Assembly: GCA_964437835.1 (NCBI GenBank)
Contig: CAYTJA010000466.1
Span: forward strand, 6,019 to 70,018
Direction: 5' to 3'
Length of the DNA stretch: 64,000 bases
Origin: an uncultured Spirochaetales bacterium
Lineage (GTDB): Bacteria > Myxococcota_A > UBA9160 > SMWR01
The notes under the pieces were generated by a model. That model was not told the DNA's origin. It searched no databases and was given only the letters and a program-made list of their open reading frames with translations. Shown here piece after piece: positions 1 to 64,000 of the stretch (position 1 is the first letter of the stretch; the number at the start of each line of letters is the position of its first letter). The translations under genes and the position numbers were made by a program.

Positions 1-2456
1 ATGAATTCCATGACCCGTTGCGGCGGCACCCCTTCGCAGGAGGGCACGTACTTGCCGGCATCGAGCGACAGAATGTGCAGCTCCTCGATGAATTTGGGCG
101 AAGGCGCGGTGAGGGTCAGCTCGAGGAGCTGCATCAGCTCGGCAGGGCTCAGCTGCGTGGCGAGGAAACTCGGGAAGAGTTCGGAAAGGAAGCGACCTCC
201 TGCGGTCGCGAGCGCTGTCGCAAAGGCACCGCCGAGCTCGCGTGCCGGAGTGGCGCGGCCGCGGAAGTAGAGCGTGCCGGACATCCAGGCGATGTCGACG
301 GCGGATTGCACTCGCCGCTCGAGTTCTTCCGCGCGAGCCTCCTCTTCGAGGAGCAAACGCTGGCGATCGCGGGTGAGCGACTCGCGCCGGGGCTTGTAGC
401 GCCGCAGTATCGCGAGAGAGCGCCCGTACTCCCGTGCTTGCGCTTCGATCTCGCTCGGATCGCCGGCAATCCAGAGCACGCGGTTTCGCAGTTGCTCCTC
501 GGCGCTGCGATTCACCCAGACCTTCGAATCGCGCTCTGCGGTCGCGAGCATGCGTAGGTCGACGGTGACATTTGCAGGGTCGCGCGCGTCGAGCAGCACG
601 ACGTCGCTTGCGCGTTGGCCGTCTGAGAAATACGCCATCCACGGGAAGCTACGTGCCTGCAGTGTGGGACGAGTAGGCTGACTCAGAAGGTACTTGAGCG
701 ACTCCTGCACCAGCGCGACGAGGTCGTCGCGAGCGACAGAGATGTCGCGCCGCTCGCGCTCCCACTCTTCCCCGCTCGAAGACTGGATCTTGTAACCCTG
801 CTTCTCCGAATAGCCGAGCAGGTTGCTGCGGCGCAGCTCTTCGAGTGCCTCGGTGACCTCGTCTGCGTGCTTCCCGCGGTCCAGGCGATCGAAAAGGCAG
901 CGTGCCACCAAGCTGGCGTGGGTCGGCTCCGTGTCCTGGATGAGCTCGAGCAGCGCCACGGCCTTCGCAACGCGCGCTCCCACCGGAAGATCCTTCTGCG
1001 CACAGTGCGACAGCACACGCGCCATCGTCGTCTGCACGTCGGAATCGAGAGCGGAGTGCTGTACCTCGTAGATCTGGTCCAGCGTAACGAGGCTTCCTAC
1101 CGGCATCTCCCCCAGGTGCTGGGTCCGGAAGAGCTCACCGAGAAGTTGGAGAAGTCCGCGGATCGCCTGATCATCGCCTTGGCTGCGCGACGAGCGGGTA
1201 CGCAGGGCGGTGGTGATCTTCAGCAACAGATCGATATGCCCAGGGAGCATCGGGTAGACCTCGACGAAATCCTCCTCTGTGATTTCGTCGCAGCTGTAAG
1301 CAAACAGCTTGAGGTCGTTACGGTGATTGCGGAAAAGCTCGCGCAGTTGCCTGTCGGCGTCGGGTGTCTTCTGAAGCAGACGCTTGTGAACGACGTCACG
1401 GATGTTCGTGGTAGCAAGGTGCACCCGAAGCTTCGGCTTGAACCGTCCCTTGAGCTTCCCCAAGACCTCCGTCTCGTCGGCCTCCTCGAGCTTCTGTTGC
1501 CCGGTGACGAGCAGCCACGCCCTCCCCTTCAAGCGCTGCCCCAGCTCGGAAACGAAGGACTGCAGCTTGAGCATGCGCTGCTGATCTTGATGGATGTACT
1601 GCGAAACCTCGTCGACGACGATGAAGAGTGTCTTGCCCTTGGCGCGCCGGTCGAGCATGTCGGCGATCGCGCGAGTGGCTTCCTCAACTGAAGAGTTCTG
1701 GGCGGAAGTCCCGGCGCGTGCCGTGATCCACGCCATTGGATCGGTGTAACGGTCGGGATCGAGTGCGTGCATCACCTCAGAGAAGTCTTCCTCGGCCAGT
1801 GCCTGGCCCTTCATCTCGGACCAGGGCTGACCTAGAACCTCAGCGGCCTTGGCCTCGAACTCGCTCCACTGGCCGTCGCGCTCAAGGTTGAGCTCGAACT
1901 CGGCCACGAGTGGCTGCGTGCTGCAGTAACCCAGGCGCCTCTGGATCTGGCGGACTACCGCCGAGTGAATGTGTTCATTGTCGCGAGCGAGACCGCCGAT
2001 ATCGAAGACGACCGCAATCGGGTCGATCTTCTGGCGCAGATCACGCCAGGCATCTTTGAATTCCTGAGCAAGCGGAGAGGTGTCGCGGGCGAGCAATGCC
2101 TCAGCGAGCGACCTGCCATCCAGGAGCGCTACTCCATCGAGCGCGAGGCCAAGAAGCTTGGCGAAGATCGACTTGCCCGAGCCGTAGAAGCCTGAAATCC
2201 AAGAGGCTGGGAGGTCTGGACCCCCTTCTCGCTCGAGCTCCTTTAGGATCGCGCGAAGCAGCTGCACGTACTGCTCATGAATGCCATCGGGGACTCGCCG
2301 GTGGTGGGGGTGATTCTCCGGGAAGCCACCCGTCACGATGTACTCACCGACCTCGTCAGCGAGCTTTTGCGGGCTCTGCTCGTGGAAGTAGACGACCGGC
2401 GCGATATCGCGCGTAACGTCCGAGGTGAATAGCTCTCGAAGCTGCGTCTTCGACAC
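1..2456 (-). CDS. brxC: BREX ATPase BrxC/PglY, N-terminal ~818 codons (3' end runs off the window start)
   Basis: Own translation of the minus strand from GTG at 2456: VSKTQLRELFTSDVTRDIAPVVYFHEQSPQKLADEVGEYIVTGG...DLPASWISGFYGSGKSIFAKLLG (Walker A). The frame stays open to position 1. It is absent from the ORF track because no stop lies in the window. It starts 11 nt downstream of brxB. Confidence 0.85.
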   Translation of the reverse strand, partial: MSKTQLRELFTSDVTRDIAPVVYFHEQSPQKLADEVGEYIVTGGFPENHPHHRRVPDGIHEQYVQLLRAILKELEREGGPDLPASWISGFYGSGKSIFAKLLGLALDGVALLDGRSLAEALLARDTSPLAQEFKDAWRDLRQKIDPIAVVFDIGGLARDNEHIHSAVVRQIQRRLGYCSTQPLVAEFELNLERDGQWSEFEAKAAEVLGQPWSEMKGQALAEEDFSEVMHALDPDRYTDPMAWITARAGTSAQNSSVEEATRAIADMLDRRAKGKTLFIVVDEVSQYIHQDQQRMLKLQSFVSELGQRLKGRAWLLVTGQQKLEEADETEVLGKLKGRFKPKLRVHLATTNIRDVVHKRLLQKTPDADRQLRELFRNHRNDLKLFAYSCDEITEEDFVEVYPMLPGHIDLLLKITTALRTRSSRSQGDDQAIRGLLQLLGELFRTQHLGEMPVGSLVTLDQIYEVQHSALDSDVQTTMARVLSHCAQKDLPVGARVAKAVALLELIQDTEPTHASLVARCLFDRLDRGKHADEVTEALEELRRSNLLGYSEKQGYKIQSSSGEEWERERRDISVARDDLVALVQESLKYLLSQPTRPTLQARSFPWMAYFSDGQRASDVVLLDARDPANVTVDLRMLATAERDSKVWVNRSAEEQLRNRVLWIAGDPSEIEAQAREYGRSLAILRRYKPRRESLTRDRQRLLLEEEARAEELERRVQSAVDIAWMSGTLYFRGRATPARELGGAFATALATAGGRFLSELFPSFLATQLSPAELMQLLELTLTAPSPKFIEELHILSLDAGKYVPSCEGVPPQRVMEF

Positions 2457-2467
2457 TTACGGGACCT

Positions 2468-3097
2468 CTACGGATAGATGCGCGGCCGGTAATCGCTGTC
2501 GGGGTTGATGACGCCCATGAAGGACAATCCCGTGTCGCCGCGTCGCTCACCGGGATAAAGAAGCACAACAGGAATATTTTGCGTGCGACCGTCGAGATGC
2601 TTGAGAAGCGCGGACGTTCGAAAGAACGGATACAGAGCTCCGGCACGCCCGATGATTGCGAGGGTGCGGTCCGCCTTCGCAGGGTTCGCATCAACGAACG
2701 CGCAGATGGCACGGCTTACATCGGATGCGATGCCGTCGGGGCCTTCGATCTCGGCGGACAGCTTCTCGCGCAGGTAGTTCAAGCCTCGGTCGGGCGAGAT
2801 GTGGGCAGTGAGCCGCTCCCTCTCGATCATTCGCTTTACGATGTCATCTCCGAGGTTGCGAATGCGCTGAAGTAGGAGTTTCTGGAGCGAGAGCGTCAGT
2901 ACCACCCAGCCGCTCGAGGTCAGATCTCCTACCAGAGTTTGTACGTGTGCACGCAGCTTGTACTCATCCTGAGGGAGATAGGGGACGATCGCGAAGCGGT
3001 AGTTCCGCATGGTGCTGATCTGCGGGCCGTTCTCGGAAATCAGATCCTTCCGGAGCGCGGCAAATGCCTCGTCGAGTGTCGTGCGCGCAACACTCAT
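2468..3097 (-). CDS. brxB: BREX protein BrxB (DUF1788 family)
   Basis: 209-aa ORF. Blocks parallel known BrxB proteins: FAIVPYLP, IIGRAGALYPFFRTSALLKHL, PVVLLYPG, C-terminal YRPRIY. ATGA start/stop overlap with brxA at 3094-3097. Confidence 0.85.
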   Translation of the reverse strand: MSVARTTLDEAFAALRKDLISENGPQISTMRNYRFAIVPYLPQDEYKLRAHVQTLVGDLTSSGWVVLTLSLQKLLLQRIRNLGDDIVKRMIERERLTAHISPDRGLNYLREKLSAEIEGPDGIASDVSRAICAFVDANPAKADRTLAIIGRAGALYPFFRTSALLKHLDGRTQNIPVVLLYPGERRGDTGLSFMGVINPDSDYRPRIYP

Positions 3098-3885
3098 GAG
3101 GCGGCCTCTTCCACGGAGAGCTCAGCAGCTGCCCATGCGCCGAGAGTCGGATAGCTCCAGCCGAACTCGATGACGTCGCCAGTGCGGCGGTATCGAAGCA
3201 TCGGCAGAGACCGCAGTTTGCTCTCGAGAGTGGCCCCCTCGAGCCAAACGGAACGAAGGTACGGATTCCTCAGAAGCGTCCCCTCGAATGTCACCCCTCG
3301 AAGGAGGTGCAGAATGTACGAGAGGGCTTCGTCGGTGATGCGCGGGAATGCGAGTTGTCTCGGGTCCCGCTGGCCGGACACAAGCCCTGCGGCAAGTGCC
3401 GCAGAGAGCAAGCGACTCGCGAGCTTCTTTCTCGAAGGGAGAGTCCAACGACTGGGGCTCTGCTCCGCGATCCATGCGACCACCGCGCCGCGGCGGACTT
3501 CAGGGCGAAGCCCTTCGCGGCGAGCCGGGAGGAACTCTCCTGAGAACGCGCGGTAGAGCGGATCGGTCAGCTGAAGGTGCCAGTGGCAAATCGCAGTGCG
3601 CGTTTCCGGCGCCATCGTGTGCCATCGACGCAATACCTCGAGCGCCTCGGGAAACGCGTCGAAGCGAGACTGCATATTGAAGACCAGGACCTTCACCCAA
3701 GGAAGACTCTTGGCGCCGAACCAGTACTCCTCGAAGGCGACCTGGGCAGTCAGCCGGTGATCGTCTCGCTTGATTCGTTCCCAATAGGCACGGGACTCAT
3801 CCACCGCGATTCCGCACTTGATGAGGCGAGAGTGAATCTCACGAACCTCGCGAGTCGCTTCGAGGATTTCCGAGATCGGGCTCAT
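3094..3885 (-). CDS. brxA: BREX protein BrxA (DUF1819-like)
   Basis: Track ORF 3094..4071 trimmed to the internal ATG at 3885 (MSPISEILEATREV...), which overlaps the upstream stop as ATGA. Size (~263 aa) and position directly 5' of brxB-brxC fit BrxA. The call rests on gene order and general resemblance, not a computed alignment. Confidence 0.7.
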   Translation of the reverse strand: MSPISEILEATREVREIHSRLIKCGIAVDESRAYWERIKRDDHRLTAQVAFEEYWFGAKSLPWVKVLVFNMQSRFDAFPEALEVLRRWHTMAPETRTAICHWHLQLTDPLYRAFSGEFLPARREGLRPEVRRGAVVAWIAEQSPSRWTLPSRKKLASRLLSAALAAGLVSGQRDPRQLAFPRITDEALSYILHLLRGVTFEGTLLRNPYLRSVWLEGATLESKLRSLPMLRYRRTGDVIEFGWSYPTLGAWAAAELSVEEAAS

Positions 3886-4472
3886 CGCTTCAGTCGGAAG
3901 TGCGGCAGCGCATAACGATCCGCGAGGGGCAGCAGAGCCGATGCGAGCTGGCTCCCCGCCACGGCGAGATCTGCGGGCATTGCGCCCTTGAGGCGCCGCC
4001 CGGTTGCCGTCGCTGTGAATTCCGCTCTCCCGCACCCATTGAGCCAGACTTCCAACCTTTCTCTGGACCACTCCGACAGGAGCGCAGCCAGCTCCGGAAA
4101 CGCCTCGGTCGGCGGCACGCCACTCTGCTTCAGCTCGAGCAGGCGCTCGTCGAGGCGTTCGTCGACCTCGAAGCCAAGGCGGTAGAGAGATACGAGACGG
4201 TCGGCATCATCCGCGCTGGAGCGGGCCGCATCGTCCACCTTCCTCGCCGCCGCGCGGCAAGTTTCTAGGGCGGCCCACTTCCATGTTCTAGGAGCAAGCC
4301 TGCGAAGGAGGTCATCGCCGCCGTACTCGTCGCACATGGCCGTGTGCCACCACCCCAGCCTGGGCGGATCGGTGTTGGCCTCACCTGCCCAAGCGATCAC
4401 GAGCTGGAGCTTCAGAATCTGGTCGAGTTGGTGTGTCGTCATGGTTTTCGCGACTGCGAGATGCTCAGCCAC
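3882..4472 (-). CDS. small BREX-associated protein upstream of brxA (BrxE-like; no P-loop)
   Basis: 196-aa ORF (GTG 4472; alternative ATG 4442) translationally coupled to brxA (ATGA at 3882-3885). No Walker A motif, so it is unlike the BrxF ATPase. Its position matches brxE of type 6 BREX. Confidence 0.5.
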   Translation of the reverse strand: MAEHLAVAKTMTTHQLDQILKLQLVIAWAGEANTDPPRLGWWHTAMCDEYGGDDLLRRLAPRTWKWAALETCRAAARKVDDAARSSADDADRLVSLYRLGFEVDERLDERLLELKQSGVPPTEAFPELAALLSEWSRERLEVWLNGCGRAEFTATATGRRLKGAMPADLAVAGSQLASALLPLADRYALPHFRLKR

Positions 4473-4580
4473 TCATGTCCTGCCAGCCTCTGTCTGGGGT
4501 CCAACCAAGTTGAATTGCAGTGATCGCCGTCTCGGTCATTGGACGGTGCATCTTCCCGCTGTCCACCCCGTGAGGTCAAC

Positions 4581-5009
4581 ATGCCCACCGACCCGGCCAA
4601 TCGGTATTGGAATCCCGTCCTTCAAGTCGGCTTGACCCGTGAGGACGTGCGGCTCCTGGAGCGCCTGGTTCGGCAAGAGCGCGAGCGCCTGCGGGATCTC
4701 AGGGACCCGAATCCGCACTACGAGCACCTTCTCACGCACGCCTGGCTCGGGTTGGCCGAGCACACCCGCGAGATCCGTGAACATGTGGCCCGGAACGACT
4801 TCGAACTCGAGGTCGAGACCGCCAAGGCCATGGTCCATGGACCAAGCCGGGGGCGTCACTCGGGTCCAACGACGGGCAAGCCAATCAAGACGGACCCAGG
4901 CAGGGCTGGATCTACCCCGTGTCCCCGATGCGGGGCGATGCTGCGGCCGGGCGCGGAGTTCGCAGCGCACCGGAAGTCCTGTCGGCCCCAGCCGGGGCGA
5001 CTCGCGTGA
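4581..5009 (+). CDS. hypothetical protein with C-terminal CPRC...H..SC zinc-ribbon-like motif
   Basis: Track ORF 4539..5009 trimmed to ATG 4581 (MPTDPANRYWNPVLQ...). Third codon positions are G/C-rich. Divergent from the BREX operon. No family recognised. Confidence 0.4.
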   Translation: MPTDPANRYWNPVLQVGLTREDVRLLERLVRQERERLRDLRDPNPHYEHLLTHAWLGLAEHTREIREHVARNDFELEVETAKAMVHGPSRGRHSGPTTGKPIKTDPGRAGSTPCPRCGAMLRPGAEFAAHRKSCRPQPGRLA

Positions 5010-5095
5010 AACCGTCCTTCCGCCGGCGTGCCACTGCGCCTCGTGTGCTTGCACCCCCCAACGGAATGGCCCGTAAGTATTTGATTTTGCCGGTA

Positions 5096-5136
5096 CTTTG
5101 AATCTGCGAATCGAGGTTCGAATCCTCGCCGGGGAA
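5096..5136 (+). other. tRNA-Gln(UUG) 3'-half fragment (anticodon loop to discriminator); putative island attR scar
   Basis: Reads CTTTGAA (anticodon-loop-like, UUG) TCTGC GAAT CGAGG-TTCGAAT-CCTCG (perfect T arm, canonical T loop) CCGGGGA A. The matching 5' acceptor strand TCCCCGG, the D arm and the 5' anticodon-stem strand are absent upstream, so this is not a functional gene. Confidence 0.55.
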
Positions 5137-5160
5137 CGCCGCCTGCACGCGGCCGCGGCG

Positions 5161-6060
5161 TCAGCGCGCGGTTTCGCTCCCGGGGTCCGAAAGCTCGTCG
5201 CAGACGCGCAGGAAATCGCTCCAGAAGTCGGTGGCGCTCTCCTCGGCGTCGATGCGCGCCGCGAGCGCGGGGTTGAGGCGAACCTGCGCCATCCCGCGCA
5301 GCATGAGGTCGAGCGAGAGCACGCGTCCCGGCGGCGGACCGCTGAGCAGATGGTCGAAGCCCCGGCGCCGCGGCCGGGCCGCGGGAGCCGCAGGCCGCAG
5401 CGTCGGCGTGGCCGCCGCGTCGAGCGCGCTGCGACAGTCGGGACAGATGCCGTGGCTGATGCTCGCTTCCGAGTGCGCTTCGAGGTACTCCTCGATCTCG
5501 GTCCAGTAGCCCGCGTCGCTGCGAACGCGTTTGCAGCCCGCACAGATCGGCAGCAGCCCGCGGAGCACGCGCAGCTGCTCGAGCGTGCGCTCGCGCTCGA
5601 GCAGCGCTTCCCCGCGTTGGCGCTCGGCCTGCTCGCGCGCGAGATAGGCCAGCCGCTGCTCTTCGACGTCGCAGTTGGTCCCGACCATGCGCAGCGGCTT
5701 TGCCTCGGAATCCCACTCGATCACGCGCCCGCGATCGAGGGTGTGCCGATAGGCGCCGGAGGCCTGCCGCAGGCGGTATTCGCAGTGGAACACGCTCGTC
5801 TCGCCCGCGAGGTGGCGCGCGAGCAGGGCGGCGACGCGCGCGGCGTCGTCAGGGTGGATCAGGCCCTCCCAGAACGCGACCGCGGGGCGCACCTCACCGC
5901 GCGCGTAGCCGAGCGATGCGATCCAGCGATCGCTGTAGAAGACCTCGCCGCTGCGGATGTTCCAGTCCCAGGCGCCGTCGCCGACCGAATCGAGGGCCGC
6001 GCGCAGCCTGGCCTCGCTGCGCTTTCGGAGCTGCCCGGCATCGCGCTCGAGGTCGTCCAT
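5161..6060 (-). CDS. PAS-domain sensor protein with C-terminal Cys-rich LPICxxCK...HGICPxC module
   Basis: Track ORF 5161..6375 trimmed to ATG 6060 (MDDLERDAGQLRK...). PAS core DGAWDWNIRSGEVFYSDRW...GLIHPDD...EYRLR, then a coiled coil, then LLPICAGCKRVRSDAGYWTEIEEYLEAHSEASISHGICPDC. Confidence 0.8.
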   Translation of the reverse strand: MDDLERDAGQLRKRSEARLRAALDSVGDGAWDWNIRSGEVFYSDRWIASLGYARGEVRPAVAFWEGLIHPDDAARVAALLARHLAGETSVFHCEYRLRQASGAYRHTLDRGRVIEWDSEAKPLRMVGTNCDVEEQRLAYLAREQAERQRGEALLERERTLEQLRVLRGLLPICAGCKRVRSDAGYWTEIEEYLEAHSEASISHGICPDCRSALDAAATPTLRPAAPAARPRRRGFDHLLSGPPPGRVLSLDLMLRGMAQVRLNPALAARIDAEESATDFWSDFLRVCDELSDPGSETAR

Positions 6061-6226
6061 TCGCGGGCTCCTGCGCGCTCGAAGCGGCAGTCGCTGTGAG
6101 CGTATCACGTCACCCGCTCGGCTTCCGGTGGCGGACCCAGGCCGGGGAGCGGACTCGGCGTCGAGACAGCGGCGCACGCTCGCGAGCAGCCCCGCGCCCG
6201 CGAATGGCTTGCTTCGGGCAATCCGA

Positions 6227-7324
6227 TCACGCAGCGGGCAGCGGGAGCGGAACCGTGACGGCGCGCGTCGGGCCGAAGCTGTGCAGCGCGAGCGCGTGGA
6301 GGTTGCCGAGGCCGCCGCAGCAGAGCACGAAGATGCGCTCCGGGCTCTCGACGAGATGCACGTCGCCCCGGGCATCCGCCCTGCCCTGCAGCACTTCGCG
6401 GTGGCTCTGCGGCCACCACGCGAGCGGAAGCCGCGCGTGCTGCCAGAGCTGCTGCTGCACCTCTTCGATGCTCGGGTGCGCGGCGTGGATGACGTCTGCC
6501 CAGGGCGGTGCGATCGCGAGCATCAGCTCGGAGTCCGCAGCGGGCGCGATGAACGCGTTGGTGCCGGGGAACGCCAGCGACTTGCCGATGATCTCGAGCA
6601 GCTCGCGCCCGCCCTGCGCGCGCGTGTCGGCGACGTCGATCGTGCCGGTCACGTCCTTGACCGTGAGTGCGTTGCCGGGCACGCCGCGCCGCTCCGCGAA
6701 GGGCGCCCACGGCGAGCGCTCCTCCCACTCGGCGACGACGATGCCTGTCACGCGCGCAGGCTGGCCAAAGACGCTCTTGCTGGTGCGCCCGACCACCTGC
6801 CCGCCGACGTTGCGCATCACCAGGCGCAGCGCGCGGCCGATCGCAGGCGCGGGCCCGGCCTCGCCGCCGAAGCAACCCGCGCCGTAGGGAATGCCGAGCG
6901 CGTGGCGCGCGGGGCCGTTCACGAACACGCCCGGCACCACGCAGCAGGTCGTCGTGTTCAGCGCGAAGAGATTGAACTCCGGCTGCGCCATCGCCTCGAT
7001 CGCCGCGCAGAGCAGCGGCATCGAATTTGCCGGCGCACCGGCCATCACCGCGTTGATCGCGACCTTCTCGACGCTGCAGCGCCCGAGGCGCGGCGGCAGC
7101 GCGGCGAGCTGCTCGTCCGGGAAGCGGCCCGAGGCGGCGACGTGCTCGCGCACGCGCGCCTCCGTGGGCGGGACGAGCGGCAGCCCGTCGCCCCAGCCCG
7201 CATCCGTCGCGAACTTCGCGAAGGCGACCGGGTCGGACTCGACCTCGACGCGCGGACTCGCGAGCCAGTCGAGCTGGCAGCCCTCCGGACCACAGGAGCG
7301 ATCGATGACCGGCGCGCTGCTCAC
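6227..7324 (-). CDS. conserved hypothetical protein, translationally coupled to the UGSC selenoprotein gene
   Basis: 365-aa ORF with normal composition (GWGDGLPLVPPTEARV..., NTTTCCVVPGVFVNGP..., FVLCCGGLGNLH). Its GTG start at 7324 overlaps the TGA stop of the upstream gene (GTGA). Family not recognised. Confidence 0.65.
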   Translation of the reverse strand: MSSAPVIDRSCGPEGCQLDWLASPRVEVESDPVAFAKFATDAGWGDGLPLVPPTEARVREHVAASGRFPDEQLAALPPRLGRCSVEKVAINAVMAGAPANSMPLLCAAIEAMAQPEFNLFALNTTTCCVVPGVFVNGPARHALGIPYGAGCFGGEAGPAPAIGRALRLVMRNVGGQVVGRTSKSVFGQPARVTGIVVAEWEERSPWAPFAERRGVPGNALTVKDVTGTIDVADTRAQGGRELLEIIGKSLAFPGTNAFIAPAADSELMLAIAPPWADVIHAAHPSIEEVQQQLWQHARLPLAWWPQSHREVLQGRADARGDVHLVESPERIFVLCCGGLGNLHALALHSFGPTRAVTVPLPLPAA

Positions 7325-7875
7325 GCTGTGCCTCCGCTAGTTTCGGCGCCGAGCAGCTCGAGCAAGATCGAGAAGTGACGGCGCGCGATCTCGGCGACCT
7401 CGGCCTCTGACTTCGACTCGAGCGGATAGGGCAGCACGCAGAGCCGCAATCCGGAGCGACCACAGTTGCTCGCCATGTTCCTGGCGAGGACCTCGAACTC
7501 CTGCGTCACGACGGCGACCGCCGTCTTGCCCCCCTCGACCGCAGCCACGGCGTCGTGGACGGTCCAGGAGGTGCAGGAGCCTCAATTCCCGAGGCCGACG
7601 ATCGCGACGTCGACCTCGCGCACGAACTCCGCCAGCTCGCGGCGCGTGCGCTCGCCCTGCTCGCCGACGCGGCTGCCCGCGTCCCACCAGCGAAGCTTCG
7701 CTCCGGCGGCCTCGAGTCGCGGCGCCCACTCGCGCGTCACGACGAGAAAGGAGCGCCAGGTCTGATCGAAGCGGATGCCGAGCGTCTTGCCGCGCAGCGA
7801 GCCGGCGGGAGGCCCGGGATCGGCTGCGACCTCCGGCGGCGGCGCGGTGGGATCGAGAACGCGAATCTTTTCCAT
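7321..7875 (-). CDS. UGSC-family selenoprotein (in-frame TGA = Sec at codon 98)
   Basis: ATG 7875 is preceded by AGGAGGAGCC. The frame reads MEKIRVLDPTAPP...REVDVAIVGLGN-TGA(7584..7582)-GSCTSWTVHDAVAAVEGGKTAVAVVTQEFEVLARN...LELLGAETSGGTA-stop. The track splits this into 7582..8976 (C-terminal 97 codons real) and 7321..7548, which share one frame. U-G-S-C is the family-defining motif. Confidence 0.75.
7530..7571 (-). promoter_or_regulatory. candidate bacterial SECIS hairpin
   Basis: RNA sequence CCUCC UG GACCG U CCACG ACGC CGUGG CUG CGGUC GA GGGGG. Three stacked 5-bp helices (one U-G wobble) with a 4-nt G-containing apical loop. The hairpin starts 11 nt after the UGA and the loop starts 29 nt after it. 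Confidence 0.5.
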
Positions 7876-7925
7876 GGCTCCTCCTGCGGTGGGATCAGAT
7901 CGGGTCGAAGAGCGCGCGGGCCGCG

Positions 7926-8741
7926 TCAATCGGAGGGCTCGCCGTGCCCGGCGTGCTCCGCGTGATTCGCATGCTCCGCGTGATCGTGCTCGAGCGCCTC
8001 GACCTCCTCCGCTTGCAGCAGCTGCTTCAGCAGCGGGTGTGGCAGCGTCATGTTCGTCGCGAAGGCACCCTGCGGGTGGTCGATCAGCCACACGTGCAGC
8101 ATCTCGGGGCTCTTGTGGCTGAAGTCGCCGGCAGCACAACGGCCCTCCGGCTCGGGACGCCCGACCGGGATCATGCCGCGCAGCAGACACGCGCCCTTCG
8201 GCCATACGTGGTAGTGCCAGAGGGTCCGCGGCCCGCCGATCTGCAGGCCATGCTCCTCCGGCTTGCGCACGTAGTACATCACGCCCGCGAGCTTGCGGCC
8301 GCGATTCGTCTTCGCGTACATCAGCACTTCGGGCCGCGCGGGGTCGAGCAGCGCGTCGTCGAAGAGGTATTGCTGGTTCGCGAAGTGCGTCCGATCGCCG
8401 AAAATCGGCAGGAAGCCGTCCGCGGTCGCGCGCTCGAAGTCGTACCAGCCGCGGCGCTGCGCGGCCTCGCGCGTGTGCTGCACGAGCTCGTCCGCGGCGC
8501 GCTGCTGCTCGGGCGTCGGCGGTCGGTCCACGGGCCACTGCGTCAGCTCGTACATCACCATGCCCGGCAGCTGCTCCGGAGCCAGCGTGCCCGCGGAGAG
8601 CGGCTTCCAGCTGCGGGGGCTCACGTTGACTGCCGACACCTGGATCTCCGACAGCCGACCGGATTCCGACTCCCGCGCTCCACATCCCGACCCCGCGGCC
8701 GCAAGCAGGAACGCGAGCCCGAGTGCGCGCGCGCGGCTCAT
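7926..8741 (-). CDS. putative lipoprotein with His-rich C-terminal tail
   Basis: 271-aa ORF with a signal peptide and lipobox-like LLAAAGSGC. C-terminal HDHAEHANHAEHAGHG. Its start overlaps the stop of the upstream gene (8738-8741). Confidence 0.7.
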   Translation of the reverse strand: MSRARALGLAFLLAAAGSGCGARESESGRLSEIQVSAVNVSPRSWKPLSAGTLAPEQLPGMVMYELTQWPVDRPPTPEQQRAADELVQHTREAAQRRGWYDFERATADGFLPIFGDRTHFANQQYLFDDALLDPARPEVLMYAKTNRGRKLAGVMYYVRKPEEHGLQIGGPRTLWHYHVWPKGACLLRGMIPVGRPEPEGRCAAGDFSHKSPEMLHVWLIDHPQGAFATNMTLPHPLLKQLLQAEEVEALEHDHAEHANHAEHAGHGEPSD

Positions 8742-9244
8742 CGCGGCGCCCAGAAGCGCTGCCAGCTCTCGAAACTTTCCGGCACCGAACCTTTGCCGGT
8801 GCCGAGCTCGGGCCAGCCCGAGGGCGGCAGATCGATCGGATTGCGCCCGAACTCGGCCCCGTAGAACAGCAGGTGCTTGCGGCGCGCGAACAGCCAGTGG
8901 CCGTCGCTGCGCTCGTAGCGATCCTGATATTGGATCGCCTGCACGATCCAGCGGCCCTGCTGCACGACCTGCGCATGGCAGTAGACGAAGCCGTGCGCGT
9001 GGTCGTCGTCCTCGAGCTCGATCACGTGCGTGCCGACGTTCAGGATCGTGAGGCCGACCGCGCGCAGGCTGCGGTCGAAATCTTCCCGCAGCGCCTGGCG
9101 TCCCGAGAGCTCGCGCGAAACCCGCACCTCCGGCACGTAGAGCTGGACCAGGCGATCCAGATCGCGCGTGTCCATGTAGAGCGCGTAGCGACTGGCCAGC
9201 TGCCGGATCTCCTCGTAGGCCAGCAGCCGCTCGACGTCGTTCAT
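8738..9244 (-). CDS. SnoaL-like / NTF2-fold family protein
   Basis: 168-aa ORF. N-terminus MNDVERLLAYEEIRQLASRYALYMDTRDLDRLVQLY is typical of SnoaL_4-type proteins. Confidence 0.65.
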   Translation of the reverse strand: MNDVERLLAYEEIRQLASRYALYMDTRDLDRLVQLYVPEVRVSRELSGRQALREDFDRSLRAVGLTILNVGTHVIELEDDDHAHGFVYCHAQVVQQGRWIVQAIQYQDRYERSDGHWLFARRKHLLFYGAEFGRNPIDLPPSGWPELGTGKGSVPESFESWQRFWAPR

Positions 9245-9246
9245 GC

Positions 9247-9582
9247 TCAGTTCGTCGCGCTGGTGGGGTCGGACGCGCGGCCGCGGGCGAGCAGAAGCGT
9301 CTGCACGCAGCAGAGCGCGGTGCTGCAGCTGAAGATCGCCATCAGGAAGCCGAAGGCCGTCATGCGCAGTGCGCTTCCGTCACGGACCGCATTGTCCACG
9401 AGGTTTGCGAAGAGCGCGAGCAATGCGACGAAGAGAAGCGTCGCCGAAAGCGATTCGAGGATCTCGCGCGGCTTGCCGGCAGCTGCGAACGCGACTGCGA
9501 GCCAGCCCGCCACCACGAGCCCGACGGCTCCCCAGCCGATCGGGGTCAGGATCTCTGCGAGCTGCGCCAAGAAGTCGGCCAT
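9247..9582 (-). CDS. small integral membrane protein
   Basis: Track ORF 9247..9741 trimmed to ATG 9582 (MADFLAQLAEILTPIGWGAVGLVVAGWLAVAF...) with GGAGAG upstream. About three hydrophobic helices. Confidence 0.55.
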   Translation of the reverse strand: MADFLAQLAEILTPIGWGAVGLVVAGWLAVAFAAAGKPREILESLSATLLFVALLALFANLVDNAVRDGSALRMTAFGFLMAIFSCSTALCCVQTLLLARGRASDPTSATN

Positions 9583-9649
9583 CGGAGCTCTCCTCGCCTG
9601 TGCTGCGGACGCGCCGGCGCCGGACTCGACGCGCGGAGAGTCCCGCCCC

Positions 9650-11680
9650 TCAGCCGGCCAGGTGCGCGCGCACGCGCGCGGCCAGCTGTGGCGGCGTGAA
9701 ACCGAAGTGCTGCGCGAGGTCTGCGATCGGGGCCGAGGCACCGAAGCGATCGATGCCGTAGATCAGGCCGCGCGGCCCGATCAGCCGGCGCAGGCTCTCG
9801 CCGCAGCCGGCCTCGACCGCGACGATCGGCGTGCCGTCCTGCGGCAGCAGGCTCGCGCGGTAGCTCTCGGGTTGCTCGAGCAGCAGCTCGACACAGGGCA
9901 CCGACACCACGCGCACCGCGAGGCCATCGGCCTCGAGCGCGTCGGCCGCGGAACAGGCGAGGCTGACTTCGGAGCCGGTCGCCGCGAGCACCACGGCCGG
10001 CGCGCGCGCGGGCTCGCGCACGCAGTACGCGCCCTTCCACACGTCCCGCAGCTCGAAGCCACTCGGACGCACCAGGCCCGGGAGCGTCTGGCGCGTCAGC
10101 GCGAGCAGCGCCGGTCCGCTCGCCCGCTCTGCGATCCAGGCCCAGGCCGCAGCGGTCTCGATCCCGTCCGCGGGCCGGAACACAGGTAGGTTCGGAATCG
10201 CGCGCAGCGCGTCGAGCTGCTCGATCGGCTGGTGCGTCGGTCCGTCCTCGCCGAGGAAGATCGAATCGTGCGTGAATACGAAGACGGTCTTCGCGCCCAT
10301 CAGCGCGGCGATTCGGATCGAGGGCCGCATGTAGTCGCTGAAGATCAGGAAGCTGCCGCAGTAGGGGCGGAAGCTGCCGTCGAGCGCGATCCCGTTCGAG
10401 ATCGCTCCCATGGCGTGCTCGCGGATGCCGAAGTGGAGATTCGCGCCCGCGAAGGGATCCGCGTCCTTGCCAGCGCCCGGGCCGACGCTGCCGCGGCCCT
10501 TCAGGTTCGGCGGCGCCGCGGAGCCCGCGAGGTCGGCCGAGCCTCCGACGAAGTGCGGCGCGAGCGTCGCGAGGCGCTCGAGCACCGTTGCGCCGTGCTT
10601 GCGCGTGGCCTCGGCGACGCCTTGCAGGCCCTCGGCCAGCAGCTCCGCGAGCTTCGCCGGGAGCTGGCCCGCGCGGCCGGCCTGCCACGCGCGCGCGAGC
10701 TCGGGCTGCGCCTCGCGCCAGCGCGTGAGATCCTCGTCGCAGCGCTTGCGCTCGTCGCGCTTGGCTTGGATGCGTTCGGAGAGATAGGCGCGCACGTCGT
10801 CGGGCACCAGGAAGGTCGGCGACTCGGGCCAGCCGAGCGCCTGCTTCGTGAGTCTCACCTCCTCCGCGCCGAGCTTCTCGCCGTGCACCTTCGAGGTGTT
10901 CGCCTTGTTCGGGCTGCCGAAACCGATCGTCGTGCGCAGCATCACTAGCGAGGGGCGCTCTGCGTCGCTGCGCGCGGCTTCGAGCGCCGCGCGCAGCGCG
11001 CGCCAATCCTGCCCATCGACGCGCTGCACGCCCCAGCCGTAGGCCTCGAAGCGCCGGCCGACGTCCTCGCTGAAGCTGAGCGAAGTCGGGCCATCGATGG
11101 TGATGCGATTGTCGTCGTAGAGGTAGATCAGGTTGCCGAGGCCGAGGTGGCCCGCCAACGAGGCGGCCTCCGAGGCCACGCCCTCCATCAGGTCTCCGTC
11201 CGAGACGATCCCGTAGACGCGGTGCAGGCCCGGCCCGCGCCCGTCGCGCGCGAAGCGCGAGCGCGCGAGGCGCGCGGCGACGGCCATGCCGACGCCGTGT
11301 CCGAAGCCCTGCCCGAGCGGACCCGTCGTGACCTCGACGCCCGGCGTGTGTCCGTACTCGGGGTGCCCGGGCGTGCGCGAGCCGAGCTGACGGAACGCGC
11401 GCAGGTCGTCGAGCCCGAGCCCGAAGCCGAACAGGTGCAGCAGCGAGTAGAGCAGCATCGACGCGTGGCCATTCGAGAGTACGAAGCGGTCTCGCAGCGG
11501 CCAGCTCGGATCGGAGGGATCGAAGCGCAGGTGTTGGTCCCAGAGCTCGAAGGCCGCGCGCGCGAGTCCCATCGGCGCGCCCGGGTGACCCGAGTTGGCC
11601 CTCTCGACGGCGTCGATGGCGAGGAAACGGATGCTGTTTTCGATCCGCTCGCGCAGCGCTTCGGAGAGGGATTGCGTCAT
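9650..11680 (-). CDS. tkt: transketolase
   Basis: 676-aa ORF with [32 protein letters not shown]...[12 protein letters not shown] and DGDLMEGV motifs. Confidence 0.95.
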
Positions 11681-11780
11681 AGGCTGCGAACTCTACCGCC
11701 GAGGCTCCGACGGGGGAAGCGCGAATGCGCGTAGCAGCGGGGCGCGCGCGGCTGCCGCCGCATGAGCAAATCCAGAGCGC

Positions 11781-11804
11781 ACTCCAAAGTTGGAGTTGAC
11801 TCCA
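11781..11804. promoter_or_regulatory. candidate TetR operator: three ACTCCA/TGGAGT half-sites
   Basis: ACTCCA aagt TGGAGT tg ACTCCA forms two overlapping inverted repeats. It lies 27 nt upstream of the TetR start, in the tkt/tetR divergent intergenic region. Confidence 0.4.
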
Positions 11805-11830
11805 GCTATTGAGCGTGCTTTGATGCTGCG

Positions 11831-12514
11831 GTGCCGCCGACCACCGCCAGCGCCGACCCGCTCCCGCGCCCCGAGAGACGCCGCGAGCGGCGCAAGGCCG
11901 AGGTCCGGCAGCGCATCTATGGCTGCGCGGCACAGCTCTTTTTCGACCAGGGCTTCGCCGCCACCACCGTCGACCAGATCGCGCTCGCAGCCGATGTCGC
12001 GCCCGCGACCGTCTTCAACCACTTCGCGAGCAAGGACGCGCTGCTCCACGAGATGAGCGGCGAGGTCCTGAACCTCGTGCAGGCGCTGATCGAAGGCCAG
12101 CGCAAGCGCCCGATCTCGACCCGCAGGCGGCTCGCGGCGATGGCCGACCAGGCCGCCGCGCTGCTCGCGCACACGCGGCGCATCTCGCGTGAGGTCCTGC
12201 TCGACCTTACGCGCAGCACCGCGCCGCCGGGCTCGGCCGGCCCGCTGCTCGCGCGCATCCACGGCAGCTTCGGCGAGCTGCTCCGCGACGGGCAGGCAAG
12301 GGGCGACGTGCGCCGCGACGAAGACCTGCTCTTCTTGTCGGAGATGTTGGTCGGCGTGTTCTACGCCGCGATCACGAACTGGCTCAACGACCCGAGCTAC
12401 CCGCTGGAGCAGCGGCTGCGCCGTGCAGCCGACTTCATCGGCGAGGCGATTGCGGCGCCCGGGGCCGCGCCACGCCGCAGCCCCGCGCGCGGCGGCCGGA
12501 GGCGCGGCGAATGA
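11831..12514 (+). CDS. TetR/AcrR family transcriptional regulator
   Basis: 227-aa ORF. HTH region RQRIYGCAAQLFFDQGFAATTVDQIALAADVAPATVFNHFASKDALL. Confidence 0.85.
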   Translation: MPPTTASADPLPRPERRRERRKAEVRQRIYGCAAQLFFDQGFAATTVDQIALAADVAPATVFNHFASKDALLHEMSGEVLNLVQALIEGQRKRPISTRRRLAAMADQAAALLAHTRRISREVLLDLTRSTAPPGSAGPLLARIHGSFGELLRDGQARGDVRRDEDLLFLSEMLVGVFYAAITNWLNDPSYPLEQRLRRAADFIGEAIAAPGAAPRRSPARGGRRRGE

Positions 12515-13194
12515 AATTCCTGTGGGCGCCGTGCCGAATGCTCTCGTGTGCGCTGATCGCCGCGGCCGCCGCGGCGTTGTCTGCGGACGCGGACGAGCCT
12601 GCCTGGAAGCTCGTCGAACGCGACGACCGCGCGCAGGGCGGCTACGCGCTCTACCGCCGCCAGGCGCCCGGCGATGCCTTTTCGACCTGGCGGATCGAGA
12701 CGCAGCTCGGCGCCGCGCCCGAGCTCGTCGAGCGCGCGACGCTCGCGAACTTCGTCGAGGGGCGCCACGCGCCCGCGGACCGGCGCCAGACGCTGCTGCG
12801 CCGCGAGGGCGACGTGTTCTGGATCCACACGGAGATCGACGTCTCGCTCGCGGCGGATCGCGACGTCGTGCTGCGCGTCGAGCGCGTGCGCGATCCGGCG
12901 CGCGGCGCGCGGCGCATCGAGTGGCGCGCGGAGCCGGACGCCGGCCCCGCGCCGGCGCAGGGCGTCGTGCGCATGCAGGTCTCGCGCGGCTTCTGGGAAT
13001 TCACGCCTGCCGGCGCAGAGCGCACGCTCGCACACTACGAGAGCTATGCGGAGCCCGGCGGCCCCTTCCCGGCCTGGCTCGTCGACTCGATGAGCGCGGA
13101 CCAGGTGCTGGCAGGCCTCGAGCAGCTGCGCGGCACGGTGGCCGACGTCTTGCGGGAGCTGCCGCCGGTCGCCGCAAAGGCCGTCGGCGGCTGA
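12511..13194 (+). CDS. secreted START/SRPBCC-like lipid-binding domain protein
   Basis: 227-aa ORF with a signal peptide (LIAAAAAALSADA). START-like features: GFWEFTP...HYESYAEPGGPFPAWLVDSMS. Its start overlaps the TetR stop. Confidence 0.55.
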   Translation: MKFLWAPCRMLSCALIAAAAAALSADADEPAWKLVERDDRAQGGYALYRRQAPGDAFSTWRIETQLGAAPELVERATLANFVEGRHAPADRRQTLLRREGDVFWIHTEIDVSLAADRDVVLRVERVRDPARGARRIEWRAEPDAGPAPAQGVVRMQVSRGFWEFTPAGAERTLAHYESYAEPGGPFPAWLVDSMSADQVLAGLEQLRGTVADVLRELPPVAAKAVGG

Positions 13195-13301
13195 GGCCAG
13201 AGCTCGAGCCGCCGATCGCGCCGCTCGATCGCGAGCCGCATCGGGTGCAGCGCGAGCGCTGCTTGCATCGGGCGCGCGGCCGCGCGCGCTGCAGCTCGGG
13301 T

Positions 13302-14471
13302 ATGCTGCCGCCCCCGCAGCCAGGAGTCGCGGTGCAGCCCGAAGCTCTCGAAGCGCGCGCCCGCGCGGCCACTGGCCTCTCCGAGTTCGGCGATCCGAGC
13401 TTCCGCATCGGCCTGGCCGCGCTGTGCGAGAGCGCCGAGCGCGAGGCGCGCCTCAACCCGATCGGCCGGATGCTCTTCGAGGGCTACGTCGGCGGCGCGC
13501 TGGCCAATCGGCTCGCAGTCGAGGAGTACCTGCGCACGCACCCGGAGTGCCTCGCGGGGGAGATCGCGGCGCCGGTCTTCGTGTTCGGCCACGGGCGCAC
13601 CGGCACCACGCTGCTCTCGTATCTGCTCGACTGCGATCCGGCGAACCGCTCGCTGCTGCACTTCGAGGCGGGCAGCTCGATTCCGCCGATCCCGCGCGCA
13701 GCCGTCGCCGCCGACCCGCGCGTGGCCGGCGCGCACGCCGCGCGCGCGGCGAGCGACCAGATCATCCCGGAGATGAAGACGATCCACCGCGAGGAGCCGG
13801 AGGGACCGACCGAGTGCGTGTCCGTGCTGGCGCAGCACTTCCATTCGATGCTCTACGAGACGCTCTACAACCTCCCGAGCTACAGCCGCTGGCTGCTCGA
13901 ATCCGACGCGCGCGCAAGCTATCGCTACCACCGGCGCGTACTCCAGATCCTGCAGACGGGCTGGTCCGGGCGCTGGGTGCTGAAGTCTCCGCAGCACACG
14001 CTCGCGCTGCCGGCGCTGCTCGCGGTCTACCCCGACGCAAAGCTCGTGATGCTGCACCGCGATCCGCGCCTATCGCTCGCGTCGGTGCTGAACCTGATCT
14101 CCACCTTCACGTTTGCTACGAGCGAGGGGGATTTCCGCGCCTACATCGTCTCGCACTGGAAGCAGATCTGGCGCGAGATGGCCACGCGCGCGATCCGAGA
14201 CCGCGCGCGGCTGCCGGCCGCGAGTTGCTTCGACCTGCAGTACGCGGACCTGATGGCACGGCCGCTCGAGACGCTCGCAGGGCTCTACGCGTTCCTCGGC
14301 TGGGACTTCCCGGGAGAGACCGAGGCCCGCATGCGCCGCTATCTGGAGCAGAACCCGCAGGGCCGGCACGGCCGCCACAGCTATTCGCTCGAGCGCTTCG
14401 GCGTCTCCGAGAGCGAGCTGCGCGAGCTGCTCGGCTTCTACGAGGATCACTTCGAGATTCCGCGCGAATAG
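13302..14471 (+). CDS. sulfotransferase family protein
   Basis: Track ORF 12189..14471 trimmed to ATG 13302. PAPS-binding-like FVFGHGRTGTTLLSYLL and later WVLKSPQH...MLHRDP. Confidence 0.75.
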   Translation: MLPPPQPGVAVQPEALEARARAATGLSEFGDPSFRIGLAALCESAEREARLNPIGRMLFEGYVGGALANRLAVEEYLRTHPECLAGEIAAPVFVFGHGRTGTTLLSYLLDCDPANRSLLHFEAGSSIPPIPRAAVAADPRVAGAHAARAASDQIIPEMKTIHREEPEGPTECVSVLAQHFHSMLYETLYNLPSYSRWLLESDARASYRYHRRVLQILQTGWSGRWVLKSPQHTLALPALLAVYPDAKLVMLHRDPRLSLASVLNLISTFTFATSEGDFRAYIVSHWKQIWREMATRAIRDRARLPAASCFDLQYADLMARPLETLAGLYAFLGWDFPGETEARMRRYLEQNPQGRHGRHSYSLERFGVSESELRELLGFYEDHFEIPRE

Positions 14472-14644
14472 CCCGGATCGCGGCGGCGGCCCCGAGCTCC
14501 CCGGGTGGCAGGCGCGCGCGCGCCGCATATGCTGCGCCTGCGGACGCGGGCGGAGGGGAGCGGCATGCGGGGGATACCGGAAGCGGCGGGCCAGGCGCTC
14601 GAATCGGGCAGCGCTGCCCTGCCCTTCGGCGCGGGCGAGCGCCG

Positions 14645-15652
14645 ATGAGCGCCGCAGGCGACGCTTTCTTCCGCGGCCGGCGCGTGCTCGTGACCGGCGC
14701 CGCGGGCTTCATCGGCAGCCACCTGACCGAGCGCTTGATCGCGGCGGAGGCCCAGGTGCGCGCCTTCGTGCGCTACCAGTCGCGCGGGGAGATCGGCTGG
14801 CTCGAGGAGCTGCCCGAAGAGCAGCTGGCCGGCCTCGACCTCGTGCGCGGCGACCTGCGCGATCCGGACGCCCTGCAGCGCGCGGTGTCGGGCCAGGAGA
14901 TCGTATTCCACCTCGGAGCACTGATCGCGATTCCCTACTCCTATCAGCACCCGCACGACTTCGTGCAGACGAACATCGTCGGCACCGGCCACCTGCTCGA
15001 CGCCTGCCGCCGCACGGGCATCGCCCGCTTCGTACACACATCGACCTCCGAGGTCTTCGGCAGCGCCAAGCGCGTGCCGATCGACGAGTCGCATCCGCGC
15101 GTCGGGCAATCTCCCTACGCCGCGTCGAAGATCGCGGCCGACGCTCTGGTCGAGTCCTACCAGCGCAGCTTCGGCTTGCCGGCCGTGATCCTGCGTCCCT
15201 TCAACACCTACGGTCCACGGCAGTCGGCGCGCGCGGTGATTCCGACGATCGCGAGCCAGTGCCTCGCGGGCCGCGAGGTCCGGCTCGGCTCGCTGCACCC
15301 GACGCGCGATCTCACCTTCGTGGACGACACCGTCGACGCATTCCTGCGCGCCGCGAGCACGCCGGGCATCGAGGGCCTCGACTTCAATCTCGGAACCGGG
15401 CGCGAGATCTCGGTCGGCGAGCTCGCGCAGCTGCTGATCGAAATGACCGGCGGCAAGTCCCAGCTGGTCGCGGACGGCGAGCGCGTGCGGCCCGAGAAGA
15501 GCGAGGTCGAGCGACTCTGCTCCGACAACCGCCGCGCGCGCGAGCAGCTCGGCTGGGCGCCCCGGCTGCGCCTCGAAGAGGGGCTCGCGCAGACGCTGCG
15601 CTGGATCGAGGCGAATCTCAAGCACTTCCGGATCGGGGTCTACCAGATCTAG
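14645..15652 (+). CDS. NAD-dependent sugar epimerase/dehydratase (extended SDR)
   Basis: Track ORF 13424..15652 trimmed to ATG 14645. VLVTGAAGFIGSHL Rossmann motif and YAASK catalytic motif. Confidence 0.85.
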   Translation: MSAAGDAFFRGRRVLVTGAAGFIGSHLTERLIAAEAQVRAFVRYQSRGEIGWLEELPEEQLAGLDLVRGDLRDPDALQRAVSGQEIVFHLGALIAIPYSYQHPHDFVQTNIVGTGHLLDACRRTGIARFVHTSTSEVFGSAKRVPIDESHPRVGQSPYAASKIAADALVESYQRSFGLPAVILRPFNTYGPRQSARAVIPTIASQCLAGREVRLGSLHPTRDLTFVDDTVDAFLRAASTPGIEGLDFNLGTGREISVGELAQLLIEMTGGKSQLVADGERVRPEKSEVERLCSDNRRAREQLGWAPRLRLEEGLAQTLRWIEANLKHFRIGVYQI

Positions 15653-15726
15653 CAGCTCGCGCGGTTTTCGCTTCGCAGCCCCGCGTTTTCGCACCCCCCC
15701 TCGCCAACTGGAAGTAGAATCCCGGC

Positions 15727-16809
15727 GTGCGGATGGGTTGCGCGATCGTCGGAACAGCGCTCTTCGCGGGCGCCTTCGGGGCGCTGGTGTTCGGCAGCGG
15801 CGGCCCCGACGACGCCCGGGGAGCGGGCAATGCGTCTCGCAGCGCTGCCGCGCTCCGCGCTGCCGAAGCATCCGCGCCGCAATCGCGCCGAGCCCCGCTC
15901 GCTGCGCCGGGCTCCCGAGCCACGACCCGGCTGCCACGGATCCGCCCGGCAGCGGCAGCGCCGACCGCAGCCGCGCTGGCCTCGCGCGAGCAGCTCGAAG
16001 TCTGGAAGCGCCAGCTGCGCGACGGCGCGCGGCGCGAGGTCGTCGGGAACGCGGAACTCGCGCGAACGCAGGCCCGCCTGCGCTCGCTCGATGCGCGCGA
16101 GCTCGGCGCGCTGCGGGAGCTGATCGAGGCCAATGAACTCTCGGAAGCGTCCTCGGGACACGACCTCGACGACGGCGACGGCCGTTTCGAGCCGTGGGAG
16201 CTCGGCTTCCAGATCTGGGAGCACGGGCACCTGGTGCTGCTCGCGCTAGGTCCGGATCCCTACGCGAGCTACGGCTATGCGCTGCGCGCGCTGCCCGAGG
16301 CCGTCGCGGCCTTCGAGCGGCTCGAGCTGCTCGATCTCAGCGGCGGCGAGCTCGGGCAGCTGCCCGACGCGCTCGGCCGGCTAGCGCAGCTGCGCGAGCT
16401 GCGCCTCGCGCACAATCAGCTCGACGCCCTGCCCGAGAGCCTCGGAGAGCTGATCCAGCTCGAGCGCCTGGTGCTGAGCGCCAACCGGATCGAAGCGCTG
16501 CCCCGCTCGCTGCGCGGCCTCGAACAGCTCGAGGAGCTCTGGCTCGCGGACAATCCCCTCGCAGAGCTGCCGGCCGAGCTGCTGGAGCTGCCCGCGCTGC
16601 GCCAGCTCGACGTCTCGCAGTCGCTCGGCGCGGCGCAGCTGCCGCCCGAGCGCGGGCTGCGCGAGCTTCCGGAGGTCGCGCGCGCGGCGAGGCTCGAAGC
16701 GCTCTACGTCGCCGGAAACCGGCTGTGTGGCGCGGCCGTCTCCGCTGCCCGCTTCGACGGCTCGGCTCGCCCACTTCGCGGTCTCGGGCTGCAGCGCTGC
16801 GAAAGCTGA
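15727..16809 (+). CDS. leucine-rich repeat (LRR) protein with N-terminal hydrophobic segment
   Basis: 360-aa ORF. N-terminal CAIVGTALFAGAFGALVF. The C-terminal half is a run of LxxLxLxxNxLxxLP units (LELLDLSGGELGQLPDALGRLAQLRELRLAHNQLDALPESLGELIQLERLVLSANRIEALPRSLRGLEQLEELWLADNPLAELP...). Confidence 0.75.
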   Translation: MRMGCAIVGTALFAGAFGALVFGSGGPDDARGAGNASRSAAALRAAEASAPQSRRAPLAAPGSRATTRLPRIRPAAAAPTAAALASREQLEVWKRQLRDGARREVVGNAELARTQARLRSLDARELGALRELIEANELSEASSGHDLDDGDGRFEPWELGFQIWEHGHLVLLALGPDPYASYGYALRALPEAVAAFERLELLDLSGGELGQLPDALGRLAQLRELRLAHNQLDALPESLGELIQLERLVLSANRIEALPRSLRGLEQLEELWLADNPLAELPAELLELPALRQLDVSQSLGAAQLPPERGLRELPEVARAARLEALYVAGNRLCGAAVSAARFDGSARPLRGLGLQRCES

Positions 16810-16836
16810 ACGCATGCGCACCACACGAGTTGGCTG

Positions 16837-19800
16837 ATGGCGCGGCGCGGAAGACTCGTGCTCGAGCGCGGCCCCGAAGACGCGGTCGGCCTGCCCGCCT
16901 CGCTCGAGGCCGAGCGCCTGATCCTGGGCCGCGGCAGCGATTCCGACATTCGGCTCCCGGTCGCCGCGGTCTCGCGCGTGCACGCCGAGATCGTCTGGCA
17001 GGGCGAGCGCCTGATGCTGATCGCGCGCAGCACGACCAGCCCGACCGCGGTGAACGGCAGCAGCCTCGAGGGCTCGCGCGAGCTCGCGGACGGCGATCAG
17101 ATCGAGCTCGCGAACCAGGTGCTGCTGCGCGTCGAGCTGCCGCCGGCCGAGCCTGCGCGGGTGGCTGCGGATTCCGCCACGCTGGTGTTTGCCGCGCCGA
17201 CTCCGACTCCGGTGGCTCCAGCGCGCGCCCCGGTGGCGCCCGCAGCTCCGGCGGCGCCGGCGGCTCCTGCGGCGCCAGCAGCCCCTGCGACGCCCGCGCC
17301 CGTTGCGGCGCCAGCAGCGCCTGCGACACCCGTACCCGCTGCGCCGCCGGCAGCCCCTGCTAGGCCCGTACCCGCTGCGCCGCCGGCAGCTGCGGTCGCG
17401 GCTCCGGCAGCGGTCGCTCCGTCCCCCCCCGCCGCTGCGCCCGCGCCAGCCGCGGCGCCTGACGCGTTCAAGGGCCCCGCGCGCATCGCGATCGTCGGCG
17501 CGGGACCCGCCGGCATCGCCGCGGGGGTGCAGGCCGCCAAACGCGGCGTGCCTCACGTGCTGCTCGAGCGCGGCCGCCTGGCCGAGACGATCGAGCGCTA
17601 CCAGAAGGGCAAGTTCGTGATGGACGAGCCCACCCGGCTCACGCTGCATCCCGAGCTCGAGGTCGGCTTCAAGGCCGGCGCGCGCGAGGAGATCCTCGCG
17701 ACCTGGCAGAAGGCCGTGTCGCAGGCCGGAGTCGAGCTGCGCTGCGGGCGCGAGTTCGGGGTCCAGGAGATCCGCGGGCAGCGGGGGGCCTTCGAGCTCG
17801 TGTTGCGCGGTGGCGAGCGAATCCAGGCCACCCACGTGGTGCTCGCGATCGGGGTGCAGGGCAATCTCAAGAGCTTCGGCGTCGCAGGCGACGATCTGCC
17901 CCACGTCACCTATCAGCTCGACGACCCAGCCGCCTACGAGGGCAAGCGCGTCGCGATCGTCGGCGTCGGCGACGCCGGGATCGAGAACGCGCTCGCGCTC
18001 GCGCAGCACGACAACGACGTCTTCATCGTGAACCGGCGCGACGAGTTCGCGCGCGCGAAAGCGCGCAACCGCGCGCTCGTCGATGCCGCGATCAAGAGCG
18101 GCCAGATCGCGCACTACACCCACAGTACGGTCGACCACTTCGAGCCCGGCGCGGTCGTGCTGCGCCGCAAGGAAGGTCAGGAGCGCCTCGAGCTCGACCT
18201 CGTGATCGGCCGCCTCGGCGGAAACCCGCCGCGCGACTTCCTGCAGGGCCTCGGCGTGCAGTTCGCGTCGGAAGATCCCGAGGCCGTGCCCGAGCTCTCG
18301 CCGAGCTACGAGACGAACGTTCCGGGCATCTTCGTGATCGGCGCGCTCGCGGGCTACCCGCTGATCAAGAACTGCATGAACCAGGGCTTCGAGGTCGTCG
18401 AGCACATCCTCGGCCAGCCCGTCACCCCGGCCGACGAGCCGCTGTTGCGCGAGAAGTTCAAGGGCATTCCGGGCAGCGTCAGCGAGATTCTCGAGCGCAT
18501 CCGCCGCCGCGTGCCGGTGTTCCGCGATCTCACGCCGGTCCAGCTGCGTGAGTTCTTGTTCGAAGCGGAGGTGAAGCAACTGAAAGCTGGCGAGGTCGTC
18601 TACCGCCGCAACGACTACACCAACGAGTTCTACGCGGTGCTCGCGGGCAAGGTCGCGCTCGAGGAGCCCTCCCTGGAACGCGACGTCGACGTCGGGCGCA
18701 CGATCGCGTTCACGCGCACGCTGCTCGCACAGGACATCCAGGGCTACCGGCGCGAGGTGCCGATCGGCGGCTTCTTCGGCGAGACCGAGCTCTTCTCGGG
18801 TCGGCGTCGCAGTGCGACGGCCACCGCGCTCGAGCCGACCCTCGTCATCGAGGCGCCGCGCCTCTCGATGGCGCGGCTGCTGCAGTCGACTCCGGCCGTG
18901 CAGCGAGCCGTGGATGCGGTGTTTGTCGAGCGCACGCTCGAAAAGCGCCTGCCCGAGCTCTCCGCGGCCGAGCGCGCGGCGCTCGCGGCTGCGGCCGAGA
19001 TCCGCCACTACCCCCCCGATCAGGTGATCTTCAAGGAAGGCGACGCGCCGGACGGTCTGCACCTGATCCGGCGTGGGTCGGTCGCGATCCAGCGCGTGGT
19101 CGACGGCCGCGAGCGCGTGATGCAGTACCTGCAGACCGGCGCGTGGCTCGGCGTGATGGGCGTGCTGTCGCCGGAGCTCGGCCGCCGAGCATCGGTGCGC
19201 GCGAAGGTGCTGACCGAGACGCTGCTGCTGCCGCAAGCCGCGCTGCTGCCGCTGCTCAAATCGAACCGCGCGCTGCGCGAGGGGCTCCAGCGCTGCGCGA
19301 ACGAGGACGCCGTCTGGGACGCCATGCAGGCCGAGGGCGGCGGCGGAACGATGCTCTTCATTCTCGACAAGACCGGGGCCTTCGAGGCCACCGACCTGCT
19401 GCTGATCGACGAGTCGCTCTGCATCCGCTGCGACAACTGCGAGAAGGCCTGCGCGGACACGCACCTCGGCCTCTCGCGCCTCGATCGCGAAGCCGGGCCG
19501 ACCTATCAGACCTCCGGCGGCGCGCAGCTGCACGTGCCGACGGCCTGCCAGCACTGCGAGAACCCGAAGTGCATGGAGGACTGCCCACCCGACGCGATCC
19601 GCCGCCACGCGAACGGCGAGGTCTACATCAAGGACAACTGCATCGGCTGCGGCAACTGCAAGAACAACTGTCCCTACGGCGTGATCCAAATGGCGACGGT
19701 CGAGCCGTATCGGAAGGCGAACCTGCTGGCTCAGCTGCTGCTCGGCAGCAGCCCGAAGCGCGGCGGCGGCGCGCACGCCGAAGGCGAGGCGCACTCCGAA

Positions 19801-19947
19801 GCCGCGGTGAAGTGCGACCTCTGCCAGGGGCTGCCCGCGCCGAAGCGCGGCGGCACGCGCGCGGCCTGCGTCGCGGCCTGCCCGACCGGAGCGATCGTGC
19901 GCGTCGAGCCGCGCAACTTCATCGCCGAGCTGGTCAAAGGGCGTTGA
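16837..19947 (+). CDS. multidomain redox/signalling protein: FHA, Pro/Ala linker, FAD/NAD(P) pyridine-nucleotide-disulfide-oxidoreductase-like domain, 2x cyclic-nucleotide-binding domain, 4Fe-4S ferredoxin clusters
   Basis: 1036-aa ORF. FHA (LILGRGSDSDIRLPVAAVSRVHAEIVWQG...INGSS-type). IAIVGAGPAGIAAG and VAIVGVGDAGIENA dinucleotide folds. cNMP motifs GGFFGETELFSGRRRSATATA and FKEGDAPDGLHLIRRGSV. Cys clusters CIRCDNCEKAC, CQHCENPKCMEDCP, CIGCGNCKNNCP, CDLCQG...CVAACP. Confidence 0.85.
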   Translation: MARRGRLVLERGPEDAVGLPASLEAERLILGRGSDSDIRLPVAAVSRVHAEIVWQGERLMLIARSTTSPTAVNGSSLEGSRELADGDQIELANQVLLRVELPPAEPARVAADSATLVFAAPTPTPVAPARAPVAPAAPAAPAAPAAPAAPATPAPVAAPAAPATPVPAAPPAAPARPVPAAPPAAAVAAPAAVAPSPPAAAPAPAAAPDAFKGPARIAIVGAGPAGIAAGVQAAKRGVPHVLLERGRLAETIERYQKGKFVMDEPTRLTLHPELEVGFKAGAREEILATWQKAVSQAGVELRCGREFGVQEIRGQRGAFELVLRGGERIQATHVVLAIGVQGNLKSFGVAGDDLPHVTYQLDDPAAYEGKRVAIVGVGDAGIENALALAQHDNDVFIVNRRDEFARAKARNRALVDAAIKSGQIAHYTHSTVDHFEPGAVVLRRKEGQERLELDLVIGRLGGNPPRDFLQGLGVQFASEDPEAVPELSPSYETNVPGIFVIGALAGYPLIKNCMNQGFEVVEHILGQPVTPADEPLLREKFKGIPGSVSEILERIRRRVPVFRDLTPVQLREFLFEAEVKQLKAGEVVYRRNDYTNEFYAVLAGKVALEEPSLERDVDVGRTIAFTRTLLAQDIQGYRREVPIGGFFGETELFSGRRRSATATALEPTLVIEAPRLSMARLLQSTPAVQRAVDAVFVERTLEKRLPELSAAERAALAAAAEIRHYPPDQVIFKEGDAPDGLHLIRRGSVAIQRVVDGRERVMQYLQTGAWLGVMGVLSPELGRRASVRAKVLTETLLLPQAALLPLLKSNRALREGLQRCANEDAVWDAMQAEGGGGTMLFILDKTGAFEATDLLLIDESLCIRCDNCEKACADTHLGLSRLDREAGPTYQTSGGAQLHVPTACQHCENPKCMEDCPPDAIRRHANGEVYIKDNCIGCGNCKNNCPYGVIQMATVEPYRKANLLAQLLLGSSPKRGGGAHAEGEAHSEAAVKCDLCQGLPAPKRGGTRAACVAACPTGAIVRVEPRNFIAELVKGR
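17269..17390 (+). repeat. degenerate 36-nt (12-codon) tandem repeats encoding the Pro/Ala linker
   Basis: Exact 26-nt direct repeat CCCGTACCCGCTGCGCCGCCGGCAGC at 17329-17354 and 17365-17390. Related units GCGGCGCCAGCAGC(C/G)CCTGCGAC start at 17269 and 17305. Period is 36 nt. Confidence 0.7.
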
Positions 19948-19949
19948 GC

Positions 19950-20999
19950 GTGGCCGTGGCCTTCGACCCGCTGATGCGACTTCGCGCGCGCGACCGCCGC
20001 CGGCTCGCAAGCGGCCTCGGGCTGGGCCTCGCGCTGGGCCTGGCACTCTGCGTGGCCGGCTGGCCCGGCACCGGCGTCAGCCTCGCGGGCTTCTGCGCCG
20101 CGAGCGGCCTCGGGCTCGGCTGGGCCAACTGGCCGCAGTGGCGCAAGGCCGCCTGGTGGCGCGGCCGCGGCGGCCTGCCGAAGAGTTACGCCCCCCGCAG
20201 CTTCCTGCGCTACGGGAACTTCCTGCACCTGAAGCTCGCGCTGACTGCCGTGGCCGCCGCCTCGCTCGCCTATCTCCTCGACGACCCGCCCGGAGGTCCC
20301 AGCGGGGGCAGCGCCCTCGGCTATGCGCTCGGGGTCTTCTCGACCGCGTTGGTCGTCTGGCTGCTCTGGTTCGGCGTGCGCAAGCGGCGCTACGACGGCG
20401 GCGGCGCGCCGCTGCAGGCCTGGCTCTCCGGCCACGTCTACCTCGGCCTGACGCTGCTCGTGCTGGTGCCGCTGCACTGCGGCTTCCAGTTCGGCTGGAA
20501 CGTGCACTCGCTGGCCGGAGCCCTGCTGTTCCTGACGCTCGTCTCCGGGATCTTCGGGCTCGTGGCCTACACGCAGATTCCCGCGCGCATGACGCGCAAC
20601 CGTCCCGGTCAGCAGCTCGAGGGCCTGCTGCAGCAGGTCGCCGATATCGACGAGCAGCTGCGCGCCGAGGCGCGCGAGCTGCGCAATGCCGAGCCCGTGC
20701 GGCGCGCGATCGAAGAGACCCGGATCGGTGGCGGCCTCGCGGCGCTGCTCTTCTTCTCGGAGGCGAATTGCGCGACCACGCAGGCGCAGGCCGCGCTGAA
20801 GCGCGCGCGCGACGACGACCCCGGTCTGCTGCGCCCGCTCGAGCTGCTGACGACCAAACAGGCGATCCTGCGCCGCGTGCGGCGCGACCTGCGCTACAAG
20901 GCGCTGCTCGACCTATGGCTCGTGCTGCACGTGCCGCTCTCGCTCGCGTGCGTGGCTGCGGTTGCAGTGCACGTGCTCGCGGTCTTCTACTACCGGTGA
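19950..20999 (+). CDS. polytopic membrane protein with two H-x13-H transmembrane helices (di-haem cytochrome-b-like)
   Basis: Track ORF 19143..20999 trimmed to GTG 19950 (alternative ATG 19974), 3 nt after the upstream stop. About 7 hydrophobic helices. GHVYLGLTLLVLVPLH and LHVPLSLACVAAVAVH each place two His exactly 13 residues apart. Confidence 0.65.
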   Translation: MAVAFDPLMRLRARDRRRLASGLGLGLALGLALCVAGWPGTGVSLAGFCAASGLGLGWANWPQWRKAAWWRGRGGLPKSYAPRSFLRYGNFLHLKLALTAVAAASLAYLLDDPPGGPSGGSALGYALGVFSTALVVWLLWFGVRKRRYDGGGAPLQAWLSGHVYLGLTLLVLVPLHCGFQFGWNVHSLAGALLFLTLVSGIFGLVAYTQIPARMTRNRPGQQLEGLLQQVADIDEQLRAEARELRNAEPVRRAIEETRIGGGLAALLFFSEANCATTQAQAALKRARDDDPGLLRPLELLTTKQAILRRVRRDLRYKALLDLWLVLHVPLSLACVAAVAVHVLAVFYYR

Positions 21000-21002
21000 C
21001 AC

Positions 21003-22841
21003 ATGCGACTGCGCCTGATCCAGGTCACGAGGCGGAAGTCCGGGCGCGAGTCGCGGCGCGAGTCGCAGCTCGAGGGCGAGCTGCTCGCACTCGGGCGCGG
21101 CTCCGACTGCGACCTCGAGCTCGTCGACCTGTCCGTCGCGCTCCGGCACGCGGAGCTGTTGCGCAAGGGCGATGGCGTGTACCTGCGGCCGGTCGGCCGC
21201 AGCGAGCTCAGCGTCTCGGGCCAGCGCTGCGTCGGCGAGCGGCGACTCGCGGTCGGCGATGTGGTGCGCATCGGTCCCTTCGAGCTGCGCGCGATCGCGG
21301 CCGAGGCCGGATTCGATCTCGCGCTCGAAGTCGAACAGATGGCGCGCCGCGAGGACGCGCGCGGCGAGCTCGCCAAGCGCAGCCGCCTGACGGTCGAGGG
21401 GGGATGGTTCTCGCGCCGCACGCTCTCCTTTGCCGGCGTCGCGGTGGTGCTGCTCGGCTTCCTCGTGCTGCCGCTCGCGCTCGGGCGCGCGGGCTCCTGG
21501 AGCAGCGGGCCCCTCTCCCACAAACACTCGTTCGCGGCCGATGACTGCGGCGAGTGCCACACGCGCGCGTTCGCCACCGTCGAGAACGGCGCCTGCCTCG
21601 ACTGCCACGCGGAGATCGGCAACCACAGCGACTCCCCGGCGCTCGCAGCCGCCGGCATGACCGGGGCCGCCTGCACCGACTGCCACAGCGAGCACGCGGG
21701 CGAGCCCGGTCTGCTCGCGCGCGCGCAGGACAGCTGCGCGGGCTGCCACACGGATCTCTCGCAGCGGCTCGAGCAGCCGCGCGTCGCGAATGCGAGCGAC
21801 TTCGCTGCGGACCACCCCGAGTTCCAGCTCGCGATGCTCGACCCCGCCACGCGCAAGGCGACCCCCGTCGGCTGGCAGCGGGATCTCGAGGAGCGCTCCG
21901 GCGTGGCCTTCTCACACGCGCGGCACGTCGGTGAAGCATTGCCCGAGGTGCCGGAGCGCCTGCGCAGCGACCCCGCGCGCAAGAGCGAGCCGCTGCGCTG
22001 CTCGAGCTGCCACCAGCTCGAAGCGGGAGGCCAGCGCATGCAGCCGATCGAGTTCGAGAAACACTGTCAGGCCTGCCACCAGCTCGGCTTCGACGCCGCG
22101 CTGCCGGACGACCAGGCGCCGCACGCGAAGCCGGTCGAGCTGCGCGAGGGGCTGCGCAGGCTCTACGCCGCGCAGGTGGTCGCGGGCAATGCGGCCGCGG
22201 TCGCGCTGCCGGAGGCGCTGCGCTTCCGGATCCCCGGCTCGACGCTCTCGGACCAGGAACAGTCGCAGGCGCAGGGCTTCGTCGACGCCCGCGTCCGGCG
22301 CGCCGAGCACGCGCTCTACGTCGAGCCCGGCGAGTGCGCGCGCTGCCACGCGCTCGAGCGCGACGCGCCGGCTGCGAGCGAAGAGAGCGGAGCGGGCGAA
22401 GCGTCCCTGGCCAAGCCGCCGAGCGTTCCGCCGGTCTATATCACCGAGCGCTGGATGCCGCAGTCGATGTTCCGGCACGCGACGCACGCGCCCTTCCCCT
22501 GCGCGGACTGCCACCCGGCCGCGGCGGCCTATCTCGAGGGCGGCGACGCCGAGAACCCGCGCCCCGAGTGGTCGCTGCCGGAGGCCGGGCCCTTTGCCCT
22601 GCGCACAGAAGCCGAGCTCCAAGAGCTCGGGCTGACGCCCAGCAAGCTGGCGTCCGACCTGCTGATTCCCGGCATCGAGCAGTGCCGCGGCTGCCACGGC
22701 GGCGAGAATGCGCGGCCGCCCGAGGTGGCCTCCGAGTGCAGCCTCTGCCACCGCTTCCACCGCGCCGAGCACGGGCCGATGCAGCCGGGCGGCGCGGCGC
22801 GGCCCTCGCCGGTGGCCCGCAACGCGGCGCACTCGGACTGA
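21003..22841 (+). CDS. FHA domain - single TM - decahaem c-type cytochrome
   Basis: 612-aa ORF. N-terminal FHA-like LALGRGSDCDLELVDLSVALRHAELLRKGDGVYL. TM helix LSFAGVAVVLLGFLVLPLAL. Ten CxxCH motifs: CGECH, CLDCH, CTDCH, CAGCH, CSSCH, CQACH, CARCH, CADCH, CRGCH, CSLCH. Confidence 0.85.
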   Translation: MRLRLIQVTRRKSGRESRRESQLEGELLALGRGSDCDLELVDLSVALRHAELLRKGDGVYLRPVGRSELSVSGQRCVGERRLAVGDVVRIGPFELRAIAAEAGFDLALEVEQMARREDARGELAKRSRLTVEGGWFSRRTLSFAGVAVVLLGFLVLPLALGRAGSWSSGPLSHKHSFAADDCGECHTRAFATVENGACLDCHAEIGNHSDSPALAAAGMTGAACTDCHSEHAGEPGLLARAQDSCAGCHTDLSQRLEQPRVANASDFAADHPEFQLAMLDPATRKATPVGWQRDLEERSGVAFSHARHVGEALPEVPERLRSDPARKSEPLRCSSCHQLEAGGQRMQPIEFEKHCQACHQLGFDAALPDDQAPHAKPVELREGLRRLYAAQVVAGNAAAVALPEALRFRIPGSTLSDQEQSQAQGFVDARVRRAEHALYVEPGECARCHALERDAPAASEESGAGEASLAKPPSVPPVYITERWMPQSMFRHATHAPFPCADCHPAAAAYLEGGDAENPRPEWSLPEAGPFALRTEAELQELGLTPSKLASDLLIPGIEQCRGCHGGENARPPEVASECSLCHRFHRAEHGPMQPGGAARPSPVARNAAHSD

Positions 22842-22925
22842 CATTATCGGTCTCGCGACACCACCGCCTCTCCACCCCCGCGAACTGATAGAGTGGCGTT
22901 CGGGGGGAGTAAAGGTGGCGCCGAT

Positions 22926-23570
22926 ATGCAGACTCGAGTCGTGGCGCTATTCGCTGCTCTCATGCTCGCCCCGCTCCAGAGCTCGGCCGGTTCCGGTGGA
23001 GTCGTCACCTTCGGAGGTAGCTCAACACCGGAAGGCTGCACAGGCGGCAACTGCCATCCGGAAGGCAGCCCGGGCTTGACGACTCAGCTCAGCGGTCCCG
23101 GCTCCGTATCGATCGGCACCTTGAATCAATACACGATGAGCGTGGCAGGGGTGACAGCGCTTCAGTTCTGCGGAATCAATATCGCAGCGGACAGCGGCAG
23201 CCTGATGGCGGCCCCACCTTGGACCCAGAAGTACATCTTCTCCGACCAGTTGACGCACACGCAACCGACTCAACCCTGCAGCTTCACATTCGGCTGGGTG
23301 GCACCTGGAACGCCCGACACCTATTACCTCCGCGCGACGGCCGTGGCGGGGAATTCGAATGGCAACCGACGCGACGACACCGCAGTTCCGCTCAACGCAT
23401 TTCCCATCACCGTGCTGCCGGAGCCGAGCCCAAACATGCTGCTGGCAATCGCGGTCGCCACGCTGACCCTTGCCTCGGGCGGTCGTGCCCCCGAGCAGCG
23501 TCCGCTCAGAAGGACACGTCGGCGCCGATGGTCCACAGCACATCGGGGCGCAAGCCATTCTGGCGATTGA
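22926..23570 (+). CDS. secreted protein with CX4CH motif and PEP-CTERM-like C-terminal anchor
   Basis: Track ORF 22893..23570 trimmed to ATG 22926 (signal peptide MQTRVVALFAALMLAPLQSSAG). CTGGNCH motif. C-terminal LPEPSPNMLLAIAVATLTLA followed by an Arg cluster. Lies in a lower-G+C patch. The last 65 nt overlap the convergent OMP gene. Confidence 0.5.
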   Translation: MQTRVVALFAALMLAPLQSSAGSGGVVTFGGSSTPEGCTGGNCHPEGSPGLTTQLSGPGSVSIGTLNQYTMSVAGVTALQFCGINIAADSGSLMAAPPWTQKYIFSDQLTHTQPTQPCSFTFGWVAPGTPDTYYLRATAVAGNSNGNRRDDTAVPLNAFPITVLPEPSPNMLLAIAVATLTLASGGRAPEQRPLRRTRRRRWSTAHRGASHSGD

Positions 23571-24858
23571 GCGGAAAGGACGTATTCCAGAACAGCACCA
23601 CGGTGCCGAAGGGGTTCACCTTGCCACCGACGCCGATGTCCACGGTCGGATCGCCGGAGCGCGGAACGCGCCCGAAGACGTCGGCGGCGAGGGTCAAGCG
23701 CTGAAAGACGCGGACATCCGTCCCCAGGACGTAGCGGAAGGAGTCGCTCGCGGCGGGTCCCGTCGACGCTTCCAATCCGAGGTTCGTGTGGGGAGTGAAG
23801 AGGCTCACTTCCTTCGAGGCGATCATCCAGCCGCCGAAGTCGACCTCCCCGGTCCCCTGGAAGTCGTCTTCGTTGCCGGTATTGAGCTTGATCTGCCCTA
23901 GCACGGCGAGGTCGGGGATGTACTGCTGATCGTCTGCGAAGTGGTACTTCGTGCGCAGCAGCACGTCCCCGATGCCGCCCGACTCCTCGCTGCCCTGGTC
24001 CGTGGAGGGATCTTCGCTCGGAAGGCAGGGGGGCAGCCCGGGTTCGTCGCAGAAATGATGCTTATTGGTGTCAGCGGGCGCAGTGGAAGGATTCGCCGAG
24101 CTGTCCACCCTGGCGACGCTGCGCACCGAGAGCTTCGTGTGTGCAATCGGGAGCATGAAGCCGACGTCCCAACGCTCGGTGATTCCGTAGTTGACGAAGA
24201 ATCGGAACACGTCCTGCGAGAGCTTCAGATCCAGATCGACGATGATGTTCTCGAACTCGAAGGCGGGAAAACCCGGATTGGGCGGCTGGCCGGGGCAGCC
24301 TTCGGGGCGATCGGCCCCGCTCGCACAATCGTCATCGTGGAGAAACACTCGTTGGAGGGAATTCAGATCCTCTCCGTTGAATACCTTGAATTCCTGGCTC
24401 GAAAAGCTGAGACCGAAATTGACCTTGTTCCTTCCGACGGTCTGCGCGCGCTCCGCGAGCAGGGGGCCGAGGCTCTGCGTGGATCGAACGAAGACCGCCT
24501 CGTCCAGATCGAAGGTGAAGGCATTGACTCCGGAGGTGGGCGGGGACAGGTTCGAGGCAGCGCTGATCGCGCTACTCAACTCGGCGAGTTCGGTGATGCC
24601 AGAACCGCTGAAGTGTGCGGTGTGGCCGGCGGAGAAAGTCCTGTCGAGCGTGATCCCGTCGCCTCCGTAGAGGCCGAGGAGCGCATCCGAGACGTCGGCG
24701 TGGGCGGGCGGCGAAGCTCCAGCGATCCAAACGCCGGAAGCGAGAGCAGCTGCGAACCCTGTGCAGCGAGAGCTGGAACCAGCCAACGATCCCTCCAGCC
24801 ACCCCCCACTCGCCTTCCGGCCGCATTCTCTCAAGCGCCCTGCAGGTGGGTCAAGCAC
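23506..24858 (-). CDS. outer-membrane beta-barrel protein
   Basis: 450-aa ORF (start uncertain). Signal-peptide-like AAALASGVWIAGASPPAHA. Alternating amphipathic strands. C-terminus ends ...WTIGADVSF (aromatic terminal residue typical of OMPs). Confidence 0.7.
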   Translation of the reverse strand: MLDPPAGRLRECGRKASGGWLEGSLAGSSSRCTGFAAALASGVWIAGASPPAHADVSDALLGLYGGDGITLDRTFSAGHTAHFSGSGITELAELSSAISAASNLSPPTSGVNAFTFDLDEAVFVRSTQSLGPLLAERAQTVGRNKVNFGLSFSSQEFKVFNGEDLNSLQRVFLHDDDCASGADRPEGCPGQPPNPGFPAFEFENIIVDLDLKLSQDVFRFFVNYGITERWDVGFMLPIAHTKLSVRSVARVDSSANPSTAPADTNKHHFCDEPGLPPCLPSEDPSTDQGSEESGGIGDVLLRTKYHFADDQQYIPDLAVLGQIKLNTGNEDDFQGTGEVDFGGWMIASKEVSLFTPHTNLGLEASTGPAASDSFRYVLGTDVRVFQRLTLAADVFGRVPRSGDPTVDIGVGGKVNPFGTVVLFWNTSFPLNRQNGLRPDVLWTIGADVSF

Positions 24859-24907
24859 TTCCCCGAACCGCGGCTCCGATGAGGCCTGGCTTCGGCATTC
24901 GAGCGAT

Positions 24908-27301
24908 CTAGCCGCCCTTCATGGTCGCGATCCGCCAGACGCCGTCCTTGCGGGAGATTTCCGCGCGCATCTGGCGCGTCTCTCCATTGATCGTCTGGCG
25001 GAAGGTCGCGATCACGATCCCGTCCTGATGCTTCGCGTCGATCAGCTGGGTCTGGACGGCGGAGGCCGGATGCTCCGCGAAGTACGCCCCCATGCTGTCC
25101 CGCTGGATCTCGCTGAGGACCCGAACTCCCTGCATTTCCGCGAGGCTGCCCCTCTGATAGGCGTTCCGGTAGCGCTCCAGGACTTCCTCGGCGACGCGTC
25201 CTGCGTCGAGCTCGTCTTCCACGGAGACGCTGACGATCCGGCTGGTGGACTCGCTGCGGGCGTCGACGGCCTGGAACTCCAGGGTGTGAGGGCCGGAAGC
25301 GGCGGGCGCATAGCGGAACTCGAAATCGGGAGAGGAGGAGGTCGCAACCTCCTGCTGGTCGACGACGACCCGCAGCGATACCGGGCCCTGGGTGTTTCTC
25401 GCCAGCGCCCGGAAGCTCTGCGTGCTTCCCAGCTTCATTTTCTGTGTCGACGAGGCAGGCGTGAGCTCGAGCTCGAGCGCCTTCGCGACCAGGACAGCCG
25501 GTACCGGCGCGGAGACCGGCAGCACCGATGCACTCGTCACCACGGCCCCGGCAGGGGGCCGTGCAGACACGTCCGGGAGGCGCACCGATGTCGTCCCCAT
25601 CTCCAGGGCCGCGATGAAATACTCGCGCGCGCGGCGGAGCTGGGTTTCGGCCTGCTCGAAGGATTCCTCCTCTTGCAGGGTGCGAGACTCGGCGAGGGCG
25701 AGGCTCCCGGCTTCGACCTCCGCTCGGACCCGCGGATCTCTGGACACGAGCGAGCGACTCGAGCGCTCCGCGCTCTCTGCACTCAGCCATTGGGAGCTGA
25801 GGCGCGCGATCCACGCGGCGCGGACCTGCTCGAGCTGCTCCCGAGCCTGGCTGCCCGATGCTTCGATGCGATCGAGCCTGGCGACATCCGTCGCCGCCGC
25901 GGCGCACGCTGCATCGCCCGCAGCAGCCGCTCCGCTCGCCGGCGGCTGCAGCGTCTCTGCGACCGAGCGCTTCAGCTCCGCGAGACGTTCGGGGTAGAGC
26001 GCGCCCACGCCAGCGTGCTCCAGCTTGCGCAGTCCCGTATCCAGCCGTCCACGCGCGTCTTCGACGATCGGGTGCACCGAGCGCCTGGCCTCCTGGCACA
26101 CTTCAGCCAGGCCCTTTCGAATGCCAGCGAGCGCGGAGCCGAGCTCCGCGACCTGCCCTTCGGCGACCTGGGAGCGAGACGCTTCGAGTTCCGACTGGAG
26201 GTCGATCAGGCGCTGGCTCAGCTTTTCCACCAGCGTGGGGTCGGGGAGTAGCGGGGCGAGTCGCTGCACTTCGCCCACGACTCCGGAGGCCTGCTCCCAG
26301 TGGGCCCCTGCGGCGACCAGGCGTTGCTGATTCACGCGAGTCTGGTTCCAACGCCATGCCGTGGTCCCGCCGAAGGCAAGACTCAGAAACAGCCCGCCGG
26401 CGAGCAGGCTGAGATGGATCCGACGCCACAGGCTCCGGGCGGCGATCTCGGGAACGTGGCCCGAGCTCGATGGAAACGCTCGAGCCAGCGCCTCCTGCAT
26501 CTCCTTCGCGTCCTGATAGCGGTCACCCGGCTTCATGCGGGTGGCTTTCGCGATCAGCTTGCTGATTCGCGGGTCGAAGCCGTCTGGAAAGCTGAACTCG
26601 ACTTCGGCACCGGCTCTGTCCAGCCCGCCGAGATAGAACAGCACGGCGTGGTCCTTCTTGAGATCGATGCCTTCGACGGTCGCGTAGGCAGAATGTTCCG
26701 CCAGCGACCAGTAGAGCGAGAGTCCCATCGAGAAGACATCTGCCGACGCGAGCGCGCGTCTGCCACTCGCTTGCTCGGGCGAGATGTACAGAGCGGTTCC
26801 CATCACTTGGGTGCGGTCGTTGCTCGTGAGCTCGTCGCGCGATATGCCGAGATCGCTGACCAGCACCCGTCCGTCGTCACACAGCAGGATGTTCGCCGGC
26901 TTGATGTCGCGGTGGACGAGGTGCTTCCGATGCAGCTCGGCCAGGCCTTCGAGGGCCTCGCGGTAGATCCGAACCGCATCCTCGAGGGACAGCTGGCCTT
27001 CCGCATGGAGGTTCGAGCCCCGCACGAGCTCCATGGCATACCAATACAAGCCGGCCGCTTCGTCCTTCCCGCGGTCGTAGATCTGGACCAGGTTCTGATG
27101 CTTGAATTGCGATAGGCGCTTGGATTCAGCTTCGAATTCTCTCCACAGCTCCCCTGAGGCGAACTGAGGCTTCAGCACTTTTACAGCGCAGGGGCGATCC
27201 CATTTTTCGTCCCAGGCCTCGTAGACCCAAGCCATCCCGCCCTCTCCGAGGAGATCCTTGACCGGGAAGTTGGGAATCTTGGGAAACGAACCCGAATCCA
27301 T
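24908..27301 (-). CDS. receptor-type Ser/Thr protein kinase (Hanks-type) with TM and large extracytoplasmic region
   Basis: 797-aa ORF. GEGGMAWVY...AVKVLK, HRDIKPANILL, DLGISR, GTALYISPEQ motifs. TM helix LSLLAGGLFLSLAFGG. Long C-terminal region ending in an NTF2-like module. Confidence 0.9.
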   Translation of the reverse strand: MDSGSFPKIPNFPVKDLLGEGGMAWVYEAWDEKWDRPCAVKVLKPQFASGELWREFEAESKRLSQFKHQNLVQIYDRGKDEAAGLYWYAMELVRGSNLHAEGQLSLEDAVRIYREALEGLAELHRKHLVHRDIKPANILLCDDGRVLVSDLGISRDELTSNDRTQVMGTALYISPEQASGRRALASADVFSMGLSLYWSLAEHSAYATVEGIDLKKDHAVLFYLGGLDRAGAEVEFSFPDGFDPRISKLIAKATRMKPGDRYQDAKEMQEALARAFPSSSGHVPEIAARSLWRRIHLSLLAGGLFLSLAFGGTTAWRWNQTRVNQQRLVAAGAHWEQASGVVGEVQRLAPLLPDPTLVEKLSQRLIDLQSELEASRSQVAEGQVAELGSALAGIRKGLAEVCQEARRSVHPIVEDARGRLDTGLRKLEHAGVGALYPERLAELKRSVAETLQPPASGAAAAGDAACAAAATDVARLDRIEASGSQAREQLEQVRAAWIARLSSQWLSAESAERSSRSLVSRDPRVRAEVEAGSLALAESRTLQEEESFEQAETQLRRAREYFIAALEMGTTSVRLPDVSARPPAGAVVTSASVLPVSAPVPAVLVAKALELELTPASSTQKMKLGSTQSFRALARNTQGPVSLRVVVDQQEVATSSSPDFEFRYAPAASGPHTLEFQAVDARSESTSRIVSVSVEDELDAGRVAEEVLERYRNAYQRGSLAEMQGVRVLSEIQRDSMGAYFAEHPASAVQTQLIDAKHQDGIVIATFRQTINGETRQMRAEISRKDGVWRIATMKGG

Positions 27302-27574
27302 CGAAGTACCCGGAAGCGCCTGCTGCAGCGCCCTGCGCCACCGCCATCAGCGGCGACGCTAGCCAGGAATAGGGGCCTCCTCGCCACGATCAAAGTAACC
27401 CACGGCGAGGCCCGGCGGCGAGAAGAGTTCGAGGAACCCACCTCGATGCGTCCGCCGACATTCCGCTTCCATTCGCAGCGAGCGGGTGTCTAGAATCGCC
27501 GCGGCTGCGGGGACCGGTTAGGAGCATCGACCATCGGCCAGCGCGAAGCATCGCCCGGCGAAGCAAGGACTCGA

Positions 27575-29635
27575 TTGCGCCTCAGCACCACGGGGATCTA
27601 CTGCGTCGCCGCCGCATCGGCGCTGTTGCTGGCGAGCTGCAAAGGGAAAAGCAGCCCGCGCGGGGGCCCGGACTCCCTCTGCGATGGCGCGTGCCTGCAA
27701 CAGGCGCTTACGCAGAACGATGTCGAGCACGTGGTCGCGCAGGCCAGCATCGAGGCGCAGGCCCAGGGCCTGCCGGTCACGATCGCGGTAGTCGACCGCG
27801 TCGGAAATGTGCTCGCGGTGTTCCGCATGACGGGCGCGTCGACCACCGTGGAGATCTCGGCCGGCCGTTCGAGCGCAAACGGTTCGGGGCTCGCCGGCTT
27901 CGAAATCGAGACGACGCTGGCCGCGATCAGCAAGGCCGGCACTGCGGCCTATCTCTCCTCGCAGGGCAACGCCTTTTCCACCCGGACCGCGAGCCAGATC
28001 GTGCAGGAGAACTTCAACCCGGGGGAGCGCGTGCGCGCGGGTGGCCCACTCTTCGGCGTGCAGTTCTCGCAGCTTCCCTGCGGAGATTTCGTGCGGCGTT
28101 TCGAGAGGAATGGCCTGACCGAGGACGTCTCGCTCGGACCCAAGCGCATGCCGCTCGGCTTCTCGGCCGATCCGGGCGGACTTCCGCTCTACAAGAGCGG
28201 CGTGCCCGTCGGCGGCGTCGGGATCGAGCTCGGCACGAACGCGAGCGCGCCGGCCGAGCAGAGCTACCGAACCGATCCCGACGTGCTCGACCAGGACGTC
28301 CAGCGCGAGGAACGCATCGCGACTGCCGCGGCTGTGAGCTTTGCGGCGCCCGCGAACCGGCGCGCGAACGCGATCTCCGTCGACGGCCGCTTCCTGCGCT
28401 TTGCGGACGATGAGCGCGTCTCGACGCAGCCGATCCCACTCGCGACGCCCGTGACTCTCCCGCCCTCGCTCGGGGTACTCGTGGATGTCGACGGCTTCTT
28501 CGCCGGGGGCGGCGTCCTCGCGGGCACGGAATTGCTGACCCCGGCCTCCGGCATCGTCGCGAGCAGTGTGGACGGGATCGCGGCCGAGCTCGTGGTCAAA
28601 ACGGACGGCACGAATCGCTACCCCGCGATCGACTCGCTCGTGCCCACGCCGGCGGCGGGCGGCATGAGCACCGCCGAAGTCACCGCCGTGCTGCGCGAGG
28701 CATTGCGCGTCGCCGGCCGCTCGCGCGCGCAGATCCGCCGGCCCGCGGGCTCGTCGGTGCGCGTGAACATCTCCATCGTCGACACCGAAGGAACGGTGCT
28801 CGGCTTCGCGCGCACGCCCGACGCGCCGATCTTCGGCGCGGACGTCTCGCTGCAGAAAGCGCGCACGGCGGCGTTCCTGTCGCGGCTCGTGCCTACCTCC
28901 GCAGCCGACGATCTGATCGCGGCGCTCCCGCCACTGCCGGAAGTCACCGCGAAATTCGACACGCGCCCGGTTTCCGAATACCTGATCGCGGCCCAGACTT
29001 TCCTCGCGAAGCCCGATGTCCTCGACGACGGCACCGCGATCAGCGACCGCACGCTCGGCAACCTCGCGCGGCCTTTCTTCCCGGACGGCGTGAACGGCAA
29101 CCCGCCCGGCCCCTTTTCGCGCGTCTTCGAGCGCTGGAGCCCCTTCTCGACCGGGCTGCAGCTCGACGCCGGCCTGCAGGGCATCGCGGTTGCGCTGTGC
29201 CGGAGCTCGCGCGAGCTCCGCAGCCTCCTGTCGATGACCGCCGTCGGCATGTCTCTGATCCCCCCGATCGACCCCGACTTTCCGAACACCTGTCCGGCCG
29301 AGCCGATCGCCTGCACCGATGCGCTCGGCCTCGACCCCGCGCTGCGCGAGCTCGCGAACGGCCTGCAGATCTTTCCCGGCAGCGTGCCGATCTACCGCGG
29401 CTCGCAGCTCGTCGGCGCGATCGGGGTCTCGGGGGACGGCGTCGATCAGGACGACATGGTCGCGTTCCTCGGCCTGCACAACGCGGGCCAGCTGCTCGGC
29501 ACCGGGATCGGAAACGCCCCGATTGCGCAGCGCGCCGACCAGATCCAGGTCGGCGGCGTCAACCTGCGTTATGTGAGCTGTCCGCCGAGCCCCTTCCTCG
29601 ACAGCTCGGAGCAGAGCCCGTGCAAGGGACTGTGA
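27575..29635 (+). CDS. lipoprotein with two GlcG/HbpS-like (DUF336) putative haem-binding domains
   Basis: 686-aa ORF (TTG start). Lipobox LLLASC. Domain 1: VTIAVVDRVGNVLAVFRM...AISKAGTAAYLSS...GGLPLYKSGVPVGGVGI. Domain 2: VNISIVDTEGTVLGFARTPDAPIFGADVSLQKARTAAF...IYRGSQLVGAIGVSGDGVDQDDMVA. Confidence 0.7.
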   Translation: MRLSTTGIYCVAAASALLLASCKGKSSPRGGPDSLCDGACLQQALTQNDVEHVVAQASIEAQAQGLPVTIAVVDRVGNVLAVFRMTGASTTVEISAGRSSANGSGLAGFEIETTLAAISKAGTAAYLSSQGNAFSTRTASQIVQENFNPGERVRAGGPLFGVQFSQLPCGDFVRRFERNGLTEDVSLGPKRMPLGFSADPGGLPLYKSGVPVGGVGIELGTNASAPAEQSYRTDPDVLDQDVQREERIATAAAVSFAAPANRRANAISVDGRFLRFADDERVSTQPIPLATPVTLPPSLGVLVDVDGFFAGGGVLAGTELLTPASGIVASSVDGIAAELVVKTDGTNRYPAIDSLVPTPAAGGMSTAEVTAVLREALRVAGRSRAQIRRPAGSSVRVNISIVDTEGTVLGFARTPDAPIFGADVSLQKARTAAFLSRLVPTSAADDLIAALPPLPEVTAKFDTRPVSEYLIAAQTFLAKPDVLDDGTAISDRTLGNLARPFFPDGVNGNPPGPFSRVFERWSPFSTGLQLDAGLQGIAVALCRSSRELRSLLSMTAVGMSLIPPIDPDFPNTCPAEPIACTDALGLDPALRELANGLQIFPGSVPIYRGSQLVGAIGVSGDGVDQDDMVAFLGLHNAGQLLGTGIGNAPIAQRADQIQVGGVNLRYVSCPPSPFLDSSEQSPCKGL

Positions 29636-31824
29636 GCGGCCGCAGGCGCGCGCGCGTTTTCGCGCGGGTCGTGTGTGCTGCGCTGCCGCTGCTCGCGCCC
29701 GCGGCGCACGCCGCCGACGCTGCGCTGCTCGCGCTGCGTGTCGGCGAGCACCCGGGCTACACGCGCGTCGTGCTCGAGCTCGACGTCGCGGCGCCGCTGA
29801 GCCTCGAGGAGCAGACCCGCATCGGTGACGCCAGCGAGCTGACGCTGCTGCTCAGCGCGGTCGCCGCCGCCGCGCAGCGAGTTCCCGGGAGCGGCCTCGT
29901 CGAGAGCATCCGCGTCGAGCCGCTCGCAGACGCGACGCGCGTGCGCATCCAACTGCGCGAGGCCGGAGTCGAATGGAAGCGCTCCGAGCTTTCGGGACCG
30001 CCGCGCTGGGTGCTCGACTTCTCGACCGGCAGCGGTCTCAGCGATGCGGAGCCCGGCGCCGGCCCCGCGCCGACTGTTGCAGAGCCCCCGCTGCTGGCTC
30101 GAGCGGAGGAAGTGGACGCGACGCCCGTGCCGCCGCGTTCCCGCCTGCGCCGGCCCGGCGACCGCGCGACGCCGCAGCCCGCGGTCGCAGGGCGCTCCAG
30201 CGATCCGGAGATCGCGGCCCGCAGCGCCGCGCGCGAGCGGCTGCCGCTGCCGGACTACGACTTCGTCGCGGTCCCCGACCGCTGGCGCATCGTCGAGAAC
30301 ATCGGCGTGAACGAAAGATTCTGGGATCCCTATCACCAGAACACCCTCAAGGGCGACCGCCCGATCCTCGGTACGCATGACTGGTTCGTGAACCTGGCCG
30401 CGATCTCCGACACCGTCGTCGAGCCGCGCCGGCTGCCGACGCCGGTCGGCCTGCAGGCGGAGCGCAAAGCCGGGCGCAACGGAATCTTCGGTGCCGGCGA
30501 GCAGCTGCTCGTAGTGCAGAACCTGATCCTGTCGGCGTCGCTGATCCAGGGCAACACCGTGTTCCGCCCGCCGGACTGGGAGTTCCGCTTCACGGGCGTC
30601 GGCAACGTCAACTACGCCGAGGTCGAGACGCTCGGCGTGTTGAAGGCCGACCCGGCCAAGGGCAGGAGCCGCACGGACGGGCACTTCGGCCTGCAGGAGG
30701 CCTTCGTCGACCGCCACCTGCGCAACAAGTCCGAGCGCTACGACTTCGACAGCCTGCGGCTCGGCGTGCAGCCCTTCATCTCCGACTTCCGCGGCTTCCT
30801 GTTCCAGGACAGCCAGCTCGGCGCGCGCGTCTTCGGCACCGCAGCGAACAACCGCATCCAGTACAACCTCGCCTACTTCCAGCGCCTCGAGAAGGACACG
30901 AACTCGGGGCTGAACCGATTCGACGCGCTGCGTGAGGACGGCGTGCTGTTCGCGAACGCCTACTACCAGGATTTCCCGGTGCTCGGCTTCACGAGCCAGG
31001 CGATCGTCGCCTACAACTGGAATCGCGAGGCCGACGACCGCCATTACAACGACAACGACTTCCTCGAGCGGCCCGCCCCGATCGGCGACGCGCGCGGCCA
31101 CGACTACGACGTCGTGTATCTCGGGCTGAACGGCGATGGCCACATCGACCGACTCAATCTCACCTTCGCCGGCTACTACGCGGCCGGGCACGACTCGCAC
31201 CAGCCGCTCGCGGCGCACAGCGCTGCGATCTCGGCCTGGTTCACCGCGCTGGAGGGCTCGCTCGACTTCGACTGGGTTCGGCTCAAGGCCTTCGGCCTGT
31301 TCGCGAGCGGCGATGCGGACCCGGAAGACGACCTCGCGACCGGCTTCGACGCGATCTTCGAGAATCCGCAGTTCGCGGGCGCCGACACCAGCTTCTTCCA
31401 GCGGCAGGGCATCCCGCTGATCTTCGGCGGCGGCGTCGTGCTGGTGTCGCGCAACGCGCTGCTGCCTTCGCTGCGAACCTCGAAGGAGGAAGGCCAGTCG
31501 AACTTCGTGAATCCGGGGCTCGGGCTGCTGGGCGTCGGCGCAGACCTCGACATCCTGCCCGAGCTGCGCCTGGTGGCGAACGCGAGCTGGCTCACGTTCC
31601 ACGAGGTCGACTCGCTGCAGCTGCTGCGCAACCAGGCCGAGGTCGACCATGAAATCGGCTGGGACCTCTCGGCCGGCCTGATCTACCGCCCGCTCTTGAT
31701 CCAGAACGTCGCGTTCCGCGTGTCCGGAGCGGTGCTGCTGCCGGGCGCCGGGATGCGCGATCTCTTCGAGACGCACCCGTCGCCCTTCTACTCGGTGCTG
31801 CTGAATCTCACGCTCACGTACTGA
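29632..31824 (+). CDS. AMIN-domain protein fused to a large outer-membrane beta-barrel
   Basis: Track ORF 29197..31824 trimmed to GTG 29632 (GTGA overlap with the upstream stop). Signal peptide ...LLAPAAHA. AMIN-like ALRVGEHPGYTRVVLELD...RVRIQL...RWVLDF. About 550 aa of beta-strand-rich sequence ending ...LLNLTLTY. Confidence 0.7.
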   Translation: MSGRRRARVFARVVCAALPLLAPAAHAADAALLALRVGEHPGYTRVVLELDVAAPLSLEEQTRIGDASELTLLLSAVAAAAQRVPGSGLVESIRVEPLADATRVRIQLREAGVEWKRSELSGPPRWVLDFSTGSGLSDAEPGAGPAPTVAEPPLLARAEEVDATPVPPRSRLRRPGDRATPQPAVAGRSSDPEIAARSAARERLPLPDYDFVAVPDRWRIVENIGVNERFWDPYHQNTLKGDRPILGTHDWFVNLAAISDTVVEPRRLPTPVGLQAERKAGRNGIFGAGEQLLVVQNLILSASLIQGNTVFRPPDWEFRFTGVGNVNYAEVETLGVLKADPAKGRSRTDGHFGLQEAFVDRHLRNKSERYDFDSLRLGVQPFISDFRGFLFQDSQLGARVFGTAANNRIQYNLAYFQRLEKDTNSGLNRFDALREDGVLFANAYYQDFPVLGFTSQAIVAYNWNREADDRHYNDNDFLERPAPIGDARGHDYDVVYLGLNGDGHIDRLNLTFAGYYAAGHDSHQPLAAHSAAISAWFTALEGSLDFDWVRLKAFGLFASGDADPEDDLATGFDAIFENPQFAGADTSFFQRQGIPLIFGGGVVLVSRNALLPSLRTSKEEGQSNFVNPGLGLLGVGADLDILPELRLVANASWLTFHEVDSLQLLRNQAEVDHEIGWDLSAGLIYRPLLIQNVAFRVSGAVLLPGAGMRDLFETHPSPFYSVLLNLTLTY

Positions 31825-31837
31825 GGCCGATCCACAC

Positions 31838-34800
31838 ATGAAGCTCGCGTTTCCGCTCACGACCGCCCTCGCCGCCGCACTGCTCGCGGCGGTCGCGGCA
31901 GGCGCAGCCGAAGGAGAGGCGCCGCGCGAGATCGCCTATCCGAGCACCCCACCCGCGCCCGAGCACCAGGACAGCGCGCAAGCGGAGGCCAAGAGCGCGG
32001 GCTGCCGCAGCTGCCATACCCCGATGGACGAGGCGAGCATGCACGCGACGCCGGGCGTCGAGCTCGGCTGCAGCGACTGCCACGGCGGAAATGCCGAGAC
32101 CGCGCGCCCCGCGCAGAGTTTTCCGGGCGGCCGCGCCTACGAAGAGGCCAAGGCGCGCGCGCACGTGCAGCCGCGCTATCCGCACGCGTGGGGCCTCGAC
32201 GAGGAGGGGCGGCGTGTCGGCCCGCAGCCGGTGCGCGCCTACACGCTCTACAACCGCGAAGCACCGGAATTCATCCGCTTCGTGAACCCGGGCGACCTGC
32301 GCGTGGCCGAGGAAGCCTGCGGCGCGTGCCACGCGGAGATCGTGCAGGCGAACCGGCGCAGCCTGATGGCGACCGGCGCGATGCTCTGGGGAGGAGCCTC
32401 GTACAACAACGGGATTCTTCCCTTCAAGCGCTACGTGCTCGGCGAGGCCTACACGCGCGACGGTCAGCCGGCCGCGATCGAGAGCCGCTTCGAAATCAGC
32501 CCCGAGCTCGCGAAGCGCGGCGTGCTGCCGCGCTTCCTGCCGCTGCCCGCCTGGGAGACGATCCCTCCTATGGACAACTTCCGCGTCTTCGAGCGCGGCG
32601 GCAAGTTCAACGTTTCGCAGTTCCCGGAGATCGGTCTGCCCAAGTCGCAGGACGATCCCGGCAAGCCCGACATCCGCCAGAGCAACCGCGGCGAGGGCAC
32701 CGGCGCGCGCATCGCGGTGCCCGCGCTGAACATCCACAAGACGCGCCTCAACGATCCCTTGCTGTGGTTCCCCGGCACGAACGACAACCCCGGCGACTTC
32801 CGCGCCTCGGGCTGCAGCGGCTGCCACGTCGTCTACGCGAACGACCGCGAGCCGCTGCACTCGGGCCTCTACGCGGCCGCCGGGCACCAGGGCCAGTCCC
32901 AGAGCGCCGACCCGACGATCGCGGAGCGGCTGAACGCCAGCGGCCACAAGGAGTCCGGCCACCCGCTGAAGCACGCCTTCACGCGCGCAATTCCGACCGC
33001 GCAGTGCATGACCTGCCACATGCATCAGCCGAACATGTTCGTGAACTCCTACCTCGGCTACACGATGTGGGACTACGAGGCCGATGCGCCGCTGATGTGG
33101 CCGAAGCAGCAGGCCTACCCCTCCATCCCGGAGATGCACGAGCGCCTCGAGCGCAACCCCGAGGAGGCGAACATCCGTGGCCTCTGGGGAGACCCCGAAT
33201 TCCTCTCCCGCGTCTGGGACGACGTAAACCCGCAGGCGCGCGACACGCAGTTTGCCGACTATCACGGCCACGGCTGGAACTTCCGCGGCGTGTTCAAGCG
33301 CAACCGCAAGGGCGCGCTGCTCGACGCGAAGGGCGAGACGATCCCCGACGACCTGCCGCCCAAGCAGAAATGGCAGCGAGCGGTCCACCTGCGCGACATC
33401 CACGTCGAGTACGGGATGCAGTGCTCGGACTGCCACTTCGCACAGGACTCGCACGGCGACGGCTTCCTGAAAGGGGAGGTCGCGGCCGCGGTCGAGATCG
33501 GCTGCGCGGACTGCCACGGCACCAGCCGCGCGCGGCCGACGCTGCGCACATCGGGCCCCGCGGCACCGCCGGGCGGCAACGACCTCAGCTTCTTGCGCAA
33601 CGCGGATGGCGGCGCGCGCTTCGTCTGGCGCGGCGAGCGCTTGTACCAGCGCCTGGTCCTGCCGCCGCACACAGAGATCGAAGTCACGCAGGTGATCGAC
33701 ACCGTGACCAGGGGCCATCCGGCCTACAACGCCAAGGCCGCGCGCGCGAAGACCCTCGAGCGCGGGCCCGGCCAGCGCTGGGGCGAGGCGGCTTCGGGTT
33801 GCGAACGCGCGCACGACGACGAGAAGCTGGCCTGCTTCAGCTGCCACTCGTCGTGGGTCACGAGCTGCGGCGGCTGCCACCTGCCGATCCAGGCCAACTG
33901 GAAGACCGAGCGCCACCACTACGAGGGCGGCGAGACGCGCAACTTCGCGACCTACAACCCGCAGGTCGCGCGCGACGAGATGTTCCAGCTGGGCGTCCAC
34001 GGCGAGGCGAAAAACGGCATCATCGCGCCGGTGCGCTCGTCCTCGGCGCTGGTGCTCTCGTCGACCGACATCAACCGCAACCGCATCTACCAGCAGCAGC
34101 CGCCGGTCTCGGCCGGCGGTTTCAGCGCGCAGGCCTTTGCGCCGCACTTCCCGCACACGGTGCGCAAGACCGAGACCAAGACCTGCACGGACTGCCACGT
34201 CTCGCAGCGCAACGACAACAATGCGCTGATGGCGCAGCTGCTGCTGCTCGGCACGAACTTCGTGAACTTCACCGGCTACAACGCGTGGGTCGGAGGCGAG
34301 CGCCATCTCTCCGCGATCCAGGTCACCGAGTGGGACGAGCCGCAGGCCGTACTCGGGAGCTACCTGCACCGGTACGCCTATCCCGACTGGTTCGCGGAGC
34401 ACGAGGCGCGCGGCCGCGAACTCACGCGGCCGAGCCCGGGCGCACTCGACGCGGACCCCGGCTGGGTCGCCTCGCTGCGGCGCTTCTTCCAGGGGAGCTT
34501 CGGAGGCCACGCGATCTACGACGGAACCTACGGCCACGGCTCGGGCCCGGTCGGCTGCCTGCAGCTGCGCGGCGAGTACCTCTACGCGGCCGAGGGCCCG
34601 CGCGGCATGCAGGCCTACGACGTCGCGTCGGTCGCGAACAAGGGCTTCTCGGAGCGCGTGGTCACGGCGCCCTTCTCGCCGCTGGGCCAGAACCTGCGCG
34701 TGAAGTCACGCAACGCGACTTGCGTTGCGCTGCCGACGACCCAGCCGATCCGCCCCGAGCGCAACCGCCAGGTTCGCGAGGCGTTTCCCGAGAACCTCGA

Positions 34801-35731
34801 GCAGGCGATGCACCCGATCTACAGCTATGCCGCGGTGACCGACTCCGAAGAGGGCCTGATCCTCGTGAACGTCGAGACCCTCGGCGACTTCGAGCCGCGC
34901 AACAACTTCTTCGAGCGCGCACTGACCTGGAATCCCGGCGGCCTGCTGGATGGCGCGCGGCATGCGCACTTCGCGGGGCACCTGCTCTACGTCTCGGCCG
35001 ACACCGGCATCATCGTCGTCGACCTGAACGACCCGCTGCAGCCGAAGGCGCTCGCGCGGATCCCGCTGATCAAGCCGCGCGCGTCGATGCAGCAATTCCG
35101 CTACCTCTTCGCGGTCGACCTCGAGGGTTTCAAGGTCGTCGATGTGACGAACCCCGCCGCACCGCGCCTCCTGCCCGGCTCGAGCGTGCGCCTCGCCGAC
35201 GCGCGGCGCGTCTTCGTCTCGCGCACCTACGCCTACGTTGCCGCGGGCCGCGAGGGTCTCGTGATCATCGACGTCGAGCGCCCCGAAGAGCCGCGCATCG
35301 CGCAGCGCTTCGACGCGGGCGGCCAGCTCTCCGACGCGCGCGACGTGATCGTCTCGACGACCAACGCCTCGCTCTTCGCCTACGTCGCCGACGGCGTGAA
35401 CGGCCTCAAGGTGCTGCAGCTGACTTCGCCCGAGAGTCAGCCGCGCCTCTACGGCTTCAGCCCCGAGCCGAAACCCGAGCTGATCGCGTGGCGCAAGACT
35501 GCCTCCCCGGCGCTCTCGCTCTCGCGCCCCCTCGAACGCGACCGCGCGGTCGACGAGACCGGCCACCAGATCGCGGTCTTCGGCCGCGTCGGCTCGCGGC
35601 CCTTCGACCTCGAGGAGATGCAGCAGCTGTATCTCGGCGACGACGAGCGCGTCTGGACCGTCGAGGACGAGGAATCCATCCCGAGCGCTGCGCGGGCGAG
35701 CGGCGGACCCCGCGATCGCTGCCCGCCCTGA
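31838..35731 (+). CDS. secreted decahaem c-type cytochrome fused to a C-terminal LVIVD-repeat (beta-propeller-like) region
   Basis: 1297-aa ORF with a signal peptide. Ten CxxCH motifs: CRSCH, CSDCH, CGACH, CSGCH, CMTCH, CSDCH, CADCH, CFSCH, CGGCH, CTDCH. C-terminal repeats: GLILVNVETL, GIIVVDLNDPLQP, GFKVVDVTNPAAP, GLVIIDVERPEEP, GLKVLQLTSPESQP. Confidence 0.85.
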   Translation: MKLAFPLTTALAAALLAAVAAGAAEGEAPREIAYPSTPPAPEHQDSAQAEAKSAGCRSCHTPMDEASMHATPGVELGCSDCHGGNAETARPAQSFPGGRAYEEAKARAHVQPRYPHAWGLDEEGRRVGPQPVRAYTLYNREAPEFIRFVNPGDLRVAEEACGACHAEIVQANRRSLMATGAMLWGGASYNNGILPFKRYVLGEAYTRDGQPAAIESRFEISPELAKRGVLPRFLPLPAWETIPPMDNFRVFERGGKFNVSQFPEIGLPKSQDDPGKPDIRQSNRGEGTGARIAVPALNIHKTRLNDPLLWFPGTNDNPGDFRASGCSGCHVVYANDREPLHSGLYAAAGHQGQSQSADPTIAERLNASGHKESGHPLKHAFTRAIPTAQCMTCHMHQPNMFVNSYLGYTMWDYEADAPLMWPKQQAYPSIPEMHERLERNPEEANIRGLWGDPEFLSRVWDDVNPQARDTQFADYHGHGWNFRGVFKRNRKGALLDAKGETIPDDLPPKQKWQRAVHLRDIHVEYGMQCSDCHFAQDSHGDGFLKGEVAAAVEIGCADCHGTSRARPTLRTSGPAAPPGGNDLSFLRNADGGARFVWRGERLYQRLVLPPHTEIEVTQVIDTVTRGHPAYNAKAARAKTLERGPGQRWGEAASGCERAHDDEKLACFSCHSSWVTSCGGCHLPIQANWKTERHHYEGGETRNFATYNPQVARDEMFQLGVHGEAKNGIIAPVRSSSALVLSSTDINRNRIYQQQPPVSAGGFSAQAFAPHFPHTVRKTETKTCTDCHVSQRNDNNALMAQLLLLGTNFVNFTGYNAWVGGERHLSAIQVTEWDEPQAVLGSYLHRYAYPDWFAEHEARGRELTRPSPGALDADPGWVASLRRFFQGSFGGHAIYDGTYGHGSGPVGCLQLRGEYLYAAEGPRGMQAYDVASVANKGFSERVVTAPFSPLGQNLRVKSRNATCVALPTTQPIRPERNRQVREAFPENLEQAMHPIYSYAAVTDSEEGLILVNVETLGDFEPRNNFFERALTWNPGGLLDGARHAHFAGHLLYVSADTGIIVVDLNDPLQPKALARIPLIKPRASMQQFRYLFAVDLEGFKVVDVTNPAAPRLLPGSSVRLADARRVFVSRTYAYVAAGREGLVIIDVERPEEPRIAQRFDAGGQLSDARDVIVSTTNASLFAYVADGVNGLKVLQLTSPESQPRLYGFSPEPKPELIAWRKTASPALSLSRPLERDRAVDETGHQIAVFGRVGSRPFDLEEMQQLYLGDDERVWTVEDEESIPSAARASGGPRDRCPP

Positions 35732-35755
35732 TCGCGCGCCCGCGGGCGCGCGGGA

Positions 35756-37093
35756 TCACAGCAATTTGCGCAGCTTCTCGAACGCCGCCGAGGCGCGCGC
35801 GCGGTCGTAGTTTTCGGGATTGTCGAGCTGCTCTGCGAATTTCAGCGCCGCGTCGATCAGGGAGCCGGCCCGCTGCGCCGAAAGCGCGCCCTGCTGCCGC
35901 AGGTTGTCGGCCAGCGCCTGAACCGCGAGCGCGGCCTGCTCGGCCGCGGCGTAGTCGAGATATTCGCCCGAGGCGCCCTCGGCGAGCAGGCTGTCGAGCA
36001 CGCGCCGGATCGCGGCGGCGTCTGGCTTCCACGCGTCGAGGGTCGCGATCGCGGTCTGCAGGCGAGCCAGCATCCGCTGCGCGGCCTGTTGCGCCTCGGC
36101 CGGCCCTTTCGCGGTGGCCTGGTGCAGCGCGCGGAGCTCGCCGCGCAGCGCTTCGGCCTGCTCCGGCGCGGCTGCAACCAGCCCGTGCCGCAGCATCAGG
36201 AAGCTCGCGTCGGAGAGCCGCGGGACGCCGGGCCCGAGGCCGGTGCTCGCGCGCGCGCGCCAGCGGGCCTCGCTCATCGGGTGGTGACAGGCGTGGCAGT
36301 CGAATAGCACCAGCTCGGGCCAGACGCCGTCGTGCCCGCGCCCCGCGTCCAGGAACAGCTCGAGCAGCCGCCGGGCCGCGACCGCCTGCCCGATCGCCCA
36401 GAACTGCGCGCCCTCGGCCGCGCGCTTCCCGCGCGGCGGGTAGCGCTTCGCCGTCGTCTCGGAGTCGAAGTGCGCGGGCTGGGTCAGCGAGAAGACCTGC
36501 AGCTCGAAGCTGATGCGCGGATGGCCCGCGCCCATCAGGCGATGGCCGACGAGCTTGTCGCGCGTGCCGATGTGGCAGGAGCTGCAGAGCTCGGCACGCA
36601 GCAAGGGATCGTCGGTCGGGTACATCCCGTCGCGCAGATTGTCTGCGCGGGAGCGGCCCGAATCGTGCGGCTTCAGCCAGCCCTCGCTGCCGCCGTGACA
36701 GGCCTCGCAGCCGACGCCGCCCGCGAGATCGAACTTCGCGCCGCGGCGCTGCGCGGGCACATGATCCGCATGGCAGTCGAGGCAGAGCGCCGACTCGTGC
36801 GCCGCCCCGATCCCGAGGCTCGCGGCGATCTGCTTGGATTTCTGGTCGAAGAGGTGCTGATAGGCCTTCGCGTGCTGATCTTCCTGCTTCCAGAGCGTGT
36901 ACTCGCTCTGCCAGACCGCTCCCTTGCCGGGCCCGAGCTTGCCGTGACAGGGCGCACCCGCGCAGGACGCGACGCCTTCGTGGCGCTGCCCGTCGGCCTG
37001 CGGAAGCACCGGCTGCGCCGCGACCGCAGCCGCGCAGAGCGCGCCGCACGCGGCCCTGCCACAGAGCGCCCCGAGCTCGCGAATCCCGATCAC
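35756..37093 (-). CDS. multihaem c-type cytochrome (cytochrome c554-like family)
   Basis: 445-aa ORF with a signal peptide. CAGAPCH (CX4CH) plus CLDCH, CEACH, CSSCH, CHACH. Helical C-terminal half. Confidence 0.8.
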   Translation of the reverse strand: MIGIRELGALCGRAACGALCAAAVAAQPVLPQADGQRHEGVASCAGAPCHGKLGPGKGAVWQSEYTLWKQEDQHAKAYQHLFDQKSKQIAASLGIGAAHESALCLDCHADHVPAQRRGAKFDLAGGVGCEACHGGSEGWLKPHDSGRSRADNLRDGMYPTDDPLLRAELCSSCHIGTRDKLVGHRLMGAGHPRISFELQVFSLTQPAHFDSETTAKRYPPRGKRAAEGAQFWAIGQAVAARRLLELFLDAGRGHDGVWPELVLFDCHACHHPMSEARWRARASTGLGPGVPRLSDASFLMLRHGLVAAAPEQAEALRGELRALHQATAKGPAEAQQAAQRMLARLQTAIATLDAWKPDAAAIRRVLDSLLAEGASGEYLDYAAAEQAALAVQALADNLRQQGALSAQRAGSLIDAALKFAEQLDNPENYDRARASAAFEKLRKLL

Positions 37094-37240
37094 GCGCGGA
37101 ATCCTACACCCCCGATCCGAGACCCGGGCGCCCCTCTCGAGGACAGGGAAGCACGCTTTCAGTGCCCGTGAATCCCCTCAAGCCCGGGGGACGATCCCCG
37201 ATACAGAGGGACCTTTCCAGCACGCAGGAGCTTCGCCCCG

Positions 37241-38761
37241 ATGCAGACTCCGGAGGCCCTCCTCGCCAAGCTGCTCGAGCGCGCCGACACGCTGCCCTCG
37301 GTGCCCGCGGTCGCGGCCGAGGTGATGCGCGTCTCGCAGCGCGAGGACTGCAGCATAGACGCGCTGGTGCGCGTGATCTCACTCGACCCCGTGCTCTCGG
37401 GCCGACTGCTCAAGCTCGCGAATTCCTCGGCGGCGGGAAACCGCACGCCGGTCACCCAGCTCTCGCGAGCCGCGATGCTGCTCGGCATGCGCTCGGTCAA
37501 GCTGATGGCGCTCAGCTGCTCGATCGTGTCCGCATTCCCGCAGGACGGTCGCGGCGCCGTCGACCTGCGCGCGCTCTGGCGGCGCAGCGTCGTCCGAGCG
37601 GTTGCCGCGCGCGCGTTTGCGCTGCACCGGAAATCGCCGCTCGCGGACGAGGCCTTTCTGTGCGGCCTGCTCTCGCAGCTGGGCCGCCTCGTGCTCTCGC
37701 AGACCCTTCCGAAGCGCTACGCCGAGGTCGTCCAGCGCGCCGCCGGCGCGTGGCCGAGCGCCGACGACGAGCGCGCTGTCTTCGGCTTCGATGGCGCGGC
37801 GGTAGGTGCGGCGCTGCTGCGTCACTGGTCGCTGCCGGAGCTGCTCTGCGATGCGATCCAGTGCGCTAGCCAGTTCCCGGCCACGCCTGCGAAAGCAGAG
37901 CCGCAGGTCATCGAGCTCGCGCAGCTGGTGCAGCTCGCCGCACACTGTGAAGAGCTCGTCTGCGGACGCGACGCGGCCGCGGCGATGGAAGCTCTCCAGG
38001 AGTTCGCGGAGAGCGAGCACGGGATCGACGCACAGACGCTCGAGAGCCTGCTGCTCGACCTCGAGAGTGGAATCGCGGAGACCGCCGACGCGCTCGAGCT
38101 GCGCGTGCAGAGCGTCCGCATGCAGGAGGTCCTGGAAGCGGCGCAGCAGCAGATCGCTCGCGAGAGCCTGCACCTGGCCTCTGAGCTCGCAGGGCTGCAT
38201 CAGTACAGCGAGACGCTCGAGCGCAAGACCCACGAGCTCGGGGAGCGCGCCACCACCGACGCGCTCACCGGCATCCCGAACCGGGCCTGCTTCGACGCAT
38301 TCCTGCAGCGCTGCATGGACGAAGCCGCACTTGCGAGCCGGCCGCTGCCCTTCGGCATCCTGATGCTCGACGTCGACCACTTCAAGCGCGTCAACGACAG
38401 CTACGGCCATCCCATCGGCGACGAAGTCTTGAAGCTCGTCGCACAGACGCTGCGCAAGGCGATCCGCGGCAGCGAGATCAGCGCGCGTTACGGCGGAGAG
38501 GAATTCGCCGTCGCGTTGCAGTGCAGTCGCCCGGGTCTGGAGATTGCCGCTGAGCGCCTGCGCGGCGCAATCGAGAACGCGAAGCTGCAGGCCGAGGCAG
38601 CGACGATCTCGGTCACCGTGAGTATCGGCGGAGCCTGTGTCGAAGACTTGCGCAGCGCCGACGCGGCACTGCTGATGCAGCGCGCCGACCGCTGCCTCTA
38701 CGCGGCCAAGCACTCCGGGCGCAACCGCGCGGTGGTCCAGCTCGCTTCGGCGGACGAGTAG
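37241..38761 (+). CDS. HDOD domain - GGDEF diguanylate cyclase
   Basis: 506-aa ORF. HDOD-like LPSVPAVAAEVMRVSQRED...LVRVISLDPVLSGRLLKLANS. GGDEF domain with DALTGIPNR, DVDHFKRVNDSYGHPIGD, RYGGEEFAV. Confidence 0.85.
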   Translation: MQTPEALLAKLLERADTLPSVPAVAAEVMRVSQREDCSIDALVRVISLDPVLSGRLLKLANSSAAGNRTPVTQLSRAAMLLGMRSVKLMALSCSIVSAFPQDGRGAVDLRALWRRSVVRAVAARAFALHRKSPLADEAFLCGLLSQLGRLVLSQTLPKRYAEVVQRAAGAWPSADDERAVFGFDGAAVGAALLRHWSLPELLCDAIQCASQFPATPAKAEPQVIELAQLVQLAAHCEELVCGRDAAAAMEALQEFAESEHGIDAQTLESLLLDLESGIAETADALELRVQSVRMQEVLEAAQQQIARESLHLASELAGLHQYSETLERKTHELGERATTDALTGIPNRACFDAFLQRCMDEAALASRPLPFGILMLDVDHFKRVNDSYGHPIGDEVLKLVAQTLRKAIRGSEISARYGGEEFAVALQCSRPGLEIAAERLRGAIENAKLQAEAATISVTVSIGGACVEDLRSADAALLMQRADRCLYAAKHSGRNRAVVQLASADE

Positions 38762-39267
38762 TCGGCCGCGGATTCCGCGTTTCGGGCGGCCCGCGCATCC
38801 AAGGTACGGCGGCCGCGGCGCTCGCGACGCCGGTCGATCCGCAGCAGCCGGCTGCGCCCCGCAGCGTCTCGCGCGCGCAGCCCCGGCTCCGCTGGGCTGC
38901 GCAGCAGCCGCGCGATGCTGATCGCGCAATGGAGCGTGCACGCGCTCCCAAACAGGTAGATCCAGAATTCCGCCATTCGCCTCCCCCAACCCGGGAAGTG
39001 AGTGCCCCGGACGGCGGAAAAAGTGACACTCAGAACCAGGCCTGCGCGCCGAGCCCGCCCCCGGGGTGCGCAACTCCCAGAGGTCGAGGAAGCCGAATTC
39101 CAGCCCTTCGGGTCGACGTCGCGCTGCAAGGAGGTCGCGGCCGGACGGCTCTGATCGCTCAGCGGCTCGTCTGGTCCACGCCGCGGCGAGCGGGCTCGCA
39201 GACGCAGGCGGTTGATGAATCTCCGAAGTTGTTTGAATTCCTGCTCGGTCATGGGATTCTGGGCCAT
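38698..39267 (-). CDS. hypothetical protein (doubtful)
   Basis: 189-aa ORF. ATG 39267 is preceded by ACAGGAGATGCC. An internal ATG at 38976 is preceded by GGGGGAGG and followed by one hydrophobic helix (FWIYLFGSACTLHCAISIARLL). The 3' end overlaps the convergent GGDEF gene by 64 nt. No family recognised. Lies in a lower-G+C gap. Confidence 0.3.
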   Translation of the reverse strand: MAQNPMTEQEFKQLRRFINRLRLRARSPRRGPDEPLSDQSRPAATSLQRDVDPKGWNSASSTSGSCAPRGRARRAGLVLSVTFSAVRGTHFPGWGRRMAEFWIYLFGSACTLHCAISIARLLRSPAEPGLRARDAAGRSRLLRIDRRRERRGRRTLDARAARNAESAADYSSAEASWTTARLRPECLAA

Positions 39268-39307
39268 GGCATCTCCTGTCCGGTGGAAAGCGGGGTCAGT
39301 CTAAGAG

Positions 39308-40243
39308 ATGCAACAGACGCAGGGATCACTTCCGACGGCGATTCTCGGGCGCACGGGCTACGCGACCACGCGCCTCGGCTTCGGTGCGATGGAGCTTGCG
39401 GGCTTCGACCCGAGTGGATCGAGCCTCGACGCCGAGCGGCTCTTGAACTCGGTGCTCGATCTCGGGATCAACCTGATCGATACCGCGCCCGACTACGGCC
39501 AATCCGAAGCGCTGATCGGCGCGCACCTCTCCCGTCGCCGCAGCGAGTTCTTCCTCGCGAGCAAGTGCGGCTGTATCGTCGGCCGCGAACCGAAGCTCGC
39601 GAACGGGCGACTCGAGCACGACTTCAGCCCTGCGAACATCCGCGCGGGCGTCGAACAGAGCCTCTCGCGCATGCGCACCGATCGCCTCGATCTCGTGCAG
39701 CTACATTCGAGCCCATCGCGCGCGCTGCTCGAGAAGCATGGCAGCGTCGAGGCGATGCAGCGGCTGCGCGAAGAGGGCAAGGTTCGCTTCCTCGGCATGT
39801 CGAGCACGCTGCCCGACCTCGCGGATCACATTGCGATGGGCGTCTTCGACGTCTTCCAGATCCCGTACTCCGCGCTGCAGCGCGAGCACGAGGCCGTGAT
39901 CCAGCGCGCAGCAGCAGCGGGAGCGGGCACGATCATCCGCGGTGGCGTCGCGCGCGGCGCGCCCGCGCCCGATCACGACGCCCTGCAGAAGCCGTCCTTC
40001 TGGCGCCCCTTCTCGGAGCAACGCCGCGACATGTGGCAGAGCGCGCGCCTCGACGAGATCCTCGGCGGCCTCTCGCGCATGGAGTTCCTGCTGCGCTTCG
40101 CGCTCGGCCACGCCGGTCTGCACACGACGATCGTCGGCACTGCCAAGCTCGCACACCTCGAGGCGAACGTCGCGGCTGCCGCGAGAGGACCGCTGCCCGC
40201 GGAGCTCCACGCCGAGGCGCTGCGTCGCCTTGGCGCGCCGTGA
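39308..40243 (+). CDS. aldo/keto reductase
   Basis: 311-aa ORF. LGFGAMEL..., INLIDTAPDYGQSEALIG, FLASKCG, and typical AKR C-terminal blocks. Confidence 0.85.
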   Translation: MQQTQGSLPTAILGRTGYATTRLGFGAMELAGFDPSGSSLDAERLLNSVLDLGINLIDTAPDYGQSEALIGAHLSRRRSEFFLASKCGCIVGREPKLANGRLEHDFSPANIRAGVEQSLSRMRTDRLDLVQLHSSPSRALLEKHGSVEAMQRLREEGKVRFLGMSSTLPDLADHIAMGVFDVFQIPYSALQREHEAVIQRAAAAGAGTIIRGGVARGAPAPDHDALQKPSFWRPFSEQRRDMWQSARLDEILGGLSRMEFLLRFALGHAGLHTTIVGTAKLAHLEANVAAAARGPLPAELHAEALRRLGAP

Positions 40244-40251
40244 GGCAAGCG

Positions 40252-42423
40252 ATGCAGACGCACAAGACCTACTGCCGCTTCTGCCATGCGCTCTGCGGCA
40301 TCGAAGTCGACGTCGAGAACGGGCGCGCCGTGGCGCTGCGCGGAGATCGCGACCACCCGATCTCCCGCGGCTTCACCTGCGAGAAGGGGCGGCAGTTGCT
40401 CGAGCAGCACGACCACCCCGAGCGCATCCGCAGCTCGCTGCGGCGGAGAGCCGACGGGAGCTTCGAGACCATCGCGAGCGAGCGCGCGCTGGACGAGATC
40501 GCCGAGAAACTGTCGCGAATCCTGCGCGAGCACGGGCCGCGCGCGATTGCGCTCTACAACGGCACCAAATCGTGGACCAACGTCGGCTACGGGATCTCGC
40601 GCAGCTGGCTCGACGGCATCGGATCGCCCTCGCTCTACACGACCGTCACGATCGACCAGCCCGCGAAGTCGATGGCACGTGCGCTGCACGGCGGCTGGAT
40701 GGCGGGCCACCAGGACATCGCGACGTCGGACGTCGCGCTCTTCATCGGCGGCAATCCGCTGCAATCCTTCAGCAGCGAGCACCTGAAGCTCCCCTGCGCG
40801 AATACCTGGGATTATCTTCGCGACTATCTCCGGCGCGGGCTACAGCTGATCGTGATCGATCCGCGCCGCACGGAGCTCGCGCAGCTCGCGGCGGTGCACC
40901 TGGCGGTGCGGCCCGGGGAGGATCCGACGCTGCTCGCCGGGATGATGCGCGTGATCCTCTCCGAAGCGCGCTTCGATCGGGACTTCGTGGCCGCCTACGC
41001 GAGTGGACTCGATGCGCTGCGCGAGGCGGTCGAGCCCTACACGCTCGCTTACGTCGAGCGGCGCAGCGGCGTTCCGCAGGCCGAGGTCGTCCGGGCCGCA
41101 CGGCTCTATGCGCGCGGGCCGCGCGGCTCGGCGGTCGCGGGCACCGGCGCGAACATGGCGCCGCATCCGCTCGCGACCGAGCTGCTGGTCTGCGCGCTCA
41201 ACACGAGCTGTGGCCGTCACGCGCGAGCCGGAGATCCGCTCGGCCACGCCGGCGTGCTCACGCGCTCGGTTCCGCGGCGCGCGCAGCCGCTTCCGCCGCG
41301 GCCCTTCTGGGGCAAGATCCCCGGTCCGCGCGTGCGCGGGCTTCGCTCGTTCTTCTACGAGCAGCCGACGGCCGCGCTCGCCGACGAGATCCTGACGCCC
41401 GGTGAGGGCCAGATCCGCGCATTCATCTGCAATGGCGGCAACCCCGCGGTAGCGTTTCCCGACCAGCAGAAGGTCGTGCGCGCGCTCGAAGCCCTCGACT
41501 TGCTCGTCGTGCTCGACGTGCAGATGACTCCGACCGCCGAGCTCGCGGATTTCGTAATCGGCTGCAAGCTCTCGCTCGAGAAGCCCGACTACACGCGCCA
41601 CCTCGAGTGGTATTTCCGCGAGCCCTTTGCGCAATTCACGCCGGCGCTGGTCCAGGCCGAAAGCGACGTGCTCGATGAATGGGAGTTCTTCTACGGGCTT
41701 GCGCAGCGCATGGGCGTGCCGCTCTCGCTCGGGCGCGGAGTCTTCGAAGGGCCAGGCGGCGGCCGCCCCGTCGACCTCGCGAACAAGCCCACGACCGAGG
41801 CGCTGATGGAGCTCGAATGCGCGGACGCCTGCGTGTCGCTTGCGGAGCTTCGCAAGCATCCTGGCGGCGCGATCTTCGAATCGGCTCGACGCGATGCGCT
41901 TCCCGCCGATCCCGCGAATACCGCGCGCCTCGAACTGGCGCCCGCGCAGCTCGTGGAGGAATTGCGCGCGATCCGCACAGAGCCGATCGTCCCCGGAGCC
42001 GGCTACCGCGAAGGCGCGCACTTCAGCCACCGCCTGATCAGCCGCCGCATGCGGCAGGTCTTCAATTCGACCGGCGTCCACCTCGACGCCTTGCGCACGC
42101 GCGGCCCCGGAAATCCGGCCTTCATGAACCTCGGCGATATGCGCGATGCGGGCCTCGCAACGGGCGATCTCGTCGAGATCGAATCCGATCACGGCCGCAT
42201 CTGCGCGCTCGCGCGCGAGGACGAGACTCTTCCGCACGGCGTGATCGCGATGGCGCATTCCTGGGGCACGCTGCCGGGCCGCGACGACCTCGCCGGCGAT
42301 CCCGCGCAGGGCGCCTGCACCAACCGTCTGATCGCCTGCGACCGCGACTTCGAGCCCTACTCCGGGCACTGCCGCCAGAGCGCGATCCCGGTGAACATCC
42401 GCCGCGCGGCACGCCGCAACTGA
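40252..42423 (+). CDS. molybdopterin-dependent oxidoreductase (DMSO-reductase superfamily)
   Basis: Track ORF 38929..42423 trimmed to ATG 40252. N-terminal FeS motif CRFCHALCG...C. GGNPxxS-type block (FIGGNPLQSF). C-terminal barrel domain (GDLVEIESDHGRI...). Confidence 0.85.
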   Translation: MQTHKTYCRFCHALCGIEVDVENGRAVALRGDRDHPISRGFTCEKGRQLLEQHDHPERIRSSLRRRADGSFETIASERALDEIAEKLSRILREHGPRAIALYNGTKSWTNVGYGISRSWLDGIGSPSLYTTVTIDQPAKSMARALHGGWMAGHQDIATSDVALFIGGNPLQSFSSEHLKLPCANTWDYLRDYLRRGLQLIVIDPRRTELAQLAAVHLAVRPGEDPTLLAGMMRVILSEARFDRDFVAAYASGLDALREAVEPYTLAYVERRSGVPQAEVVRAARLYARGPRGSAVAGTGANMAPHPLATELLVCALNTSCGRHARAGDPLGHAGVLTRSVPRRAQPLPPRPFWGKIPGPRVRGLRSFFYEQPTAALADEILTPGEGQIRAFICNGGNPAVAFPDQQKVVRALEALDLLVVLDVQMTPTAELADFVIGCKLSLEKPDYTRHLEWYFREPFAQFTPALVQAESDVLDEWEFFYGLAQRMGVPLSLGRGVFEGPGGGRPVDLANKPTTEALMELECADACVSLAELRKHPGGAIFESARRDALPADPANTARLELAPAQLVEELRAIRTEPIVPGAGYREGAHFSHRLISRRMRQVFNSTGVHLDALRTRGPGNPAFMNLGDMRDAGLATGDLVEIESDHGRICALAREDETLPHGVIAMAHSWGTLPGRDDLAGDPAQGACTNRLIACDRDFEPYSGHCRQSAIPVNIRRAARRN

Positions 42424-42431
42424 GAACGAGG

Positions 42432-43460
42432 CTAGGCGAGATGCTCCCAGTGCAGCGAAGCGCCGCCGCAGACGGGCACGCGCAACCTGCGCCCTACCAC
42501 GCGATCGAGCTCGCTGGCGTCGATGCCGGTCGCGGGGCGGCGCTCGCAGAGGTCGGCCGGCCCGAGGCGGGCGCCCGCGGGCAGGTCGCGCGCGGCCTGC
42601 AGGCCGCGCCGCGCGAGCTGCAGCGCCTCCCGCTCGGCGGCCCTCGGCCGCTTCTCGGGCTGGCCCAGCGCGGCTTCGACGACGCGTACGGCGCACACCA
42701 GCGCCGCGAGCTCCGCGGGCTCGAGCGAGGCCTGGTGGTCCGGCCCCGGAAGCGTGCGGTCGAGGGTGAAGTGCTTCTCGATCGCAACCGCGCCGAGTGC
42801 TACGGCCGCACACGCAACTTCCCAGCCGAGCGTGTGATCCGAATAGCCGACCGGCAGCCCGAAGTGATCCCGCAGCGTCTGCATCGCGCGCAGGTGGCAA
42901 TCCTCGGGCCGCGTCGGATAGCTCGAGGTGCAGTGCAGGAGCGTCACCGCGCCCGCGCCTGCATCGCGCAGCCAGCCGAGCGCGCGCTCGATCTCGGCGA
43001 GGCTCGCCATCCCGGTCGAGAGGATCACCGGTCGACCGCAGCGCCCGATCCGGCGCAGCAGGCGCGGATTCGTGATTTCGCCCGACGCGACCTTGAAGCG
43101 CGCGACCGGAATCGCCGCGAGCAGCTCGACGGACTCCTCGTCGTAGGGCGTCGACAGGAACTCGATGCCGAGCTGCGCGCAGAGCGCGGCGAGCTCCCGG
43201 AAGCCCGCGAGATCGAGCTCGAGCGCGCGCAAGAGCTCGCGCTGATCCCGCGCGCCCGTGCGGAGCTGATAGGCGGCCGTCGGCGCCGCGGCTCCGGCCA
43301 CACAGTCAGCGCGGAAGGTCTGGAACTTGACCGCGTCTGCGCCGGCCGCGGCCGCGACCTCGACCAGCTGGCGCGCGCGCGAGAGATCGCCGTCGTGGTT
43401 CACGCCGGCTTCGGCGATCACGGTGCAGCGGGGCGGAACACGCAGCTCGGATGCAGCCAT
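42432..43460 (-). CDS. neuB: nonulosonic acid synthase (NeuB/LegI/PseI family)
   Basis: Track ORF 42432..44420 trimmed to ATG 43460. VIAEAGVNHDGDLSRARQLVEVAAAAGADAVKFQTF, LSTPYDEESVELL, KVASGEITN, SDHTLG, and a C-terminal SAF-like domain. Confidence 0.9.
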   Translation of the reverse strand: MAASELRVPPRCTVIAEAGVNHDGDLSRARQLVEVAAAAGADAVKFQTFRADCVAGAAAPTAAYQLRTGARDQRELLRALELDLAGFRELAALCAQLGIEFLSTPYDEESVELLAAIPVARFKVASGEITNPRLLRRIGRCGRPVILSTGMASLAEIERALGWLRDAGAGAVTLLHCTSSYPTRPEDCHLRAMQTLRDHFGLPVGYSDHTLGWEVACAAVALGAVAIEKHFTLDRTLPGPDHQASLEPAELAALVCAVRVVEAALGQPEKRPRAAEREALQLARRGLQAARDLPAGARLGPADLCERRPATGIDASELDRVVGRRLRVPVCGGASLHWEHLA

Positions 43461-43564
43461 GCTGCAAGGGTCGGCCGCCTGCGCGCGCGCTTGAGCGCGG
43501 AGGCGCTGCACGAGAGCGGGCAGCTTCACGACTCCGGGAGATCCCCGATCGCCCGATCGAGTGT

Positions 43565-44248
43565 CTACCCGAGCAGGTCCGGGCTGCGCGCCTGCAGCAG
43601 CTGGAAGGCCTCCGCCGCGCGGAATCCCGACTGCGCCCCGCGCAGCCGGGCCTGGGCCAGCACGGCCTCGCGGCTGCGCGGGAACGGGAACTCCCCGAGC
43701 TCGCCGGCGTAGACCTCGAGGATTTCGAGCTTCCGCTCGAGGAAACGCGCGATTTCGACGAAGAGCTGCGGGTGGAAGGGAGCCAGCGCGTGCAGCCCAC
43801 CGGCCTCGGTCTCGGAGAGCGTCTCGTAGGCGAGGACCTGCTCGAGCTCCGGGCGCCGGAAGGGCTTGGCCGCCGAGGCGAAGGCCTCCGCGACGCCGCG
43901 ATGGTCGCTGTGCGCGTCGCCGGCGAAGGGCAGATACAGCCGCTGCGGCCGCAGCTCGGCCAGGATGCGCGCCGCGGCGCAGACGCGCTCGGCCACGGGA
44001 ATCGCGTCGACCGCGGTCGTCGGCCAGCCGAACGCGTGCACCCCCTTCATGCCGTAGGCGCGCGCGACATTCGCGATCTCGTCGCTGCGCGCCGCGATGC
44101 GCTCGGGAGCAAAGCCGGCCGCGGCGTGCATCGACGTCGCGATCACCCAGTGCAGCTCGTCGCCCGCGGCCGCGTGGCGCAGCAGCGTACCGCCGCAGCC
44201 GAGGGTCTCGTCGTCGGGATGCGGCGCAACGACCAGGACGACGCCCAC
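43565..44248 (-). CDS. PIG-L / LmbE family deacetylase
   Basis: Track ORF 43565..44437 trimmed to GTG 44248, preceded by GGGAGGAAAC. VLVVAPHPDDETLGCGGTL and HSDH motifs. Confidence 0.8.
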   Translation of the reverse strand: MGVVLVVAPHPDDETLGCGGTLLRHAAAGDELHWVIATSMHAAAGFAPERIAARSDEIANVARAYGMKGVHAFGWPTTAVDAIPVAERVCAAARILAELRPQRLYLPFAGDAHSDHRGVAEAFASAAKPFRRPELEQVLAYETLSETEAGGLHALAPFHPQLFVEIARFLERKLEILEVYAGELGEFPFPRSREAVLAQARLRGAQSGFRAAEAFQLLQARSPDLLG

Positions 44249-44307
44249 GTTTCCTCCCGCGGCCCGCAGGGCCGCCGTACCCCGTTTCGGCCGGAGGCGC
44301 GCTCGAG

Positions 44308-45360
44308 ATGACAGGCCCGACGCTGTGGGTCGAAGCCGTCGGCAGCCCCGCGTGGCCGACCTTGCTGCCCGCGCTGCGCGAGGTCGCGGGCCGCATCGTC
44401 GCCTTCGAGGTCGATCCCACGGCCGTCGGCGCAGCACTCGTGGACCGCTGCCTGCTGGTTCCCCCCTACCGCGAGCTGCGCGGCCCCGAGCTCTTCCTCG
44501 AGCTGTGCCTGCGCGAGCGTGTGGAGATCGTGCTGCCGAGCATCCACGAGGGCCTGGCCTTCTGGTCGCAACACCGCGCGCGCTTCGAAGCGCACGGAAT
44601 CGCGGTGCCGATCTCGCCGCCCGAGACGCTGGCGATCTTCGCCGACAAGTGGGAGACCTACCGATTCTTCCGGCGCCACGGAATTCCGACGCCCGCGACC
44701 TCGCTGCAGCACGAGTACGAGCTGCTCAAGCCTCGCGTCGGGCGCGGCGGCGCCGGGATCCGGCGCGCGCCGCCGGATGGCCGTCCGCTGCCGGAGGGTC
44801 TGCTCTCGCAGCAGCTGCTCGTGGGCCGCGAGATCTCGGTCGATGCGCTCTGCGCTGCGAGCGGCGAACCGATCTATCTCGTGCAGCGCGAGCGCCTCGC
44901 GGTGGAGTCGGGCCTCGCGATCAAGGCCCGCGTGCTGCAGGAGCCCGCGGTCGAGCGCGAGGCGCGCCGGCTGCTCGCGGCCGCACGCTGCTTCGGGATC
45001 GTGAACCTGCAGTGCTTCCTCGCGCCGGACGCCTCGGTCGCCTTCACGGAGGTGAATCCCCGCATTCCGGGCGGCCTCTCGCTGTCGATGCGCGCGACCG
45101 AGAATTGGTTCGCGGTGCTGCTCAAGCTGCTGCGCGGCGAGCCGATCGAGCCCGTACCGGTGCGGCGCGATCTCTGGATGCTGCGGCACTGGAGCGACGT
45201 GTTCAGCGAAGGCCCCCCGCAACTCGAATCTGCCAGCGCAGTCGCTGCCGCGCCCGAGGCCCCGAGACTCGCCGCGCGAATGACGGAATGGAGCTCGTGC
45301 GCCGCCGCGTCCTCGTCGTCAGCGGAATCCGCTCCGAGTACGACATCCTGTATCCGGTGA
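44308..45360 (+). CDS. ATP-grasp domain protein
   Basis: Track ORF 43561..45360 trimmed to ATG 44308. DKWETYRFFRRHGIPTP, LLKPRVGRGGAGI, EISVDAL, VNLQCF...EVNPRIPGG. The 3' 73 nt overlap neuC. Confidence 0.7.
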   Translation: MTGPTLWVEAVGSPAWPTLLPALREVAGRIVAFEVDPTAVGAALVDRCLLVPPYRELRGPELFLELCLRERVEIVLPSIHEGLAFWSQHRARFEAHGIAVPISPPETLAIFADKWETYRFFRRHGIPTPATSLQHEYELLKPRVGRGGAGIRRAPPDGRPLPEGLLSQQLLVGREISVDALCAASGEPIYLVQRERLAVESGLAIKARVLQEPAVEREARRLLAAARCFGIVNLQCFLAPDASVAFTEVNPRIPGGLSLSMRATENWFAVLLKLLRGEPIEPVPVRRDLWMLRHWSDVFSEGPPQLESASAVAAAPEAPRLAARMTEWSSCAAASSSSAESAPSTTSCIR

Positions 45361-46454
45361 TGCGCGCGGTCGAGGCGCATCCCGAGCTCGAGCTCGAGCT
45401 CTGCCTGACCGGCGCCCACCTCTCTTCGCGCTTCGGCGCGAGCGCCGATTGGGCGCTGCGCGACGGCTTCCGCGTGGTCGAGCGGATCGAGAGCCTGTTC
45501 GACTCCGACAGCGGCTCGGGTCGCCTGCGCGGCGCCGCGGTGCAGCTGCTCGGCCTCTCCCAGTGCGTCGCGCGCCAGGCGCCCGACTTCCTGTTCGTGT
45601 GTGGCGATCGCGAAGAGGCCATCACGACGGCGCTGGTCGGCGCCTATCAGAACGTGCCGGTCGCCCACCTGGCCGGAGGCGACCTCGCCGTCGGAAACGT
45701 CGACGACTCGGTGCGCCACGCGGTCACGAAGCTCGCCCATCTGCACTTCACGCTCTCGGAGCAGAGTGCGGAGCGCGTGCGCCGCCTCGGCGAGGAGCCG
45801 TGGCGCGTACACGCGGTCGGAAATCCCGCGCTCGACCGCATCCGCGAGGCACCCAGGATCTCGCGCAGCGAGCTCTCGAAGCAGCTCGGGATCGAGCTCG
45901 GCAGCGGCCCGCTCGTACTGGTGATCCAGCACGTGATCAGCAGCGAGAGCGCCTGCGGCGCCGATCAGCTGCGCACGACGCTCGAAGCGGTGAGCGCGCA
46001 GGGCTGCAGCGCGCTCGTGGGCCAGCCGAACTCGGACGCCGGCAGCCGCGCGATGCTCGAAGTGATCCGCGAGTTCGCGGAGCGCCATCCGCAGCTGAAG
46101 CCGATCCCGACGCTGCCCCGGGACCTCTTCGTGAACCTGCTGCGCGAGACCTCCGTGCTGGTCGGCAACAGCAGCCTGGGCCTGCTCGAGGCGCCCTTCC
46201 TCGGGCTGCCAGTCGTGAACGTCGGCCGGCGCCAGGGCGGCCGCGAGCACGCCGCGAACGTGAGCTTCGTGCCGCACGAACGCGCGGCGATCGCGGAGGC
46301 CCTGCGGCGCTGTCTCTGCGACCGCGCGCTGCGCGAGCAGATCTCGCACATCGCACAGCCCTTCGGCGACGGGCACTCTGGCCCGCACATCGCAGAGCTG
46401 CTCGCGCGCGCACCCGAGCGCGAGCGCCTGCTGGTGAAACGATGGACCTACTGA
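45288..46454 (+). CDS. neuC: UDP/GDP-N-acetylhexosamine 2-epimerase, hydrolysing (NeuC/LegG family)
   Basis: Track ORF 44097..46454 trimmed to ATG 45288. VVSGIRSEYDILYPVM, GDREEAI, VAHLAGGD, HAVTKLAHLHF, GNSSLGLLEAPFLGLPVVNVGRRQ. Confidence 0.85.
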   Translation: MELVRRRVLVVSGIRSEYDILYPVMRAVEAHPELELELCLTGAHLSSRFGASADWALRDGFRVVERIESLFDSDSGSGRLRGAAVQLLGLSQCVARQAPDFLFVCGDREEAITTALVGAYQNVPVAHLAGGDLAVGNVDDSVRHAVTKLAHLHFTLSEQSAERVRRLGEEPWRVHAVGNPALDRIREAPRISRSELSKQLGIELGSGPLVLVIQHVISSESACGADQLRTTLEAVSAQGCSALVGQPNSDAGSRAMLEVIREFAERHPQLKPIPTLPRDLFVNLLRETSVLVGNSSLGLLEAPFLGLPVVNVGRRQGGREHAANVSFVPHERAAIAEALRRCLCDRALREQISHIAQPFGDGHSGPHIAELLARAPERERLLVKRWTY

Positions 46455-46981
46455 GCGCCGAGACACCGCCCCTGCGCGTGCTCTTCGTCTGCACCGGAAA
46501 CATCTGCCGCTCGCCGATGGCCGAAGCGGTGCTGCGCACGCTCGGAAGCAGGCCCGGCGCGCGGCTGCCGGCCTGCGTCGCCTCCGCCGGCCTGCGCGAC
46601 GTCCACTCCGGAAGCGGAGCCGACGAACGCGCGGTAGCAGTGGCGGCCGCGCGCGGCTACGACCTGCGCGCCCACATCGCGCGCGGGCTGCGCCGCGAGG
46701 ACTTCTCGCACTTCGACGTGATCGTCGGCATGGGCCCCTGGCACCAGGCGCAGATCCTCGCGCAGCGCCCGGCCGGCAGCCCGGCCGCGGTCTGCTCGCT
46801 GCCGGACTTCGTCGACGCGCCGCACCCCGCCGAGATCCCGGATCCCTTCGCGGGCACCCCGCTCGACTTCGAGCGCGCGCTCGACCTGATCGAAGCCGGC
46901 TGCCTCGGGCTCGCGCGCGCGCTGCGCCCGGTGGCCGCGCGCCGCGTCGCAGTGCCGGTAGAGGCCGCGTGCTCGCGCTGA
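46442..46981 (+). CDS. low-molecular-weight protein-tyrosine phosphatase
   Basis: Track ORF 45449..46981 trimmed to ATG 46442. CX5R(S) loop VLFVCTGNICRSPMAEA and a DP motif near the C-terminus. Confidence 0.8.
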   Translation: MDLLSAETPPLRVLFVCTGNICRSPMAEAVLRTLGSRPGARLPACVASAGLRDVHSGSGADERAVAVAAARGYDLRAHIARGLRREDFSHFDVIVGMGPWHQAQILAQRPAGSPAAVCSLPDFVDAPHPAEIPDPFAGTPLDFERALDLIEAGCLGLARALRPVAARRVAVPVEAACSR

Positions 46982-47682
46982 TCCCCGCGCGAGCGGGATC
47001 GAAGGGCATTCCGCGCAAGAATCTCGCGCTGCTCTGCGGTCGCCCGTTGATCGCCTGGAGCATCGACTGCGCGCGCAACGCGCGCGGCGTCGAGCGCGTA
47101 GTCGTCAGCACCGATTGCCCCGAGATCGCAGCCGCCGCGCGCAGCGCCGGCGCCGAAGTGCCCTTCCTGCGCCCGGCCGCGCTCGCGGGCGATCGCGTTC
47201 CGGGCATCGACCCGCTGCTGCACGCGCTCGCATGGCTCGCCGCGCACGAGAACTATCGCCCCGAGTGGCTCGTCACCCTGCAACCGACCTCTCCGCTGCG
47301 CGCGCCCGCGGACGTCGAGGCAGCCTTCGAGCTCGCAGAGAAGCCCGGCGTCGATTCTGTGGTGTCGGTCACGCCCGCAGCTGCGCATCCATTCTGGTCG
47401 AAGCGGATCGAGCCGGACGGCCGCTTGATCGACTTCCTCGCGGACCGTCCGGAAGTTCCGACGCGACAGGAGCTGCCGGAGGCCTTTGCGCTGAACGGGG
47501 CCGTGTATCTCGCGCGCCGGGAGATCCTGCAGGGCGCGCGCAGCTTCTACAACGAACGGACCTACGCGCTGGTGATGCCGCGCGAGCGCTCGGTCGACAT
47601 CGACACGCCCTTCGACCTCGAGCTCGCGGGCTGGCTGCTCGCCCGCGAGCAGGCGCGCAGGGCCGCGATCACCTCGCCCTGA
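46969..47682 (+). CDS. neuA: acylneuraminate (nonulosonate) cytidylyltransferase (NeuA/LegF family)
   Basis: 237-aa ORF. LALIPARAGSKGIPRKN, LQPTSPLR, NGAVYL. Confidence 0.85.
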   Translation: MLALIPARAGSKGIPRKNLALLCGRPLIAWSIDCARNARGVERVVVSTDCPEIAAAARSAGAEVPFLRPAALAGDRVPGIDPLLHALAWLAAHENYRPEWLVTLQPTSPLRAPADVEAAFELAEKPGVDSVVSVTPAAAHPFWSKRIEPDGRLIDFLADRPEVPTRQELPEAFALNGAVYLARREILQGARSFYNERTYALVMPRERSVDIDTPFDLELAGWLLAREQARRAAITSP

Positions 47683-48836
47683 GCCTCGGCGCCGAGCCCG
47701 CTGCTGCACGGCAGGCAGAGCACCTCGGCCTGCACCGCGTCGGCAACCGGACAGCCGCGCGGCGTCGCCGTCTGCGCCCCTGCGTGAGCCGGACTCCGGT
47801 GCAGCGGCTGCCAAAGCGGCCGCGTCTCGATGCCCTGCGCGCGCAGCGCGCGCGCGATCTCGTGCCGATCGCAGCCGAAGCGCGCCGCATCCACGCGCAG
47901 CGCCGAGAGCCAGCAGGAGCTCTCCGCCCACGGCGCCTCGGCCGGCGACGAGACCCCAGGCAGATCCGCGAGCTCCTCGGCATAGCGGCGCGCGATCGCG
48001 CGCTTGCGCGCGACGAACGCATCGAGCTGCTCGAGCTGAGCGAGGCCGAGTGCGGCCTGCAGGCTCGAGAGCGCGTAGTTGAAGCCGATCTCGCGGTGCA
48101 CGTACTCGACCGGATCGTCTTTGGCCTGCGCTGCGAGGTAACGCACGCGCGCGGCCAGCGCGGCGTCTCCCGTCACGAGCATTCCGCCGCCGCCCGCGGT
48201 CACGGTCTTGTTGCCGTTGAACGAGAAGCACGCGACGTCGCCCACGCTGCCGACCGGAGCCCCCGCGCAGGACGCTCCGAGCGCTTCTGCGGCGTCCTCG
48301 ATCAACCAGAGTCCGTTCTCGTCCGCGAGCGCCCGCAGCTCCGGGAGCGCTGCCGGATGCCCGAGCACGTGCACTGCGATCAGCGCGCGCAAGCGCGCGC
48401 CGCTCTCGCGCTCGACCCAGTCCGCGCCGCTGCGCCGGCAGCGGATGCTCAGGAACTCCTCGAGCTGGCTCGGATCGAGCTGCCAGGTGATCGGATCGAC
48501 GTCTGCAAAGACCGGCGCCGCACCCGAGTAGCGCACCGCGTTCGCAGGCGCGACGAAAGTGATCGCGGGCAGGAGCACCAGATCGCCCGCTCCGATCCGC
48601 AGCGCGCGCAGCGCGAGGTGCAGCGCCGCGGTGCCGCTCGCGGTCGCGACCGCGTGCGGGCGCCGTACCCGCGCCGCCAGCGCCGACTCGAAGCGCTGCA
48701 GCCAGGGCCCTGCCCCGGCGACCCAGCCGCTCGCGAGGCAGGCCGCGACGCTTTCCTGCTCGCGTCGGCCCAGCTGCGGCACCGCGAGCGGAATCCGGAT
48801 CTCGGGCAACTCCGGAGCCAGGGCAGCTGCGCTCAT
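47562..48836 (-). CDS. DegT/DnrJ/EryC1/StrS family aminotransferase (LegC/PseC-like)
   Basis: 424-aa ORF. ATASGTAALHLAL, DVACFSFNGNKTVTAGGGGMLVT (PLP-Lys region), EIGFNY. The 3' tail overlaps convergent neuA by 121 nt. Confidence 0.85.
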   Translation of the reverse strand: MSAAALAPELPEIRIPLAVPQLGRREQESVAACLASGWVAGAGPWLQRFESALAARVRRPHAVATASGTAALHLALRALRIGAGDLVLLPAITFVAPANAVRYSGAAPVFADVDPITWQLDPSQLEEFLSIRCRRSGADWVERESGARLRALIAVHVLGHPAALPELRALADENGLWLIEDAAEALGASCAGAPVGSVGDVACFSFNGNKTVTAGGGGMLVTGDAALAARVRYLAAQAKDDPVEYVHREIGFNYALSSLQAALGLAQLEQLDAFVARKRAIARRYAEELADLPGVSSPAEAPWAESSCWLSALRVDAARFGCDRHEIARALRAQGIETRPLWQPLHRSPAHAGAQTATPRGCPVADAVQAEVLCLPCSSGLGAEAQGEVIAALRACSRASSQPASSRSKGVSMSTERSRGITSA

Positions 48837-48843
48837 CGCAGCT

Positions 48844-49929
48844 TCATTCGAGGCGCCCGTCCTGGAAATCGACCTGCGCCTGCTGATAATCGGGCGGGCG
48901 CCCGATGTCGAGCCAGTACTCGAGGATCGGAAAGCTCGCGACGCGCCGGCCGCGCGCGAGCAGCGCGTCGATCAGGTCGGTCATCTGATAGGCGTCCTCC
49001 GCCGGAAGCAGATCCAGCGCCGACGGTTCGACCAGGTAGATCCCCGCATTCACGAAGAACGACAAGCGCGGCTTTTCGCGCAGGCTCTCGACGCGCGAGC
49101 CACGGCATTCGACCACCCCGTAGGGGATGTCGATGTCGTGCCGCCGCGTCGCGAGCGTGAGCTCGGCGCCCTGCTCGCGGTGGTAGACGAGCAGCGCACG
49201 GAAATCGACGCTCGTGAGGATGTCGCCGTTGATCACGAGGAAGGGCGCCGTCGCGCGCGCGAGTTGGCGCAGCGAACCCGCGGTGCCGAGCGGGCGCTCC
49301 TCGTTCAGGTAGCGCAGCTCGAGGCCCAGACCGCGCCCGTCCCCGAAGTGGCGGGTGATCTTCTCGGCCGCGTGGTGTGTCGTGATGTGCACCGTCTGCA
49401 CGCCGGCGTCGCGCAGGCGCGTGAGCGTGTGCTCGAGCAGCGGCCTGCCGCCGACAGGCAGCATCGGCTTCGGGGTGTGATCGGTGAGCGGGCGCAGGCG
49501 CTGGCCGCGCCCGCCGGCCATCACGACCGCCTCGAAGCTCGGGTCGATCTCGGGCACCAGCTGCTCCAGCGTCACGAGATCGACGACGCGGTTCTCGGCA
49601 TCGAGCAACGGCAGGTGACGGATGCCGTGGCGGCGCAGCAGCCGGCGCTGCGTCGCCGCGCGGCTGCCGACGCGCGCGACGACCGGCGCCCGGTAGGGGC
49701 CGCCCTCGCGGCGCCCGAAGAGATCCCGCACGGGCCGCTCGAGGTCGGTGCCCGCGAGCACCGCGCGGCGCAGGTCGCCGTCGGTCAGCAGGTCGAGCAG
49801 GCGCCCCTCCATGTCGACCACGACCACCGCGCCGCGCCGATTGCGGTCGATGCGCTGCATCGCCTCGCGCAGCTTTGCCTCGGGCGAGATCCAGAGCGGG
49901 TTGTCGTCGCGCTCCGCCGCGGCGCTCAC
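48844..49929 (-). CDS. CBS-domain sugar-phosphate nucleotidyltransferase (PtmE-like)
   Basis: Track ORF 48844..50754 trimmed to GTG 49929 (GTGA overlap with the upstream stop). CBS pair, then VVMAGGRGQRLRPLTDHTPKPMLPVGGRPLLEH, GTAGSL, NGDILT. Confidence 0.8.
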   Translation of the reverse strand: MSAAAERDDNPLWISPEAKLREAMQRIDRNRRGAVVVVDMEGRLLDLLTDGDLRRAVLAGTDLERPVRDLFGRREGGPYRAPVVARVGSRAATQRRLLRRHGIRHLPLLDAENRVVDLVTLEQLVPEIDPSFEAVVMAGGRGQRLRPLTDHTPKPMLPVGGRPLLEHTLTRLRDAGVQTVHITTHHAAEKITRHFGDGRGLGLELRYLNEERPLGTAGSLRQLARATAPFLVINGDILTSVDFRALLVYHREQGAELTLATRRHDIDIPYGVVECRGSRVESLREKPRLSFFVNAGIYLVEPSALDLLPAEDAYQMTDLIDALLARGRRVASFPILEYWLDIGRPPDYQQAQVDFQDGRLE

Positions 49930-50591
49930 GCTGCGCTCCTGCGCGCGACGCGCGCGGGGTTCCCGACCGCGACCGCGCCCGCTGCGACGTCCTCGAGCAC
50001 CACGGCACCGGCGCCGACGATCGCGCCCTCGCCGACCACGAGGCCCTGGAGCACCACCGCTCCCGCGCCGATGTGCGCGAGCGCTCCGACGCGCACCGCC
50101 CCCGCGAGGCGCGCACCGGTCGCGACGTGGGCATGGGCGCCGATCCGGCAGTCGTGCTCGACCAGGGCCCCGGTATTGATCAGCACGCCGGCCGCGAGCT
50201 CCGCACCCGCGTTCACGACCCCCCCCGCGAGCAGCGTGACCCCGGGCTCGAGCCGCGCATGCCGGGACACGATCGCCTTTGGATGCAGCACCCGCAGCGG
50301 CGCGAGGCCGGCCGCCACGGCGCGCAAGAAGAGATCGCGGCGCGGGCGGTTGTCGTGCGTGCCCCCGAGACCCATCGCGAAGTGCGTGGCGCCGCGCGCG
50401 CGCAGCTCCGGAAGCACTTCGTCGCCGCCGAGATGCCGCAGGCCGAAGGCCAGCAGCGTCTGCTCCGGGAGCTCCGGATCGACGACTCCGAAGAGCTCGA
50501 TCCCGCCCCCCTCGCAGAGCGCATCGAGCACCACGCGCGCGTGGCCCCCGCCTCCGATCAGCACGGCCCGGATGCGCTTCTGCTCGCTCAC
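49926..50591 (-). CDS. NeuD/PglB/VioB-family hexapeptide sugar N-acetyltransferase
   Basis: Track ORF 49926..50831 trimmed to GTG 50591 (VSEQKRIRAVLIGGGGHARVVLDAL...). C-terminal left-handed beta-helix repeats (IGAHAHVATGARLAGAVRVGALAHIGAGAVV...). Confidence 0.8.
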   Translation of the reverse strand: MSEQKRIRAVLIGGGGHARVVLDALCEGGGIELFGVVDPELPEQTLLAFGLRHLGGDEVLPELRARGATHFAMGLGGTHDNRPRRDLFLRAVAAGLAPLRVLHPKAIVSRHARLEPGVTLLAGGVVNAGAELAAGVLINTGALVEHDCRIGAHAHVATGARLAGAVRVGALAHIGAGAVVLQGLVVGEGAIVGAGAVVLEDVAAGAVAVGNPARVARRSAA

Positions 50592-50812
50592 GCCCCGGCG
50601 CCTTAGCAAGAGCCGTTCCAACGCAGCGCGAAGCCGGGCTGTCCGGGGAAGCCCCGAGCCGGGCAGCGGGGGGAAGACCCGGTGCGATCGCTGGCGCGGC
50701 AGGCCGATACCGCTCCGGGTGCCGCTCTGCGGCTGCGGGCCGCAGGGCCCACACTCAGGTATGTCGCCCGCAGTGCGTCGAGACGCCCGCAGCCCGAGAG
50801 ATCCGGAGCCGA

Positions 50813-51577
50813 ATGGACATCGCCACCACACTCGGACTCGCAGCCGCGATCGCGATCCTGCTGCGGGCCATCTCGATGGGCGGATCGCTGGCGCTCTTCT
50901 TCGACCTGCCCTCGGCGCTGATCGTGCTCGGAGGCACGCTCGCGGTCACGCTGATCCACCAGCGCCTCGGCAACGTCGTCGGCGCCTTCGCTCTGGTGCT
51001 GCACGCGTTTGCGGACCGCCGCCGCCCGAGCGCGGAGCTGGTGCCGGCGATCGTCGAGCTGGCGCAGAAGACGCGCAAGCAGGGCCTGGTCGCGCTGGAC
51101 GGAATTCCGATCCGCGATCCCTTCCTCGCGCGCGGCGTGCGCCTCGGGGTGGACGGACTCCCGCCCGAGACCGTGACTGCGATCCTCGCGAGCGACATCG
51201 CATTCACGCGCGAGCGGCACGAGATGGGGCAGAAGATCTTCCGATTCATGGGGAGCAGCGCGCCCGCGATGGGCATGATCGGCACGCTGATCGGTCTGGT
51301 GCAGATGCTCCAATCTCTCTCGGATCCCGAAAAGATCGGCCCTGGCATGGCCGTTGCGCTGCTCACGACCTTCTACGGCGCGCTGCTCGCCTTCGTCGTC
51401 TGCGGCCCGATTGCCGAGAAGCTCGAGACCCGCACGAACGAAGAAGTCGCGCGCAAGAAGCTGATCGCCGTCGGCGTGACTGCGATCCTGCGCGGCGAGA
51501 ACAGCGCGCTGGTGCGCAGCAAGCTCGAGGCCTTCCTCGCCCCGAGCGCGCGCAGCGGCGCTGCGCGAGACCGCTAG
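50813..51577 (+). CDS. motA: flagellar stator protein MotA/PomA
   Basis: Track ORF 50279..51577 trimmed to ATG 50813. GMIGTLIGLVQML and MAVALLTTFYGALLA motifs. Four TM helices. Confidence 0.9.
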   Translation: MDIATTLGLAAAIAILLRAISMGGSLALFFDLPSALIVLGGTLAVTLIHQRLGNVVGAFALVLHAFADRRRPSAELVPAIVELAQKTRKQGLVALDGIPIRDPFLARGVRLGVDGLPPETVTAILASDIAFTRERHEMGQKIFRFMGSSAPAMGMIGTLIGLVQMLQSLSDPEKIGPGMAVALLTTFYGALLAFVVCGPIAEKLETRTNEEVARKKLIAVGVTAILRGENSALVRSKLEAFLAPSARSGAARDR

Positions 51578-51580
51578 TCG

Positions 51581-52270
51581 GTGGAGGACGAGGGCTGCAG
51601 CGCATCCCAGACCCCGCGCGGAGCCCCCGCGTGGACGCTCACGCTCGCGGACCTGATGACGCTACTGCTCGCGTTCTTCGTGCTGCTCTACGCGACCGCG
51701 CGCACGGACGCGCAGAAGTTCCGGCAGATCACGAGCTCGCTCCAGGGCGCCTTCGGCCCGCGCGCCGCGCAGGGCGCCGCGAGCGACGCGCTAGCGCAGC
51801 AGCCCGAAACCGCTGCGGACTCCGAAGCCCGCCTGCTCGAGGGGCTCGGCGCCGCGCTCGAAGAGCGCGGCCTTTCGCGCGCGGTCGCGATCGAGCGCGA
51901 GCCGCGTGGCTTCCGCCTGCGCGCAGCGGTCGAGCTCTTCTTCCTGCCGGGCAGCGCCGAGCTCGCGCCCGGGGCGCTCGTCGTGCTCGACGACATCGGC
52001 GAGCTCGCGCGCGCGTTGCCGCACGAGGTCGCGGTGATCGGGCACCCGGACGCCGCTCCGGCGCAGCGGGAGGACGCAGAGGCCGGCTGGCCCCTCGCCG
52101 CGGCGCGCGCGATCGCGGCGGTGCGCTATCTGGTCGAGATCGGCGCGGTCGATCCCGCGCGCGTCTCGGCGATCGCGCGCAGCGGCGCGCGCGGAGCCGA
52201 AGCCGGCGGTCTGGTGCCGGCGGAAGCCGCTCCGCACCCGGTCGAGTTCCTGTTCCAGCGCGCGAAGTAG
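51581..52270 (+). CDS. motB: flagellar stator protein MotB (OmpA-like C-terminal domain)
   Basis: 229-aa ORF, GTG start 3 nt after the motA stop. APAWTLTLADLMTLLLAFFVLLYA plug/TM region. OmpA-like FLPGSAELAP...WPLAAARAIAAVRYLV. Confidence 0.85.
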   Translation: MEDEGCSASQTPRGAPAWTLTLADLMTLLLAFFVLLYATARTDAQKFRQITSSLQGAFGPRAAQGAASDALAQQPETAADSEARLLEGLGAALEERGLSRAVAIEREPRGFRLRAAVELFFLPGSAELAPGALVVLDDIGELARALPHEVAVIGHPDAAPAQREDAEAGWPLAAARAIAAVRYLVEIGAVDPARVSAIARSGARGAEAGGLVPAEAAPHPVEFLFQRAK

Positions 52271-52516
52271 CGGGCAGCTTTCAGCCTGAGCGATCGGCTC
52301 CGCGGCGGGCTTTCGATTCGAAGCTCCCCGTTCAACGCGAATGCCCGATTGCAGCGCGAAAGCCCCCGCATGGCGCACCCGGAAGCATCGGCTCAGTAGA
52401 AGTACTGATGCATGTGACTCCAGATTCCTGCGGAGCGCAGTCCGTACAAACCCCGAGCCGGCCTCGGTCAGACTGCGCATTCTTCCGTCGGCAACGAAAA
52501 AATCCTGCTCGGACGC

Positions 52517-52543
52517 TCAAGCAGCCGGCCTCCCCGCCGATCC
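52517..52543 (+). promoter_or_regulatory. weak sigma-28 (FliA)-like promoter candidate
   Basis: TCAA-N15-GCCGATCC versus the enterobacterial consensus TAAA-N15-GCCGATAA. About 50 nt upstream of the histidine-kinase start. Followed at 52549-52561 by the perfect palindrome GTGCAAcTTGCAC. Confidence 0.25.
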
Positions 52544-52592
52544 CAAACGTGCAACTTGCACATCCCGTGCGAGTTGAAAGGCGGGGTGAAAA

Positions 52593-53393
52593 GTGGTCAC
52601 GACGGCACAGATCCCCGGATCCGAGCCGGGCGCGCTTTCGGATTGGAAGCGGCTGGCGGCAGGATCTGCCGCGCAGACCGAGACCGGCGCCAGCTCCGCC
52701 GATCTGCCGCAGCAGCGGCCGGCCGCGCTCTCCGCTCTCGATGCGGCCACGCTCGCCCACCGCCTGCGCAATCCGCTGACCGCGATCCACCAGTCGGTCG
52801 AGACCCTGGCTCGCAGCCTGCCCGCTGGCAGCCGCGAATCCGAGCTCTGCGAGATCGCGCTCGACGAGACGCGGCGCCTCGAGCGCACGGTCTCGCGCGC
52901 GCTGCGCGGCGCGCGCAACCTCGAACGCAGCCGCGTCGAGATCGGCGGGCTGGTGCGGCGCATTGCGGGGCGGATCGCACTCGACCCGAGGCTCGAGCGG
53001 GGAATCGATCTCCAGCTGCGCGTCGACGACGCAGAGCTCTTCGCGAACGTCGACCCCGATCGCGTGAGCGAGGCGCTCGCGAGCCTGCTCGAGAACGCGC
53101 TCGACGCGGTTTCGCAGGGCGGGCAGATCGCGATCGCGGTCGCCGCTCAGCACTCCCTCGGCGTTTGCGGCCTGCGCATCGACGTGCGCGACAGCGGCGC
53201 GGGCTTCGACGAGCGGGCCCTGCGCGCCGGGCCGCAGCGCTTCCACTCGACCAAGCCGCTCGGGCTCGGCATCGGGCTCTTGATCGCGCGTGAGGCCGCA
53301 GAGGCCCACGGCGGCTTCCTGCGCTTGCGCAACGCCGACGAAGGCGGTGCGCGCGTTTCTCTGTGGCTGCCGCTCGAGCCGGTCGGACGTTAG
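52593..53393 (+). CDS. soluble sensor histidine kinase in flagellar cluster (FlrB/FleS-like position)
   Basis: 266-aa ORF (GTG start). H-box LAHRLRNPLTAI. HATPase_c N/G boxes LLENALDAV, DSGAGF, GLGIGLLIAR. The 896-aa ORF on the opposite strand is antisense noise. Confidence 0.8.
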   Translation: MVTTAQIPGSEPGALSDWKRLAAGSAAQTETGASSADLPQQRPAALSALDAATLAHRLRNPLTAIHQSVETLARSLPAGSRESELCEIALDETRRLERTVSRALRGARNLERSRVEIGGLVRRIAGRIALDPRLERGIDLQLRVDDAELFANVDPDRVSEALASLLENALDAVSQGGQIAIAVAAQHSLGVCGLRIDVRDSGAGFDERALRAGPQRFHSTKPLGLGIGLLIAREAAEAHGGFLRLRNADEGGARVSLWLPLEPVGR

Positions 53394-53402
53394 GGGGTTT
53401 TC

Positions 53403-54770
<1,368 letters not shown>

Positions 54771-54792
54771 TCGGAGCTGAGGGAGATCGCGT

Positions 54793-55536
54793 ATGTCTGA
54801 CGCAGCGAAACCGAAAGTCCCCCCCGCCCCGGAAGCAGCCGCGGGCGCAGGCAAGCAGAAGCGCCTCGCCGCGCTGCTGATCCCGGCCGTGGCCGGGCTC
54901 GCGATCGGCGTCGGCGGCGCGACCGGCTGGTTCGTGTTCGCCTCGCAGGGCGCGCCGGCCGCCGAGGAGTCAGCGGAGCACGGCTCCGACGAGCCCGCCG
55001 AGGGCGATGCGGAGGGCGACACCGGGCACGGCGCTGCAGCGGCTGCGGACCACGCGGAAGACCCGCACAGCGAGGACGCGCCCGCGGCGTCCGCGCACGG
55101 CGACGCCGAACCCGCAGCCGCAGATCAGGACAAGAGCGAGCACGCCGACTCCGGCCACGGCGGCAGCGGCAAAACGGGCGGCCGCAGCCACGGCGGTGGC
55201 GGCGGTCACGGCGAAACTCCGGACGCGAATGGCAAGGGCCCGCTGTGGAGCCTCGATCCGATCGTCACGAATCTCGTCAACGACGGCACCCCGATGCTGC
55301 TGAAGCTAAAGCTCGAGCTCGGCTTCGCTTCGGAGGAGGCCCGCGAGCAGGCGATGGGAAGCGACTCCGCCGTGCGCGACGCCGTGCTCACGCTGGTGTC
55401 GTCGCGCCGCGTCGCAGATCTGACCAGCTTCGAGGGCAAGGTGCTGCTCAAGGAAGACATCCGGATGCGCCTCGACCACGTGCTGGACGGTCCGCAGCTG
55501 AAGAGCGTTCTCGTGACGGAGTTCGTGATCCAGTGA
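54793..55536 (+). CDS. fliL: flagellar basal-body-associated protein FliL with long acidic/His-rich insert
   Basis: 247-aa ORF. TM helix LLIPAVAGLAIGVGGATGWFVF. About 95 aa of low-complexity D/E/H/A/G sequence. Conserved FliL domain LDPIVTNLVNDG...LKLKLELGF...VLVTEFVIQ. Confidence 0.8.
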   Translation: MSDAAKPKVPPAPEAAAGAGKQKRLAALLIPAVAGLAIGVGGATGWFVFASQGAPAAEESAEHGSDEPAEGDAEGDTGHGAAAAADHAEDPHSEDAPAASAHGDAEPAAADQDKSEHADSGHGGSGKTGGRSHGGGGGHGETPDANGKGPLWSLDPIVTNLVNDGTPMLLKLKLELGFASEEAREQAMGSDSAVRDAVLTLVSSRRVADLTSFEGKVLLKEDIRMRLDHVLDGPQLKSVLVTEFVIQ

Positions 55537-56492
55537 GCACCGAAGCCGAGCTGCTGACGCGCGAGGAGCTGGACGCAATCCTCTCCTCGGCCGACGCCTT
55601 CGCGGCGGAGGAGCCGAGCCGCCTCGCCGCGCCCTTCCGCTCGGCGCGGGAGCGCAGCCGCAGCGGTCCGCGCCATCCAGAGCTGCACCGCGCGCTCGAG
55701 TGGATGGCCTCGCGCTACGGCCGCGAGCTCGCGAGCCGGCACCAGCGCCGCATCCACTGCGAGCTCTCCGGCTGGGACGAGATGGGCGCCGAGGAAGCGA
55801 CCCAGTTCCTGATCGAGAGCGATCGCGTCGTGCTCTTCGAAACGCGCCCGAATCCCGCGACGGGCTTCCTGCTGTTCTCGCGGCCGGTGCTCTTCGCGCT
55901 GATGGCGCTCTCCTTCGGCGGCCGCCGCATCGATCGCGAGACGGTTCCCTCGCGCCCCTACACGCGCATCGAGCAGCGTTTCCTGCGCTGGCTCGCGGAG
56001 GCCATCGTCCCGATGCTCGAGTCCGAGCTGCGCCCGCTGCGCGGCACCGGGATCGAGCTCGGAGCCGTCGGCGCGCACGCCGAGATCCTGGATCGCTGCA
56101 CGGGATCCCTGCTCGTCGCGACGCTGGCGCTCGAGGGCCTGGTGCCGGTCGGGCGCGTGCGCATCGCGCTGCCGCTCTCCGGGCTCGAGGCCCCTCCCGC
56201 GGCGCTGCGCACGTCGGGCGCGAAGGCTGCGCAGGCGCTCCCGGTCGGCATCGACACGCTGCTCCAGGAAGTCGGGCTCGACCTGCGCGTCGAGCTCGGC
56301 ACGGCCGAGATCACGCTGCGGCGCCTCAGCGAGCTTCAGCCCGGCGACCTGATCCATCTGCAGCCCTCGGATCCCGACGGCTACCTGGTGCGGATCGAGG
56401 GCCAGCCCAAGTTCACGGCCACACCCGGAAGTGTCGGAAGCCGGACGGCCATCCAGATCCAGGAACGCTGCCGACGACGCGGAGGAAAGTGA
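55533..56492 (+). CDS. fliM: flagellar motor switch protein FliM
   Basis: Track ORF 55245..56492 trimmed to GTG 55533 (GTGA overlap with the fliL stop). N-terminal LTREELDAIL (CheY-P-binding-like LSQxEIDALL). C-terminal SpoA-like LSELQPGDLIHL. Confidence 0.85.
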   Translation: MSTEAELLTREELDAILSSADAFAAEEPSRLAAPFRSARERSRSGPRHPELHRALEWMASRYGRELASRHQRRIHCELSGWDEMGAEEATQFLIESDRVVLFETRPNPATGFLLFSRPVLFALMALSFGGRRIDRETVPSRPYTRIEQRFLRWLAEAIVPMLESELRPLRGTGIELGAVGAHAEILDRCTGSLLVATLALEGLVPVGRVRIALPLSGLEAPPAALRTSGAKAAQALPVGIDTLLQEVGLDLRVELGTAEITLRRLSELQPGDLIHLQPSDPDGYLVRIEGQPKFTATPGSVGSRTAIQIQERCRRRGGK

Positions 56493-56851
56493 TGAGCGAG
56501 ACGCCCAAACAAACCCCGGGCCGCGAGCCCGCTGCAGGCGCAGCCGATGCCTCGGCAGTGCCGCGAGTCGCAGCCGGAGCGAGCCGCGGCCGCAGCGGCC
56601 TCGACTTCGTGCTCGACGTGCCGCTGCGCGTGACGGTCGAGATCGGCTCGACGCGCATGCTGGTGGCCGAGGTGCTGCAGCTCGACAAGGGCTCCGTCGT
56701 CGAGCTCGACCGCCTCGCGGGCGAGCCCGCCGACGTGCTCGTGAACGGGCGCCTCGTCGGCCGCGGCGAGGTCACGATGGTCGAAGACCGCCTCGCGGTG
56801 CGCCTGCTCGAGATCGACGGCGGTGGCGCGCCCGCGCGGGGCGAGAAATGA
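56492..56851 (+). CDS. fliN: flagellar motor switch protein FliN
   Basis: ATG 56492 is preceded by GGAGGAAAGTG. LDFVLDVPLRVTVEIGSTRMLVAEVLQLDKGSVVELDRLAGEPADVLVNGRLVGRGEVTMVEDRLAVRL. Confidence 0.9.
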   Translation: MSETPKQTPGREPAAGAADASAVPRVAAGASRGRSGLDFVLDVPLRVTVEIGSTRMLVAEVLQLDKGSVVELDRLAGEPADVLVNGRLVGRGEVTMVEDRLAVRLLEIDGGGAPARGEK

Positions 56852-56888
56852 GTCCCGCCGGGCCGGATCGCGCGCAGAGGAGATCGCC

Positions 56889-57953
56889 GTGAGGACGGTC
56901 GTCGCGCTATGTATCGTGCTTTCCCTGATCCTGCTGCTGCGCGGCGTGCTCGAGCTCTGGCTGCGCGCGCGCGGCGGGTCCAGGCGCCCCTCGCTGCGCG
57001 TGCTCGAGACGACGCGCCTCGCCGGCGGCCAGCATCTGCACGTCGTCGAGCTCGGCGGCCGCCGCTGGCTGGTCGGCGCGGCCTCGGGCTCGGTGCGCCT
57101 GCTCGAGGCACTGCCCGCGAACGCGGGCGAAGCGCGGCCCGGCGCGAGCCCCGAGGCGACTGCGCACCCCGGCACACCGGGTTGGCTGCGCGGACTGCGC
57201 ATCCTGCACCGCGCGAGCCACGTTGCACTCCTGCTCTGCGCGCTGCTCACACCCGGAGCCGCGCTGGCAGCCGCGGATCCGCTCGCGCAGGGCCTGGCGA
57301 GCGCGCTCGAGGGCGCCGGCGAGCCCGCGCGCCTGCACAGCACGCTCCAGGTGCTCGGCGTCGTGACGCTGGTCTCGATCGCGCCTTCGCTGCTGCTGAT
57401 GGCAACCTGCTTCACGCGCGTGCTGATCGTGCTGGCCTTCCTGCGCCAGGCCATGGGCATCCAGCAGCTGCCGCCGAATCAGGTGCTGGTGGGCCTCTCG
57501 CTCTTCGTGACGCTCTTCGTGATGGCGCCCGTCGGCGAGCGCATCCACGGCGAGGCGCTCGCGCCCTACATGGAACAGAAGATCGATTCGACGACGGCCG
57601 CCGACCGCGCCGTGGCGCCCGTCCGCGAATACATGGCGCAATTCACGCGCAGCGAAGACCTGGCGCTCTTCGAGGACCTCTCGGCAAGCAAAGCCCCCGA
57701 CGGCGACGCGCTGCGGCTCAGCACGTTGCTCCCGGCCTACCTGCTCTCCGAGCTGCGCACGGCCTTCCAGATCGGCTTCGTGATCTTCCTGCCCTTCCTC
57801 GTCGTCGATCTCGTGATCGCCTCGATGCTGATCTCGATGGGCATGATCGTGCTGCCGCCGATCGTGGTGTCGCTGCCCTTCAAGCTGATGCTCTTCGTGC
57901 TGCTCGACGGCTGGAACCTCGTGATCCGATCCCTCGTGAACGGGCTGGCCTAG
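56889..57953 (+). CDS. fliP: FliO-like segment and FliP export-gate protein in one continuous reading frame
   Basis: GTG 56889 is preceded by AGGAGatcgcc. The N-terminal ~95 aa is FliO-like (single TM VVALCIVLSLILLL, then RVLETTRLAGGQHLHVVELGGRRWLVGAASGSVRLLE). Then comes a FliP signal-like helix and the FliP core (VTLVSIAPSLLLMATCFTRVLIVLAFLRQAMG...FLPFLVVDLVIASMLISMGM). No stop and no in-frame ATG/GTG/TTG lies between the two parts. Confidence 0.8.
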   Translation: MRTVVALCIVLSLILLLRGVLELWLRARGGSRRPSLRVLETTRLAGGQHLHVVELGGRRWLVGAASGSVRLLEALPANAGEARPGASPEATAHPGTPGWLRGLRILHRASHVALLLCALLTPGAALAAADPLAQGLASALEGAGEPARLHSTLQVLGVVTLVSIAPSLLLMATCFTRVLIVLAFLRQAMGIQQLPPNQVLVGLSLFVTLFVMAPVGERIHGEALAPYMEQKIDSTTAADRAVAPVREYMAQFTRSEDLALFEDLSASKAPDGDALRLSTLLPAYLLSELRTAFQIGFVIFLPFLVVDLVIASMLISMGMIVLPPIVVSLPFKLMLFVLLDGWNLVIRSLVNGLA

Positions 57954-57973
57954 CTCGTGAGGAGTGCCACGGC

Positions 57974-58246
57974 ATGAGCATCGAACAAGTCAGCGACCTG
58001 CTGCGCCAGACGATCCAGGTGACGCTGCTCGTCTCGGCGCCGATGCTGCTCGCAGCGCTCGGAGTGGGGTTGCTGGTCTCGCTGGTGCAGGCGGCGACGC
58101 AGCTCAACGAGCAGACCCTCACCTTCGTACCGAAGATCGTAGTCGTGCTCGGGGTGCTGGGCCTGTTGTTCCCGTGGATCATGGGGACCCTGGTCGACTT
58201 CTCGACCGATCTGATGCTGCTGGTGGCGCGCGAGGGCCGCCCGTGA
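57974..58246 (+). CDS. fliQ: flagellar export-gate protein FliQ
   Basis: 90-aa ORF from ATG 57974. LLVSAPMLLAALGVGLLVSLVQAATQLNEQTLTFVPKI. Confidence 0.9.
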   Translation: MSIEQVSDLLRQTIQVTLLVSAPMLLAALGVGLLVSLVQAATQLNEQTLTFVPKIVVVLGVLGLLFPWIMGTLVDFSTDLMLLVAREGRP

Positions 58247-59016
58247 CGGCAGCCGACGCCGCGCTCGAAGGCGTCGGCCTGTGGCTGGTGTCGAGCCTGC
58301 GGCTCACGGCACTCTTCGCGGTGGCGCCGCTCTTCGGCGACCGCTCGCTGCCGCCGCGCCTGCGCGTCGCTCTCGGCCTCGCCATCGCGGCCGCGCTCGC
58401 GCCGAGCCAGGGCGGCCTGGATCTCAGCGGGGGCAGCGCGCTCGACCTCGCGGGCGCGATCGCATGCGAGGTCGGCATCGGGCTCACGCTCGGCTTCGCG
58501 GCGAGCCTGGTCTTCACCGCCTTCGAGCTGGTGGGCGAATTCATCTCGGTCCAGTGCGGGCTCGGAGCCGCGACTGCGATCGACCCTTCGAGCGGATCCA
58601 TCTCGCCGGTCTTGTCGGGCACGCTGCGCGTATTCGCGCTGCTGGTCTTCCTCGCGACGCTCGGGCACCACGAGCTGTTGCGCGCCGCGGCGCACTCTTT
58701 CGAACAGATCCCGCTCGGCACGCTGCCGGATCCCGAGAGCTTCCGGGCCGTCGCGGGCCTCGGCGCGGGCCTGTTCTCGATCGCGCTGCGGCTCGCGGCG
58801 CCCTTCGCGGTCGCGATGCTGATCTCGAACCTCGCGGTCGGCATTCTCGGCCGCCTGGTGCCGCAGCTCAATCTGATGCTGCTGCAATTGCCGGCGACGA
58901 TCGCGCTCGCGCTCGGGCTCTTCGTGCTCGCCGCGAGCTCGCTGGTCGCCGCGATGGACCACGAGATCGAGCAATTCGGCCGCGCCGCGATCGCGAGCGC
59001 GCTCGGAGACAGCTAG
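58243..59016 (+). CDS. fliR: flagellar export-gate protein FliR
   Basis: GTG 58243 overlaps the fliQ stop (GTGA). Polytopic, with FliR-like blocks (RLTALFAVAPLFG, GFAASLVFTAFELVGEFIS). Confidence 0.85.
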   Translation: MTAADAALEGVGLWLVSSLRLTALFAVAPLFGDRSLPPRLRVALGLAIAAALAPSQGGLDLSGGSALDLAGAIACEVGIGLTLGFAASLVFTAFELVGEFISVQCGLGAATAIDPSSGSISPVLSGTLRVFALLVFLATLGHHELLRAAAHSFEQIPLGTLPDPESFRAVAGLGAGLFSIALRLAAPFAVAMLISNLAVGILGRLVPQLNLMLLQLPATIALALGLFVLAASSLVAAMDHEIEQFGRAAIASALGDS

Positions 59017-60105
59017 ATGGCCGAGCAAGCCGGCGAGCGCAGCGAAGCTCCGACCCAGAAGCGCATCGAAGACGCGCGCAAGCGCGGCGAAGTCGCGCAC
59101 TCGCGCGATCTCGCTGCCGTGCTGACACTCGGCGCGGGCGTGCTCGCGCTGTTCTCGTTCCCGGTCGCGGGCATCGCGACGAGCCTCTTCGAGCAGGCCG
59201 GCAGCAGCTGGGCGGGCAGCGGTGGCCTGCCCGAGAGCGCCGAGGACTTCCGCAACCTGCTCGCGCGCCACGCCATGGCTACGGCCGCGGCCTGCTGGCC
59301 CTTCCTGCTGGTGCTCTTCGGCGTCGGAACCCTCGTCTCGCTCGCGCAGACCGGCGGCGTCTTCAGCCCGGAGGCCTTCGCATTCAAGGCCAATCGCGTG
59401 AGTCCCGCGCAGGGGCTGAAGCGGATGTTCTCGAAAGACCGCCTGATCGACCTCGCCAAGGCGCCGCTCAAGGTCGCGGTGGTGCTCTTCGCACTCGGGA
59501 CGGCGCTGACTGCGGCGCTGCCCCACCTGCTCGCACTCTTCGCGACGCCGATCGAATCCTCCTTCGAGGTCCTGCGCGTGCTCTCGGGCGACTTCGCGCA
59601 AACGGCCTTCTCCGGGCTGCTGCTGCTCGGCCTGCTCGACTTCGCCTGGGTGCGCTTCCGCTACCAGGAGCGGCTCAAGATGACCCCGCGCGAGGTGCGC
59701 GATGAGCTGCGCGAACGCGAGGGCAGCCCGCAGATCCGCGGCCGGCGGCGCTCCCTGCAGCGCGAGCTCTCGCGCCAGCGCATGCTGGCCGAAGTCGGGC
59801 GCGCGGACGCCGTGGTGACGAACCCCACCCATTATGCGATCGCGCTGCGCTACGACCGCGCGATCATGGCCGCTCCGAAGGTCGTCGCGCGCGGCCGCGG
59901 CGAGCTCGCGCTGCGGATCCGGCGCGAGGCGCGCACGCACGGCGTGCCGATCGTCGAGAACCCGCCGCTCGCGCGCGTGCTCTACGCCGCCGGCCGCGTC
60001 GGCCGCGAAGTCCCCGCGCAGCTGTTCCAGGCGGTCGCGGAAGTGTTGGCCTTCGTCTACCGCATCGACCACCGGCGCGGGGAGAAGTGGAGCGTCAGCC
60101 GATGA
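59017..60105 (+). CDS. flhB: flagellar export switch protein FlhB
   Basis: 362-aa ORF. SEAPTQKRIEDARKRGEVAHSRDL N-terminus. NPTH autocleavage site (VVTNPTHYAIALRY). Confidence 0.95.
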   Translation: MAEQAGERSEAPTQKRIEDARKRGEVAHSRDLAAVLTLGAGVLALFSFPVAGIATSLFEQAGSSWAGSGGLPESAEDFRNLLARHAMATAAACWPFLLVLFGVGTLVSLAQTGGVFSPEAFAFKANRVSPAQGLKRMFSKDRLIDLAKAPLKVAVVLFALGTALTAALPHLLALFATPIESSFEVLRVLSGDFAQTAFSGLLLLGLLDFAWVRFRYQERLKMTPREVRDELREREGSPQIRGRRRSLQRELSRQRMLAEVGRADAVVTNPTHYAIALRYDRAIMAAPKVVARGRGELALRIRREARTHGVPIVENPPLARVLYAAGRVGREVPAQLFQAVAEVLAFVYRIDHRRGEKWSVSR

Positions 60106-62144
60106 AGCTCTCGAGCGAAACGCTGCTCGCGCTGGCCTTCTGCTCGATCCTCGCGATCCTCGTGATCCCGCTGCCGCCGGTGCTGCTGGACCTGCTGATC
60201 TCGGTCTCGCTCACGGTCAGCATCCTGGTCCTGCTGCTCGCGATCCACACCGAGCGGCCGCTCGACTTCTCGGTGTTTCCCTCGCTGCTGCTGATGGTCA
60301 CGCTGCTGCGCCTCGGACTCAACGTCGCGACGACGCGCCTGATCCTGCTGCACGGCGCGGACGGCGCCGGAGCGGCCGGCAACGTGATCAAGGCCTTCGG
60401 CGACTTCACCGTCGGCGGCGATCCGACCGTCGGCATCATCCTGTTCGCGATCTTTGCGGTGATCAACTTCGTCGTGATCACCAAGGGTGCCGGCCGCATC
60501 GCCGAAGTCGCCGCGCGCTTCACCCTCGACGCGATGCCCGGCAAGCAGATGGCGATCGACGCCGACCTTTCGCAGGGCATGGTCGACGACTCCGAGGCGC
60601 GCCGCCGCCGCAAGGAGGTGCAGCGCGAGGCCGACTTCTACGGCGCGATGGACGGCGCCAGCAAGTTCGTGCGCGGCGACGCGATTGCCGGCGTGCTGAT
60701 CATGTTCGTGAACATCCTGGGCGGCCTCTTGCTCGGCGTCGTGAGCCACGGCCTTCCGCTCGCGGAGGCGTTCCATACCTACACGATCCTGACGGTCGGC
60801 GACGGCCTGGTGACGCAGGTGCCGGCGCTGATCGTCTCGACCGCGGCCGGTGTGGTCGTGTCGCGTGCTGCAGCCGGTGCGCCGCTGGCCGACGAGCTGC
60901 GCACGCAGCTCTTCGGCCAACCGCGCGCGCTCGCGATGGCCGGCGGCATGCTTGGGGCCATGTCGCTGGTTCCGGGCCTGCCCTTCCTGCCCTTCGCCGC
61001 GCTCGCTGGCGGCGCCTTCGCGCTCGCTCGCGGAGCCAACGCGCGCAAGCTCGGGACAGCCGACGCGGCCGCGCCCAGCGCGGCGCCGGCGATCTCCGAA
61101 GAGACCGAGATCCGCCAGGCGCTCAACCTCGACGAGCTCGAGCTCGAGATCGGCTACGGATTGATCCCGCTCGTCGACCCGGCGCGCGGCGGCGAGCTCG
61201 CGGGACGCATCCGCGCGACGCGCCGGCAGCTCGCCTCCGAGCTCGGCTTCGTCGTGCCCCTGGTGCACATCCGCGACAACCTGACGCTCCCGCCGGGCGG
61301 CTACCGGATCCTGCTGCGCGGCAACACGATTGCGCAGCGCGAGATCCCGACCGGGCGGCTGCTCGCGATCGCCCCCGGAGGCGGAGCCGAGAAGCTGCCC
61401 GGCATCCCGGGCCAGGACCCGGCCTTCGGGCTGCCCGCGCTCTGGATCCAGGAGCGCGACCGCGAGCGCGCGAGCACTGCGGGTTATGCGGTGGTCGACG
61501 CCGCGACCGCGATCACGACGCACCTGGCCGAAGTCGTGCGCGGCCACGCATCGGATCTGCTCTCGCGCCAGCACGTGCGCGATCTGCTCGACCAGCTCGC
61601 CGAGCGCATGCCGCGCCTCGTCGACGACATCGTGCCCGCGATCGTCTCGCTCTCGGTGCTGCACCGCACGCTGCGGCAGCTGCTCTCGGAGCGCGTTTCG
61701 ATCCGCGACCTCGCGACGATCCTCGAGACGCTGGCCGAGTACGCCGCTCGGATCCAGGATCCGGATCTGCTGACCGACCTGGTGCGCGAGCGCCTCTCGC
61801 GCACGATCGTGCGCGATCTGCTCGGAGACGACGGCTCGCTGCACGTGCTGACCCTGGATCCCGAGATCGAGGAGAAGCTGCGCGGCAGCGTCCAGCGCAG
61901 CGAGTCCGGCTCCTTCCTCGCGCTCGACGCCGCGTCGCTCTCGCGCATCGTCGGCGGCATCGAAAAGCTGACCCTCGGCGGCGCGCTCGGTGCGCGCGGC
62001 AGCGCGCCCGCGCTGATCTGCTCGCCGGTCATCCGCTCGGGGCTGCGCCAGGTGCTCTCGCGCACGCTGCCGCGTCTTCCAGTGCTCTCCCACAGCGAGA
62101 TCCCCGCGGAGATCCGCCTCGTGGGAGATGGAGTAGTGAGGTAG
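60102..62144 (+). CDS. flhA: flagellar export-gate protein FlhA
   Basis: ATG 60102 overlaps the flhB stop (ATGA); the track start GTG 60087 is an alternative. FSVFPSLLLMVTLLRLGLNVATTRLIL, FTLDAMPGKQMAIDADL, MDGASKFVRGDAIAG. Confidence 0.95.
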   Translation: MKLSSETLLALAFCSILAILVIPLPPVLLDLLISVSLTVSILVLLLAIHTERPLDFSVFPSLLLMVTLLRLGLNVATTRLILLHGADGAGAAGNVIKAFGDFTVGGDPTVGIILFAIFAVINFVVITKGAGRIAEVAARFTLDAMPGKQMAIDADLSQGMVDDSEARRRRKEVQREADFYGAMDGASKFVRGDAIAGVLIMFVNILGGLLLGVVSHGLPLAEAFHTYTILTVGDGLVTQVPALIVSTAAGVVVSRAAAGAPLADELRTQLFGQPRALAMAGGMLGAMSLVPGLPFLPFAALAGGAFALARGANARKLGTADAAAPSAAPAISEETEIRQALNLDELELEIGYGLIPLVDPARGGELAGRIRATRRQLASELGFVVPLVHIRDNLTLPPGGYRILLRGNTIAQREIPTGRLLAIAPGGGAEKLPGIPGQDPAFGLPALWIQERDRERASTAGYAVVDAATAITTHLAEVVRGHASDLLSRQHVRDLLDQLAERMPRLVDDIVPAIVSLSVLHRTLRQLLSERVSIRDLATILETLAEYAARIQDPDLLTDLVRERLSRTIVRDLLGDDGSLHVLTLDPEIEEKLRGSVQRSESGSFLALDAASLSRIVGGIEKLTLGGALGARGSAPALICSPVIRSGLRQVLSRTLPRLPVLSHSEIPAEIRLVGDGVVR

Positions 62145-62148
62145 TCAA

Positions 62149-63333
62149 GTGCATATCAAGCGCTTCGAAGCAGCGACCCTGCAGGAGGCGGTGCAACAGG
62201 TCAAGGCCGAGTTCGGGCCCGACGCACTGGTGCTCTCGCAGCGGACGCTGAAACGCGATCGCGGCTGGTTCGGCACGGCCGGCAGCGAGGTCGTCGAGCT
62301 CGTCGCCGCGGTCGACCGCGAGGTCCGGCGCGCGGGACAGCCGCCCGCGAATCTCGCCGGACCCGACCCCTCGTGGCGCGAATTCCAGGCCACCAAGGCA
62401 CTCGTCGACCCGCTCGAGCAGGAGTTCCGCGCGCTGCGCGACGAGCTGCGCGCGGTGGGCTCCTCGCTGCGCGATCGCCGCGAGCTCGAGCACGATATTC
62501 AGGAGCTGCGCCTCGCCGCCTCCGAGCTGCGGCGCGAGGCCGCACTGCAGCACTGCGAATCCTATGAGGGCGACTTCGTCGGCCGACTGATGGCCGGGGG
62601 CCTCAGCAGTCGCTTCGCCTTCGGGCTCGCTCGCTCCGCTGCCGAGCGCGTGCGCGAAGCGGGCGAGAAGCCACTGCAGGCGCTGAAGCAGGTGCTCGTC
62701 GACGCGCTCGACCGCAAGCTCGTGCCCGCACGCCCCGAAGCGCCCACGCAGGCCGAGCTCCTGATCGGCGCGCCCGGCGTCGGCAAGACGACCTCGATCG
62801 CAAAGCTCGCGGCTGGGCCCTTCAAGGGGCTGGGACCGCTCTCGCTGATCACGACCGACACGCTGCGGATCGGCGCCGAAGCGCAGCTGCGCGGCTATGC
62901 GCAGAGCCTCTCGCTGCCCTTCCTCGCGGCCGTCTCGGCGAACGATCTGCAGGGCGAGCGCGTGATGCACCCGGATCGCCGCCTGCTCGTCGACACCGCG
63001 GGCCGCAGCGCGAACGACCCGATCGCAGTCGCGGACCTGATCAACTGCCGCGCCGCACTGGGCCCCCGCACACGCGTGCACCTCGTGCTCTCGGCAACCA
63101 CCAAATCGGAGGACCTCGTGCGACAGATCCAGCGCTACCAGCCCCTGCGCCCCGACGGCCTGATCGTGACCAAGCTCGACGAGAGCCGCGACGTCGGCAA
63201 CGTCGTCGACGTGCTGCTGCGGCCGGAGACCCCGCCGCTGTTCTGGATCTGCGACGGGCAGCGCGTGCCAGACGATCTGCACCTGCCGCAGCCCGAGCTG
63301 CTCGCGCAGCGCGTGCTCGGGATCGCAGCATGA
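62149..63333 (+). CDS. flhF: flagellar biosynthesis SRP-type GTPase FlhF
   Basis: 394-aa ORF (GTG start). MHIKRFEAATLQEAVQQVKAEFGPDALVLS. GAPGVGKTTSIAKLA, DTAGRS, TKLDES. Confidence 0.9.
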   Translation: MHIKRFEAATLQEAVQQVKAEFGPDALVLSQRTLKRDRGWFGTAGSEVVELVAAVDREVRRAGQPPANLAGPDPSWREFQATKALVDPLEQEFRALRDELRAVGSSLRDRRELEHDIQELRLAASELRREAALQHCESYEGDFVGRLMAGGLSSRFAFGLARSAAERVREAGEKPLQALKQVLVDALDRKLVPARPEAPTQAELLIGAPGVGKTTSIAKLAAGPFKGLGPLSLITTDTLRIGAEAQLRGYAQSLSLPFLAAVSANDLQGERVMHPDRRLLVDTAGRSANDPIAVADLINCRAALGPRTRVHLVLSATTKSEDLVRQIQRYQPLRPDGLIVTKLDESRDVGNVVDVLLRPETPPLFWICDGQRVPDDLHLPQPELLAQRVLGIAA

Positions 63334-64000
63334 GCCAGACCACCCCGAATCGCTTCGACGCTCCGTTTCGCCCGCGCGCGCGCACTGCGACCTCCGCGCC
63401 GGGTCTCGACCGCAACCGCGCGCAGGTCGTCGCCGCGGCCAGCGGCAAGGGCGGCGTCGGCAAGACGAATCTGGTCGCGAATCTCGCGATCGCGGCGGCC
63501 TCGCTCGAAGCGCGCGTGCTGCTCGTCGACGGCGACCTCGGTCTCGCGAACATCGACGTGCTGCTCGGGCTCTCGCCCGAGCGCACGGTGGCCGACGTGC
63601 TCACGGGCGCCTGCACGCTCGAGCAGGCGCTGATCGAGGGGCCGCGGGGGATCCGGATCCTCGCCGCGGCGGCGGGTCGCGCAGACCTCGCCTCGCTCGG
63701 CGAGCGCAGCCTGCGGCGCCTCGCGCGGCTGCTGCGCCTCGCGGCGCGCCGCTACGACCTCGTGCTCGTCGACGCAGGCGCCGGCGTGGGACCTACCGTC
63801 ACGGGCCTGGCGGCCGCGTGCGACCGCGTGCTGGTGGTCACGAACGCAGAGCCGACCAGCCTGGCCGACGCCTACGCGACGCTGAAGGTCCTGCACCGTG
63901 CGCTGCCCGAGCTGCCGACCGAGCTGATCGTGAACGCCGCGCGCAGCGAGGCCGAGGCGCACCGCACGCACCAGAGCCTCGAGCGCGTTGCGCAGCGCTT
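63330..64000 (+). CDS. flhG: MinD/ParA-type ATPase FlhG (FleN/YlxH), 5' part (runs off the window end)
   Basis: Own translation from ATG 63330 (ATGA overlap with the flhF stop): MSQTTPNRF...VVAAASGKGGVGKTNLVANLAIAAAS...LLVDGDLGLANIDVLLGL...LVLVDAGAG. Not in the track because no stop lies in the window. Confidence 0.85.
   Translation, partial: MSQTTPNRFDAPFRPRARTATSAPGLDRNRAQVVAAASGKGGVGKTNLVANLAIAAASLEARVLLVDGDLGLANIDVLLGLSPERTVADVLTGACTLEQALIEGPRGIRILAAAAGRADLASLGERSLRRLARLLRLAARRYDLVLVDAGAGVGPTVTGLAAACDRVLVVTNAEPTSLADAYATLKVLHRALPELPTELIVNAARSEAEAHRTHQSLERVAQR

Follow-up and report, generated by a model that had tools for sequence, protein, structure and literature searches.

What does a module of LVIVD repeats do at the end of a ten-haem cytochrome, and is such a fusion a real protein? 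The question is raised by a gene at 31838..35731 on the forward strand of the window (the whole 64,000-nucleotide stretch of DNA that was analysed), which encodes a 1297-aa product with a 100% database match (P0001). With 70% GC and long spurious ORFs overlapping the gene on both strands, the repeats might be taken for a chance occurrence or an artefact of annotating high-GC sequence, for instance through use of the wrong frame or by joining two separate genes. However, GC3 is 0.926 in the frame of the gene, and the Pfam LVIVD model (PF08309) matches the whole protein with 46.2 bits (E 2.8e-12) and the interval nt 34400-35728 with 54.4 bits (E 7.5e-15, 3 stretches), both above the gathering threshold of 20.2 bits. 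The motif G[LIVFM].[LIVA][LIVY][DNQ][LV] occurs six times, 40-83 aa apart, all of them confined to the last 443 aa of the protein; shuffled sequences held 0.014 copies on average and reached six in 0 of 20,000 cases. Hundreds of full-length homologues from independent assemblies, complete genomes among them, have the same architecture. Together, these observations refute the artefact reading, to which we give practically no weight. An earlier note on this DNA had recognized the LVIVD repeat and counted at least five to six copies: its five quoted strings were found exactly (aa 1006, 1057, 1097, 1140, and 1189; nt 34853, 35006, 35126, 35255, and 35402), and GMQAYDV at aa 923 is the sixth.

The gene product is a c-type cytochrome that is secreted and has ten haem sites. 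The hydrophobic N-terminus is a signal peptide (about aa 1-24, MKLAFPLTTALAAALLAAVAAGAA; 31838..31909, + strand) that lacks the lipobox cysteine of MtrC/OmcA-type lipoproteins, and a lipobox-like motif was present in only 8 of 105 homologues. The decahaem region (aa 56-787; 32003..34198, + strand) was delimited by a motif scan, which counted exactly ten CXXCH motifs, at aa 56, 78, 161, 326, 390, 529, 556, 666, 677, and 783, as the earlier note had claimed; all are invariant across 40 aligned sequences. An invariant cysteine pair, C907/C962, would be compatible with an oxidising compartment. The haem region has only weak similarities, to Cytochrome_C7 and to ExtM of Geobacter (NCBIfam NF040943), a selenite/tellurite operon cytochrome to which parts of the region align at 71.7 bits (E 3.9e-20). 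Membership in that family was rejected, since the equivalog cut-off is 800 bits, and the ExtM model, with 599 positions, is too short to hold a propeller. Sequence and profile searches of PDB chains with the whole protein gave nothing significant; the best match, to an ACIII-type pentahaem subunit, had an E of 0.16. A structure model of 1200 aa comprising the haem region and the propeller reached a pTM of 0.79; in a Foldseek search with this model, propeller matches swamped the list and no relatives of the haem domain were recovered.

The C-terminal approximately 490 aa fold, according to structure prediction, into a beta-propeller of six LVIVD-type repeats, as the earlier note had expected. 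The AF2 model of this region is all-beta (pLDDT 83.9, pTM 0.87), with four beta-strands per repeat unit, and the blade profiles are mutually related with 77-96% probability (hhalign). Foldseek against the PDB returned 961 matches at E<=1e-3; the 50 listed were nearly all propellers, with a probability of 1.00 to seven- to eight-bladed ones, and were generic (TM 0.3-0.6, 8-15% identity). A hairpin just after the last haem and a C-terminal strand seem to combine into a composite seventh blade; both this count of seven and the closure of the propeller are derived from the secondary-structure string of the model. The segment that links the last haem to blade 1 (34250..34501, + strand) contains that beta-hairpin (aa 815-828; strands E26-31 and E34-39 in model m169c3a421e87) together with helices, resembles blade 3 weakly by profile (33%), and is probably part of the closing blade. 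The module had previously been placed at 34400-35731. Its C-terminal location holds, whereas the start does not: the module really begins near nt 34250, and position 34400 falls in a linker.

All blades lie on the + strand. Blade 1 (aa 889-934, GMQAYDV; 34502..34639) is a diverged repeat with four strands in the model and 77% hhalign probability to blade 5; taken alone, it is not detected by Pfam LVIVD. A family-specific helical insert (aa ~960-995) precedes blade 2 (aa 989-1036, GLILVNV; 34802..34945), which is likewise diverged, present in the model, and related to blade 5 at 85%. Blade 3 (aa 1037-1079, GIIVVDL; 34946..35074) has a pLDDT above 90 and matches blades 4 and 5 at 96%. Each of the next three is matched singly by the Pfam model: blade 4 (aa 1080-1121, GFKVVDV; 35075..35200) at 14.5 bits, with hhalign probabilities of 95-96%; blade 5 (aa 1122-1164, GLVIIDV; 35201..35329), the most canonical repeat, at 29.3 bits (E 5.3e-07); and blade 6 (aa 1165-1221, GLKVLQL; 35330..35500) at 16.4 bits, with 94% to blade 5. 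A family-specific tail (35501..35731, + strand), defined from the model and invariant columns, consists of the closing strand (aa 1225-1228), a conserved stretch, and a variable end. The conserved stretch (aa 1234-1256; nt 35537-35605) has 12 invariant residues, in columns R1234 to P1255, and a pLDDT below 50 (model residues 446-464), a combination expected of a segment that becomes ordered on a partner. Haem-free LVIVD proteins lack the tail; their matches span blades 3-6 only.

The search for other cytochrome-LVIVD fusions, suggested in the earlier note, found them in large numbers, in at least 591 species-level bacterial genomes. In every one of the 116 full-length homologues the number of CXXCH motifs is exactly ten, relatives at 36-56% identity align across aa ~50-1278, and a 28-haem variant differs by an N-terminal extension only. 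Identity is 55-66% across Alpha-, Beta-, and Gammaproteobacteria, Myxococcota, and Acidobacteriota. For the window, the nearest named relatives suggest Myxococcota. The haem domain and propeller are thus one fixed, ancient unit. Stand-alone propeller genes, which would indicate a split fusion, were considered and rejected: the short matches lack signal peptides, start within a domain, and resemble gene calls that were cut short. Membership in the choice-of-anchor B family (TIGR04312) was also rejected, at 17.8 bits against a threshold of 100. Carriers are mostly aerobes, including many aerobic heterotrophs such as Sphingomonas, Caulobacter, Brevundimonas, and Limnobacter; cultured ones include Limnobacter alexandrii LZ-4, Sphingobium subterraneum DSM 102255, Zavarzinia sp. 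CC-PAN008, and Sphingoaurantiacus capsulatus KCTC 42644. The database copies of the fusion are all annotated as hypothetical, and our literature searches found neither the fusion nor its gene cluster described.

The surroundings of the gene are conserved as well, as judged from 81 loci. Directly upstream in 81/81 is a gene (29632..31824, + strand) whose product, with a signal peptide, a weak AMIN-like N-terminus, and a C-terminal ...LNLTLTY, is probably an outer-membrane beta-barrel; its profile matched no family in the PDB or Pfam, giving only weak Alginate_exp, porin, and SlipAM matches. In the window, this gene overlaps the preceding one by GTGA and is separated by 13 nt from the decahaem-LVIVD gene. 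The preceding gene (27575..29635, + strand) encodes a lipoprotein (LLLASC) with three HbpS-like (PF03928) domains and, where present (71/81), always lies just upstream of the outer-membrane gene. On the other side, a gene on the - strand (35756..37093) encodes a c554-like cytochrome with a signal peptide and four CXXCH motifs (Pfam Cytochrome_C554, E 2.6e-09; 47/81); it is convergent with the decahaem-LVIVD gene here and co-directional in many other loci. Further upstream on the + strand are three more genes. One (21003..22841; 61/81) encodes an inner-membrane decahaem protein with a cytoplasmic FHA domain, one TM helix (aa 138-156), and ten CXXCH motifs. The second (19974..20999) encodes a multi-TM protein that matched no Pfam family and has a bis-haem-b-type histidine signature (H154/H168, H178, H319/H333), 98-100% conserved in 60 sequences with the i/i+14 pairs invariant. 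The third (16837..19947; 60/81) encodes a cytoplasmic protein with an FHA domain, a pyridine-nucleotide-disulphide oxidoreductase domain, three cNMP-binding domains, and two [4Fe-4S] domains. Genes for a nucleotide cyclase, PP2C, a Ser/Thr kinase, and Ccm proteins recur in the flanks and fit the cNMP and FHA domains of the cluster; no further conserved flank gene was found in more than 12/81 loci.

We propose, as a reading about as likely to be right as wrong, that these seven genes form a trans-envelope electron pathway in which the decahaem-LVIVD protein is the outer module and its propeller a docking and positioning platform. The electron pathway is suggested by the domain content of the neighbours and by the invariant i/i+14 histidine pairs of the TM protein. 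Electrons would start at the cytoplasmic NAD(P)H/FAD/[4Fe-4S] protein, pass to the bis-haem-b membrane protein, and continue through the FHA-anchored inner-membrane decahaem and the periplasmic c554-like cytochrome to the decahaem-LVIVD protein, held at its dedicated outer-membrane barrel with the HbpS-like lipoprotein; the proposed direction is outward. The propeller would most likely be a rigid platform by which the haem chain is anchored at the barrel or the lipoprotein and its terminal haems are turned toward the outside; the invariant tail at aa 1234-1256 may provide the attachment. Docking is favoured by the constant adjacency of the outer-membrane gene and the frequent presence of the HbpS-like gene, with overlapping or 13-nt junctions, and by the lack of an invariant His/Cys cluster in the blades, where invariant His and Cys are limited to H992 and the C907/C962 pair. 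Several observations count against this reading: the signal peptide is plain, where MtrC/OmcA have a lipoprotein anchor; the evidence for a barrel in the upstream product is weak; the strong identity across phyla would fit a catalytic domain too; and the carriers are mostly aerobes without known need for extracellular respiration.

In Desulfovibrio ferrophilus (DFE_0448-0451/0461-0465) and Ca. Tenderia (UetH/UetI), multihaem cytochromes, a barrel, and a propeller are co-encoded, much as here with a putative barrel, and the NHL propeller has been proposed to mediate protein-protein contacts and to stabilise outer-membrane cytochrome complexes (PMC5815863; bioRxiv 10.1101/2022.05.06.490989). The platform role proposed for the LVIVD propeller is that of these separately encoded NHL-type propellers. 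The LVIVD propeller differs in its repeat type and in being covalently fused to the cytochrome, and the inner half of the cluster, with its FHA-decahaem, b-type protein, and flavin/FeS protein, differs too. As in MtrCAB and related porin-cytochrome systems, for which trans-envelope electron transfer is likewise proposed, a decahaem adjoins an outer-membrane protein, and periplasmic multihaem partners that link to the inner membrane, c554-like and FHA-TM-decahaem, are present. Here, in contrast, there is no lipoprotein anchor, the putative barrel has no MtrB/PioB similarity, the ten haems take up about 800 aa with a propeller in addition, and a cytoplasmic NAD(P)-flavin/FeS protein and b-type membrane protein stand in place of an absent quinol dehydrogenase. 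Membership in the MtrC/OmcA family was rejected, since the MtrC/MtrF domain (PF22113) scored 12.3 bits against a cut-off of 30; no MtrC/OmcA structure was among the top Foldseek matches of the 1200-aa model. A [4Fe-4S] protein, a multi-TM protein, and an FHA-multihaem, the same trio as in our cluster, have been described in Ferrigenium straubiae (bioRxiv 10.64898/2026.01.22.701106), where the description of the FHA-nonahaem trio names no outer-membrane protein or propeller cytochrome beside it.

Other roles for the propeller can be weighed against docking. It could be a catalytic or substrate-binding domain, with the ten-haem chain wired to a site in its channel or at the haem-propeller interface and the upstream outer-membrane protein acting as substrate channel. 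Conservation unusually strong for a surface repeat, many invariant polar residues, the family-specific insert and tail, and a pTM of 0.79 that suggests a fixed haem-propeller interface would all suit such an enzyme, and the structural matches include the cd1 nitrite reductase propeller. That match is generic (TMt ~0.34, 9-11% identity), and none of the matches is enzyme-specific. Cytochrome cd1 nitrite reductase, quinohaemoprotein alcohol dehydrogenase, and hydrazine synthase alpha (PMC12758564) do fuse a c-type haem domain to a beta-propeller, but they have one or two c-haems and a known cofactor or active site in the propeller (d1 haem, PQQ, haem alphaI), whereas our protein has ten haems, belongs to another repeat family, has no cofactor ligands that could be recognised, and resembles those enzymes only in a generic structural way. 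A cd1-like enzyme was rejected because there was no Pfam/NCBIfam NirS match and no cofactor-biosynthesis genes recur in the flanks of the loci. The blades also lack a poly-His or Cys metal site, most invariant residues belong to the structural signature of the repeat, and some 24 c-haems in three proteins, together with a b-type membrane protein, exceed the needs of a periplasmic enzyme. We regard catalysis as possible but unlikely.

Adhesive heads seldom evolve with a fixed repeat number and high conservation, and it is these features that make us doubt that the propeller is a surface-exposed head which touches minerals, polymers, or cells and so enables electron exchange by the haem chain. 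Pfam describes LVIVD as a surface-protein repeat, a Tenderiales study gives its LVIVD protein an attachment role, and the blades are homologous to repeats of haem-free giants of 1100-6900 aa, typical cell-surface LVIVD proteins, which make up 67 of the 86 listed matches of at least 700 aa, with 7-24 matched stretches each. Blades 3-6 align to these 7-24 repeats, and a four-stranded-blade propeller fold is predicted for both. In contrast to the giants, which lack haem motifs, our protein has ten fused c-type haems and a single closed propeller of fixed size with two diverged blades and its own insert and tail; in the model, this propeller appears locked onto the haem domain, not tethered. The functional head supposed in the earlier note is only partly supported: partner docking fits the adjoining outer-membrane gene and the two-domain model, while mineral contact is less likely given the fixed repeat number, the identity across phyla, and the many aerobic heterotroph carriers. 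With a similarly low probability, the cluster may be an electron pathway independent of quinones that spans both membranes and is gated by cyclic nucleotides and by phosphothreonine, a bacterial counterpart of the NADPH oxidase or ferric reductase design: NAD(P)H would feed flavin/FeS centres, two b-haems across the membrane, and then about 24 c-haems to the surface. The propeller would be the end point, either for docking or for a reaction such as the reduction of extracellular O2 to superoxide or of Fe(III)/Mn oxides. Such a pathway would be widespread in aerobic Proteobacteria and Myxococcota.

The components of this system, a multihaem cytochrome, an outer-membrane protein, and a beta-propeller, are known; their arrangement is previously undescribed in the literature that we found. 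What is new is that an LVIVD propeller is permanently fused to a decahaem within a conserved cluster, and that this cluster begins with a cytoplasmic NAD(P)/flavin/FeS protein, not a quinol dehydrogenase. The cultured carrier strains could serve as experimental hosts. If the electron conduit is true, extracellular electron transfer would be extended to common aerobic heterotrophs, and the LVIVD repeat, whose function has so far been unassigned, would gain a concrete structural role.

The C-terminal module of the target, a decahaem cytochrome encoded by an ORF of 1297 aa (31838-35731, + strand) that contains the interval of the earlier note, belongs to the LVIVD repeat family by score, repeat periodicity, and predicted fold. 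Since the GC3 of its frame is 0.926, the target is a real gene and not a spurious overlapping ORF of 70% GC sequence. Two ORFs overlapping it in other frames (31814-34537, - strand, 907 aa; 32188-36513, + strand, 1441 aa) were rejected as genes, being Arg/Ala-rich products of the 70% GC. The protein starts with a hydrophobic signal peptide that lacks a lipobox cysteine and carries exactly ten CXXCH motifs, at aa 56, 78, 161, 326, 390, 529, 556, 666, 677, and 783. All five repeat strings quoted in the earlier note are present in it (aa 1006, 1057, 1097, 1140, and 1189), and a sixth copy, GMQAYDV, lies at aa 923. The repeat motif, written as a regular expression, has six matches in the protein, all of them within the C-terminal 443 aa; shuffles give 0.014 matches on average, with six reached in 0 of 20,000, and a chance pattern or artefact as the source of the repeats is excluded. 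The assignment to LVIVD, made in the earlier note from the sequence alone, was borne out by the Pfam search: PF08309 scores 46.2 bits on the whole target (E 2.8e-12; gathering score 20.2) and 54.4 bits in three stretches on the interval 34400-35731 (E 7.5e-15). Of the six successive repeats, which we call blades 1-6 (aa 889-1221), blades 5, 6, and 4 score 29.3, 16.4, and 14.5 bits singly, and blades 1-3, tested in the same way, are not recognized by Pfam LVIVD. When blade profiles cut from a 40-sequence family alignment were compared pairwise by hhalign, blades 3-6 were related to one another at 94-96% probability, and blades 1 and 2 to blade 5 at 77% and 85%; therefore, the module has six copies of one repeat, the first two of which have diverged.

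The propeller-like fold suggested in the earlier note is now supported by an AlphaFold2 model and by its Foldseek matches to propellers. The model of aa 790-1297, built with 93 aligned sequences, is nearly all beta (mean pLDDT 83.9, pTM 0.87), and its strand list gives six four-stranded blades. From the same list, a seventh, closing blade may be made up of a hairpin that follows the last haem directly (aa 815-828) and a C-terminal strand (aa 1225-1228). Foldseek against the PDB returned 961 matches at E <= 1e-3, and the 50 listed are almost all 6-8-bladed propellers; they include WD40 proteins, AztD, BamB, the propeller of cytochrome cd1 nitrite reductase, and the designed Tako8, at 8-15% identity and target-normalised TM-scores mostly of 0.3-0.6. 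Since these matches are generic, the predicted fold is that of a propeller without a specific relative among solved structures. For the haem domain, too, sequence and profile searches of solved structures gave no significant match, and the Foldseek list for a 1200-aa model of haem domain and propeller is filled by propellers. Two parts are specific to the family: a helical insert that precedes blade 2, and a tail at aa 1234-1256 (35537-35605) with 12 invariant residues in the pattern RDR..DE.G.Q.A..GR.G..P and pLDDT below 50. This tail, which haem-free LVIVD proteins lack, is a candidate partner-binding motif.

The fusion read from this one protein recurs elsewhere, and a protein-cluster search found full-length homologues in large numbers. 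The search with the whole target covered 5.8 billion clustered proteins; of at least 8000 candidates, the best 120 matches are full-length at 60-84% identity, only one of them lacks PF08309, and the named proteins among them are all labelled hypothetical. The 116 matches that exceed 1200 aa each have exactly ten CXXCH motifs. When the C-terminal 498 aa served as the query of an exhaustive search, 25,192 proteins matched at E <= 0.001. Among the matches listed of at least 700 aa, 18 are haem proteins with 5-28 motifs that have the whole module at the C-terminus, and 67 are haem-free proteins of 1100-6900 aa that match blades 3-6 only, in 7-24 stretches; the latter are the classical LVIVD surface giants. 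In haem-bearing relatives with 36-56% identity, the alignment spans aa ~50-1278 of the target. The relative P0147 (Logan assembly, 1648 aa) has 28 CXXCH, that is, an 18-haem N-terminal extension followed by a complete decahaem-propeller unit (41% identity over target aa 51-1278). Shorter matches, which start mid-domain and lack a signal peptide, look like truncated gene calls, so no stand-alone propeller version was seen. On the sequences compared, the fusion of decahaem domain and propeller can be regarded as fixed, old, and common. In species-representative genomes, at least 591 stretches from Alpha-, Beta-, and Gammaproteobacteria, Myxococcota, and Acidobacteriota encode a relative of the target, and cultured carriers include Limnobacter alexandrii, Sphingobium subterraneum, Sphingoaurantiacus capsulatus, Sphingomonas solaris, Zavarzinia, Fontimonas, and Hyphococcus.

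The genes around the target were compared with 81 homologous loci by tblastn, where many gene absences reflect contig ends. The gene directly upstream (29632-31824, +), found in all 81 loci, starts by overlapping the preceding stop (GTGA) and stops 13 nt before the target ATG. Its product of ~730 aa has a signal peptide and the C-terminus LNLTLTY; it matched no Pfam or PDB family, gave weak matches to Alginate_exp, a Desulfovibrio porin, and SlipAM, and is a probable outer-membrane beta-barrel. Where present (71/81 loci), the gene for a 686-aa lipoprotein (27575-29635, +; lipobox LLLASC) with three tandem HbpS-like/GlcG domains (PF03928) invariably comes immediately before the outer-membrane gene. 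Further upstream are genes for a protein with an FHA domain, one TM helix, and ten CXXCH (21003-22841, +; 61/81) and for a cytoplasmic protein with FHA, pyridine-nucleotide-disulphide oxidoreductase, three cNMP-binding, and two [4Fe-4S] domains (16837-19947, +; 60/81). Between these two FHA genes, a multi-TM protein of ~341 aa (19974-20999, +; homologue in 59/81) belongs to no Pfam family. Its His154/His168, His178, and His319/His333 are 98-100% conserved among 60 sequences, and both pairs are spaced i/i+14 inside TM helices. Such pairs are a signature of bis-haem b proteins, as in cytochrome b and the ferric-reductase domain, which suggests that this protein may transfer electrons across the inner membrane. 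The FHA-redox proteins and the multi-TM protein resemble a trio described in Ferrigenium straubiae ([4Fe-4S] protein, 5-TM protein, and FHA-nonahaem cytochrome), which was given no function and whose FHA-multihaem fusions were called previously unreported (bioRxiv 10.64898/2026.01.22.701106). On the other side of the target, a c554-like cytochrome with 4 CXXCH (35756-37093, -; 47/81) is convergent with it in the window, where 24 nt separate it from the target's stop and no terminator-like hairpin lies between them. Many of the other loci have it in the same direction as the target and directly after it. Near the N-terminus of this cytochrome, a CAGAPCH string (C-X4-CH) might be a fifth haem site.

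Outside these core genes, no family recurs in more than 12 of the 81 loci. Recurrence up to this level is seen for Ccm cytochrome-maturation genes (8-12 loci), CHASE2 adenylate/guanylate cyclase (11), metallophosphoesterase (11), and PP2C (6); flank genes were noted in L054, L035, L073, and other loci. At 22893-27500, between the FHA-decahaem and HbpS-like genes, the window contains an insertion relative to locus L001, with an outer-membrane-like ORF (23506-24858, -; weak Phenol_MetA_deg match) and a Ser/Thr protein kinase (24908-27301, -), homologues of which occur in three of 81 loci. The kinase fits the FHA domains, since these bind phosphothreonine. Flank genes of the cyclase, phosphatase, and kinase types would be the signalling partners expected for cNMP-binding and FHA domains. 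Downstream of the cluster, translations show a GGEEF diguanylate-cyclase motif in a 506-aa ORF (37241-38761, +) and, at the start of another ORF (~40250-42423, +), a CxxCxxxC...C pattern typical of molybdopterin oxidoreductases.

With architecture, predicted fold, conservation, and synteny established, we propose that the cluster would form an electron path that starts at the cytoplasmic NAD(P)/flavin/FeS protein and reaches the outer membrane. Electrons would pass through the b-type membrane protein, the inner-membrane decahaem protein, and the periplasmic c554-like cytochrome, and the path would end at the target protein, held at its dedicated barrel. With about even confidence, we take the propeller to be a rigid docking and positioning platform. 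The 1200-aa model (pTM 0.79) suggests that haem domain and propeller are in a fixed arrangement rather than that of a tethered head, which argues for this role, as does the putative barrel gene as an invariant neighbour. The conserved tail, not confidently folded, is typical of a segment that becomes ordered on a partner, and in the blades the invariant His and Cys residues of the family alignment do not cluster as a metal site would require; both agree with docking. A docking-type role has also been proposed for separately encoded NHL propellers in other outer-membrane cytochrome clusters (PMC5815863; bioRxiv 10.1101/2022.05.06.490989).

That the propeller is instead a catalytic or substrate-binding domain seems rather unlikely to us, although the very high conservation of the family would suit it and cytochrome-propeller enzymes provide a precedent. 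An adhesive, mineral-contacting head, mineral contact being among the roles suggested in the earlier note, draws on the homology of the blades to the LVIVD surface giants; however, the repeat number is fixed, conservation is strong, and many carriers are aerobic, and we consider such a head improbable.

The target falls outside the other known families with which it was compared. MtrC/OmcA was rejected at 12.3 bits for PF22113 (cut-off 30) and for lack of their lipobox, ExtM (NF040943) at 71.7 bits (cut-off 800), and Choice-of-anchor B (TIGR04312) at 17.8 bits (cut-off 100); the target also lies outside the cd1 nitrite reductase family, since its fold similarity to cd1 is only generic. Literature searches, which covered mainly journals open without subscription, turned up no account of this cluster or of any cytochrome fused to LVIVD repeats. 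The parts are familiar, and the decahaem-LVIVD arrangement is apparently undescribed, widespread, and testable in cultured strains.
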